DNA from: Gekko japonicus
Lineage: Eukaryota
Direction of reading: 5' to 3'
Length of the DNA: 64,000 nucleotides
Assembly: GCF_001447785.1 (NCBI RefSeq)
Contig: NW_015162475.1
Location: 744,764-808,763 of the forward strand
The notes under the pieces are model-generated. The model did not search any database. It saw only the letters and a program-made list of their open reading frames with translations, and was not told where the DNA came from. Below are positions 1-64,000 of the stretch, in pieces; within the stretch, counting starts at the first letter, position 1, and each line of letters begins with the position of its first letter. Both the position numbers and the translations under genes were made by a program.

Positions 1-879
1 AGAGGCCGAGGAAGATTCCCTCCCCTCGCTGCCGCCGCCGCCGCCGTTCACGCCGCTGCTGCCCCGGGCAGCCATAACTATTTAAAGAGCCCCTTCCAAG
101 ACCTGGGGGAGTCAAAAGGACCTCTCGCGTATGATGGCCGAGGGGCAAAGGCGCCGGGGGTGGTGGCATTGGTGTCCTGGGGGCAAATTCCACCTCTCGC
201 GCAAAGGCCCTCGGCCATCATACGCGAGAGGTGGAATTTGCCCCCAGGACTCCAATGCCACCACCCCCGGGGCTCAGAGAGGCCAGGAAAGATCCCCCCC
301 GCCGCCGTTCGCGCTGCCGTTCGCGCTGCTGCTGCCCCGGGCAGCCATAACTATTAAAAAACCACCCCTCTGGTCCACATTGGCATCCTGATATTCTTGC
401 TTTGCAACTTTGAGCCACTTTCTCAGCCTCATCCACCTCACAGGGTTGTTGTTGTTGTGAGCCTAGAACCACGTGCCCTTCCCTGAGCCCCTTGGAGGAG
501 AGATGGGGAAGGGTCACCTCACACTATTAAAGAGATTCCCATTTTTTACAAAAGCACCGTCTGCTCCCCACCTCTTCTGACCCGCAATTCTACGCCAGTG
601 CGCTCCCGTGGTGACGTGAGAGTGTAGGGTTGCCAGGCTCCAGGTGGGGCTTGGAGATCCCCCGGAACTGTAACTGATCTCCAGATGACAGAGATTCCTT
701 CCCCTGGAGAAAAGGGCCGCTTTGGGCAGTGGACTCTGTGGCATTATGCCCATTCCTCCCCAAGCTCCGCCTTCTTCAAAGCTTGACCCCCAAATCTCCA
801 AGAATATCCCAACCCGGAGTTCAAGTCCGCCCCCGTCTATTCCCTTCCCGCCTGCGCCGCAGCAGGAGGAGGAGGCGAA

Positions 880-1340
880 GGAGGGGGCGCTGCCGAGGCT
901 CAGGCGGCCCCAGCCAGCCGGAGGAAGTGCCCGCCTCGCCTTCGCCTGGAAGTGAAACGAGGGGGCCGGGCCGGCCGGCGCCTCCCTCCCTGCCTCCGTC
1001 TGTGCTGTCGGTCTCGTCTCCGCTCCGGCTTTACCTCCCTCCCTCCCTCCGCCACCAGCATGTCGCACGAGTCGAGCAGACGCGGGGAGGAGAGGAGCGG
1101 CGGCGGCAGCCTGAAGCGGCACCGGAGCCACAGCGAGTCCTTGCCGGGCGGCAGCAGCGGCAGCTCGGGCGGGGGCAGCAAAGGGCTGGGCTCCTCGGGA
1201 GGAGGAGGAGGAGGGGTCTTTTGGAGCGATGGGGGCGGGGGGGCAGGTAGATGGCCGCTGGATTTCCCAGGACTGGTCCAGCCGTCAGGAAGTCCCCGAA
1301 GAAGGGTGGGCGGGCCCCCGTGGATGGCAGAGAGGACAAA
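880..1340 (+). promoter_or_regulatory. CpG island / promoter of RP9
   Basis: Very GC- and CpG-rich, spans the ATG at 1060, and carries ETS-type GGAAGT motifs (~923, ~947). Confidence 0.75.
1060..1142 (+). CDS. RP9: RP9 exon 1 (putative; donor degenerate)
   Basis: gccaccagcATG then MSHESSRRGEERSGGGSLKRHRSHSES-TT. It ends at the ES(F) codon where a phase-2 junction is needed to join exon 2, but is followed by GCCGGG, not GT. Confidence 0.55.
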
Positions 1341-3143
1341 ACCTGCATGAAAGTTGCATGTGCTGATTTAGATTCATACATGCAGATTTGCGCATAAGGG
1401 ATGGATTTGGAATGGGGGTTGGGGCAACACTGTAGTGGCGGCTGTGTCTCCCTTCCCAGGTACTGTGGAAGGGGAACTTGTCAAGACCTCTGCTGCCCCT
1501 TGCTATGACTCCTCCTCTTTCACTCACCCCCCTCAGCCTGACTAGCCCGAGGAGCCCCTCTTCCAGTTCCAGCTGTGCAGCCGTCGAGCTCTTTGCCCCA
1601 GCAGCATGGGGCTGCGGAGGCACTGAGTACTCATCCTGCCCACAGGTGTGGTGCAGTTTAGCTCCATCAGCCTCACCTGCCTCCCAGTTCCAGAGGGTAC
1701 TGCTACCCGTGTTGGTCTGCAGGAGGAGAGCAGACTTCGGAGCCGGTAGCGCCTTCGAGAGCAACACGATTTTCAGGGTGTGAGCTTTCCAGAGTCAGTG
1801 TCCCGAGGAAGGGAGCTTTGATTCTCAAACGTTTATGCCCTGAAATCTGGTGGGCCTCGAAGGTGCTACTGGACTCGAATCCGGCTCTCTACCTCGCAGT
1901 GTTGCTGAGAGGTTAGAATGGAGGCGGGGAGAAAGATGTACATGGCCCCTGAACGCCTTGGAGGAAGAGAGAATAAAAATCCACAAAGTGAATAACATTC
2001 CCAAGGCAGATCCATAAATAACTTAGAAGCCATCACCAGTAACAAGCATGTATTGTACCGGCAGCTTCACAGATCATCAGGAAAAAGCCGAAGGCATTCT
2101 GAAATGGGTCATTTTCAGTGACCTGTAAAAGCAAGAGGGCTGGTGCTACTTGAACGTCTCATAGCAGGACATTCCTGAGAAACCCCTCTCTGTCCTTTAT
2201 GTGGCCGTAAATGATAGTGTAATAGTCTGGGGATGCCTGTATTTATTTACTTACTTCTTTGTTGGATTCTGTGCTTCACTGGTACCTGAGTAGTCCAAAG
2301 TTACACAGCAAGCTTCCATGGCGGAGTGGGGATTCAAACCTGGGATCTCCCAGGTTTAGTCTGACACTAACCACTGCATCATGCTGGCCGGATGAGAACA
2401 ATCCATAGAGATGAGAGGTGGCCATTCAGTGCACATTCAGATACCTGGCAGGCAGGTTTAGTGCCTTCATTACTGTCACTGACTTTGTTGACCAAAGATC
2501 TTCTGCTTCCGTTTTACTATCGTTTTCGTGTCCTCCAGAGAGCCAGTCTAGTTTGGGTCATCCAGGTTTAAATCTCTACTAACTCATGAAACTCTTTGGG
2601 AAACCTCATCATAGGGCTGTAGTGACAGCAACATGGAGGGAAGGAGAACCATACGCACAGCCCTGAGCTCCTGAAGAGAAGGACAAGCCTGCCAGTAAAC
2701 CTGCGAGAGGCAGACTGGGCCAAGTTAATAGTGCAACGGGGGCCGTGGTGAAAAGTTGATAACAGTGTCTATTGTGCCAAGATGGTGGAGACAAATCAGG
2801 GGGAAGAAATCAGAAAAATTAGTAAAAATTGCAGCACTGTCTAGAAGAGAAAGATTCCACTTCTGAGCAGTGTTTCTATGACCTGAAACTGTTGCTATTC
2901 GTCTGAATTAGAATAACTCCTGCAGATCGGGATGTCTCGTAAAAGGGTATCACTGGCAGCTTGATAAAGGGGTCCTTTCCCTAACCTGCTTCCTGTCGGT
3001 CTCCTCATGCAGAGGAAGTGAAATATTGAAGAAATTTTTCCTCTCCCCTTACCTTTGTTTTGAATGAATATCCCCTTTTGCTTAGGTAGTAACAAAGTAT
3101 TAATAGAGCAATATTTTCCTCTCTTCCCCCCCCCCCCCCCCCG

Positions 3144-3174
3144 ATATGAGAAACTTCCTCCCGGAATGATTAAG
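3144..3174 (+). CDS. RP9: RP9 exon 2 (acceptor degenerate)
   Basis: 31 nt encoding YEKLPPGMIK (RP9 consensus YEKPPPGLIK) with a good AAG|gtaggt donor. The acceptor reads ...ccccg instead of ...ag. Confidence 0.8.
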
Positions 3175-3413
3175 GTAGGTTGGCATGCCATAATGCTTCT
3201 TTTTAATATTTCAGAAACATTTTAAAGGTGCTTCTTAACTTCACAAAGGTGATAGTCAAATTCACTCTGTGTGTCCAGTATATCCTGAGGTGACTTTACC
3301 ATGCGGGGACCATTTGTCATAGATCTGAAGCTGAGGAAAAATAAGCCCACTTTGCTTTTGCACAGAGTTTGTTTTTATGAGTTTATTTTATGAGTTTATT
3401 CCTCTTGTTCCAG

Positions 3414-3543
3414 GAAAATGAGACAAAACCAGAAGACTGCATTCCTGATGTGCCTGGAAATGAAAATGCACGAGAATTCCTCGCACATGCGCCAACAAAA
3501 GGGCTCTGGATGCCTCTAGGGAAAGCGGTCAAAGTTATGCAGT
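3414..3543 (+). CDS. RP9: RP9 exon 3
   Basis: ccag|ENETKPEDCIPDVPGNENAREFLAHAPTKGLWMPLGKAVKVMQ-T|gtaagc, recognisable RP9/PAP-1 core. Confidence 0.95.
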
Positions 3544-5176
3544 GTAAGCCTTGGAAGTTTCTAGAATCGTTTACATCCTTTATACAGAGGGGGAAATCAT
3601 GGGGCAGGGAAAAGAGCAGGTGTCATAAAATATGAGATAATGATTGACTTCACATTGATGATCAATTTTTCTTATTTAAACACCACCCTGTCCTGTGAAT
3701 GTGGAGCATCTTCGGCGGGAGGGTGGGATAAAAATCAAATAAATAAATAAAGAAATAAATAATTTCGTCAGTCACATCTATCTCTCACCCCACTGGTACA
3801 CAGTGAAAGCAATGAGTATGAAACAGCATAGGAAAATTAATTGGAGGCTGGATGCTGAATGTTCATGCTGAGTTCACCCTTTGCCTTCTCAGATTTCCAG
3901 CGGTAAACAGGAAAAAAACATCCTAGAGAGGCAGTGTGATGTAGTGGTTAACAGCAGTGGGTTGTAATCTGAAGAACCAAGTTTGATTCCCCACTCCTCC
4001 TCCCCATGAAGCCTGCTGGGTGACCTTGGTCCAGTCACAGTTCTCTCAGAACTCTCTCAGCCCCAGCTAACTCACGAGGTACCTGTTGCGGTGGGGAGAG
4101 GAAGGGAAGGTGATGGTAAGCTGCTTTGAGACTACTTAGGGTAGGGAAAAGCAGAGTATAAAAATGAACTCCTTTTATTCTAGAACTCCTTTATCCCATT
4201 TTAAATAGTGTGCCTGATTCTTTGTAGCCCGCTGGGGGAGCAGATCACCTAGTTCCAGGTGGTGGAGATTTTAGCTAGAGCCAGCGGACATGGTTGTTTT
4301 TCTCACCTGCCTTTGTCTCTTGCTCATGGGACAGTTGATTCTAAATCAAAATGGCTGCCGAGAGCATAGAGAAGCCCAGTCCCAGATGGTGTAGCAGCAG
4401 CCACTGAAGATGACAGGGCTTTCACATGCATTCCACCTGAAAAAAAGCTAGCAGCCATCTTTGGGGGGGGGGCAAGCATTTAAACCTTCCCTGCTTTACA
4501 GGCGGCATGCTTGGAGCGACAGCACTTGTGCCTCAGGCCTCCGTTACAATCTCTGTGTTCACATCAGTGCCCCGAGGCTTCTTTCTCTAACCTGTGCATC
4601 AGTCTGAATAATGAGGGCATTCGCAGTGATCTCTCTCCAGATGTTCTTCAGAATTGATCAAAGATCCAAGTATGTTCAGATGTAATGTGAAAATCTCTTT
4701 ACTTAGGCAGCTGCTGAATGATTGGGATAAGCTGGGGCCTATTTTCTTTCCTTTTTTAGTTAGTATAGCCACCATCACTCCAGTTTAATAGTGATTTGGT
4801 ACTCGTAGTAAGTGGTACTAGATGCTGAAGAGCATATAAGTGAAAGAACCCTTACATAGTTCTCTCTCCCCCATTTTACTCTCAAACCACCCTGGGAGGC
4901 ATCGCAGGCTGAGAGAGAATGATCAGCTTGGGGTCATACAGCAGGTTTCCGTGGCAGACTGGGGATTCCAATTGGAGGTTTCCAGAACCTAGTCTTACAC
5001 TCTAACCACTACACCACACTCCTCAGAAGCCAGAAATGGACCACTCCCTCTGTAACAAAAATCAAGAATAGAGCTGCCACTTTGTTAAAAAAGGAAAACA
5101 GTGTTTGGTAAAGTCCTTACCCTCCATTACATTGCACTATTCTGAAGCATCTTTAAAGCTTATCTTTTATGTTTAG

Positions 5177-5268
5177 GCTGGAGATGTAAAAGTTATGAAC
5201 ACAGAAGAGGTGATAAAGAATGTGCTTTCTTCATTAAAGACAATCAGAAGCTTGAACAATTCAGAGTA
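5177..5268 (+). CDS. RP9: RP9 exon 4 (zinc-knuckle-like CxxC..H..C)
   Basis: tttag|(C)WRCKSYEHRRGDKECAFFIKDNQKLEQFRV|gtaagt; phases fit the flanking exons. Confidence 0.93.
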
Positions 5269-6678
5269 GTAAGTAAAATACTGCACATGTAGTGTGTGTG
5301 GGTGGGTGTATTTAATAATTCTGAATAAGCTGATTTAACAATAGCAAACTGGCCCATTTGCAGCCTAAAAAGTACAGACAGCTTTGGCAGTTTCGGCGTG
5401 CTGTTTCTTGGTGGTAGTTCCCAGTAGAGATGAGCAGATTTCCCCCAGTCCATTCCTAGAGGATCCCAACTTACTGTTCCATTTGCACATCTGCAGTTCC
5501 ACCTACAGAACAGCGCTTTTGTTAATGGAGGAGGGGAGGGTGGTTTCTGTCAACTCCCCCTTCCTCTGCAGACCCATTTTTCCTGCAACACTGCTTTTGG
5601 GGGTCCACTGACCCACAGGAACAAAAGGGGGGGGATACAATGTGTTGGGGGAGGTCAGGAAGTTACATTCTTTCAGCATAACTCTGCTTGCGCTGCTTAG
5701 GCTCCAAGTCATATTGTTCCAAACGTTTTCTACATGTTGTTCTGCTCCTCTTTTTTTTTGGTTTGAGAAGGATAGTTTCTAAGTTTAATTCAGAAATGCC
5801 TCTTGTTGCAGCTTTCAGTTAAAGTTCATCTGTGTTTGCACCAGCATTCCTTATGCACTCAAGTACATGATGCATTGATAAAGCTCTGCAAAAAAGCAGT
5901 TGACGTGCTCTGCATCAAGATGCTGAATGCACTGTTTTACTTACTAATCCACTATTCCAGAGTACATGAAAACGAATCTTGACGATTAATCACACCAAGG
6001 TTCCTTTTCTTCCCCCCCCAGTGAGGTATTAATGCGTACATGTGCATCAGTAATATAGAAGAGGGAAAAAACGTTAATGAATGAAGAAGCTGTAAGCTGC
6101 AACAAACTTCATAGACATGATGCTCTGGACACAGTTTAATTTTTTTTAATGAGTGGGGGATTTGTCATGCGTACCCACTCCAGAAACAAGACCAGAACCG
6201 CTACTCCAAGGAGAAGTTTAGATAAAAATGTCAACTGTGCTCTGAGCAGTGTGATACAGAGTGTTGGACTGGATGGGCCTTTGGCCTGATCTTATGTTCT
6301 TATGTTCTTAAATGCATTCTCAATTCACCTTTACTATAGATGATAATGAAAGGGTTATTTAGAAGCCTGGTGTAGCAGAAAGAAGGGTAATAAATGATCA
6401 TGATTATTTATGTAGAGAATTTTTATACCCCCTCTCCAGAGAAACTGCTCTGTATTTGGGGTTGGTTCATATTATATGACTTGGCAGTTCGGGGACAACT
6501 GAAACCCAGAAAATTTAGGAACACATTGCTAATTTGCATGATCATATATTAGAAATACCATAAATGTAAGATGGCTTTGTAATGCATACTAAACCTTTGA
6601 TATCTGGTCGGATTGCATTTTTGGCTTTCGTCATGCAAAACTGTTAGAAATAAGTTCTAAAGCGTTTTCTTTTTCAAG

Positions 6679-6740
6679 GCGCACGAAGACCCCATGTATG
6701 ATATAATAAGGGAAAACAAGCGTCACGAGAAAGAAATGCG
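6679..6740 (+). CDS. RP9: RP9 exon 5
   Basis: tcaag|AHEDPMYDIIRENKRHEKEM-CG|gtaagc. Confidence 0.93.
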
Positions 6741-7048
6741 GTAAGCCTGGCATTCTTTTAAAACATATCCAGGTATTGACTAATAATAAATGCTTAGCAT
6801 TTATATGGCACATAAGGGGGGTCAGAGTGCTCTGAATCCATTGGGTCAGATCAAGTCTGCTTTTTCACTCCATCTTGCTCAGTTCCCCTCCCTACTACAG
6901 ACATCGTCCTACATGGCTTTTGTACCAGCAGGTCCACTGATCCACAGCATAGCCTTTTTGGTTGACCAAGAGGACCCCTCCTTCCCTTTTCGCCAGTAGA
7001 AAAGTTGGATGGATCCAACCTGTTGTCTTTAAGACCCAGTATTATTAG

Positions 7049-7401
7049 GACCTGCAGTGGCTCAAGTGGTTAAGACGCTGAACTGCAGGCTGTGGAAGGT
7101 CGGTAGTTCAGCAGTTCGAGACCCGGGTGCCACATGATGGAGTGAGCTCCTGTCTCTGGCCCCAGCTCCTGCCAACCTAGCAGTTCAAAAGCAAGAAATT
7201 GCAAGTAGATAAATAGGTACCGCTTCAGTGGGAAGGTAACAGCGTTCCGTGCGCCTTGGCGTTTAGTCATGCCGGCCACATGACCACGGAAACGTCTTCG
7301 GACAGTCCTGGCTCTTCAGCTTTGAAACGGAGATGAGCACCGCAACCCTAGAGTCGGATTCGACTGGCTTTCGAGCAAGGGAACCTTTACCTTTACCTTT
7401 T
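7049..7401 (+). mobile_element. Sauria SINE
   Basis: tRNA-like head (gtggctcaagtggttaag...gttcgagaccc), conserved body and (ACCTTT)n tail. Near-identical to the copies at 11186 and 31578. Confidence 0.9.
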
Positions 7402-8013
7402 AATATTAGGGAGCCAGTGATTAGAGCCTAGGTACAATCTCTGACTCGGCCATGAAAATAGCTAGCTGACCTTTGACCTGTCACTCTTTCAGCCAAAGAT
7501 ACTTTGTGTTATTTAAAAAAAATTATCTACTTGCTTACTTCTTTTATGCTGTGAGTTTAAGTTAGGCTGGGAGTGTGTTACTGGCCCAAAGTTGCCCAGT
7601 GAGCTTCCTTGGCAGTGTGGAGATTTGAACCTTGCGTCCCCCTCAGGTCCTTAGAGAATGGGTGGGGCAAAACCGTGATAGACCTCTGTAGTTTAGCAGC
7701 TGTAGTGATAGAGAACAGAGTTCAGATGTGCATTATGGCGTGAAGGTCACTCTCTCTGCTGACCTACCTTTTAGGGTTGTTGTAAAGATAGAGAGGAGGG
7801 AATAATTGGGCATCCTGCACTAAGCCCTTTGAAGGGAGGGTGGGATAAAAATATAATAATGCAGTATTGCCGATGTTGCGGATGAAGGGTTGGGTCTGAG
7901 AGAGAGAGTGGGGTGCCGAACACCACTTTCTGAGGTGAGAGATGAGATTTGAACTCAGCACTTTCTGGTTTAGAACTCGATACTTAAGAGACTGCCCTTC
8001 AGTAGGTTGCAAC

Positions 8014-8219
8014 CAATGCTCCCTCTAAGCTGTGGAGTCTTTTGAGCAAAAAATCTACTTTGTGAGCTACTGGCATTAAAGTTGTAAGCGAGCAATTTGG
8101 CTACAGCATAAATTAGTCTGCTCTGGAGCCATCCTTTCTGAGCTAAGGCAAAAATGTGTGAGCCAGAGGCTAAAACACTGTGAGCTAGCTCACACCAACT
8201 CAGCTTAGAGGGAACACTG
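8014..8219 (+). mobile_element. hAT-type MITE, family A
   Basis: TIRs caatgctccctctaagctg / cagcttagagggaacactg and a perfect 8-bp TSD GTTGCAAC. Confidence 0.9.
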
Positions 8220-8432
8220 GTTGCAACTGTTGATACTTTCAAAATTCAGTGCCAGTTCTAGGGGGAAAACACACACGGACACACACCATTTACCATGTCA
8301 TTAAACTGGTCACCATGTCGCCAGCGTAAGGATTATATTTAAGCAAAAATGAAATAGGTAGATTGTCCAACAAAACGGGGTGTGTGTGTGCGCGCGCATA
8401 ATTTAATCTTCTGGATCCATTTATGTGTTTAG

Positions 8433-8625
8433 GATACAGCAGTTGAAGCAGCTGCTTGAAGACTCCACTTCGGACGAAGACAGCAGCAGTGAGAGCGCCA
8501 GTTCTTCGGGGGGGAAGGAAAGGCACAAGAAAAAGAAGAAAGAGAAAAAGAAGAAAGAGAAAAAGAAGAAGAAAAAGAGAAAGCACAAATCTTCCAAATC
8601 AGACAGAAGGTCAGAATCGGACTGA
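8433..8625 (+). CDS. RP9: RP9 exon 6 (Ser/Lys-rich tail, stop)
   Basis: tttag|(R)IQQLKQLLEDSTSDEDSSSES...KKKKRKHKSSKSDRRSESD*. Candidate AATAAA at 10541-10546. Confidence 0.95.
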
Positions 8626-10727
8626 GGAAGCTTTGTAAAGTGTTGGGAGGCATCCAGTTCCTCCTGAAAGAGGTTTTGCGATCGTTTGGATACGATCTGC
8701 AGGCACTTTTACCTGCTCCGTGGTGATATTTTGCAAGTTGCCTTATCAACGGGCTCTCCTGCTATATCTGTGCATTGCATTTCTCTCCCACTTAGGATTT
8801 AAAACCCAGTGTGAGGGTTTGGTGCAGCAAGGGCTGCCATGAAAGAGAATTGCCTCCCATATTCCCTGTGAGTTTCCTTGTTAGGAGCTATTGGCCTGTA
8901 GACCCCTGTCTATTCTTTTAGCCTCCTAAGAGGCTGGAAGCAGTTTGGCGGCAGCAAGGTATGTTACTCCGGGACCCAGGATGGGAACTGCAGGGGAGGA
9001 ATTGCCAGTAGGGAAACCTGCAAAAACACTGCTGCAGTGTCTGCACAAGGACCCTCCGGGTTGTAGCTTAGGAGACTATATATAAATACAGATGGACAAT
9101 TGCTTTAGTGTCATGAAAGTGAAATCTCTGCTATGTGGCGGGCTAAGGAGGGTGACGTCTGGCAAGCCAAAGTTATGCTTTCCGAAGCTAAAGCCAGCAG
9201 TCGCCAGAAACAAGAGTAAGATTTTGTGTGGATTTCACACTGCAGAACCTTTGAATTAAAAAGGGTGCTTTTTCAGCATGAGAAACCGATCTTTATTTCA
9301 CCTTGGAATTCATGGAGACGATTTATGACTACAGTTGTACTTGAACGGAAACAGGGTGATACACCCAGTTTAACTTAAAGCTGGCCTGCGCAACTGAGCC
9401 AAAGAGACTCTACTGTCTCTGCGTGGTAGGAGGCTCCATAAACTGCCTGTAGTGCCTGCTTCCTTGAAACTACAAAAACCGAGGGTGATTCTCAAGCACT
9501 CGGCCCAGGGGTAGACTGTCCACTAAATGTACCGGAAAAGTTCCTGGAGGGCCACTGCTGACCAGAAGAAAGAGCTCGGCCCCAACAGCAATGCCAGTGA
9601 AAAAGGAGCCACTGGGCTCAGAACCTTCAGCGGCAACCATGACTGGTATGGACTGACCGGTTGGTCCCTCACACACAGCCGCTGGGTGGTTTGTGTGTTA
9701 TAAGGGCTGTGCAGTTTGGCTTGCTTCTGGATTGTACTAACTCTCCAGTTCACCCTTTGCTTTGGTCAGCCCCTTCTACACAGCTGGTTGGCTGCACTTG
9801 GCTTAAATTGTACAGGCATAACTCCAACCTGTCTGTGCCATTTGAGTTACTGGCAGATTGTGTCTTGTTCTGACAATTCCATATCTGAAAAGTCAATGTG
9901 TATGATGGGGAGTCATGTCCAGCCCTTTCAGTTATGTCATCTATGTGTTTACTGTGACAAAATGATGTAAATCAAGATCTGTGAACAGCACATACAACAA
10001 TTGGTTGGATCCTGTGATGCTCTTCCATAAAACTGGATTATGCATCAGCATTCCCCTAAATCTTTGTCTGATGGAGAATGAAAGGGGGACAAAAGAAGTC
10101 TTTGAGCAAATAATGTTAATGCTTTGTTGCAGCTGAATTGTACAAAAGCATTTGGATTTGAAGAATCTTAACCAATGCAATAGAAATCTTAGTTGTGGTT
10201 TTTGTTGTGATTTCCCCCTGCAGACTGTGGATTTTAGTCCACTGTTTGCTGTTAAAATACTTCTGTTTGCTTATTGAATGGAACTCCCAGGCATTAAAAA
10301 CCCTCTTGATTATATTTGGATATGGTCAACAGCAAATGGACTGGCTGCTGCAAAAGAGCCTTAAAAATAATCTATACAGTTTTGCAATATTTATTGCTTG
10401 GATATACTGGGAAAATCTGGCAAACTGCTATGTTAGGCCAGTTTTTGGTAATGATTCTATGCCATGGTTTTTTTGCGGTGGGATATGGGAAGAGTATAAG
10501 AGTACAAGAACTGTGTTCAGTGCTGCAGCTGATTTTCTCTAATAAAAGAGTATCTAATCCATCTACCAAAATGTTTAAAGTCTTATGGCAACATGAAGGC
10601 CAACAGATTTATGGTGGCATAAGCTTTCATCGCCTAGAGGCTATGTTTCATAGATGCATGAACTGTGTCTGCACATGACATACATATACATAAACACATA
10701 CACACAGAGAAATAGGTAATGTAGTAC

Positions 10728-10910
10728 AAGAACATAAGAGAAGCCATGTTAGATCAGGCCAGTGGCCCATCCAGTCCAACGCTCTGTGTCACACAGTGGC
10801 CAAAACCCAAGTCCCATCAGGAGGCCAGAACTCCGGAAGCCCTCCCAATGTTGTCCCCCCCCAGCACCAAGAATGCAGAGCATCACTGCCCCAGACATAG
10901 TGTTCCATCT
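10728..10910 (-). mobile_element. CR1 LINE 3' end, left part (split by a LINE insertion)
   Basis: aagaacataaga repeat (reverse of the CR1 TTCTTATG tail); the sequence resumes at 14013. Confidence 0.7.
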
Positions 10911-11185
10911 CACCCAACCGTGAAACTGTTATCCTGGAACATGGCTGGATGGGGAAGTAAGAAAATGGATCACGATTTGTGTTCCTATTTAAGGCAATTT
11001 GAGATGATTTTCTTTCAGGAAACATGGACAGAGTCCACAATTTCCCTTGAAGGATTTTCAACATATTCCCTGCCTGGGTTTAAGAGCAATCCTCGGGGCC
11101 GTTTCCAAGCAGGTTTAACACTTTTGTTTTCTCTTTAGCCCAAACTTAAATTGTTGGAATTACCTGCTTGCAACCCCATTGCCCA

Positions 11186-11541
11186 GGAGCTGCGGTGGCT
11201 CAAGTGGTTAAGACGCTGAACTGCAGGCTGTGGAAGGTTGGTAGTTCAGCAGTTCGAGACCCGAGTGTGCGGCATGACGGAGTGAGCTCCCGTCTCTATT
11301 TCCAGCTCCTGCCAACCTAGCAGTTCGAAAGCAAGAAATCGCAAGTAGATAAATAGGTACCACTTCAGTGGGAAGGTAACAGCATTCCGTGTACCTTGGT
11401 GTTTAGTCATACCGGCCACATAACCATGGAAATGTCTTCAGACAGCGTTGGTTCTTCGGCTTTGAAACGGAGATGAGCACCGCAACCCTAGAGTCGGATT
11501 CGACTGGCTTTCAAGCAAAGGATCCTTTACCTTTACCTTTT
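11186..11541 (+). mobile_element. Sauria SINE inserted in the LINE
   Basis: Same family as 7049, flanked by an imperfect TSD aaccccattgccca / aactccactgccca. Confidence 0.9.
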
Positions 11542-12674
11542 AACTCCACTGCCCATGCTTTTCTATTTAGTCTTCAGGATTTTGCTTTTATTGCAGTCAA
11601 CATCTATTTACCTCCTTCCCCAGACAAATTGTCCTTATGTGCCCTTTGGGACCGCTTGATTTCATATCTTGAACAACTAGAACTTCGCTTTCCCATAGTA
11701 GATATGATCCTTCTGGTGATTTTAATGCCAGAATTGGTAAAGATGACCAGGACCTTCTGGCCGCTCTGAACCTAGACCCAAACGACTCCCTCCCAAATTT
11801 CTTTAGTTTTGTTAGGTCCTCCAAAGACCCTCATATTACCAGGCGGGCATATTTCTTACTAAATTTTGCATCCAATTTGATAAATTTGTCCTAAATGGTT
11901 CCCATACTAGGGATATCCCTGGGGAATTTACTATTTTATTTATTTATTTATATTTATTTATTCAGGTATTGCATCAACTACAGGTTGTAGCGTTTTAGAT
12001 TAGATTACTGAGAGTGACCATTTCCCTCTAGTCCTCTCAATTACCCCCCAGATACACCTTCAACCTGATCTTGCCCCTACAGTTAATGATTTATCCTCTG
12101 AGTCCCTCCCTAGATCTATTTGGTCACATAACCATACTGAGAGAGTCCAGCTATTAGTCACTGAGCAAGCGATTATTGACCTGCACTCCTCCCTTATGAC
12201 TTCTTCAAACCCCACTAAAGCTGTAATTTCATATGATAATTTAGTCTCCACCTTTATTTCCCTACTTAACCCTGTTCCCATTTTGCCCTCCAGACACAAA
12301 CCCAAGTATAATGCATGGTGCAACAGAGAATGTTTATGTTTGATTTGTGTTTGAAGTCCACTCTCCCTTCCATTTATCACCATTATTGGAGCCAAAAAAA
12401 GTCTTCCTTACCGAAGGTATACTTCACTGTTAAACAACAGCTGTCAGACTGAGTCAAAGCCAAGAAACAAAGATCCTAGTTTTTTCCAAATCCTGGAAAC
12501 AGTTCCCATGGACAATCCAGGGAAATCCCATTGAGCAGATCAAATCATTTAAATACTTGGGGATCAACTTCTTCTACAATGGGAACTGGGTTACTCACCA
12601 CAAATGTGCTACTACTCTAGCAAGAAACGGTGCTGAGGCCATTGCCCGCTTTTTCTATATGAGAGGCAATAGAT

Positions 12675-13070
12675 GGCCCCGGTCACACGGGAGGCTTTGA
12701 TCCACAAGAAGGACGGATCGTGGGCATGATCACACCGCAACATCTGGGAAGCGGCGTGCACCCGTCCCCGATCCGTCTCTTCCGGCCGAAGATGCGGATT
12801 TAAAAAACCCCTACAAAACACTAGTACTTACCAGAAAATCCGCAGCAGGGGTGGCCGTATGATCGCCGGTGTGCCCGTCTCTCCCACATGCTGAACTGTG
12901 CATGCACATGCATGCGCAGTGGGCTCGCCTCGTTCTGCTGTCCGTGGCTTCCCCCTGGCATCTGATCATGCTGGGGAGGAACTGTGCGGCGGCTGGGGGG
13001 ATTTCTCTTTTGATGCAGCTCACAAAAGCCGCACTTTAGCCGCGCCTTTTCCCCCAATGTGACCAGGGCT
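12675..13070. mobile_element. PIF/Harbinger-like MITE inserted in the LINE
   Basis: TIRs ggccccggtcacac / atgtgaccagggct, 3-bp TSD GAT, CpG-rich body. Confidence 0.7.
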
Positions 13071-14012
13071 GATATGTCTCAATGGCCTTAAAAGCCTTCA
13101 ATGAAAAATCTAGTTCACAATTTCTATATGGCGCTCCCATTTGGATAAATGCAATTAACCAACAGAGGGTTTACAATCCATTTTATTGCAGAAAATCCTT
13201 GGACTCCCTAATTGTGTCCCATACGCTGCGATCTGTCTTGAAACCGGCCAGATGCTGCTGGAAACTCAGGCCTGGCTTCTGACCATCAAATTCTGGCTGC
13301 GCCTTCTGTTTAATCCTGACCCGAATTCCTTTACCTTTTTAATGCTGACAGATCATTATGAACCTAATTGGCTGAAATCAGTCCCCCCAAAAATTAGGTC
13401 CTTAGGAATACATCTAGATCCGCTTTACTTGTCATCTGCCTCCACAATATTTTATACAATTAAACGCAGGCTTCTAGATATCCAATTTCAGCGCCTGACT
13501 GAGGCAGCCAGGAAAACCTGTTCCCCAGTTCATCTGGGATTATCCCAGACACTGGGCCAGACAGCTACTTATGTTTGTTCTCTAACTGATCACCATCAAA
13601 GAAGGGCATTTATGTTAGCCAGATCTAACGTATTGCCATCGGCCATCTTCTCTGGAAGATGCCAAAAAATCCCCTATGAACTTAGGAAATGCCCCTGCAG
13701 TCAGGGTGCTATCGAATCCATTTCCCATGTTCTTTTAAATTGTCCATTTTATACTAAGATTCGAGGAAAATTTCTGGACACCCTTCTTTTTACATGGCGT
13801 GGTCTTCCTGAGAGTATCAAGGTCCAGTTGCTACTCTCTAGGCAAAACGCTTCTATGTTGCTTGTTTTCTTCAATCTGTAATTCGAACCAGGGAAACTAT
13901 TAATTGATCAGTTCTTTTTTGTTGGCTGTTTGACAGCCATACCTTTGATGTATTCCTGAATTTTAATGTTATCTTATCTCTGACATACCAATAAAGGTGG
14001 TCTGTCTGCTGC

Positions 14013-14166
14013 TAGTGTTCTATCTATACATTGTGGCTAATAGCCACTCATCCTCCTCTGCTCCATACGTTTATCCAATCCCCTCTTAAAGCTCTCTGTG
14101 CCTGTAGTTGCCACCACTTCCTGTGGCAGTGAATTCCATGTGTTAATTACTCTTTGGGTAAAAAAG
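14013..14166 (-). mobile_element. CR1 LINE 3' end, right part
   Basis: tttatccaatcccctcttaaag...gccaccacttcctgtggcagtgaattcca is a typical CR1 3' region in antisense; continues the 10728-10910 fragment. Confidence 0.7.
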
Positions 14167-15899
14167 TCACCCATCTCAAGGGGAATCTGACACATCTCTG
14201 GCATTTCTATGCAACATGCAGTACATACAAGATAAGATAGTGAGCATTCCCCCCCCCAAAAAAAAAACAGCCAAAGACACCATTTTGCTTGAGTTGCTAA
14301 ACTGATTTATGATCTGTAGTGTGCAAAGAACACAATACTTCAATTGAGTGCTAAAAGCTGTTCTTTAAGCTATTCAGGAGCTAAAACATCACCTCCAGTT
14401 CAAGACAAATTGTTTACCTAGTATTTAAGGAGTCAAAAGTCATTTTTGTATATATGGGATGTATATTTTTCCTGCACTGGCTAATTTGTGGAGGGTATTT
14501 AGGATACTCTTAAATGACTGAGGCCAACAGCAGGCAAAAGGCTACAAAAGGTGACCTATTTCCAGCGTAATTTGCAAAGCTGGGATTTGCATCTCTGCTC
14601 CAGTAAGTTTCAGGTCCTTACTATGCTTGTTTGCACATAAGGAAGCACAACTACTTATTTCCTTTGACAGTAACCACTGGACTGTCAACCCACCTATGTA
14701 AAGGTACTTGTCATCCCATGTCCAGGCTAACACACTATAAGTTCAGATAACATTCAATCATAGGAGGCAGCTTTCGCCAGGTAATACTACTGTACTTGTG
14801 GCATTGATAATCACACATGCTGAGTGAGACTTTGAATACCCAGCTGCCTAACTTGACAGAACCCTTGTGAAGTTGTGACACAGTGGCTAGGAAGGGAAGA
14901 GCCTCTTCACTTAGCCTTTTCTTCACTTAATAGCGACTGGCACTATCCTTAATGGGCAGCCTTCCTACACAATGTAATCTGTAGGGGAGAAGATAACTAC
15001 ACCCTTTTTATAGGCTCACAGTTAAAATTTAGGTAGCAAGGCGAATTGTTAAATTTGCTAATTTGGCTGGGCAAAATCACAGAGATGGACGGAGCTATTA
15101 TGGATGCCATTAGACGTTGGGTGCATGGCTTGATTAAACCAAGTTTTGTCTGAACACAACCTACAAGTAGACAGTAAATACTAAACTGGGACTCTTAAAC
15201 TATGGTTTGTATCGGTGTTGGTAATTTCTGTTTATCATGAGGTCTGACTATAGATAACCCCCCCCCCCGCAAATTTGCTCAGTAACTCTGTTCTTGTTAG
15301 CCTATTGCACACAGGAAAAAGCACAGACCATGCAATCTTGCTGCTCCAGCAGCATATACCTCTCAGCAGAGCTTTCTAAGATATCCCCCCCCCCCGAGGA
15401 CACACCCTGAGCAGGAACATGCTTGAGTTTTCAGCCTTTCCCAAAGGAAAATTAAAGCAGCAATGAAATTGTGACAGTATGGATCGGTGGAGAAGACCGA
15501 TCCTTTGAGAAATTCAGGAACCCAGTGAAACACACTCAGGTGGAGAGGGAGACCAATCATTTGCAAAGAGGTACCTTGCCTTGCTGTGCCCATTTATTGC
15601 AGCAAACCAACAACAAGCAAGCTGTAACATGTGGTGAGGCTTTGCCATCAGCCCAACAGTACATCATGGAACCTTGAGAGAACATCCAGAGAGATAGGAA
15701 ATGAGGCAAGTAGCACTACTGGGGGTTTACAAAGAACGGTCTGTTATGTCACCCAACCGGGGGGGGGGGGGTCATGCAAACTGGTTTAAACAAATATGTC
15801 TGAATGTAGTCATTCATCACACCGCTTTTAAGATTGTCATTTTGTTCAATACACAGGTCGGTAACATGTACATGAGGTTTCAATAAGTGATACAAGACA

Positions 15900-16101
15900 C
15901 TACATTTGTGCAGTTTTAAATTTTAATAGTATTTTTAAAGAACACAATAAACACCTTCAATTTAATGCCCAACTTTAATACATTTCGTTTTTCAACATGG
16001 ACTCAGGAACCTTGCCTTCGGAGTGCAACTTAAATCTTGCCGAGTTGCTTACAAAAAGGTAATTGTAACGCATCAGGAGGATAATGGGGAAAGTAGCATT
16101 T
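15900..16101 (-). other. Velo1/Buc 3' UTR
   Basis: Follows the TGA. Three ATTAAA hexamers on - at 15974-15979, 15961-15966 and 15922-15927. Confidence 0.55.
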
Positions 16102-16148
16102 TCACAGTTCTGATCTTCCTTTATAGAGAGATCTTCTCACTCCATGTA
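16102..16148 (-). CDS. velo1: Bucky ball/Velo1 ortholog, last coding exon
   Basis: Strong acceptor ttaatttctttgtgcag|, phase 1, encodes (V)HGVRRSLYKGRSEL*, followed by ATTAAA signals. Confidence 0.65.
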
Positions 16149-18249
16149 CTGCACAAAGAAATTAAGGAATGTTAGTATTTTGTTTCTTTTTAAATATGCA
16201 CTTGCTACTTCCGCAATGGCTTGTATGTGTTTAGCTTGAGACACACTGATTCAAGATTCACCTGAAATCCTTATATATGGGTGATGCCTCAAGATAGATC
16301 CCATTCACGGCTGCAGAGAATGAAGCACCCAATGGTATTTTGGTGAGAACCCACACTAAATGGTACAGGTTTTTTTGCAGCTTTACTCTGCCTACTATTA
16401 AGAAGAGTCTAAACAGGATAAAATGGCCCATTCAGGTGCATGTAGCGTCCTCTTTAAGGTTTGTGCCATTTCAGAATTCTTCTCTGGCCAAGCTTAAGTC
16501 TTGTCCCGTAATACCTTGCTGGGGAAAGCTAAAACATTAAGGAGATGATGCCAAAGCTGCCTACATCTAATGTACCAGCTTTCCTTTTTCTTCCAATGTA
16601 TTTGGGAAAGCTTTTGAATATATAAAACATACCAAGCGCAAAGAATTACAGTGAGCCTGTCATGACCAAACACTACCGTTGAATTGTGATATTATATGCT
16701 ACGTCACAGATTAACTCTGCAGACATTTGCAACTCAGCAGGGAATTGCTTGCCCGTTTCCGTTTGTAGGTGAGTTCTTAGGAAGAGATGGGTTCCAGACA
16801 CTTCTGCATAAGCATGTGGGGAGATACTGCAAGGGATCATGGACGCATATGGCTCCACACGCACCCCAAACATTACAGCCCTGCAAGGACTACATGTCCA
16901 CTGCCTTTCCCAAGCATTACAACTGGACTCAGGCCTTTGTTTCAGTGCATAGTCCACTTTGCCAGGAATACTCAAAGGAAGCCCTCGCTCCCACTGCCAG
17001 AAGGTAGTCCTTTTACTCAGAGGAAAAAATGAGGCATGATATAAACAGATTTCACTGCAAACATGCTTGCAGACAGACTTGGCCTACAAAGGACAGATGA
17101 ACGGGCTGAGCTGCTGAAGTACAGCCTTGCTCCCCTGGAAGCTACTAGCAAGGAATGTGCAACAGATTCTAAGTTCTGCTGTACATTCCTTGCTAGTAAC
17201 TGCTTGTCTGTCGACCTATCCTATAAGACATACAGTTCATTGGTTCCCAGCATCCTGGTGGTAAAGCACAGGTGTTGAACTCATTTGTTATGATGTCACT
17301 TTTGCCAGGCCAGGCCATGTGTGCCATAAAATGTAATGTCAGGTGTCAGAGATGTAAACTTTATAAAGCACACAGGCAAACCCAATCAAGGATATTTTTA
17401 CTCAAAACACAAAGATGCTTAAAACATCAACACTCTTACGGACACCCTTTGCTCTGAATTATTGCATCAAATAATCAGTCAGCATCTGTGCTGTAGTAGC
17501 AGTCTTAAATATACTGTTTAAGTGTGTATCTGGAAGCTGAGAACATAACTTTTGATTTATTGACATTACAGGAAAGAGCTGTTCACAAACATACGTTGTC
17601 TCCAACAGACAGAATTTTAGAAGCAAAATCCTTAAGTTTCAGGTACGCAAAAACTGCTAAAATTTCCTAATGCCAACTTCAGAAAGCAGCAATCACACTG
17701 TCCCCCCACCTATCTGCGATTTGTGGCATCCTTTCACCGGTAGGTGGCAAGCAGTGTGAATGTCCCATTTCATCAATTGTACCAACTCGCTATGTATAAT
17801 CCACCTTGAGAAACTTTCCCTGTCCATCCCCCTATCCTTCCGTGCACAAGTAGTCCCAGAGGTTCTCTTCCCTCTCTGAAAATACACTTCCCCACTACAC
17901 TAGATCAGCAACTTTTTCTCTGTGCAACCCAGGAAGCGTTCATGTGTGCAAAGCAGGGTTTCTTCCCCACTTAGAGAGGTCCACCCCAAAACATACACAT
18001 ATAAGTTCTCCAAGGAACTGGAGCCACCGCCTTCAGCACTTGCCCAATACACCACAAAAATCATGAACTCTCCACAGATTAATGGCCACCTGTCAATGAC
18101 CAGAACTCTTAGACCAGTCCTTTCATCCCAGATACACTCTGGCATTCCCATTCCTACACTTCCCCTAATGCCCCTTTCAGCAGCTCCCCACCACCACCAC
18201 CCATTGTGGGTGATTTCCCAGAAGCGCTGCTCCGCGCTCACTCCTCCCT

Positions 18250-18456
18250 TTTGCCCCGATGGTACGTAACGTGTCAATTTCACACAAGCTGCTGCGCGGC
18301 CGCATTTTGCCCTGCAGCTTCGTGCGATTTCCCCCGCGACTACTCAATCCTCAAAAAACAGGATTGAGTAGACGTGGGGGAAATCGCACGAAGCTGCGGG
18401 GCAAAATGCGGTCGCGCAGCAGCTTGTGTGAAATTGACACGTACCATCGGGCCAAA
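18250..18456. repeat. Near-perfect ~200-bp palindrome (foldback MITE)
   Basis: Arms of about 100 bp are reverse complements around the loop caaaaaac (18352-18359). Confidence 0.9.
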
Positions 18457-19012
18457 GAGAAGAGTGAGCTCAGAGCCCTTCAGTCAAAGAAGCTCAGTTA
18501 TTGAGGACACAAGAAAAGGCCTTTCCAGTGGCAGCCCTGTGACTATGGAGCAACTTCCCCTGGGGGGGGAGGTGTGTGGCTTCCCCCTCCCTTTTGGTCT
18601 TTAGCAGGCAGCTGTTTTTTTAGGACTGCGTTTGACTAAGTTACTAGCAGTCCGAAATTGTAATTTCAATTAATGTATTTTGTTTTATGTACTTTATCTA
18701 TGTTGTAAGCCGCCTTCAGCTCCATAAGGAAGAAAGGCAGCTAATAAGTGTTTTAAATAAAGGAACCTGTTTGTTTCATGATTACCTCTAAAGCCTCCGG
18801 TACACCCATTCAAAGTCACATGATGGTTTCCAGATTCAGCGGTTCCCTGCATGATCAGAGAGCCCGTCCAAGTGCTGCACGGCTGCTCTTATAAGCCCTC
18901 GTGCCAGGGGAGGCTTTTGGACCCAAGAGGTCATTCAGATTCCTGACTTCAGAACCCACAACTCCACCTCTGGTTCATGCCGCAGCAGCAACCACCGTCT
19001 TCATACACTAAC

Positions 19013-19129
19013 CTTTGTGATGATGGGCGACTTTCATTTTCTCCCACTGCTCTTCTATTTCTGCATCATCTCTTGTGTCCCTGCGCTTGTGCGGAGGCTT
19101 GCGCACCCCTTTCTTCTTCGGCGTGCACT
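19013..19129 (-). CDS. velo1: Bucky ball/Velo1 ortholog, coding exon 4
   Basis: tgcag|...AAAG|gttagt, 117 nt, phase 1-1, open: (E)CTPKKKGVRKPPHKRRDTRDDAEIEEQWEKMKVAHHHK. Confidence 0.7.
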
Positions 19130-19460
19130 CTGCATTCAGAATCATGCAGGTTTATGAAGTCCAGTTAACAGATTTATTCCCTTTACCGTTGTAGTAGGGT
19201 AGGGAATTGGCACCAAAGGGCATGACGTCTGATTGGCCAGTCAGACTAGCTTGCTCTTAAACTAATGGGGAGAGCCACGTGACTCGTTCTCAGGGTTAGT
19301 TGACACAACAGCATTTTTGGATTTGGACCACATCACATGCACAGTGGGGATCTGCAACCCACAATATGCCATTTACCTGCAAGAGACAGTCATTGTGCCC
19401 TCCCAAAACGGACTGGAGCTCAACTCCCCACCCTTATACCATTTTCCCAATTGACACACA

Positions 19461-19872
19461 CACGGGAGTCATTTCCTGCAGGAGCACACAGGAGCGTAGC
19501 TCCGGCAGTAAAGAGCCCAGGGGGCAGGCACATGCATCAAGCCCTGCCCCCTGCTCCCAGCAGCCCTCAGTCAGCGCAAGAAGCAGCCAGGTAAGTTGCA
19601 GAGCCCCACCCCCGGCCTCCCAGTCCAAAACAGTCCAGTGGCACCTTTAAGACCACGTTTTATTCAGGTACAAGCTCTCCCTCCTCTGCGAGGTCAGATC
19701 TGCACGTTCCCCCACCCCAATAGCTAGCAATCCAAAACAGTCCAGTGGAGCCTGAGTGGTGGGTGTTGCATCACTTCCAGTGATGTCAGGGGGTGTGGCA
19801 TATGCAAATAAGTTATGTTAATGAGCTCTACTAATGAGCTCCTACACCTCTTTTTCTACGAAATGACCCTTG
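19461..19872 (+). mobile_element. hAT-type MITE, family B
   Basis: Homologous to 55509-55866; ends ..gtcattt / aaatgacccttg. Confidence 0.75.
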
Positions 19873-20631
19873 CACACACCTATACATCCCTAATGGCTTT
19901 AAGCCCTGGTAAGGAAAGGGTAAGGACTTAGTATGAGCCAGTGCAGAATCTGGGGCCACCAGGTGCAGGCTGGGAAATACCTGGAGATTTTTGGGGTGGA
20001 GCCTAAGGAGGGTGGGGTTTGGAGCACAACGCTACAGAGTTCAGCTTCCAAAGCGGCCATTTTCTGCAGGTGAACGGATGTCTGTCGCCTGGAGATCAGT
20101 TTTAACAGCAGGAGATCTCCAGCCGCCACCTGGAGATTGCCAACCCTAGTGGTGTAGTGGTTAGCCTATTGACCTGAGAGATACAGGTCCAGACCTCTGC
20201 CCACCATGAAACTCACTGGGTGACCTTGGGCAGGTCACTCTCTTGCTACCTAACCTGCCTCACAGGGCTGGTATGAAGATAAAATCGAGGAAGAGAACAA
20301 TTATGTACATTTTGCTGAGCTGCTTGAAAGGATGGTGCAATAAGGTACTTAAACCAACTTGCCTTCTCTCCACTGCGGCTGAAATGTCCTCTTCCTAGGC
20401 TGTTTCTCAGCTGGAGATACTGATGGAAGGGTGACATAGCAGAGCGGAAGTGCCCCAGAACTACAAACCCCGGTCCATATCCACGTACTGCCATGGCAGC
20501 TTTGGGCTCCTTAATGTATCAGGTGCTCACCCAAAATAAGCGACATTCCAACAAATATCACCCATATAAATACAGCATATGGTTGCACTCAGGGAGCCTC
20601 TGTGCTGAGGCAGTTTCAGATTAGATTCTAC

Positions 20632-21026
20632 CAGGGCTATTTTTGGGCAGGAATGCACAGGAATGGAGTTCCGGCTGGCTCCTAAATTGGCCACACCCAG
20701 CAGGAACTCATTAGCATAATAGGCCACACCCAACAGCAGGAACGCATTAGGATTGGCTACATTAGGGGTGTGTGGCCTAACATGCAAAGGAGTTCCTGCT
20801 CCAAAAAAAGCCCTGGGTTTTGACAACAAACAAGGTAAACAGAATAAGAAGCAAAAGGTGGGTGTGGCTGGATGACCACACTTCTGGTAACATGGGGGTG
20901 CGGCCTAATATGCTAATGAGTGGTGCTGTCGGGGTGTGGCCTAATATGCTAATGAGTTTCTGCTGTTGGGTGTGGCCTATTATGCTAATGAGTTCCTGCT
21001 GGGCTTTTTCTACAAAAAATGCCCTG
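20632..21026. mobile_element. hAT-type MITE with tandem GGGTGTGGC / ATGCTAAT units
   Basis: TIRs cagggctatttt / aaaaaatgccctg, perfect 8-bp TSD GATTCTAC. Confidence 0.85.
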
Positions 21027-21184
21027 GATTCTACACACTTCTCGAAATTGCTGCCACAGCCTTTACTTTGAGCAACAGCTTGAGGATTATATGCCCAACC
21101 TAAGCCCCCTTTGTTCGTTTATTCTCCCTCCAGTGGGCAGGAATAACAGACATTCGAATACTCGATCAAGAGATAAAGCCGTAC

Positions 21185-21310
21185 CTGGCTCTCTGCTTTT
21201 GGCCGTGGGAGAGAGTCCACTATGAAGCAGGCTTGCGAACTTGGGCTTCGCACCACTTTTTAGCCAGTAGTCATCAGCTAGGACCCCTCCGCCTTCCTTC
21301 AGTAGCTTTC
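21185..21310 (-). CDS. velo1: Bucky ball/Velo1 ortholog, coding exon 3
   Basis: cttcatcctttgaccag|...CCAG|gtacgg, 126 nt, phase 1-1, open: (G)KLLKEGGGVLADDYWLKSGAKPKFASLLHSGLSPTAKSREP. Confidence 0.75.
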
Positions 21311-21710
21311 CTGGTCAAAGGATGAAGGAAGTAAAATGCCCGTTGCTACGTACCTTGTTTTTGCAAACATTAGCAAATGTATCAGCAGCCTACAGAACTG
21401 AAGACAGAGTGTTCAAAACTGCTTCTAGAATTAAATTCTACAGTTAGCATCCATTTACTATTCGGGCACTGGCCATTAAATCTTACCTAATTCCATCCTC
21501 TTGCTCCTCACCCCATCTCCCATGCACTGATTTAATAGCAGAACCTAATAATTTGCACCTTGGTTTGCAACAATCCTAGCCAGTCTAGTCTAGTTGGCCT
21601 CTTCCAGCTCTAATAAAGGACACTCGTTCCAGCATGAAAATGCACCACAACAAATTACTAAGTTAGAGCCATGATTCCGGGAATGTGCATGAGCTTGTAT
21701 GTACTAGAAA

Positions 21711-22077
21711 TAGGGGTTCCCGACTCCCCAGTCCTTTTGAGCCTCCGGGCACCTTTGGAATTCCAACACAGCATGGCGTGCGCACAAAATGGCTGCTGCA
21801 AAATGGCTGCTTCAGGAGGTGGAGCTAGCCACAAAATGGCTGCTGCAGCTTGCCTTCAGTCACAAAGTGAAGATCCTTGTGCCGTGGTGGCAGCTGCTGC
21901 CAAAGGGTGTTTTGAAAAATCCACACAGCCAATCAATTCTCCAGTGGCCAATCAGCGGCCTTGCTGGGCAAAAGCCCCATCTGGCCCTGCCTACTTTCTA
22001 AAAAAACAGTTGGTGGGCACCAGGAAAGGTGTCAGCAAGCACCACAGCACCCATCGTCACCACGCTGGGGACCCCTG
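21711..22077. mobile_element. hAT (Charlie-like) non-autonomous element
   Basis: Ends taggggttcccga / gctggggacccctg with an approximate TSD tactaga. Confidence 0.65.
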
Positions 22078-22268
22078 TACTAGACACTAGTGTTAACAGG
22101 GACTTAAGAAGTCTGATGAAGGTTCAACTAGTCACCCTCAAAGTATTCTCCCACCCTACATTCAGGCGCTCCATTCCCCTCCCACTCACTTCCCATTGGC
22201 AAAGGGATCGCAGCCAGAAGGAATGCTGCCTTAGAAGTTTTTACCAAGTTACAGGCTCTGTTTTTTAC

Positions 22269-24152
22269 CTGAATACCTTTGTGAATTTCTTCTGTGCCCG
22301 AGCACCTCAAGTTGTTGGGCTGTAGGTTTCTTCAGATAGAAGTTGCAGTCGCCACAGACATCTTCATCCTCTTCTTGGTCCCTCAGTTTGTTAGCTGGTC
22401 TAGAAAGTTTTATTTTTTCTTGAACAGGCCAACTGATGAGCTGGGCTGGAACAGCATTTTTCGGTATCTTCCAAAACACTTGCTTGCCATCCTGTTGGTA
22501 GAAGCCATATTTGGCAGGGGCTAAAGTTCCATAGGGAGCAACTCCTTGGATCAAGTAGTATTCTTCCTTCTCCTCCTCCTCCTCCTCCTCCTCCTCCTCT
22601 TCCTCATCCTCTGGTTCTTTAACCCAGTATTCCTCAGAGTCCTCAGCTTCTGAGGGTGACAAACTCTTAGCGGCTTTTTTCTTAAGGGAATAGAGCTTCT
22701 TTCTACTGGAAGACCTAGGCAGAGTGCCCAACTTTCTACTTCGACTGGAAAGCTCTTTAATCTTGATCCTTGAGCTGCTCTTCACGTTCTGGCCCTCACT
22801 AGCACCAACCTGCTCTCCTCCCACCTTGTCTTTGTTGTCCTCGTCTTCATTGAGGAAACCTCCACTTTTAATTTTTTCTCTCTCTGAGCCCTCTGTGCTT
22901 TTTTTGAAGGGATACCCACTCTTCTGAAATGTATAGCCAGGGGCAAAATAAGACACTGGTAAGTTATCCATCGATGAGCCTTCATCCACAGAAGACATCT
23001 CATCAGAGGTAAGGCTGAGCACACTTGGGCGTTTCCTTTGGGACACATACATGTTGTAGTTGGGGTCCATGTTGTCTATACGAGCCAGCCAACTGTCAGA
23101 AGGAATGTATTTCTCTGACTCATCACACCACAGACTTTTTTCTAGAGTTACTTGACTTTCAAGGGACACCTCATTCTTTTCCTCCAGTTTCTCAGGGAAA
23201 TCAGCATCGCTTGTTTTCTCTCTACCAGACAGACTTTGTTGAATCGGGTCTGACACTTCTTGAGGAGTTTTTGAACCACGGAACCTTTTTGAGCCAGAAG
23301 ATCCTTTGGACATCACAGCTTCTTGCCTCACTCCCATCAAGTCAGGTCCAGTTGGTTCAGCCATCTGCCCTGCTTTGGTGTCATCCAACGGAGATCTTGT
23401 CCAATGGCTCGCAGTTCCTTGCTTTTCTGCATCCAGTTTTCCTTTAAGTTGAGGCTCTTTCTCTTGTACATCCTCAAGAGCCTTTTGCTCCTCTGGGTAA
23501 GTAATACTTGGCACCAACTCCCCTCGGTTAGGAGGCCCATAAATAACTCCTTCACAGGAAGCCAGAGCAAACATATCTCTTTGCATTACATTCTCTGGGA
23601 CTGACTTCTCTGCCACATCATATAGAGGGATTGTTTCTTTGAAGGACTTCCATAACTGAATGGCAGGGGCACCATCATTGTCGTATTCTATCCTGACCTC
23701 CTCTTTCTCATAGGCATAGCCTGCTGGGGGGAGGCTTCGGAACTGTACAGACCCCGAAGAGCTCTTGGTAAAGTCTCTGTCTGGAACACTTGAAAATGCA
23801 GCCCTGTCCTGTTTTTCTACAGGGCTTGCAGCTCCCTTACCAGTACTAGAAGGGGTGTAGGTTGCATTTCCAGCATCACAGCCTTGTGTTTCCATGCTGT
23901 GATCCTGATGCCTTTTCAGTTTGCTTTCAGACTGCTTCTGATCTGTCTGTGTTTCTTTAGTCTCCGTTCGTTTCCCTGGGTTGTAGTGCCTGAACCGTGT
24001 CGCTTGATAAAACATGGGCGAGGGTAGGTGACCATTAAAATAAGGTCTTCTGTTAACTCTCATATGCATGGGATGCTGTGGGACAAGATATCCGGGGTAG
24101 TCATGGAGAGGTATAGAATAGAGTGGGTAATACGGATTTGCATTTCTGAAGC
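22269..24152 (-). CDS. velo1: Bucky ball/Velo1 ortholog, large coding exon 2
   Basis: catctag|(G)FRNANPYYPLYSIPLHDYPGYLVPQHPMHMRVNRRPYFNGHLPSPMFYQATRFRHYNPGKRTETKETQTD matches the second half of the BUVE motif of Xenopus Velo1 as I recall it (..YPGYFVPQ..SPMFYHATRFRHY..RTETKETQTD). 1884 nt open; donor TCAG|gtaaaa. Confidence 0.92.
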
Positions 24153-25234
24153 CTAGATGTGTAAAGAAACAAACACATACATTTCACCAATAGAATATTC
24201 TCCAGGATGCCCCAACTTACAAATTCACTAGTTTATAACACTGTCATTCACCAGAACTTTAGCATGACCAGGTAAGCTATCCACTGGAGGAAACCTTGCA
24301 AGCCACCTTTGTCCTCCATCAGACTAGTTCCCTTCCTTATTAGCATTGCAATCTGTGAACAGCAATCATTGGAACTTTGTCCCAGCTATATGCAGAACCC
24401 AGCTGAGGGAACATCAATGAAGCTTAGGGCACAGTAGTGTTGGCATCCCCATCACATTTCCACACAGGGTTAAACTCATCTGTTATGTCACCCAAAAGCC
24501 AGATTGACAACAGGTCTCAGGCAGCGGCTTGCTCATCCCCTCCCTTCAAGGAAAATTTGAACCCAGAGTCTTCATGTCCCTAGGAGAATGAACCAATTAG
24601 AAAGCAGATTCTTGGGCCAAGAAGATTCTTAGCCACTTTAGTTCAGTTATTCACTTCTCCAGAACAGGAAATGGGCAAAGAGAAGGGGAAGTATAAGGCC
24701 TGCCCCTCTGCCCATCCTGGGTATAATTCATGGTTCCAAGTTAGAGCAAGCAGGCCACATTCACAAGGGCATTCACATGGTACATGAGAACAGTTATGGC
24801 AGAAAGGCATTTGATCCAAGCCTGCCCAAGACATTTTGGTGCTCAAGGGGAAGTATCCAGGAGAGTGCCTTCCTCACAGTAAAATAAACTGACAATTATA
24901 TCCTTTAGCAGAGCGCTTCTGTGCATCTGAAGAAGCAAGCATACATTCACACAAGCACTTATGCCAAAATAAGTTTTAGTCTTCGAGATTCTGCTGGTCT
25001 CCTGAGTTGATGAAGTCTTTTGTGTCACTACCTGCATGTTTCTGGCAGTCTCACACACTGAAGTTCTGCTACTAACATGGTTGACCAAGAGGATCTCTAC
25101 TAAAAGACAAACTAACCCTAGTTTGGTAGCTAAAGCTACAGGGATGTCTGTATAAACATACTATATTAGATTAACATTAACCAGCTACAAAGAAACTTTG
25201 GACATTAACTCCTAACATGGAAGTTAGCACAAGA

Positions 25235-25575
25235 TGGGCAGCCATATTAGTTCATCTGTGGCAGTAGAAAAAGAGCAAGAGTCCAGTAGCACCTTAAAGA
25301 CTAGCACAATTTGTGGCAGGGTAGGACCTTTTGTGAGTCACTGCTCATTTCTTCAGAAACAGCTAGAATGCAAGCCCCTCTGTCCTTATATCATGGAAAG
25401 TGTTTCTTGGAGTGCCTGCTATTGTCATTCGGAATCTGAAGCCACTCCACTCTCCAAAATATAGGACAGATGGACTCACATTCCTGTATCTGAAGAAGTG
25501 AGCAGTGACTCACAGAAGCTCGCACCCTGCCACAAATTGTGCTAGTCTTTAAGGTGCTACTGGACTCTTGTTCTT
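25235..25575. mobile_element. Penelope-like inverted-repeat remnant
   Basis: caagagtccagtagcaccttaaagactagc ... gctagtctttaaggtgctactggactcttg. Related pieces at ~38030-38190 and ~1740-1880. Confidence 0.5.
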
Positions 25576-25704
25576 CCCTAATGAAAGTCAGCAGAAAGCT
25601 TAAAGCTCCAGAACAGATTCCAGGGGTTTTAGCAGCAGCAGTCTATGTCATTTGCTCAAGCTACACATTCCCTCCTCCCCTCAGTCATTTGCAACTTGCC
25701 TTAC

Positions 25705-25849
25705 CTGTGGCAGGAACACCATATGGGTTGTATACAGGGCCAAGGAAGCATGGATTCGGGAACATTTGCTGTGCAGTCGGTTGAGCGTAAAAAAAGGGCT
25801 TTTGGTTTGTGGGATAGGGTCCACTTTCTGAGGCAGGAGCAGCATTCAT
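25705..25849 (-). CDS. velo1: Bucky ball/Velo1 ortholog, first coding exon (BUVE N-terminus)
   Basis: tttctag|gctagaagATG, then MNAAPASESGPYPTNQKPFFYAQPTAQQMFPNPCFLGPVYNPYGVPAT-G|gtaagg. PFFYAQP is the Buc/Velo signature. Phase 1 joins exon 2 in frame. Confidence 0.92.
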
Positions 25850-27085
25850 CTTCTAGCCTAGAAACAGACAAGCAGCTAATATCATACTCGTAATATCCTT
25901 CTCGTAACCATATTCTGCCTCAGGGAGTCAAAGATGCCGCAAACCCAGACAGACTATGGAGGAGCAAACTTATTTAGGTATTTCTCCTTGTAGCAAAAGA
26001 AGCCTAGGAATATCCCTCAGTCCGTGTCAAACACACACCATGCATGTGGGATCAGATCCCAGGCTCTTGCATTTATTTATATGTTATACAGCTTGGATCT
26101 AGAGGTCCTAACTTCAGCCAATGGCAGCCATTTCACAGTATCTACACCCAGTTCTTCCTCTCAAGACATCTTCTCTTCCAAACATTAGCTTTTGATTAGC
26201 AGTATGAGCCATGCGTACGCGCTTTATCACATCCAGCAATATGGCTGCCAACCTCCAGGTAGCAGCTGGAGATCTCCTGCTATTACAATTGATCTCCAGA
26301 TGACCAAGGTAAGTTCCCCCAGATAAAATGGCTGCTTTGGAGGATGGATTCTAAGGCATTATATCCTGCTGAGATCCCTCCCCACACCCTGCCCTCTCCG
26401 GACTCCACCCCCCAAATCTCCAGGTATTTCCCAACCCAGAGCTGGCAACTCTAACCACTAACTATTTTTCTCAATAAGATCCAAAGTGACAAAGTCCTTC
26501 ACAGGTCTATGAGAAAACACACTCTCCATTTCTTTTCCTCCATTTGGGACAACGGTGCTGCCAACAGTGCTCTTAGAAGGCCAGTTCCTGCAATGCTCAG
26601 AGAAAAACCAAATCATTTGTTGTGTTTGTAGGATTACCAATCTACAGATGAGGCCTAGAGTTCTGGATGTTTAACTCACCTCCAGACTACAGAGACCAGT
26701 TCTCCTGAGAAAAATGGCAGCTTGGGAGAGCAAAGGTTACCAACCTCCAGGTGCGGCCTGGTAACCGCCCAGAATTATAACTGATTGCCAGACAACAGAG
26801 ATCAGTTCCCCAGGAGAAAATGGCTGCTTTGGAGGACTTCCGAGCGCCTCCCTTCCCAAACTCCTCCATCTCCAGGCTACAACTCCAAACCATCTCCAGG
26901 GATTTCCTAACCCACAGTTGGCAACCCTAGCTGACTCCATGGCATCAGCCCTCCACTGAGCTCCTGTCTCTCCCCAGACACCATGCCCACAATCTCTGGA
27001 AATCACCAAAGCTTCAGGTGTCAATCCACACTGTCCACCTAGCAGATGTTCCTCATGACAGATTTTAAGAATTTGTATTCAGGAC

Positions 27086-27292
27086 CACTGTTCCCTCTAA
27101 GCTGAGTTAGTGTGAGTTAGCTCACAGTTTTTTAGCCTCTGGCTCACACATTTTTCTCTTAGCTCAGGAAAGATGTCTCCAGAGCAAAACTAACGTATGC
27201 AGTAGCCAAATCGCTCACTCACAACTTTAATGCCAGTAGTTCACAAAGTAGAATTTTTGCTCACAAGACTCCACACCTTAGAGAGAACATTG
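27086..27292 (-). mobile_element. hAT-type MITE, family A
   Basis: Reverse copy of 8014-8219 with a perfect TSD TTCAGGAC. Confidence 0.9.
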
Positions 27293-27799
27293 TTCAGGAC
27301 CCTCATTACACTAAGGCTGTTATGCCATAAGCTCTCTAGTCATATTGAACAGACAGAAACATGAAGCACATACACCAGCTATGCCAACCTGGTGAGTTCT
27401 ATTTTGCAGAACAGCAACTACAGCTGCATTAGTAGCAGGGAATAATAGAAAACCTCAAAACAGAACCCCCAGAAGAACTATCTGACACAGGGTTACCAAC
27501 TTTTGAACTGGTCCCTGTGGCTGTCCCTTGAGGGGGGGGAAATGTCCCGCCCCCTTAAGAGAGGTTTAATGGAATGTTACCTGGTGACCTCCATGCCATG
27601 AAAAGCTGCAGCTGTACATTTTCACACCTTAAGCTTTTATTAAAGGGGCAGAGTGCTTCCCCCCTTCCAGGTTGTTGGCAGCCCAACCCACAACAAGCAC
27701 CGGGTGATGTGATGGACCTTCTTGCCATGCTGAGCGTCCCCTACTCATTGTCACATATTAAGCCTCCGTTAAACATCATCGTTGGAGTCCTCGCTACTT

Positions 27800-28017
27800 A
27801 ATAAAGCCGGCTGTCGAATTGGGATTACTGCCCGTCTTGGGGATCTATATATAGGATAACACCAAAGCACCTTAAATATTGTCTATGGGATTTTATTGTG
27901 GATGTTTAATGCTGTTTTATTGTATTTTATCTATTTAACCTGGCACTAGCCGTATGTTAGCCACCCTGAGCCGTTTGGAAGGGGGGGATATAAATCCAAA
28001 AATAAATAAAAAATAAA
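27800..28017 (+). mobile_element. L2 LINE 3' tail
   Basis: Homologous to 42259-42400; ends tgttagccaccctgagcc...aataaataaa. Confidence 0.65.
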
Positions 28018-31000
28018 GGGAAGGGCGTTTTTGTCCTGACCAGTTGGCAACCCTACTCTTAACACTTGTTCCAATGCATGCTTACTTAGAAGTAAAGAAG
28101 AATCCAATACACCATAGAGCCAGTTCATCTGTTCGCTTTCAATCCTATATAGCCAGCTCTAAACAGACCAAAGTTAGTACAGCACAGACTACACACCCTT
28201 ATGGCTTATTTATTCCACCCACTTTAACTAAAATCCGACCACCAAGTTCCCTAGAACTTCATTATCATTATTAGTCATCCCCACCCACCAAACCTACAAG
28301 TAAAATGATTATTTGTTAAGCTTTATTAAGACAGTTGTGCACTAAGATACATGCCTAAGGGTACAGAAAACAAGGGGAGAGAAAGGGAAAGCTACCCAGT
28401 GAAACAGGAATGTAAGCCTACCTACCTCTTCTGGAACCGGGTAGTCAAGCAATGAAGAGCCCTTTTAACACACAACTGTTCTCACTTAAGAAAGCCAAAC
28501 TCCAAGCATATGCTATTTAAATCCTCCCCTACTTCCCCTATTTTCCACACCTTCTCATAGACCAGACGTCTCCCTGCCTTCTAGCTACTTTTAACTCTTA
28601 AACCCTATATTAAACCGAATGTCCCTTCAGCTGATACACCCAAAGGCAGCCCAGCAAAAACCTAATTTAACATACCTCTCATCTTTTTTTTTTTAAGAGG
28701 CGCAGTCCCCCTCACCCCCAATCTCTCCCTAAACACCTGTACCCAATTTAATGCTCATGTAAGAGCATTTCCTATAAAACCACCTCCAGCTACCAATATA
28801 ACAACTGTAATCCAATACTGTGCTAGATACCCTCACTCAAGGCCATTAAGGTGTGTGTAAATCGTTCCCTGGGCTATTTATATTCAAGCTTGCAACAGAT
28901 AACACAGAGCCTGCTGCCAGTTAAAGTTTTGATCCTGCAAATACTTAGCACCTTCCTGTAATCGCTGCCAGCACCAGCAAGCCTCTTTTGCTTGCCAGTT
29001 CCCAGCTCAGTTTCAGTGCCACAACTCAAGCTAGCCTCTCCGATGAGCAACTTTGGGGTTTAAAGCCTAAATATGCATAAGATAGAGGGGGGAGGGCTAT
29101 ATATTCTCTTTCTTTTAGAAGCCTGGCGTATGGACTAGGGTGTGGGATTCAGATCTGACAGCCTCAGGTTTCAATCCTCACTCAGACATAAAAACTCACT
29201 GAGTGACTTTGGGCTAGTCCCTCTCCACCTAATCAACCTTACAAGGTTAGCTTAAGGATACAACAGAGAAGCAGAGAATGATGGACATTGCCTTGAACTA
29301 CTAGAACGGTGAGACTGTGATACAAAACGTACACGATTTGTTTCCTGTGTGAAACAGGACATCCAGTGGCAAATGATCGCTATAGTGCATTGAGAGTGCA
29401 TGATCTATATTGTGTGAAAACTGCTAAAAATATCAGCTCTGCTTAGGACTGCACTGTCAGTCTTCTCACAGTTCTAAATTTCAGCTATGACAATATCACT
29501 CCTGGTCAGCAACCCCTTCTTTCAACTACAGGATTCTCCAGTTTAAGTGTCATTTGCCTATAACATTCCATAGACAATTCCTACAGTTCAACATTTTCTG
29601 TTGACACCTTTCCAACTCCCCGAACAGCTGATGCTCAGTTCAATGGCAATTAAATCCAATTTACAATGCGATCCTAAACAGTTACTCCAAGCTAAGCCCA
29701 CTGCACAGGTTTAGTTTAGGCTAACTCTGTCTAGGACTGCACTGTTAATGTTTTAGACTTACAGTTTTATAGTATTCGGTGATGTACCCTAATTCCATCT
29801 ATTTAAATGTGGCAGGGTTCTAGGATCCAAGAGGGTGCTTCCTAAGGAGCAAGATTTCCACCTGCAAAAGTGTGCCTTACTCTCCCACTCCCACATTGCA
29901 GCCCTCAATACTCCCCTGTGCCATGCTGCTCCAGGACCACCATGGGGGGGATATTTGGGGCTGGGGGAGGGTGAGAAAGTTGTGCTCTGTGGACAAAAAT
30001 CCTTCTGCCTGCAGAAACACCTGTTTGGATCCTAGCCCTAGGTTTCAGCTCTAGCTCCTAGTTTGTGTATATCTGGTGGCTAGCCTCTGATGTACTTAAC
30101 AGATCCCTTTAAAAAAAAGGCAAACCTTTAACCCATTCCAAAAATTATTTGGAAGATAAGTAGTGGAGAGAAAGGGTACATAACTCATTTAACCCAATTT
30201 GGAACTTGCAAGGAAGATGATCTGGAACAGAGAAATGGTGGACTTCTCCTTTCCTGGGTCCAACGATCCCAAAGCTGCTCTTCATTCCATATGTCTGAAC
30301 TGAATGTGTAATTACCATTTAAAGCTACTGTCCGAAACACCAAGTAGTAGCAGCTACATGGATATGCATAGTCATTGGAAGCTATAAATCCAGTTCTTTG
30401 AGAAAACGATGTTTGTGATTGGAAAGAACATACTTGATGCCACGCAAATTATATCAAATATACTTATTTACTTCACTTTATATCCCCACGGGGGACCAAG
30501 TGTGGTTTACATTGTTCTCCCGTTCTCCATTTTATCTTCACAACGACCCTGTGAGGTAGGTTACGCTGAGAGTGTGTGACTGGCTGAAGGCCAGCAAGCA
30601 AGCAAGCAAAGTGGGGATTTGAACCTGGGCCTCCCAACTCCTAGCCCAGCACTCTAATTACCGTGTAGACAGGTGATCTTCTCCGTGCAGGAAATGTTTC
30701 TGTGAGAACCCCTCCACCCATAGGGGCTGGCCAGGCAGCTCTGACCATCAGGCCAGGGTTTCTCAGTAGTTCCCCCACTTAGGTGAGGAAGAACTGTTGC
30801 CACTTAGGGTCGCCCTTTGTCTGTGTCTGTACCTGTGCTGTGAAAAGGATGTGAGGAAGGCACCAACCAAACCCTCAAAGGTTTCAGAAGCTCTGCAAAA
30901 TACAACTCCTGTGTTGGGGCCTTCAACCATCCGTGAATGAAGGTTGTGGACTTGCTTTTTTGATCTGTATGTTCTCCACACTTGTAGAGTAATCCTAAAC

Positions 31001-31577
31001 AGGTATCCTCAGAAGTAAGCCCCATTCATAGAGCTTACTCCCAGAAAATAATTATTAGCACTGCAACCATAAGAATGTACCATTAAACTTTTGGAGCCCT
31101 GAGAGTTTGCCTTTAGATTTTTGTGTAAATCTGCAAGCAAGCAAGGGTTGCCAACTCCAGGTTGGGAAATTCCTGGGGGTGGAGCCTTGGGGTGTGGGGT
31201 TTAGGGAGCCTTGGGAGTGTGGGGTTTAGGGAGGAACCTTAGCAGGGTATAATGCCATACAATCCACTCTTCAAAGGAGACATTTTTGCCAGGGGAATGG
31301 ATCTATGGAGATCAGTTGAAATTCTGGTAGCTCTCTCCACCTGGAGGCTGGCAACCTCATGCTTTTGCCCGTTGTTCTAGTCATAGTTTTCAGCCTTGAG
31401 AAGAATAACATATGAACCAATGGCCTGGTGCCCAGAATAAATCCTATAACAAATGGAACAGAGTTTGCAACAATTATTCTTTGGAACACTCAGAAGGGGT
31501 CTTATATCATACCTTCAGGGAAAACAAATTAGATAGTCTAATAGAGTAATGTGAGGCTCAACTCATTGTCTCTATAT

Positions 31578-31924
31578 AAGGTAAAGGTTCCGTTGCTTGA
31601 AAGCCAGTCGAATCCGACTCTAGGGCTGCGGTGCTCATCTCTGTTTCCAAGCCGAAGAGCCAGCGCTGTCCGAAGACGTTTCCGTGGTCATGTGGCCGGC
31701 ATGACTAAACACCAAGGCGCACGGAACGCTGTTACCTTCCCACCAAAGTGGTACCTATTTATCTACTTGCAATCTCTTGCTTTTGAACTGCTAGGGTGGC
31801 AGGAGCTGGAACTAGAGACGGGAGCTCTCTCCGTCATGCGGCAACCCGGGTCTCGAACTGCTGAACTACTGACCTTCCACAGCCTGCAGTTCAGCATCTT
31901 AACCACTTGAGCCACCGCAGCTCA
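31578..31924 (-). mobile_element. Sauria SINE
   Basis: Reverse complement of the 7049 and 11186 copies. Confidence 0.9.
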
Positions 31925-32003
31925 ATATATAAGATATATAAGATAGCCACACCCTAAAATCTCCAAATCTCTCAAATCTGAGTAGTTATGAGACTATCTA
32001 AAC

Positions 32004-32184
32004 CACAGGTGTCAAACACATTTGTTACAAGGGCCAGATCTGACATGACGTCACTTTGTCGGGCTGGGCTGTGTGTGCCACAAAATGTAATGTCAGATAG
32101 AGGAGCTATAAACTTTATACAGGACACAAGCAAACCTGTGGGCCAGATAGGAGCCCTGGAAGGGCCGTATGTTTGACACCCCTG
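32004..32184. mobile_element. hAT (Charlie-like) MITE
   Basis: Ends cacaggtgtcaaac / gtttgacacccctg, TSD ATCTAAAC; related to 42473-42899. Confidence 0.8.
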
Positions 32185-32387
32185 ATCTAAACTTTACTGG
32201 AAAGGATTGGTAAGAATTTTAGAAACTGCATTTCATTTTTAAATGCAGCCAAGGAAGGAGAATGGATGACATGTATGCTTTTCCTCATTTACCTGTAGTT
32301 ATGATTTTTGTTTATTTAATCTGTACGAGGCTACTAGAACACTGAGGGATCCGTAGGCTGGGATATGTTTTTACCTGCTGGCGGCGG

Positions 32388-32615
32388 AAAGTGCTTTCAA
32401 GTCACAGCTGACTTATGGCAACCCCTGGTGGGGTTTTCAAGGCAAGAGACAGTTCAGAGGTGGTTTGCCATTGCCTGCCTCCACCTCATGGCCCTGGTAT
32501 TCCTTGGAGGTCTCCCATCCAAATATTAGCCAGGGCCAGCCCTGTTAAGCTTCCGAGATCTGACATCATCGGGCTAGGCTGGGCTATCCAGGTCAAGGCT
32601 TTCAGGGCTGGCCCC
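32388..32615 (-). mobile_element. 5S-Sauria SINE (5S rRNA head + BovB/RTE-type tail)
   Basis: The minus strand reads tcagatctcggaagcttaacagggctggccctggctaatatttggatgggagacc (5S internal promoter region), followed by ggcaaaccacc...gggttgccataagtcagctgtgacttga. Confidence 0.8.
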
Positions 32616-32622
32616 AGCTTTT

Positions 32623-33289
32623 TTTGCACACTAGGTGAGGATGCCTTCTGGCGCCCCCCCCCTTCCCCGGTGCGCCCACCAATTTTCAAACATAAATGAT
32701 CAAATTAAAAAAAATTACTTAAAGATCAGGAAAGATGAAAACTGGGTGACCTAGGGCCAGTCACGGTTCTGTCAGAGCAGTTCTCTCAGAGGTCTCTCTG
32801 TCCCAGCTGGATTGTAAGGTGCTCTGAGACTCACCCCAAGGCATTTGCCTGCCCTGAAAAAGCTCCATAGAGTTTCTGTTTGCTCCATTGGGAAAGCAAT
32901 GTGTGCAGAGGGGCTGCAAGTGTGCTCCCTTAATGGGATAAATGGCAGGTACTCCAGGCCATTTAAGGTCAGTAAAATAGTGCAGCCCTCCTGTCTTTGC
33001 TAGCCATGGTTCCCATCTGAATTGCACCCATGCAGAATGTCAGCTATGCTGCCATAGCAGGTGGGGTGGTGGTGGATGAGAGTCAAGGATGCTTCCTTCG
33101 TGTCTCTGGAATTTTGGGACACAGCTCCAAAGGAAAAAGGAGTATTCACCCAAGCCTTGTAACACAGCAAGCCATAGCCTTAACATTAGCTTTTGGCGGT
33201 GCGGGGGGGAGGGAGGCTCAGTTCCGCGCCCCCATGATGGCCCTGCCCTAGGTGAAAGTCTAGTTTGCCTAGTGAGTGGACCGGCCCTG
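32623..33289. mobile_element. hAT-like non-autonomous element
   Basis: Ends cagggctggccc / ggaccggccctg, TSD aaggcttt / agggcttt. Confidence 0.6.
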
Positions 33290-34819
33290 AGGGCTTTTTA
33301 TCCAGACCTCTTGTGTCAGAAGACTGGTACCTGTACAGAATAATCACGGAACAGACTGATCATTCTTTATACAGCCTTGTGGTTTAATGGTTAATACTTT
33401 GCTTTAAACCATGTAGATATCTGGTCTCCATGTGCCCAAGGTTGCCAACCTCCAGGTGTGTGTGTGTGGGGTATCTGGAGATCTCCTGGAATTAGAGCAG
33501 ATGAGAGAGATCAGTTTCCCCTGGAGAAAGTGGCAGCCTTGGAGGGTGGATTCTGTGGCATTATACCTTGCTGAGGGTCCTCTCCTCCACAAACCCTGCT
33601 TTCCTCAAGCTCCAAATCGGCTGCAATGTGACACAAAAACTTAAAAGACCAACCAGGTTTCTGAGATACAAGCTTTCAAGAGTCAAAGACCCCTTCATCA
33701 GATATGGTATACTCTGGAAACCTTGTTGAGAACTGGATACCAGAAAGAAGGTACACAAATTTTCTAGAAGTACTGTATAAATGAGAATAAATTTATCTGA
33801 TTTGGATGGACATTCCAGCATCCGATGAATGCTTATGTTGGAATAAATGTCCTTAAGGTCTCCTGCCATATGGTCGCCAACTCTGGGTTGCAGAATTCCT
33901 GTATTTTTAAGGGTACAGCCTGGAGACAATGGGGTCTGGGGACCTCAGTAGGGTATAATGCCATAGAGGCCACCCTCTAAAGCTACTATTTTGGCCAGGA
34001 GAACTGATCTCTTTTAGCCTGAAGATCAGTTGTGATTCCAGGAGATCTCCTCACTAGGAGGTTGCCAACTCTACCACCACAGGTACACCACAGTGACATG
34101 CCTGCCCAGCTGAACTCAGGGCTTGAGTCAGGCAGCTGGTAGGGTGTGACCTGGAGCTATTTTTCCCCTGTTCCACTTTGGATTTCATCCAGGAGGAAAC
34201 ACAAGAAGACCTCAGGGCACCTGTGGGTGCTACACGGAGAGTTGCTGCTGCAAGGGAAGTGATCCTTCTCAGATGTGGCTGAGCGAGAACAACAATCTCA
34301 CAACAGCTCATAAGGCACTTCCAGTACTAACTTTGGGCCAAGCAAATCGTCAAAGCAAGATATAAAGGGCATCCTTGTCTACAAGTAGCCGAGAGAGGGC
34401 AGGGCTAGAGCAACACTTCCGCATACAGAACGCGCAATGAAGGCTTTCAATTTAACTCAAACCTATAGGATAATGCAGAGTCGACACGTTAGTCTGTAGC
34501 AGGAAAAATAAACGACAGTCTCGTGGCGCCGTAATTTTATTGCGGCAAACGCCTTCCAGGACCACTACACCCCACTCAGAGATCTGATTCCGTCTCTAAT
34601 AGTTATTAGCAACGATGAGCCACATCCAACTCCGGTTCACGCTCAGAAGCTTCAAGCTGCCGTTACAGCCTTCGGCCAGCAAGGGGCGGAAGACACGGGA
34701 GGACTGAGATCACAGACTTCAGTTCCGCTCTGTCAAAAGGCCCACAGAGACTCAGATTGCCTTAACGTTGATCGCCACCTACGCACGGTAAGGAAGGAGT
34801 CGGGTCACCACCCCCCTCC

Positions 34820-35850
34820 CCCCGTGACGAGCCGAGACGCGCGTGCGCAAAAGCGGGGACGGGCGAGCGACTTTTTCAAAATACGGGAGGAGGGAGAACG
34901 GCGGTTGCACTGCACATGCGTACATCTCCCTCGGCCCGTCTACTCCCGCCTACGTTCGACGCCCTCGCTCGGAGCCTGCGCAGGAGTGGGACGGCAAGCG
35001 ACGGGCCTGCGCGTCGCGCGCTCTTTCTCCTTCTGCTCCTCAACGGACGCCGCGGGCGGGCGGAAAAAAGGAGGTGAGAGAACGCGCGCGGAGCCTCCGT
35101 GTATCCCTCCGCCGGGGCTCTTTCTTTGTACTCTTCCCTCATCCTTCGCGGCTGTTTCTCCGCTCCTGCGAGGCGGCGGCGAGGAGGGAAAGCGGTCGGG
35201 CGGCTTCCTCCTATGGTGGGTAGGCCTTACTCCCTTCGCGAGGGAAGAGATGGCGGCGGCAGCCCTCCCCGCCTCTCTCTCCGAAGGGGAGACGGCCGAG
35301 GGGGGGACCGGGGCGTCGCTGCGCCCCTGTGGGGAAGCGGAGGAGGAAGAGGGAAGCAGCCGGGCTGGGCTCCTCCGGCGGAGCGGCGGCGGCCGGCACC
35401 GGCTTCCCCGGAGTGTAATGGCGGGAGAGGGGAGGGGGCGCTGCTGTGTCGATTCTGCGCCGAGAGACCCTGACCCCGCGAGGCTGCCCTTCCTCTGGGC
35501 GGCGGCGGTTGCGGGCCCAGGGAGGGAGAGAGCGAGCGAGAGAGCGGCGCTTGCGGTGCCCCCCCCCCTTCCGGCCTGCGGACGGCGGTGGCCGAGGGAA
35601 GGGGCCGGGTGCTCGGAGGCCGCGCAGCCAGCCAGCCAACCAGCGCCCCCCCTCCCCGGTGCCGTAGTGCGGCTCAGTGCAGACGGGAGGTGCTCCTGAC
35701 GCTTCGCCAAAGCTCCAGCTCAGGTGAAGGTCTGCATTGCAGCCGCAGTCGGGGGGGGGGGCGAACTGCGTGGCAGGGCTGTTCTGGGTGTTCGTGTTGA
35801 GGCCGCTTGCCGGACTGGCATTAGGAAGCGTTCCCAGCAGCCGCGAAAAG
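34820..35850 (+). promoter_or_regulatory. KBTBD2: CpG island, promoter and non-coding first exon of KBTBD2
   Basis: About 1 kb CpG-dense, with an NRF1-like GCGCGTGCGCA (~34839) and a YY1-like AGATGGCGGC (~35248). It is the nearest CpG island upstream of KBTBD2 exon 2. The exact exon-1 donor is not resolved. Confidence 0.75.
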
Positions 35851-36344
35851 GGAACGAGATAAGATTACGGCAGGGTAGCCCCTAGGGATGATCCTGAGTG
35901 CCCCACAGGGAGGGGCGAGCAACTTCTTTTTATCCCCCTGGGAAGCTGGCTGCAGATGGAAAAGTCGTGGTAAGGTATCTTTCGTCGTGAGAAAAGCTTT
36001 TTGCCTGAGTGTAGTTTGTAGACCTGCCGTGGTCTGTTTTTGTTTGCTTGTTCTTTGACCACGAACGGCAGTGTTTCAGTGACAATGCGGATGAAATGTG
36101 GTGTTTGAGAATAGTCTCCAGATCACCTGCTGCCATCTGTTTTGTGTATGGCAGATGTAAATCTAGTTTTCTTCTTGAAGCAATACATACAATCGCCTTT
36201 GGATTGTAAAGGGAGGGTAGGGTTGAGCGTTTGGCATGCTGGTGTGTGGGAGAGAAATTATTACAACATTGGGGGTTTATCTCTCATTGCTTAGTATTTT
36301 AAAATTTGGCAGTATGAGCTTTTGTAGGTCTGCATAATGCTATT

Positions 36345-36810
36345 TATTTTATTTTACCAAACCTGTCCCCTGCTTTTTCTGCCTTTTTAAGGGCCATCAG
36401 GGTGGCTAACAAATTAAAAACAGACATAATTAAATCACATCTTTTAAGCCCACAAAAGCACATCATTAAAACAATTAAAGCCAACAAAAACACATCATTA
36501 AAAAAATTAAAAGCATAACTAAAATGAATGTACAAAAAACCAATAATTAAAATACTGGTCAGGAAGGAGGGATCACTGAGGGAAGGCCAAGCATAACAAA
36601 ACATAATGTCTCCACCTGCTGGCAGAAGGTGGCAACAGACAAGGAGATGGATGAATCTCCCCAGGGAGGGAGTTTCAGAGTATTGGTACCATAAGTGAGA
36701 AGGAGCAGGTTGCCCTGCTCCTGTTCTCATAAGATGGGAACACCTGACGCAGGGCCTCTGAAGATGACCACAGTGGTTGAGTAGATTCATAAGGGAGCAG
36801 GTGGTCCTAA
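36345..36810 (-). mobile_element. L2 LINE 3' fragment
   Basis: tttatttt tail and cagggtggctaaca end, with a degenerate L2 body. Confidence 0.55.
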
Positions 36811-39538
36811 TAGGATGAGAGCTGTGGGTAAGAATTACACAGGTTGTGTAATATCGAGGGGGCTTATAAGGATGCATATAGTAAATAGTTGGTAACAAAG
36901 GTTACAATTAGCCCCATGCTTTGTCTACTATAGTGAGTGAAAATTGTCTTCAGGCAAGACTAGCATTTCCCTGGAGACTGTGCTGTGAATGCAGCGCTCA
37001 TGGATATGCAGTATGACAATTTTGTGTGGCTCTGTTAGCCTTAATGACTTGGCGGGAGACAGTACTGTGCACAGCTTCAATAGCAAGCCATAGTTGACAC
37101 ATAATGGTATGGGTTGGATTTATATCTTTTCCGTCGTATTAGGGTAGCTCCATAGCAGGAAGGAAACTGGCACTTTCAGCTACAGAAGGTTGAATTGAGT
37201 CAAGAGCATGAATAAGTGGAGTAGTATGAGAATTGCTTACTGAATTTACTCACCCCAAGTTAGTATTATTGGGAGTATAGAACACATTGAGAGAGGTTCT
37301 TGTATGATCATAGTTTCTCTTGGTCACATAACTTTAGAGTAACTCTGGCTATTTCAATCCATGCTTAGCCTACATCTGTTGGGGTCACCTTCAGATTTAC
37401 TTACTATGTAGTAATCTTCACTGTAACTGGAATGTCTTTGAGAGTAAGAGTTCTTAGATCATTGTTGTACGGTCAAGGTTTTTTGGATAGCAGATTTACA
37501 CAGACTGTAAAATTTAAGGTACATGCTGTAAAGATGCTGTTGGCTAAATAGTCAGTGATTGGGAGCAGCATGTCAGTTGACTTTAGAACTTTTTAGGTAG
37601 CCGGTGTGGTGTAGTGGTTAGTTTTGGACTAGGATCTAGGAGACCCAAGTTCAGATCCTCACTTTGCCATGGAAACTTGCTGGCTGACCTTGGGCCAGTC
37701 ACACACACTTAACCTAGCTTGCCTCATATAGAGGCTGTGAGGATAAAAGGGGGAAATGATGTAAGCTGCTTTGGGTCTGCATTGTGGAGAAAAGTGGGGT
37801 TGTAAAGAAAGTAAATAAACTGGGGATCCTAAGATATAGAGGAACCCTAAATTGAACTTTTGGATAAATTTTGTTCAGAATGAATTGGGTAACTGCCAAG
37901 CAGACATTATTTCTGTTCCCTGACTCAGATGTTCACCTTGTGAGCATTATATGTTACCCAAAACAAAGATAATCCCTTTTAAAAGGTTGTGCACAAACTT
38001 CTTTATTGTAGTACATACCTGTAACCAAGATGGGTGACCGTGTTAGTCTGTCTGTAGCAGTAGAAAAGAGCAAGAGTCCAGTAGCACCTTAAAGACTAAC
38101 AAAGGAGGTGGCAGGGTATGAGCTTTCATGAGTCTTCAGAAGTGAGCACATAGTCTTTAAGGTGATACTGGACTCTTGCTCTTTTCTACTGATACCTGTA
38201 ACTTGTATGTGAATTTAAGACATCCCCCAGGTGGTAGTATTTTTTGTTTGTCTCTGACAGCACTGCTGGGGGGAAACCAAGTCTTCCTTTCAGGTAAATA
38301 GGGTAGCTATTTCTCCTGGTTTAGGAAATAAAAAAAAATCTGAAAGCAAAGTGCATCATAAAACAAAAAACAACAACAAAGTGCATCATAAAACAAGAGT
38401 GGATCTAGAGGTGGGGGTGTATGAGACAGGGAACAGGAGAAGAAATGGTATGGCATGGTTAGATCTTACAGCAGCTTGGGTCCATCCAGTTTGTTGTGGA
38501 AGGCAGTTTTAACTGTCTGCTTGATTTAGGAGTCAGGCTGTATAGCAGCTGTCATCCTATTGCTACTCTTAATTTTTTCCTTTTTGAGTTACAAAGACAG
38601 AATTACTGTGCAGTACTAGTTATTGGCTGAAGAGTAATTGACTTTAATATTCAAAAGTTTGGTCCTTCAGCTTTGTGGTAGCGTGGCATCATGACTGTGA
38701 CTATGCCATTAGAATATTGGACAATGTGCCACTTTAGGACTTTACTTTCTGTAACTTCATAGTGGGTTATCCTTTGCACTAATTCATAGTTGTCTTCAAA
38801 CTGGTTTCCTCACATTAATTCAGAGATGTCTTAAAATTAGCCATACTTGTCTCTAGTTCATTCAACCTTAATTACCTCTTTATGAGTTTCTATCCACTGC
38901 TTGAAAGAGAATGGATCACCATAGTTCTTCACATGTGACTGTTTTGGGTTAGGGATGTAAAACTTAATGTTTAAGTAATAAAGGTTTATTTATCAATTAC
39001 ATACTGTTGTAAATATTGAAATGATTTTTGCAGACTTGAAAAACTGAAAAAGTGTTACCTCTGCATTCCAGATTCATTGTGCTTTTCCAATGCTGGCTTT
39101 ATTGTTCATCACACAAGACTGATACCAGAGTGCTTTAACATGTTAATTGTTCATCAGGATCAGAAGCAGAGCTGATAGGTACATAAGGATATGTATGTAA
39201 ACTTGTTAATGTTTAAACAATAAATTTTATTGTGCTGTGTGGAGCTTGCACTTTAGCCTTCTGAAATGAATGGAAAATGGCATTTTGTTATTTTCAAATA
39301 GGCTGTTTCCCCTTTACCTTAGAAGACTAAGGTGCAACATAGTATTACCTCCATGCAGCAGCAATACTCAGATGTGCAGTACATCCTGCACAAGATGTAT
39401 AAAAGACCATCATGGCCAGAAATATTTTTTTCCTTTCATTTTGCATCCATCATGAAGAAGTTCTGAAGAACTCAAGAACTTCCACACTATGTTGAACTGA
39501 TGTTAGTTTTCTGGCAAAACAAGAATAGGAAAAAGTGC

Positions 39539-41336
39539 TGGACTTCCGGTTTATGGCGACACGCAGGCAGACGCATCTCCTGGACCTCCCGGGGATGTAA
39601 TCTGCACACTAGCGTGTAGGAGGGGGTGCGACGGGTCGTGACCCCTCCCCTGGAGCCTTGGCAAAAGACTCCTAGCCATGGGGCTTTTGAGGGGTGTGAC
39701 CTCTTTGCCGGCGCGATGCCGGAGAATTGAGGTGCTCCTCTGCCCCGACGGTCCTGCCGCTGAGGGTCCAAATGGACTTAGAGCCGCTGACTGGGACAAG
39801 CATCGGAGATCGAGCGAATTAAACGGATGCTGAGAGTGGCTGAATGGCCGACAATGAACGGTGAGTCGGGTTAAAGCAAACATGAGAATTTAAAAAGAAA
39901 GCTACCCCCCCCTTAGGAGCTACGAAAAGCGAGCGGGGGAGGGGCCCCTCCCAAATGCATGAACGAAAGCATGAAATAAAAAGAGGGGAGCGGAAGAATA
40001 AGCATTTAAATCTGTTTTAAGAGACTTACCAGAGCGTGGATAAGCGTAAGGGCGAATTTCAGAGACTTTGGCAACTTTTATAAAAGTAAATAATCCATAA
40101 AGATGGCGGGGAAGAAAGCAGACAAAGACAAACTTGTAAAAGTAAAACCAGTTGGTAGCCCTCGACTGGAAGAGACCACCGAGCTCTCTAAAATGTTGGC
40201 AGATTCCTTGCGCCCTCTGCTGGATGAGATGACTAACATCAAGCAATAGTTGTCAACAATAAGTCAGAGTATGGTGTCTCAGCAGCTCCAATTGACTGAG
40301 TCTTTGAAAGTAACGGAGCAAACAGCTGAGAAGGTGAAGGAAATGGACGCCAACACTAAAAAAGTCAAGAAAAAGGTGCAAAAGTTGGAAATGAAACAAG
40401 CTGTGGTAGAATCACAACTTTTACAGCTGCAGATGGAGAAAGCAAATCTGGTCCTATGGTTCCAAGGGGTCCCAGAATTAAAAGGTGAGAATCTGAAGCA
40501 ATTGCTGAGTGAAGCATTAGCCCCAGCTACAGATTTGAAAGCGGAATATCTTTACAGCGCGATGGATGTTGTCTACAGGTCCAACTCCTCATACACTAAA
40601 AAGAATAATCTGCCTGGGGAAATAGTAGTCAGATTCTCGAAGGGACACTTGAGAGAATCTATCTTGAAAGCAACTACTGGAACACCCTTGGAAATTGGGG
40701 ACAATAACATCAGAATTTTAAAAGATATTCCATTTGAAATAAGATAGAAGAGAAAGAAATATAAAGATTTAACCCTTTTTCTTCAAACAAATGGCATTGG
40801 CTACAGGTGGCTAATTCCAGAAGGCGTCATCTTTAAACTCCATGACAAAAAAGAAAAGATTGACTCTGTTTTAAAAGCACGTGAGTTCCTGAGAGTACAG
40901 CTGGGGGAACCAGTTGAGGACAAGAAGGAAGAAGAAAGCAAATCTGATGGCGGGTTGGGCTTGGGGTCTTCTGACAAGGAAAAGGGGGCGGCTGCCCTCA
41001 AAAGTCCATACAAATTGAGGATCAGAAAAGACAAGACAAAATAAAGGCTGAAGGACTCTGAATTGTGCCTGAAAATTATACAATAGCTATAGGATGCTCT
41101 GGGGATTTTCTTAAACAGATAGATTGTTGGGTAAAAAGATAAATAATTTAGCATAACTGACTATGTTCAAAGTAATATTAGCAATTAAGAATAACATTTA
41201 TATAAGCTGTTGTTATGATCTCCTATTCTTGGGGTTTTAGTTACTAGTGGTTTTCTTTCCTTCCTCCTTAGTTGTAGCCTCCCCTCCCTAATTTTCGGTT
41301 ATAGTTTATAGTTTTTTGAAAAAACCAATAAAAAAC
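39539..41336 (+). mobile_element. ORF1-only L1-like element (HAL1-like)
   Basis: 5' gacttccggtttatggcg. ORF1 40103-41044 has a coiled coil and an L1 ORF1 RRM/CTD-like region (NLVLWFQGVPE..GENL, RWLIPEG) with two in-frame TAG stops. No ORF2 before AATAAA at ~41327. Confidence 0.8.
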
Positions 41337-42404
41337 TCGATGACCTTCGTCGGGCATTACAAGCTGTGGCTGGTTGGCTCAGACTGAGTAGGTTGAAATT
41401 AAACCCGAAAAAGACTGAGGTCCTGGGCCTGAGTCGGACCGGTTTGGGGTTGGGGCTCCCGGCCTTCGGCAGGGTGCCGTTGGTGCCTGCGTGGGAGGTT
41501 AGGAGTTTGGGGGTGCTCCTGGACCCCTCATTAACGAGGGAGGCCCAGGTGGCAACCACTGCCAAGGCAGCCTTTTACCATCTGTGGCTGACTCGGCAGT
41601 TGGTCCCCTACCTTGACCGTGTTGACCTGGCCACTGTGATCCATGTGACAGTTACCTCGGGGCTAAACTACTGTAACGTTCTCTACTTAGGGCTGCCTCT
41701 GTCGCAAATCCGGAAGCTGCAGCTAGTGCAGAATGCTGCGGCCAGGCTGCTGATGGGCCTCTCTAGGCGAGACCACATCCGGCCTGTGCTGCAAGCGCTG
41801 CACTGGCTGCCGATAGCATACCGGATTCGCTTCAAAGTGCCGGTTCTCACCTTTAAAGCCCTATATGGCTGGGGTCCAGCTTACCTGAAGGACCGCCTCT
41901 CCCCATATGTTCCCCCAAGAGCACTAAGATCGGGGAGTCTCCATCTCCAGGCCCCCGAGATGTGGTTTTCCCCTACTAGGGCCAGAGCGTTTTTGGTGGC
42001 GGCTCCTACCTGGTGGAATGAGCTCCCAGAGGAGATCTGGGCCCTGCGGGACCTTGTGCAGTTCTGCAGGGCCTGTAAGACGGAGCTCTTCCGCCAGGCT
42101 TTTGAGTAGGAGGCGCCGACGCCACTACTCCATCATTGTGGCATTGTCCTCTTGCTGTTTCCATCATATAGGGCAGTTATCGCCTGGCAGAATGCGCGTA
42201 GAACAGCGCTGCTGGAGACCGCGCTAGAGACAGCTGGCCGCCGGGCTGGGTTCACTGACCCCGTCTTGGGTGATTTATATGTAGGAAGACTAGAGCACTT
42301 TAAATATTGTATGGTTTAATTGTGTGTTTTAATGTGGCTTTGTTTTATTGTATTTTATCTATTTAGTGCGGCTTTTGCTGTATGTTAGCCGCCCTTAGGG
42401 GGAC
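41337..42404 (+). mobile_element. L2/CR1-group LINE, 5'-truncated (RT C-terminus + 3' UTR)
   Basis: ORF 41366-42109: LKLNPKKTEVL, LGVLLD, LNYCN, KLQLVQNAAARLL, LHWLPIAYRIRFK. Confidence 0.88.
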
Positions 42405-42472
42405 TTTTAAAAAAAAGGAAAGGAAAAAGTGCCAAAACATTATTTGATTCCCTAATACAGTATGATCTGAAT

Positions 42473-42899
42473 AGGGTGTCAAACATGCGGCCCGGGGGCC
42501 GGATGAGGCCCCGGATGGCTTGTATCAGGCCCGCAGTGGAACTGGCTATCTTCTGCTTCTTCTTCCAGTTCTGCTGCTGCTGCATCATCGTAGGTTTGCA
42601 GGTTACAGATACACACCTGAACAGCATACTCAGGGTTGCAACAGCACAGACATTTTGATGCAATAATTCAGAGCAAGAGGTATCAGTTATCAGACACTTA
42701 AATAAACAAAATATTGCAAGAGTGCTAATGTTTTAAGCATGTTTTTATTTTAAGTTAAAAAACCCTTTGTGTTTGTGTCCTTTATAAAGTTTATATCTCC
42801 GCTACCTGGCATTTCATTTTATGACACACATGGCCTGGCCCAACAAGTTCTCATTTATGTCAGATCTGGCCCTCATATCAAATGAGTTTGACACCCCTG
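42473..42899. mobile_element. hAT (Charlie-like) MITE
   Basis: agggtgtcaaac / gtttgacacccctg, TSD atctgaat / atctaaat. Confidence 0.8.
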
Positions 42900-42930
42900 A
42901 TCTAAATCAACATTTTTTTATTTTTTGTTA

Positions 42931-43197
42931 AGCCAGTTTGGTGCAGTGGTTAAGAGCGCGGACTCTAATCTGGGACAAGTGGGTTTGATTTCCCACTCCT
43001 CCGTGTGTAGCTGCTGGTGTAACCTTGTGTCAGTCACAAATTCTCTCAGAGCTGTTCTCTCAAGAGCAGTCCTCGAAAGAGCTCTCTCAGCCGCACCCCC
43101 CTCCCACAGTGTCTGTTGTGGGGAGGGAAAGGAGATTGTAAACTGCTCTGAGACTCCAAATGAAGGGCACAGTATAAATCCAATCTCTTCTTCTTAA
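42931..43197 (+). mobile_element. tRNA-derived SINE with L2-like tail
   Basis: A-box tggtgcagtggtt and B-box ggtttgattt. Sister copies at ~3930-4165, ~44857-45125, ~37600-37820, ~20150-20350 and ~30470-30660 (-). Confidence 0.75.
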
Positions 43198-46100
43198 TCT
43201 AGTAAACAAATTTTTAAAATACTTCATGTTAATTTTATGTGTCACTCAGTTAAACTGAAATATTTGGTTAGAAAAAAGCAATGATATGTGATTTAAAATT
43301 TTAGACGTATATATCACTTAAAATTCTGTATAAAGCTTTGAATTTAACATTCAAAGACAATATAGCATGTAAGGCGCTGAAAATGTTTGGCACCTAATTT
43401 TAGAACAGCCAGTGTACTGCATGATGTGCAGTGGATATTGTTGTTGCTCTTCTGTTTCAACAGAATTTAATTCTCTTCCATGGAGTTCATTGGGGTACTT
43501 CATCTTTACTTATTAGCTCCATATCAAATTGGTGATTACAATATAATTTCTACTGTATGTCAGGAGACATATAAATAAGAATTTTAGCTTTTGTTTTGGC
43601 CTATATAGCTAACCAGATAAATTCATAACTAAAATCATATGTAGTTATGGGGCTAGATCCCGCATAGTTATCTGGTTGCAAGGGAAGTTATGTTTGCCAA
43701 TTCCCCCTCCCATGATAGCCCAAAATGCCCCATGTCATGGTGGACCCTCCAAATAGCTTTGATGGCAAATCAGAAGTTTTCTGACAGGGAATCAGCAAAG
43801 ATCAATTTTCTTGTACCTGCAGAAATGTTGGTGGGATCCAAGCTGTGGTTTTATTACCCTGTTCCCTATTTACAAATGAATGAAACTTGAATGTACTCTT
43901 AATTCTTACAGATAATAACCTGAAAAGCCGTAATTACAACTCTGAAACAGTCAAGCTTGCCTAATACTATTCTGGAATGGCAACAATTCATTGTTAAGTT
44001 TGTGAAATAATGAGCCTTTAGATTTTTTTTTTTCCCCTGTGTGAAGATAAAGGACATACATACATGATATTTTGGTTGGTCGTAATATAAAGGTATGTTT
44101 TTGTGTTTGGCTGTTTCTTTGGACACTATGGCTACTTGCAGTCTCTGTTCGTCCTTCAATATTTGCTCATCCTAAGAAAAAAGGGTAAGAAGCAGTGGGA
44201 TTTGAACTGCAAGAAGGTAAAATGAGGCAAGTTATATATTTTAAATCTGCAGTTATATAAAGGAATAGGTCTCTACAGAAGATGCACATCTCTTTCTTGG
44301 AGAGTTTAAAAAATATGGTAGCTAGGTGTACGTCATGGAAGGTTTTAAGATGTAGGAACAGCTTGTCTAAGGCATGGAATTGGAATTAGATGCATAAAAT
44401 GGTTGATAGACTGTTTTTCTTTTCTTAGTACATGATAATACCAAGTAACTGCAACATAATTTGGCCTTGTTTTGAAATGGTTCTCAAATATTCACACCAT
44501 GTTAAATTAGCTACTTATTTTGCACATTGCAGTCTAACAAGCAGGAAGGAAATATTTGACTCTTGTGTCAAGGGGTGGGCATGAACCGGAAAAATGGAGG
44601 TTCATGTGACGGATTTGTGGGAGACAAGTTCTCTCGAACCTTTGGTTTGCAGACTGGCCTGGTTTGTGCTTGAACCAGGGTTTGTTTATCAGTTCGTGCT
44701 CATCCCTACTTATGTCGGCATGATCTGGGGCATAGATCCCATATCTATCCTGTGGTGTTCCACAGGTTGAATAATTTCACCTGTGTTGTTCATTTGGTAC
44801 ATTAGCCCATCAGGTGAGCTTGTTCACAGTTTTGCTGGAGCAGTGTTTGGATGCTATGGTTTGGTGTAGTGATTAAGAGCACGGACTCTAATCTGGGAGA
44901 GCTGGGTTTGATTCCCCACTCCTCCACATGCAGCTGCTGGTGTGACCTTGGGTCAGTCATAAGTTCTTTCAGAGCTGTTCTCTCGAGCAATTCTCAAAAG
45001 AGGTCTCTCAGCCCCACCTGCCTCACAAGGTGTCCGTTGTGGGGAGGGGAAGGGAAAGGAGATTGTAAACCGCTCTGAGACTCCTTCGAGTGAATGGCGG
45101 GGTATAAATCCAATCTCTTCTTCTGCTTAAGTGGCTGAGAGATAGTAAGCTAAAAGTGGAGCCAGACAAGACAGGTGGTATTGGTTGGTATAATGGAAAT
45201 CATGGAGGAGATTGTCAGTTTCTGCACAACATAAGGGTCAAACTTGGTTAAGAGCTTGAGAGTTTTATTGGATCCTGTGCTATTGTTGGAAAATCAAATA
45301 ACTGCAGTACTAAAGGTTATTTAATCACACTTATTGCAGAGACTGGTTCCCCCTTAGATGCCAATGATCTGGCTATAGTAAGCCATGCTACTGTAACTAA
45401 AAGGCTAGGCTACACATATGTGAGGATGATCTTAATAATTTGAAAACTTCAGTTAGTACTGCTGAGATCCTGGAGATGAGAATGTATTGTTCCCTGAAAT
45501 GGCTCCATTTGCTTTGCAATCCAGTTTAAAGTGCTAGTATTGCTCTTTAAAAGTTTATATGATCTTAGACTTGCTTGGTTGAAGGAACAACTTGTCCACT
45601 GTGAACCTGTTGACCCAATTCTGCATGGAGCTCAAGGCCGTCTTCAGTGGGCCTTTGTGTATTTTAGGCTGAGTGGCAGACTATGTCTGAACAGGGTATG
45701 ATGGCTAGCTGCTGATCTGTTAAGTTTTCTGATGTGTTTGAATTTAATATCCTGTTGCTAGCTTCAGCAGCTTCATCGACTGCCTTGACTGTTTATGGGG
45801 AGAAAGTCAGGATTAAAAAACACACATAAATAAATGCACCAGTGGAACCAGATAGTAGTCATGTTGCTTAATGTAGGGAGAGGCAAAAACTTTTAACCAT
45901 ATTTGGGGTTATGCAGGAGAAATTTCCAAAACAAGCATAGAAGCAAGACCTGTCAGTCATAGTTGTGAGTGTACTTTAACATTTCAGCACCAGTACTCTT
46001 AGCCAGCCTTTAATCTCTTATTACAGGCGTTCTTAATGTGTTGTTGTAGTAAAGAGACAGTATTGAATTTATTTTTAATCTTAACTTTTGCACCTGTTTT

Positions 46101-46214
46101 CTGGGTTAAACTGCTTGATAAACATTTTAATTTGTTTACTAAACAGTATTTTAGGCAGAAGCACTGTGAATGACTGGCTTAGCAAAATTACTGAAACTGT
46201 TGTTTTTCTTCTAG

Positions 46215-46585
46215 TTTCACAAGTGCAGCAACTGACTGAGAGATGCTTCAGGAAAATCTACCTCACAAATTGCATTTGTTTGCCAATGTGCTGCATCACT
46301 GGAAATCTCACGAGAAGCTTGGCGGTCATTCTTGAAAGTCTCAGGAGAGCAGATGGCTACCAAATAAGTGTATTGTGACCTGGGAATGGGTCGAAGTCTG
46401 AAGCATTTTTGATTGAGCAGTTCAGTCCATCATTGCTAAATGTCTTAATAAAGCTCGTAAAGGCTTCAAAGAATATTCCGTGTAGTCTCTTCTCAGTTTT
46501 TCAAGAAATGGTTGCTTGATCTCTGTCCTGCCAAAATAAAGTGGCTTCTCTTACCTGATCCTGGAAACATTAATGGAACATAGTC
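46215..46585 (+). other. KBTBD2: KBTBD2 5' UTR part of exon 2 (7 upstream ATGs)
   Basis: Acceptor tgtttttcttctag| at 46214; uATGs at 46243, 46286, 46353, 46386, 46440, 46508 and 46573. Confidence 0.6.
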
Positions 46586-46755
46586 ATGTCTACCCAGGAA
46601 GAAAGGCAGATCAATACGGAATATGCTGTATCTTTACTGGAGCAGTTAAAGCTGTTCTATGAACAGCAGTTACTAACTGACATAGTTTTAATTGTTGAGG
46701 GTACTGAATTCCCATGCCATAAGATGGTTCTTGCTACATGTAGTTCTTACTTCAG
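46586..46755 (+). CDS. KBTBD2: KBTBD2 coding exon 1 (BTB domain start)
   Basis: [58 protein letters not shown]|gtatgt. Confidence 0.97.
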
Positions 46756-47725
46756 GTATGTGCTTCAGTCATAGTTGCTTTTTCTTTAAAAAAAAAAAGT
46801 ACTAAATGCTGCTGCTACTCAGATGTTCACAATGTTCAATATATAACATGGTTGTAATGTTGGTTCTGCTCCATAACTTTAAAATGGAAGACTGAAATAT
46901 TTTTTTAAGTTGCTAATATGGAAACACTAGGTCAGTTTTTGCAGTTCAAACCACTTCAGTGGTCACATGTGCCCTGCAGTGGAAGTGGAAAATCTACACT
47001 GTAAGAATGTGGCTGTCAGATAATTGCTATTTATGCAGACAGCATCCTAGTTTGTGGGGAGTAGAGTCATTATGGAAGAAAGTCTGTTTAGTGGGAATAA
47101 GATCTAAAGTGTTGAGCCCATGCTCATGCTACCCTAAGATTGATGGCAAGTGTATCTAAGGAAAAAGAAACAGGCTGCTGTTGTTTTATGGTCTAATAGA
47201 AGGGGTTGGCCCAGAAAAATATTATATGCACACACACTAGCCACCTTGAATTTGTGGAGGTGAGGCGGCATACAACTATTTTAAACAGAGGTTGGATTCC
47301 ATTGATGCTGAAGATTGTTAATCTTAAGGTTAGGGAGATCAGCACGCCTCGTTTTTAACTAAGTAGTGAAGTGATTGGGGAGGTAATTTGCATGGTGCTC
47401 GTTAGGTCAAATAGATGCCACCGAGGATGAACTCAAAAGTATAGGGTGCCCTGAAATAGGGGAGAGAATGCCAGGATGTGCATGTTTCCTCCATGCTTTG
47501 CTCTCTGATTTCTTAAGTATTTGAATTTTTGAGTGGTTTAGCAAGTACGTATGCTGTGCTTTGGGTATCATTTTTTTTTTGCCAAAACAAAAGGCATACA
47601 TCTAGTATGTTTGAGGGGTGCGGTGTCTTCATGGTGGTGCAAGGTGGTGACTGGCCAGCACCAGTGGTTTGAATATTTTAAGACAGGGTGTTCAAATATT
47701 TTCCAAATCATTTCCAAATCATTTC

Positions 47726-47822
47726 ATATATATATATATGGTATATATGGTATATATATATGGTATATATGGTATATATATATGGTCTATATATATGGTC
47801 TATATATATATATATATGGTAT
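47726..47822. repeat. (TA)n/GGTATATAT low-complexity microsatellite
   Basis: Directly visible in the sequence. Confidence 0.9.
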
Positions 47823-48601
47823 CAGATTGATCTAATTTCTGTGCACTGAGGACAAGCAAGTCCTAGGTTACAAACTGAACCCTCCAATGGAAGAACAAGA
47901 TGCATTTCTTCCTTTAGGAGATGCAATTATCAGAAGAAAATAAAAAAGTTTCAGTTTTGTTTTTTCATGTGGGTGGGTATTCTGTTTGAAATAATTGTTT
48001 GGATGCACTATATTTTTAATATGCTAGTTGTGATAATTTCATGCCAAGTAAAAATGTCCATAGTCATTTTATGTTCCTAAAGTAACAGAATGACTTTCAA
48101 TCTAGAAAAGACAAAAGAAATGCTAATGTAGCATTTTTTTCGATTTTTCCGAAAATTTCCATTTCCCCCTGAGAAAAACTGGGTTTTTTTCCAAGCTTCA
48201 AAATTTCCAGAAATTTTACATCTCTACCCCTTGGTTCCAGGGGGGTGGGTGGTGGTGTTAGAAGAAGGTGCAAACTACCCATAGCCACAGCTAGACCTCA
48301 CAGCTTAGCTCTGTGACTTCTGTCTTGACTTCCTGAAGAGTCCAAGGTCCACCATTTTACATTCCGTCTTCCTGAAAAACTAATCTGGAGATCAGATATT
48401 TTCTTTATATGGACATACTTATGAGTAAGTAGATAACATCCACCAACGTTTAAATAAAATTGCTTTATCTGATTGGTGCTTCTTTACAATCCATCTCTCA
48501 AGTGGAAAGAAGGCAGGGCATTGTAATCTGTAAAGTGCTGGAAAATTACAAGGAAAGCTAGAAGATGGCTGAGATTTATGTATTGTATGTTTATTCCTCA
48601 G

Positions 48602-48767
48602 GGCTATGTTCATGAGCGGGTTGAGTGAAAGCAAACAAACCCATATCCATCTGAGGAATGTGGATGCAGCCACTTTACAAATCATAATAATTTATGCTTA
48701 CACGGGTAATTTGGCAATAAATGACGCAACAGTCGAACAGCTTTATGAAACAGCCTGCTTCTTACAG
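48602..48767 (+). CDS. KBTBD2: KBTBD2 coding exon 2 (BTB)
   Basis: cctcag|(R)[55 protein letters not shown]|gtagga. Confidence 0.97.
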
Positions 48768-49687
48768 GTAGGAATGTTCTATAGTTTTTCTAAGACATAC
48801 AATGTCTGGAAATTGCATCTAAAATATATGATGATTCAAGTTAATTAAAATGTGTAAACATGTTGTTTTCAAGTCAGTTTGCATTTTGTAGATATGGATG
48901 AAAAATATCCTGAGGAAAATCTTGTTATTGCCATGGAAGCATTTACATGTTCCATATGAAGGGTGTAATTGTAAGCTGACTTGATTTTTTTCTGTCCTGG
49001 GCAAATACTAAACGGTTTGGAATGAAGAAATGAAATGTCTATATTTTTTTTTTCATAGATCACAATTACCTTGATTAGATTTAGATTCAAGAATCTAGAC
49101 CTGCTTTGGGGGGGGGGGGACTGACTGACTAGTATGGTCCACCTCCAGGGTTTCCAGTAAACCTCTGCAGTGGGGACCATAAATAGAATAAATGGAATAA
49201 AATAGAATGGAATGCTATCTGCTAGCAGATTGTTTTAGTGTACAATCTTTCTTAGATCCAGAGCGTGTTCTTCCTCAGATCCATCTACTCCCTTATAAAC
49301 CTGTCTGCCAGTCAAAACCTTCCAGAGTCACCCTGCTCCCCCACCTTCAGAGGCGGGTCTCCAGTGCCAGAGTGTCTTTTCCTTGACTGTTGAATGCCCT
49401 GTCCATAGTAGCTCGCCTGACACTTAGCTTGTTAAAATTTAGGCACCATATATGTAAGGGTTTTTTTCTTTCCCTTGTATGCTTCTATTTCTATTCATTT
49501 TTGTAGCTGATTGGTTATTGGTTTTCAGTGCTGGTTTTCAGGGTATATACTTGGTGTCAAGTGTTTTAAGCATATGATTCGTATTTCTAGTAAATTTGGT
49601 TTTATGTTGCTTTTATTGTGTGTATTCAAGTAAGTTGTAAACTGCCTTGACTATTTTAAAAAAATAATTATGGTATATAGATATATA

Positions 49688-50096
49688 CAAGGGGCGGGAC
49701 CCGCGATACTCGCGGGAGGGGGGAGGGAGCTCCACACCTATGAGGAAGAGGAGGAAGCAGGAGGAGGAGGTAAGTTCCCCCCCATCCCGCCGGTTCCCCC
49801 GGCCGGCGGTTTGCAGCTGCCCCGGCCTCGCTGGTCTTCCCGCCCCCCCTCCTGGCTCCGAAGCGGTGGCGAGGCCAGCTGCAGAGCATTCCCTGCTCAT
49901 GCGCAGGGGACGCTCTGTCACTTTCGGGGGGATTTTAGTATCCCCCCGATATTTTTTTACAGGTTTCAGATTTTTGTGCACACCTGGGGACTGCCCCAAG
50001 TGTGCACAAACATCCCTCTCCCCCCAGGTGCCCCCGATGTGCGGAAATAAGTATCCGCATGCAGGGGGCGACTTCGGTATTAGATATATAGATAGA
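49688..50096 (-). mobile_element. Non-autonomous Helitron
   Basis: On the - strand it begins TCTATCTATATATCT and ends with the hairpin CCCGCGA-gta-TCGCGGG followed by CTTG (CTAG variant). Inserted between A and T with no TSD. Confidence 0.75.
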
Positions 50097-51592
50097 TATG
50101 TGAGGGAATCTGTGTTAAAGTAAATGAAATTTGTGATTGCAAGACAACTACGAGTGTAAGTGATTGTAATGTAGTACAGCAGTCTACTAGTGCCTGTTAT
50201 TTTTACTAGTGCCAGTGACCTTGTTGGAAGCCACTAAATATTCCTCCCTTCCACTGACATTGGAAATGTCTGATGCTTGGTGAGGTGGGAAGGCGAGGGT
50301 GCTTTTGGGACTCCAACATTGTTGTGGGCAGGAACTGAGGAAGCATATTAATTGTTTATTTCAGGGCTCAACAAATTGTAGTCACTAGGCTGCTGTGGTT
50401 CCTAAAGATTTAATTATAGCACTTAGTTTTAGCACTGAGTTTATTGTAGCATTTCTGTTCTCAGCAGTTCTCAGTGGAAGTAAAAAGAGTTAGATCCAAC
50501 CAGTTTTCCATTGGTGAAAAGGTGAGGCAGTCAGTCCCCTTTGATAAATAAAAGGCTACATTTGAGGTCATGGGACCTGATGAGCAAAAGCCATGTGGAA
50601 CGGGGACTGTAATTAGGAAATTATCTGAGTTAAAAAGTTCACTGGATCCAACACAAAACATATTTATCATTTTTCAACAGAATGTGGTATTGTATGAGAC
50701 AAAGTGGATGTGCATGAAGTTCTTGGTGTTGCTTGTTTATATATAAACTTAAGTTTTCAGCATTCAGTGGTAGTAGATGAATTCCTTTCTTAACCAGTTG
50801 CTTTCTGGTGAATCAGATGCAGCTTTTAAAAAGCCATAATAGAATTATGAGAAATCTGAGAGAAGTAAAACTAGGATTAGAGATTAGTTTTATTGTTATA
50901 GTGATGGCAACTCAGGTTTATCACTGTCTTTACTTAAGTACCGTAACATTTTTATCTTAGCTTTATTAAAATTACAAGAAACTATGAAGAAGTTAGGATT
51001 AGGTTTTATGGTAGCAGTTATGAGAAACATTGATGATTCAAAATACAAAGCTTTGAATGCTGAAAAACAAGTCTGACTCTGAAGTCTTTGGGCTGGCTTC
51101 TAAAGTCAAAGGAAGTTGGTCAATGCCTGATCTACACCAGTAGTTCTCAAGCTGTTCAAACTGCAAGCCACTTTTAAACTTTACCATTCTGACTCACTTC
51201 TGTACTTCCACTTTTCAGGACCCACTTACAAAGTAACTCCACATTACCCGCCCCCGCCCATAAAACTCAGAATCCCACATGTGTTAGCACTGAGCAAATG
51301 TATAGATAATTCTTCATGTTTATTGTCTATAAAAAGAAGACTGCTGAACAACAGATTATTTTTCATGGCCATTTCATATAGTATGCCCAGGAGAACCCAA
51401 ATTTGCCTTTGAGTCTCCCAGAACGATCCCTACTCTCCTTTTTCTCTTCTTATTCTGTCCGGGCCCTAAGACCTACTTGCAAGCTGCCACCCACTTTGAG
51501 AACCACGATCTTAACACAGCTGGCGAATTTTAATTCTGAGATAAATGGCAGATGCTGCCAGTCAGGTGAGTTCTGCCTTGGCAGACTGTGTG

Positions 51593-51796
51593 CAATGTTC
51601 CCTCTAAGCTGTGGAGTCTTGTGAGCAAAAATTCTACTTTGTGAGCTACTGGCATTAAAGTTGTGAACAAGTGATTTGGCTACTGCATAAGTTAGTTTGC
51701 TCTGGAGCCGTCCTTCCTGAGCTAAGATAAAAATGTGTGAGCCGGAGGCTAAAAAACTGAGCTAGCTCACACTAACTCAGCTTAGAGGGAACACTG
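51593..51796 (+). mobile_element. hAT-type MITE, family A
   Basis: Third copy, with a perfect TSD ACTGTGTG. Confidence 0.9.
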
Positions 51797-52030
51797 ACTG
51801 TGTGTAGGCACTTTGTCCCCTTCCTTGGTTGTAGGCTGCAGACAACCCTAGTGTTGGTTTGTCTTCAGTGTGGGAAGAGGCCTATACTCTGTAACTGATC
51901 CCTTCACCCTTGCAAAGTAGACATTTCAATACAACTGCATCTTTTTCTACTGTTGTGCATAATTGTGGCTCTTGTACATTATTTTACAAAAGCAATACTT
52001 TGCTTCTAATGTGGTGTTTTTTCATTGCAG

Positions 52031-53566
52031 GTAGAAGATGTATTACAACGGTGTAGAGAATACTTAATTAAAAAAATAAATGCAGAGAACTGTGTGCGAC
52101 TCTTGAGTTTTGCTGACCTTTTCAGTTGTGAAGAGTTAAAACAGAATGCTAAGAGGATGGTAGAACACAAGTTCACCGCTGTATACCATCAGGATGCTTT
52201 CATGCAGCTCTCTCATGATCTATTGATAGATATTTTGAGCAGTGACAACTTAAATGTGGAAAAGGAGGAGACAGTTCGTGAAGCTGCTATGTTGTGGCTG
52301 GAGTATAACACAGAAGCTAGATCACAGTATTTGTCGTCTGTTCTTAGCCAAATAAGAATTGATGCACTTTCTGAAGTTACCCAGAGAGCTTGGTTTCAAG
52401 GCTTGCCACCAAATGATAAGTCCGTTGTGGTTCAAGGATTGTATAAATCTATGCCTAAGTTTTTTAAGCCAAGGCTTGGAATGACTAAAGAGGAGATGAT
52501 GATCTTCATCGAAGCTGCTGCTGAAAATCCTGGTAATCTTTACTCTTCAGTATGCTACAGCCCACAGGCTGAAAAAGTTTACAAGCTCTGCAGCCCTCCT
52601 GCTGACTTGCATAAGGTTGGAACACTTGTAACTCCTGATAATGATATTTATATAGCAGGTGGGCAAATTCCACTGAAAAACACAAAAGCCAATCACAGTA
52701 AAACAAGCAAACTTCAGGTTGCCTTCCGAACTGTGAATTGCTTTTACTGGTTTGATGCCCAGCAGAACACTTGGTTTCCAAAGAGTCCAATGCTGTTTGT
52801 TCGCATAAAGCCATCCCTGGTTTGCTGTGAAGGCCACATCTATGCAATTGGAGGAGACAATGTCGGTGGAGAGCTCAACAGGAGAACTGTAGAAAGATAT
52901 GATACAGAGAGAGATGAATGGACCATGGTAAGCCCATTGCCCTGTGCATGGCAATGGAGTACAGCAGTTGCTGTTCATAATTGCATTTATGTAATGGCAC
53001 ACAATTTGATGTACTGTTACTTCCCGAGGTCAGATGCTTGGGTTGAAATGGCTATGAGACAGACTAGTAGGTGCTTTGCTTCAGCTGCTGCTTTTGGAGA
53101 TAAAATATTTTACATTGGTGGCTTGCATGTTGGCAGCAACTCTGGTATAAGACTCCCAACTAGCACTGTAGATGGGTCTTCCGTAACTGTGGAAGTCTAT
53201 GATGTGAATAAAAATGAATGGCGAACGGCAGCCAATATCCCTGCCAAGCGGTATTCTGACCCCTGCGTCAGAGCTGTTGTGATCTCCAATTCTTTATGTG
53301 TGTTCATACGAGAAACCCACATGAATGAGAGAGCCAAGTATGCCACCTACCAATATGATATGGACCTTGACCGGTGGTTCTTGCGGCAACATATTTCTGA
53401 GCGGGTGCTATGGGATCTAGGAAAAGACTTTCGATGCACTGTGGGAAAACTGTATCCATCTTGCCTTGAAGAGTCTCCATGGAAGCCTCCACCATATCTC
53501 TTTCCATCAGATGGAGCAGATGAATTTGAGCTGCACGGAGAGATGGTTACACTGCCCCCTGTATAG
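52031..53566 (+). CDS. KBTBD2: KBTBD2 coding exon 3 (BACK + Kelch repeats, stop)
   Basis: ttgcag|[25 protein letters not shown]...GG Kelch motifs...EMVTLPPV*. Spliced total is 623 aa. Confidence 0.98.
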
Positions 53567-55260
53567 CTCCCAAAACTCAGACTGCATGCCTGTAATTGAT
53601 TATCATGAACATTTGTTTGAAAGATCAGAGCTGGAAACTAAACCTGTCAAGGCTGTCTTGTTTGTATGCCCTATTTAACTTTTGTGGCCATTGAGTGTAA
53701 ATCAGTGAAATTTTCAAGCAGATATGCTTCCATAATCTAAAACAATCCCTCTGATAGCTGATGGGATCTCTGGGTTGGATCTAGCACAAAATTTATGCTT
53801 GTGCTAGGGCTCTTGTGCAAGCAGAAGTGCAAGGAAAAAAAACATGGTAGCTGCTCGTGCTGTCAAACTTATTGTATCTCTCCCCTCCCCTGTGTTTCTG
53901 CTTGTGCAAAGCCGTGTGCATCCGGTTTCTGGGTCCTATATATAAAAGCAGGAAAGTAGTAGGTGCTGTGCAGGATCTTGCGCAGATGGAACTGTGCTGT
54001 TTGTATTTCTGCTTGCGCATTGCTGGATCCAGCCTATCTATATTGCAAGCTTAAAGCATCTGCTTATTGTTTCAATGTTTAGTCCTGTGAAGACATTTAG
54101 TTCAGGAAATGTTCACAAAAGCAGCATCTGTTTTTAGGATGGTATGTCAATTGCTCTGAAAGTATCTTCCAGGTGTATATACTGAGTTCTGGAAATCTTT
54201 GTATGTGCTAGTTATAAGTAGATTCAGTGTGGCCTAATGGAATGTGCTGCACTTAATGCACAACAGCTGTGTTGGTATAATAATGCCATGTAAAAGAAGA
54301 AACAAATCCCATGGATCTACCTGTGGTAGGAAGGGTAGATCTTCCATTTTACAGTGACATGCAGGGCAAAATGACTGCAGGTTCAGTCAAGCTGTATTAT
54401 TATTATTATTAGGTGCATGTATTTTCACTAACTTATACCTGTCTATTTAGAATACAGGTCTTCCGAGCAGCTGGTAGTTTACCAGGTGTGAACTTACGTT
54501 GCTGGGCTTGCAATAAGAATTGCCAGCCCCTCCTAGTGCGGGTCTCTGTGGAGCTTTGGATCAGTAAATGACTCCACGTTCTGTATTTCAGAAACATTGG
54601 CTCATGCATATTACTTCCTGCTGCTTTATGTTCCCCCCCCATCCCACCCCCAGTGTAAACAAAGATGTAGTATGGATTAACCGAAGTCTCTTTTTGTTAA
54701 TTTAATAACAAGCATTACTGTAGTGTGACTGTGTGTAGATACCCCTTAGCCGTTGTTGTGTTTTTCTTTTGGGGAGGGGAGCAAAACTGTTCAGGAATAC
54801 TCTACCCTTCTGTGCAAAGAGAGCAGTTGACTAGTGCTGCTCTGGCATTAATCCCAGGAACCACTAGCAGTAGCGGGGCGCCACCAATATTACATGAGCA
54901 CAGGTGCTTCATGATGGATCATACTAGCATGTTCAGCTGTATCATGTTCTGGCACTGTATTTTGAATGATATTAATTTATTAAAAAAAAACCAGAATCAA
55001 AGTGTGTGTACTCTTTATATGACCCATACCATTACCTTTGAAACAGCAGTATCTGCTACGATTTTGAAGGCATTTCTGTTCACTGAATCTCTCACTCCTT
55101 CAAACCTTGCATTACTTAATAAAGTGGTGGTATTTACCGTGGCTGGCTTCAGCCATTTAGAGGCGTGCGAACAACAGGAAGGGAAAGTGAGTGTCACATG
55201 GTTCTTCCTCGTGCTTCTGTATATTAGCTAAAATAAAACTTGCCATTTCCCCACTCTGGT
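53567..55260 (+). other. KBTBD2: KBTBD2 3' UTR
   Basis: AATAAA at 55118-55123 and 55232-55237. Confidence 0.6.
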
Positions 55261-55508
55261 GAGATGTATAGTCTGTCTCCAAATTGGGTAGATGCAAAAG
55301 GTCTATTCTATAGAAAAGGAGAACCATTAGCTACTTGTGCTTCCTGCTGTTTCTGCTTCTTTTAATTTTGAGGCTCTCATTGAAGCTATGATTCCAGAGG
55401 AGTATCAGTTGTGTTAGTTTGCTTAAGCAAAAACTGTCTTGTGGCACCTTAAGGATATCCACATACATTGTGAAATGAACTGTTGTGGACTAGAGCCACC
55501 CTTGTAAG

Positions 55509-55866
55509 CAGGGGTCATTTCCTGCAGGGAGCGCACAGGAGTAGAGCTCAGGCAGTAAGGAGCCCAGGGGGCGGGCATATGCAACAAGCCCCCCCCCTGC
55601 TCCCAGCAGCCCTCAGTCAGGCCACGAGGAGCAAGAAGCAGCCAGGTAAGTTGCAGAGCCCCCCCCCCCCCGCCTGCCTTCAGATACACGCTCTCTCTCC
55701 TTTGTAAGGGCAGATCTGCACGTCCCCCCTCCCCCCCAATAGCTAGCAATCTAAAGCAGTCCAGTGGAGCCTGAGTGGTGGGTGTTGCCTTCTGACACAC
55801 TGATGTCAGGGGGTGTGGCATATGCTAATGACCTCCTGCACCTCTTTTTCTACAAAATGACCCCTG
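55509..55866 (+). mobile_element. hAT-type MITE, family B
   Basis: TIRs caggggtcattt / aaatgacccctg, TSD cttgtaag / gttgtaag. Confidence 0.85.
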
Positions 55867-57200
55867 GTTGTAAGTGAAAAAAAGAAGTGAATTATGAGAT
55901 CTCTTTATGGGTACCCCTTTCCTGAGATGTGCAGTTGGAGGAAGGTATGAATAATTTCAGAAGCTGTCTTGTTCAGACTACAACTGTTTTTTAAATACCA
56001 CCCTGTCATTGAAAACGTCTAGCTAATAGCGTATTGCTGCTGTGATCTTCATTGTGTGTGTTTTTTGTTCCTGCAGTAACAAGGCTTTCACTGAGGGGAG
56101 GGAGAAGATGATGGGTTGGATCCAGCCAGCTTTTTCAAACAGTCCATCCAGTTCTCTTTCTTACTGCAGCTCCCATCCCACTTGGATTTCGTACATGAAA
56201 ATCCCTTGATATATCTCTGCATAGCCTATATAGGTCATCAGAGACTGTGCTCCCTTCCTTCCTTTCCCTGTCAGCAGATGAGTTGATTGGATCCAGTACA
56301 TTTGTATAGGAGATTCTGATGATTTAAGCCTATTTTTGAATTCCAGGCAAACAGCTGAAATACAAGTTTCACTCTCTAATATCTTTCAGCCTGCTATTCT
56401 GTCAATGGATGCACGTACCTGCTTTGCTCAGCATTTTTCTCAATTTTAAAATATTCGATTTGCAATTTGCTTTAACTTTACAGGATAGAAAAAATTAATT
56501 TATTGTCCTTGATCCTTCAGGAATAACTTGCTCATCCAACAGGAGGGAAGAGAATCTCTTACATGCGGCTAAACTATGACCATAATGCCTTGGAACAAGA
56601 TCTGACTGCTGTATTAATGTTAGAGAAAGTAAAACCTTTTTGAACTTGTATAATTGTTAAGATAACACACATAACAAAAATGTGAATGTGTTTGAAGATT
56701 CTTTTTCTGTGAGGTCATAGTATAAGTGAAGCAGATTATTGAAACAGGAAGACCTTTTTGTGTGTATAAACTTGAAGCGACTGCATAGGCGTCACTATAT
56801 GAGAAGAAAGTTTCAATGCTGGCTATTAGTTTTGGTGGTTGGTGTTTAGAAAATGGACTAATGCAGCCTCCCACAGGTGAGTATGCTGCCCTTATTTTGT
56901 AGATTAACACTGACTGTTAGCAGTACACATAGAGTAGTAAGGAAAGTTGGGCAATGAAAGTATATTTTTAGGACTAGCTTCTGATAAACGTATTAACAGA
57001 GGCAATGTTTTTGTGAAGGCAGACTAGTGGTGATTTTAACAAAAGGTTCAATACTGCCCTTTGAAGATTAATTTGACACTTGTGTTATACTTGATTTTTA
57101 AGTAGAGAACTTAAGGAATGCACAAAGATAAATATAAATGAAGAGACTCAAATGATTTTGGTTGAAAGGTTTCCCTTCAACAGTAGTCAAAGGTCTACTT

Positions 57201-60200
57201 CAGGGGTCCCCAACCTTCTGGCACATGGGGGCCACATTAGAGTACCCAATGCCTGAAGAGGGCCCCATCTTAAATCAAAACGTAACAAAATTAACCTACC
57301 TATTTAGATCAAAAGTAAACATTCAGAGGTCAATGAAGAAATGTTAACCGGAACACAATCCATTTTGGAGCAATACTTTACTGTGGAACCCCTTTTATGT
57401 TGCTACACATGTTTACCTAGTCAATGTGATTTTTGTGGCTGTTTTCTGTTAGTCAAGGCATTAACGTCCAAGTCATGGCTTGTGAAAGACACCCTTAAAA
57501 TGTCATGTAAATGTTCATCTGTAAGTCCTGACCTACACTTGGATTTCCCAATTTTCACTTTGGAAGAAGTTTGTTCACGGATTTATGTTGTGCCAAAGAC
57601 CATGAACATGCCTGCAGCAAATTTCTTTAGGTTGATAAGTGTATCACGTAGAGCAGAATAGAAATCTAACAGACTATTTTCTTTGTAAATGGCTCTGAGA
57701 TTATCACTGGCTTGCAAGTCAATTAGTTCTATCTGAAAAAAGTTACTTGCATCTTCTAGTGCTACTTCAAATGGATTCTGAAACATTATTTCCTTCCCAT
57801 GCTTATGGCAATCAATGAATCTGTTAATAGTTTCAGTTCTTTGATGTGTTTTTCAACACTGAATTATAAATTATTGTCCTCCTCAAATTTTAGTCCATTG
57901 CAGCATGAGACGTTTGAAAAGTTACCTTCACTAACTTGCTTCACAAAATTTTTAAATTTTGCTTCTTTCAATTCAGACTACATGTCACACACAAGCTTTC
58001 CTTTTCCCTGCAAACTTAGATGCAATGTGTTCAGATGCTCTGTGATATCATTCAAGAAAGCCAAAATAAGAATCCATCCAGGGTAAGAAAGTACTTCTTG
58101 ACCTTTTCCTTTCTCCTTGAGAAAGACATCAACTTCTTGATGAAAACTGAAAAAACATTGAGGACTTTGTTTCTGCTAAGCTATCTGACTTCTCCACGGT
58201 ACAACACGTCTCCATATTCTGCATTTATCTCTGACAGAAAAATTTGAAACCGTCGATGAGTAAGGCCATGATGCCTGATGTAATTAATGCTAGATACAAC
58301 AATGTGCATCATACCTTCCCACTGAGGAATCTTACTACACGAGGCTTGCTGGTGGATGATGAAGTGAAATTGCATGGGTAGTGTACTGCTTAATTTCAGT
58401 ATCTCTTCTTTGCTTTTTCATCTACACCAGTTGTGATACTTTTCAATTTATCCCAACTCAGACTTTGAAAAACGTTTTCTGCAGTTGTAATGCCTTTCAA
58501 ATTCTGCAATGCACACAACTCTTCTGTAATTCTGAAGTTGGAATCTATTCCCCTGATAAAAATTAATATTTGAGCAGTGTCTATAATGTCATTGCTCACA
58601 TCTAATGCAAAAAAAATATGTTTTGCCTTTACAATCAGACATGCAGCTCTTCTAGTTTTCCAACAGGCCTGGTGATTGTAGATGCAGATAAGTTATCTTG
58701 CGTTGTGTCAGTTTATCAGGGCACATCTTTCATTTAACCATGTACTTTTTAACACATTTGCCATCAGTGAATGGTCTACCACTCTCAGCAGTACATTTAG
58801 CAACATGATAGCTGGCTCTCACAGTAGACAAGTTCTCAATGTACTTTCTAAAAGTATTTTGCTGCAAAAACATTGATTTTCTAGAAACTATCTTGTTCAC
58901 TCGCATCTCTCCTTGATATATTGAGTAGCTCTTGTGTGAAAGCATTAAAAGTGCCTTTTAACACTGTACTCCTTTAATCCTGAGACAGCTTCAAGACATA
59001 CCAAGGCAAACTGCTTTATGCTTGTTTAAAATAAAGTACACGGTAGTATGCTTGTCATTAAAGATACAGTGCTCATCTGCAATTTTTTGTTTCTTTGAAA
59101 CAGCACTTTTGCAGACACCTTGCAGAATTTTTAGTGAAGAAGCAGTTGTAGAATTTCAGTATAATCCTTGAATAAATAAAAATATGAAAAGTATAGCTTT
59201 AGAGGCTCCCCTTTCCCATCAGATCCACTCCACTCTAGCTGCTATTAGCTGAGGAGTTTCATTTTGACCATGGGAAAGAAGAGACTCCTGTCTCCCTGTC
59301 TACTACAGTTCTCAGGAGTATTGGGCCATATGCACAGGCTATGAAGAATTTTTAAAAAAATGGATTAGGACCCTGACCTACCAGGTGGCAGAGCTGCAAT
59401 CCTAAGTACATTGAATACTATGAGATTTATTTCATAATAAACACACTGCCTTGAGGTTTAAATCAACACATGCTAATACTTCAAAAATCGGGGCCCCTCC
59501 AAAATATGAGGAGTGAAATGAAAGGTCAGCCTTCCACCTGGAGCAGAGGATGTGCTATTAAGTTGGCTTCAAATTATATGCAGGGTGCACATACACATCA
59601 ACTACCTGCCACCCAAACTTCAATTATGAGAAGCAAAATGGCAGCGGGGGGGGGGGGGGATGGCTGGAGGAAGATGTGGGAAGGGGAATCCCATAAGCTT
59701 CCCTGCTAAGAGAGTCCTCCTTCCCTCTCAGCTCAAGGGGCCACTCAGTGTCTCCTGTGATTTCAGATGCATGAGAAGACTCCTAGCTGGAGTGGGCAGG
59801 GGAGGGGAGGCAAAAGCAAGCAAGGCAAGAAGTCAGAGCAACCAGCTCTTGTTGAGGAAGGAAGAATGCTTTTGCCTGCAGCAGCAACCTCACCAGTAAC
59901 CTGTACCCATTCACACAGCTGCTTTATTTTCCTTACACACACACATAGCATTCAACATGGGAGTGCATGGAGAATGGGAGTGAAAAAGCTGAGTGGTACG
60001 GGTCGGGCACCTAAGCTTTGCCTGCTGGCAAAGCACCCAGAATAGCCAAAATGTTGGTATGGAGGAATTAGAGCAAGAGGGGGCTGACAGAAGGAACCAT
60101 GGAGAACAGAAGAAACAATGCTGCTATTGTGTTTTCTGCAAGAAAGGGACAGGAAGAACAGCAGTAGATGGTGTCTCTCAAGACTGGAAGGACAGTGTGG

Positions 60201-60294
60201 TTTTGAGGGAAAATGCCTTGAGGTGATAACAGCAAACAAGCAGGTTGGAGGGCCACACAGAAAGAACTTGGGGGCCGCAGGCTGGGGACCCCTG
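57201..60294 (-). mobile_element. Full-length degenerate hAT (Charlie/GTF2IRD2-like) DNA transposon
   Basis: TIRs caggggtccccaacc / ggctggggacccctg and a perfect 8-bp TSD GTCTACTT. Broken transposase on -: DTAQILIFIRGID..ITEEL, FHFIIHQQASC, GLTHRRFQIFLSEINAEYGDVLY, QIELIDLQ, MVFGTT. Confidence 0.93.
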
Positions 60295-60599
60295 GTCTAC
60301 TTAGTTTTCCTATTTTAAAAAGCTGTCAGTGTACAGATATTGCACCTATCTCTTATCTCCATCACTAGAAGCTAGTGTTATGCCACTGGTGAAGGAAAGC
60401 CTGAATTTACTATACCAGTTTGGTGTGAGCGAGAGCCAGGCTGGAACTTTCTTCTAATTCACTGGTTCAGTTGTACCTAGCAGTGAGGTTGCTAACATGA
60501 AGCCTGTTCCTGACTACACCCCAAGAAGAATTCCCATGCCACATCCAGCTCGTACTTCTTCCAAGAAATACTTATTCAGTGCCTGGTAACGTATTCAAG

Positions 60600-63500
60600 C
60601 AAAACAAGAACAATCTCTTTTATTTTCTTTATAACAAAATATACAGCAGCATTCGTAGTCTTTTGGGATACAGTAACTTCTTTGCACATTAACAGTAGAC
60701 GGGGTACTTAATCTGACCAACCCAGCAGGCTGGTGGCAGCAAAGATCAGACAGGAGTAACTTTTATCACATTATGCTAAAAATAACCCATGCTTGGAAAT
60801 TAGCCTTGTATTGTGTCTCCTAAATCTGGTAAGAAAATAGAAATTGGTCAGTCTCACATAAACGGGAGAAGAGATTTCACGTCTCTATTGTATTAAGGTA
60901 CATATTGTTGAATGCTAGATTTTAAAACGTTTGAGTCTCTGTTTCTCTGCGCATGATGTAAATATATCTTTTACAGAAAGCATGCACAGCACTTGATATT
61001 TTGTAACAGCCCGATCCTAAACATTAGTTAGGATGAGAAGTTTGACTTATCCCTCTAAGGGCTATAAGCACTGTGCTGGCATTCTGTGCAGTGCGTTGCA
61101 TCCTGACCACTTGCTTGTGGAGCAAGACCTCTGCACAATTAGGCTTATAACGCAATCTTTTTTTGGGGGGGGGGAGGGTGGTGTTTAATGCATTTGCTGT
61201 GAGAGATTCATTTACACAGATCCCGGCCTGTACTGCTTTCTACATGCAGAGCATGTAGAGCAGGCTGCATATAATCTGTGTTCCCCTCGGCATGATCTGT
61301 CCTAGTAGGCTTAGATGCACATGCTGATGTATAGTAATAGGTGTTAATATTCAGTATTTATACAGTGCTGAAGTGCCTGATGCAATCTCTAATCATATCT
61401 TGGATCACACACCTTTTTGGGGAGGTAGGGGTATATGAAAATTATTATACAGAACCTACATGCTAACCTGCTCCATAAACTGGTCCTTGAAAAATGTCAC
61501 TAAAAGTACAATCAGGATGGGATTATATTAGCTCTAGAAAGTTCCCTTAATGAAACAGTAACTGAACAAGATTAGAAGCACAAGAACATTCCTCATGCTG
61601 TTTTGTAGGTTCCTAACTCAGTGAAGATGAGAACCATCTTCATTTGAGAGACATCAGACAGAGCTTCATGTAATTCTTCTGAGAGTGAAACTTTGGTTAT
61701 AATAAAAAAATGTTTTTAGTAAGAGCTTTGGACAAATGTCTCAACTGCTTGTGGCCCAAATAGGAAGTAATAAATGGTGGGAACACCAACAGTTTCATAT
61801 AAAATGAGATTATATGCTGTTTCACAAATCCATTAAAGTGGGGCTTACAAGTGTGTTCAGTGTATATTAGCTGTGTTGGAAGTGCTTAACTACTGTTGTA
61901 CACACAGCAATACGAACAAGCTTTTCCACTTAATCAGAAGGAATGCTATATTTCCTGTCTAAACATTTTTTCCTAAACTGCATTGACACATAATCATACA
62001 ATTAAATACTGCCCAATTTTTGTGCTGAAACAACAGGTGTAATTGTTTAAATAGAGTGAAATACTGAACTTTTATTCCAAGATAGTAGTTACTATAATTG
62101 CATATACAATATTTATAATTATCACTTTAAAAATTCAATGATGATATTAACCTTTGATTCCATCTTATGCTTAAGGAGTTTGCAGCCTAATCTTTCTAAA
62201 ATACAGCTGTATGAAAGGTGGACAGGGTGGAAGGTGACACGTGATGCTACAAGCTCCGGTTTACCCAGCCATGGCATGCCCACTTCTTTCTGAAATTTCA
62301 GTAAAGGGGTCCTAGCTGCTGTGCTGTAGAACCTCAGGGACAAAATATACTAGGTAAGCCAGGTAGCACTTGTACTGTGAGACCTGAACCATGGGGTAGA
62401 GGCTCGTTCGAGTAGTTTATACTGTTAGCACCTTTGAAGTTTTTATGCACTTGAAAAATACAAGATGTTTCAAGTGTCAGCAGGTTTTTTGGGGGAAAGG
62501 CCCGAAATTACCAATTATAGTCAAAACTCTTTGCATGAAAGCTATTTAAAATGCAGAGGGAAAATCTTTGTGACCTGTGCGGTCTTGTATCCGTAACAAG
62601 TGAACGAGTACACACTCATGTATGAAGGCTGCATACATGTTTTTGCCATGTGTATATGGCAGTGTGCTACAACTTACTCCTATTTTCTGATTTGTACAAA
62701 ATAGACAATGGGTTATAGCTCATCATGTGGTATAAGAAAATTGCATAAAGTTATCTTGACTCCATCTATAAAAGTCATCTCGTAATATACCCACCAACTC
62801 CTAAAAGTAGGATTTTGAAGAACTGGCAGAAACCCAGAGCTGGAATAGTTTTCTGTCATTAGCAGGCCCACATTGTTTTATCAGTACTATATGAATTTCA
62901 AGAGGAAACCCAAAAATGGTTGTGCCAAACAGATACAGACCTTTTTGCACATTTGGCCCACTGAAGTTTTGGAAGGGAGGTTAGCCAAGGAAAGAATGTG
63001 AATGTTTCAGTTGCAATTTTTATTTTTTAAGAAAGGGACAGGTGCACAGCCTTGGAGCTCTATATTCTCTTTGGATAAATCTCCATCATGCTGTAATCAT
63101 GCCATGTCTGTCCCAGACTGAATTAATTCAGCACACAGGTGTGATCTTGCATATGCTTCTGTCTGCAGCTAGTCCACATTGAACTAAAGAATTCTATAGC
63201 AGCTAGGAACAGGAAGCAGCAGTATTTCTGACTCTCCCCTGCAGAGCCTAACTTTACTAGAGAGGTAGGTACTTATTATTCACTGGTGAAAGGTTCTCAA
63301 CACCTACTGGAGAAACACCGCAGGAGGGGAAAAGAACATAAAATTAAACTGTTTCCCCAGTTATCAGACAAAGGAGCTAAGATCATATATACACATCCTT
63401 AACAGAATGGCGACTTTTGAGCAAAAGTAGTTTCTCCAAGAACCAGCTCCTAGAAATGAAGTACAGGCACTCTTAGAACATCAGAGCTATGTATTTCAGC

Positions 63501-64000
63501 CAGCTTTTTAGACCATTCTAAATTAAAACTCTTAAACGGTGGGGAAAAGCATTACTGGCTGTGCATGGGTGTATGGAACTATGTTCCACTGAAATGGAAT
63601 GAACTCATTTCTCTGTATAGGATCGGGAGTGGAGGGGGTTTAAGCTTGCTGTTGGAATGCTAGCTTTGCAGGCAAGTTCTCTGTTCCAGCCTGAAATATG
63701 ATTCACCTGATGCAAAAAAGAAAAAAGCAGGAGTCTAGAGAGATGGATTTTAAAATATAGCAAGATTTACATAAAACATCTTCACCATCCACAGAACAGC
63801 ATACACTGGAAAACAGAGCCTGTCCTACATGACGGCTTGTTTGCTACTGTCTCTACGAAGGCTCAGATTTAAACACAAAGAGGCATTAAATGCAGATGAT
63901 GTCCTGTGAAAGAGCTTGAAAGGCCATTCTTCGTCTTCATGATGCTTCAAACCATCTCTATGGGTTTGTTTAGCAAAGCTATCTGTGTTCTTTTACAAAA
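60600..64000 (-). other. Probable 3' UTR of a convergent gene (AVL9 expected from recalled synteny)
   Basis: AT-rich, TE-poor 3.4 kb with AATAAA on - at 60619-60624. No coding exon is visible in the window. Confidence 0.35.

What the first reader, a model, noticed from the sequence alone, without database searches (positions are those of the whole stretch)
16102..25849. Intact Bucky ball / Velo1 (Balbiani-body and germ-plasm organiser) gene in a lizard
Seen: five minus-strand exons (25849-25705, 24152-22269, 21310-21185, 19129-19013, 16148-16102), all joined by phase-1 GT-AG introns. They give 2319 nt, or 772 aa, with no internal stop. The ORF track shows only a 606-aa middle piece and misses the diagnostic N-terminus. 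Known: the Pro/Tyr/Phe/Asn/Gln-rich N-terminus (PFFYAQP...NPY...YPGY.VP...SPMFY.ATRFRHY) is the BUVE motif of zebrafish Buc and Xenopus Xvelo. These proteins build the Balbiani body, and Buc organises germ plasm. As I recall, they lie next to KBTBD2. Inference: this squamate retains the master organiser of an amyloid-like oocyte condensate. That bears on the unresolved question of whether lizards specify germ cells by inherited germ plasm or by induction. Such genes are often annotated only as uncharacterised LOCs.
Basis: partly seen in the sequence, partly recalled or inferred. Interest (0 to 1): 0.92.

Follow-up and report, generated by a model that had tools for sequence, protein, structure and literature searches.

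The report
Gecko copy of the Bucky ball gene
This is an intact gecko copy of Bucky ball/Velo1, the disordered protein that builds the Balbiani body in fish and frog oocytes, but the gene was already reported in lizards and snakes and its presence alone does not say how geckos make germ cells.

Summary
Five minus-strand exons (25849-25705, 24152-22269, 21310-21185, 19129-19013, 16148-16102) have GT-AG, phase-1 junctions and give 772 codons plus TGA with no internal stop. Each exon aligns colinearly to RefSeq gecko models.

The gene is the single-copy orthologue of vertebrate buc/velo1.
- The BUVE motif is present and split over exons 1 and 2.
- The central Vasa-binding motif is conserved, including the three residues shown to matter in zebrafish.
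- The protein is predicted to be disordered.
- KBTBD2 lies head-to-head about 9-10 kb upstream, which is the published conserved synteny.
- The gene tree follows the species tree, with the window sister to Gekko kuhli.

The novelty claim does not hold. Skugor et al. 2016 already listed Buc in green anole, python, garter snake and cobra. They also showed intact buc in turtles and non-primate mammals, which use induction. Presence therefore does not decide between germ plasm and induction.

The C-terminal tri-RG (Tdrd6a) motif of zebrafish Buc is missing, as in nearly all sauropsids.

The scan has one other note on this same window (BUVE split over two exons) and none on other DNA. It is an ordinary orthologue of low interest.

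The parts
25705..25849 (-). Coding exon 1 (ATG plus 48 codons plus 1 nt). It holds the first half of the BUVE / prion-like motif.
   Evidence: BLASTP to the zebrafish-type Buc P0233 aa 18-53 gives E 5e-5. It aligns to the N-termini of all orthologues.
22269..24152 (-). Coding exon 2 (1884 nt, 627 whole codons). It makes up the bulk of the protein.
   Evidence: There are 173 homologues; the top hit is Gekko kuhli at 92% identity. Identity to the frog Rhinophrynus orthologue is 43% over 618 aa, E 3e-134.
23926..24152 (-). Second half of the BUVE motif (YPGY.VP, RRPYFN, RFRH, ETQTD).
   Evidence: One search gives the translation. BLASTP to P0233 aa 71-146 gives E 1e-7.
22957..23025 (-). Counterpart of the Buc Vasa-binding motif (zebrafish aa 372-394). 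13 of 23 residues are identical, and D379, E386 and S389 are conserved.
   Evidence: Second HSPs (5e-4; 0.013). The motif is defined in PMC8533965 and PMC6219760.
22565..22611 (-). Poly-Glu tract encoded by a trinucleotide repeat. It is longer here than in other geckos.
   Evidence: Tandem repeat; alignment columns 601-640.
21185..21310 (-). Coding exon 3 (126 nt, phase 1-1, so it could be skipped in frame).
   Evidence: The Emydura isoform X2 lacks the equivalent block.
19013..19129 (-). Coding exon 4 (117 nt, phase 1-1). It is a strongly basic block (KPPHKRRDTR).
   Evidence: It is 32% K+R. The Alligator sinensis isoform X2 lacks the equivalent block.
16102..16148 (-). Coding exon 5 plus TGA. 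The tail ends ...RRSLYKGRSEL and has no RG motif.
15593..15598 (-). Candidate polyadenylation signal AATAAA, about 505 nt after the stop.
   Evidence: This is position only and is not verified by reads.
35000..36000 (+). CpG-rich island (GC 0.68), probably the KBTBD2 promoter and first exon. Buc itself has no such island.
46586..46771 (+). Open segment holding the KBTBD2 start codon and the start of the BTB domain. The exon's 3' end within the segment was not determined.
   Evidence: segment beginning MSTQEERQ....
52025..53566 (+). Last KBTBD2 coding exon (residues 111-623, BACK plus Kelch). This is the syntenic neighbour.
   Evidence: Pfam BACK and Kelch. (PDB 8gq6 KBTBD2, 1122 bits, chain residues 111-623).

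Best explanation
The locus is the intact, single-copy gecko orthologue of vertebrate bucky ball (buc) / velo1.

Shown here:
- A five-exon, 772-codon gene.
- The N-terminal 105 aa or so form the aromatic, Pro- and Q/N-rich, acid-poor BUVE/prion-like motif.
- The central Vasa-binding motif is conserved.
- The C-terminal block is basic.
- The rest is predicted to be disordered.
- The gene lies divergently next to KBTBD2.

Inferred from zebrafish, Xenopus and chicken work:
- The gene is transcribed in early oocytes.
- The prion-like N-terminus self-assembles into the matrix of the Balbiani body. Histology has described that structure in gecko germ cells.
- The central motif recruits and activates Vasa/DDX4.
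- The disordered basic C-terminus helps to bring in RNA and organelles.

Regulation through a dimethylated tri-RG/Tdrd6 site, as in zebrafish, is not expected, because that motif is absent. Whether the protein also acts as a germ-plasm determinant in the embryo is open.
For: - Gene model: and colinear alignment of each exon to the Heteronotia RefSeq model.
- Family, forward search: a sauropsid profile searched against 1.84 billion representatives gave only 64 hits. These include frog (3e-226), caecilian, opossum XP_007489212, coelacanth, lungfish, elephant shark LOC103183429, Amia 'bucky ball' (8.6e-13), a cyprinid Bucky ball cluster (2.4e-8) and Chanos 'bucky ball'.
- Family, reverse search: a profile built only from 102 fish Buc sequences ranks exon 2 first and exon 1 second, colinearly, among 1682 six-frame segments of the window.
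- Direct BLASTP of exon 1 and exon 2 to the zebrafish-type Buc P0233 gives E 5e-5 and 1e-7 within BUVE.
- Vasa-binding motif.
- Disorder: mean pLDDT 36 and pTM 0.20 for the closest full-length orthologue; composition.
- Synteny: matching PMC5080839.
- Orthology: the gene tree matches the species tree, with the window sister to Gekko kuhli.
- Clusters hit contain the accessions published as Buc for anole and garter snake.
- Balbiani bodies have been seen in gecko germ cells (PMC10813461).
Against: - There is no expression evidence.
- The tri-RG motif that is essential for Balbiani-body formation in zebrafish is absent.
- Similarity to teleost Buc is confined to short motifs. The fish-only profile gives 23 bits for exon 2 and 8.8 bits for exon 1.
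- The fold used a shallow 17-sequence alignment and a proxy orthologue, so low confidence is only suggestive of disorder.
Confidence: 0.85

Rival explanations
1. The gene is functional, but only for Balbiani-body, oocyte-polarity or organelle organisation. It plays no part in specifying primordial germ cells, and geckos use induction.
For: Intact buc is retained in turtles and non-primate mammals, which use induction (PMC5080839). Lizard PGC positions resemble the inductive pattern in at least Lacerta (PMC8481613). The zebrafish tri-RG motif is absent.
Against: Chicken Buc also has a reduced RG tail, yet it is reported as a germ-plasm component (PMC9546911 and PMC11557578). The Vasa-binding motif is fully conserved. 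No gecko embryo data were available.
Confidence: 0.5
2. The protein is a true germ-plasm organiser in geckos, which would mean preformation. This is what the first reader hoped for.
For: All three conserved Buc motifs are present. Balbiani bodies are visible in gecko germ cells. Snakes have been proposed to use preformation.
Against: Presence of the gene is not diagnostic. No expression or localisation data exist for geckos. The literature search found no paper that links Buc with lizards or geckos.
Confidence: 0.2
3. The gene is a silent or decaying relic: an open frame kept by chance or lost only recently.
For: No transcript evidence could be obtained. The squamate branches of the gene tree are long.
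Against: The frame has 772 intact codons, four canonical splice pairs and a good start context. Intact orthologues were returned for the squamates, turtles, crocodilians and birds in the search. Conservation is concentrated in the functional motifs (0.86-0.92) rather than the linkers (about 0.6).
Confidence: 0.03

Closest known systems
Zebrafish Bucky ball (Buc, 639 aa). It is represented here by P0233, which matches the published zebrafish C-terminal peptide and the published Vasa-binding-motif residue numbering.
   Same: - BUVE motif, colinear: exon 1 aligns to aa 18-53 and exon 2 to aa 71-146.
- Vasa-binding motif aa 372-394, 13 of 23 identical, with D379, E386 and S389 kept.
- Disordered overall.
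- The family's conserved position beside kbtbd2. In teleosts that position is held by the buc2 paralogue, which zebrafish lacks.
   Different: - Similarity outside these motifs is not detectable by BLASTP.
- There is no tri-RG Tdrd6a-binding tail.
- The gecko protein is about 130 aa longer.
- It carries a block near exon-2 aa 140-215 (YAYEKEEVRIEY...IQLWKSFKETIPLYDV) that is conserved from cartilaginous fish to tetrapods but is largely missing in ray-finned fish.
Xenopus Velo1 / Xvelo. It was compared here only through the pipoid frog Rhinophrynus orthologue P0121.
   Same: Identity is 43% over 618 aa of exon 2 (E 3e-134). [quoted passage not shown]
   Different: The Xenopus protein itself was not retrieved. 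The frog tail (..YRGHGL.K..) keeps one or two RG motifs, whereas the gecko tail keeps none.
Chicken Buc (LOC420478/LOC420748) and other sauropsid 'uncharacterized LOC' / 'Bucky ball' models
   Same: Identity is 50-57% over the whole of exon 2. The exon blocks are the same, and the C-terminal tail is of the same ...SLYKRR type.
   Different: Gekkonid tails read ..VHG[VM][RK]RSLYKGRSEL instead of ..KG[RH]GT[RK]KSLYKRR, and the poly-Glu tract is longer. The chicken protein has experimental localisation data and the gecko protein has none.
Squamate Buc already published (Skugor et al. 2016: Anolis XP_008111035, Thamnophis XP_013909729, Python, Ophiophagus)
   Same: They are orthologues. The clusters holding those accessions are hit at 61% and 50% identity over 100% of exon 2 and fall in the same squamate clade.
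   Different: The family is different (Gekkota). No identical protein was found in the 5.8-billion-sequence collection, so this species' copy appears to be unannotated there.

Membership tests
Buc/Velo1 (BUVE-motif germ-plasm / Balbiani-body organisers) | N-terminal BUVE motif (zebrafish aa 23-136, with conserved cores at 24-84 and 114-128) | tested here: met
   The alignment shows RPFFY.QP, YPGY.VP, RR..N.H.PS, RFRH and E.QTD shared with fish, frog and shark. BLASTP to P0233 gives 5e-5 for exon 1 and 1e-7 for exon 2. Profile hits to named fish 'bucky ball' proteins fall at profile positions about 10-130. The motif definition comes from PMC6219760.
Buc/Velo1 | Central conserved motif, the Vasa-binding motif (zebrafish aa 372-394; D379, E386 and S389 are functionally important) | tested here: met
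   Window 22957-23025 matches P0233 aa 372-394 at 13 of 23 residues, and all three key residues are kept. HSPs score 5e-4 against Amia and 0.013 against Danionella.
Buc/Velo1 | Conserved synteny beside kbtbd2 (kbtbd2-avl9-lsm5 block) | tested here: met
   KBTBD2 lies on the opposite strand. Its last exon at 52025-53566 scores 1122 bits to PDB 8gq6, with BTB exons and a CpG island upstream. The synteny is stated in PMC5080839. AVL9 and LSM5 lie outside the window.
Buc/Velo1 | Intrinsically disordered protein with a prion-like N-terminus | tested here: met
   AF2 of the closest full-length orthologue gives mean pLDDT 36, pTM 0.20 and almost no secondary structure. The N-terminal 105 aa or so are about 19% aromatic, 18% Pro, 14% Q/N and about 2% acidic. 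Caveats: the alignment was shallow and a proxy sequence was folded.
Buc/Velo1 | Single-copy orthology (gene tree follows species tree) | tested here: met
   The quick maximum-likelihood tree has 24 of 27 inner branches at SH-aLRT 95 or more. The window is sister to Gekko kuhli inside Gekkota, then Squamata, then Sauropsida.
Zebrafish-type Buc regulation by Tdrd6a | C-terminal tri-RG motif (RG-x0-4-RG-x0-4-RG), symmetrically dimethylated | tested here: not met
   Exon 5 and exon 4 contain no RG. Ray-finned fish tails have 3-4 RG, and sauropsid tails have 0-2, mostly 0-1. The feature therefore defines the actinopterygian proteins, not the family.
Buc/Velo1 | Oocyte-specific expression and localisation to the Balbiani body | not testable with these tools
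No gecko expression paper was found.
Germ-plasm organiser (functional class) | Sufficient to induce ectopic PGCs; segregates with germ plasm in cleavage embryos | not testable with these tools
   This needs the zebrafish 16-cell assay, or immunostaining of gecko embryos.

The most novel reading that the evidence does not exclude
Geckos use maternally inherited germ plasm organised by this Buc protein, even though the Tdrd6-binding tri-RG tail is lost. That would make Gekkota a squamate lineage with preformation, and would show that amniote Buc condensates are regulated differently from those of zebrafish.
Probability: 0.15. Interest if true: 0.65.

Novelty: new member of a known kind. Interest (0 to 1): 0.2.

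Why it matters
The result gives a verified gene model and motif map for Buc in a gekkonid, where relatives are annotated only as 'uncharacterized LOC'. That is a usable reagent for in situ probes, antibodies or fusion constructs to ask how lizards specify germ cells. By itself it settles nothing. The gene is retained in vertebrates with either mode of germ-cell specification, and it was already reported in squamates in 2016.

Tried and rejected
- Pfam has no model for any exon. This says nothing about family membership, because the family has no Pfam entry.
- I considered that the missing tri-RG tail might be a gecko-specific loss. I rejected this because nearly all sauropsid tails have 0-1 RG.
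- I looked for the KBTBD2 BTB exon among long ATG-ORFs and found nothing. A stop-to-stop scan then found it.
- I ran no further search on retrieving Xenopus Velo1 itself. A pipoid frog orthologue and the published XVelo peptide served as proxies.
- The five exons were never joined into one sequence for any search or fold. Each was searched by reference. The fold used the closest full-length orthologue, P0002, with alignment A2.
Full report
**Observation**

Exon 1 (25849-25705, minus strand) opens with ATG. It has A at -3 and an in-frame TAG six bases upstream, and it encodes 48 residues plus one base. Exons 2-5, read in phase 1, are all open: 627, 41, 38 and 14 codons, then TGA.

A script checked every boundary.
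- There are four GT donors and four AG acceptors behind pyrimidine tracts.
- Every intron is phase 1, with split codons G, G, E and V.
- The total is 2319 nt, or 772 codons plus stop.
- The window has no N.

The mechanical ORF list shows only the 606-aa piece 22249-24069. The three internal exons (2-4) have lengths that are multiples of three, so each could be skipped in frame. Orthologue isoforms lacking the exon-3 block (Emydura X2) or the exon-4 block (Alligator sinensis X2) exist.

Each exon was searched by reference. For the fold I used the closest full-length orthologue.

**Gene model**

Aligned as separate rows, the five window pieces fall colinearly on the Heteronotia binoei RefSeq protein (762 aa) at 85, 86, 95, 89 and 86% identity. 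They also align to other squamate, turtle, crocodilian and bird proteins.

**Relatives**

Exon 2 alone finds 173 proteins.
- Gekko kuhli is at 92% identity and other geckos at 79-84%.
- Other squamates are at 50-68%.
- Turtles, crocodilians and birds are at 50-57%.

Most hits are named 'uncharacterized LOC'. Several are named 'Bucky ball' or 'bucky ball-like' (Gopherus, Alligator, Emydura, Limosa, Ficedula). No identical protein is in the collection, so this species' copy seems to be unannotated there. Pfam has no model for any exon.

**Link to fish Buc and frog Velo1**

A profile of 17 sauropsid proteins (A2) was searched against 1.84 billion representatives and gave only 64 hits. Names were recovered.
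- Frog Rhinophrynus (3e-226).
- Caecilian, platypus, coelacanth, lungfish and felids.
- Opossum XP_007489212 and elephant shark LOC103183429.
- Amia 'bucky ball' (8.6e-13), Brienomyrus (1.8e-10), a cyprinid 'Bucky ball' cluster (2.4e-8), Engraulis and Chanos 'bucky ball'.

The fish hits match profile positions about 10-130, which is the BUVE region.

The reverse test also works. A profile built only from 102 ray-finned-fish Buc proteins, run against all 1682 six-frame segments of the window, ranks exon 2 first (2.6e-6, 23 bits) and exon 1 second (0.06, 8.8 bits). The two hits are colinear, at profile positions 22-56 and then 57-421.

**A zebrafish-type reference sequence**

P0233 is 639 aa long. 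It carries exactly the zebrafish Buc C-terminal peptide listed in Roovers et al. 2018. It also has D379, R384, E386 and S389 at the positions given by Perera et al. 2021. I treat it as zebrafish-type Buc.
- Window exon 1 aligns to its aa 18-53 (E 5e-5).
- The start of exon 2 aligns to its aa 71-146 (E 1e-7).
- Both fall inside BUVE, aa 23-136 (definition in PMC6219760).

The multi-taxon alignment shows the shared cores RPFFY.QP, YPGY.VP, RR..N.H.PS, RFRH and E.QTD from elephant shark to gecko.

**Other functional motifs**

The central conserved motif of Buc is aa 372-394, shown to bind and activate Vasa (PMC8533965). Its gecko counterpart is at window 22957-23025. It is identical at 13 of 23 residues, and D379, E386 and S389 are all kept.

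[quoted passage not shown] It is present in ray-finned fish tails but absent from the gecko tail. This is not a gecko peculiarity, because sauropsid tails carry 0-2 RG, mostly 0-1.

A block of about 70 residues (exon-2 aa 140-215) is nearly invariant in sauropsids and is shared with frog and cartilaginous fish. It is largely missing in ray-finned Buc. Its role is unknown.

**Physical character**

The N-terminal 105 aa or so are about 19% aromatic, 18% Pro, 14% Q/N and almost free of acidic residues. Exon 4 is 32% K+R. There is a 35-aa acidic tract.

AlphaFold2 on the Heteronotia orthologue with alignment A2 gives mean pLDDT 36, pTM 0.20 and essentially no secondary structure. This is consistent with an intrinsically disordered protein. 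The caveat is the shallow alignment.

**Synteny**

The 513-aa ORF at 52025-53566 on the plus strand is BACK plus Kelch. It matches KBTBD2 residues 111-623 with 1122 bits. The BTB-encoding exons lie at about 46586-46771 and about 48600-48770. A CpG island lies at 35-36 kb (GC 0.68).

Buc and KBTBD2 are therefore head-to-head, with about 9-10 kb between the Buc ATG and the KBTBD2 island. Skugor et al. 2016 report buc beside kbtbd2-avl9-lsm5 from elephant shark to tetrapods.

**Orthology**

A quick maximum-likelihood tree was built from 30 proteins, using exon 2 for the window. The careful search did not finish within the time limit. The tree reproduces the species tree.
- The window is sister to Gekko kuhli (SH-aLRT 97).
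- It sits within Gekkonidae, then Gekkota (100), then Squamata (100).
- Turtles, crocodilians and birds form the sister group.
- Opossum, amphibians, and the lungfish, coelacanth and shark lie outside.

The squamate branches are comparatively long.

**What is already known**

Table S1 of Skugor et al. 2016 lists Buc for green anole (XP_008111035), python, garter snake (XP_013909729) and cobra. The clusters holding the anole and garter-snake accessions are among my hits.

The same paper states that buc is conserved in turtles and non-primate mammals, which use induction, while primates, rodents and axolotl have lost it. Chicken Buc has been studied experimentally (PMC9546911, PMC11557578). A full-text search found no paper that links Buc with lizards or geckos beyond this. 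Balbiani bodies have been described histologically in gecko germ cells (PMC10813461).

**Interpretation**

The gene is an ordinary, intact orthologue of buc/velo1. The most likely mechanism is carried over from Xenopus and zebrafish.
- Oocyte expression.
- Self-assembly of the prion-like N-terminus into the Balbiani-body matrix.
- Recruitment of Vasa by the central motif.
- Recruitment of RNA and organelles by the disordered basic C-terminus.

These steps are inferred, not shown.

**What could not be done**

Long-term purifying selection is supported only indirectly. Intact frames were returned for the sauropsids, and conservation is concentrated in the motifs (0.86-0.92) rather than in the linkers (about 0.6).

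**Verdict**

The novelty and significance are overstated. This is a new member of a known kind, of low interest.

Noticed in passing
window 35000-53566 (+): KBTBD2 lies here. A CpG island (GC 0.68) is at 35-36 kb, the start codon and BTB exon at about 46586-46771, a second BTB exon at about 48600-48770, and the BACK/Kelch exon at 52025-53566. The gene is head-to-head with Buc.
   Followed up: partly
window 40094-42106 (+): Retroelement debris sits in the first KBTBD2 intron. There is a weak L1 ORF1-like (Transposase_22) match at 40250-40747, and a 265-aa open segment at 41312-42106 that looks like the end of a reverse transcriptase.
   Followed up: no
window 20685-20750 and 20895-21001: Two short arrays of a 36-bp unit lie in the intron between Buc exons 3 and 4. 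The two consensus units look like reverse complements of one another, so this may be an inverted-repeat element.
   Followed up: no
window 22565-22611: A trinucleotide repeat encodes the poly-Glu tract of Buc. It is about a dozen residues longer than in Heteronotia or Eublepharis, so the tract is length-variable among geckos.
   Followed up: partly
window 16102-16148, and the orthologue tails: Gekkonid Buc proteins (the window, Heteronotia, Paroedura) end ..VHG[VM][RK]RSLYKGRSEL. Most sauropsids end ..KG[RHC]G..[KR][KR]SLYKRR. The tri-RG Tdrd6a site of ray-finned fish is reduced to 0-2 RG (mostly 0-1) across sauropsids.
   Followed up: yes
exon-2 aa about 140-215 (window about 23506-23730): A block (..YAYEKEEVRIEY..IQLWKSFKETIPLYDV..) is nearly invariant across sauropsids and is shared with frog and cartilaginous fish. 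It is mostly absent from ray-finned Buc, and I found no function described for it in the papers read.
   Followed up: partly
window 1060-8625: Another first-stage note places RP9 here, downstream of Buc. I did not check it.
   Followed up: no
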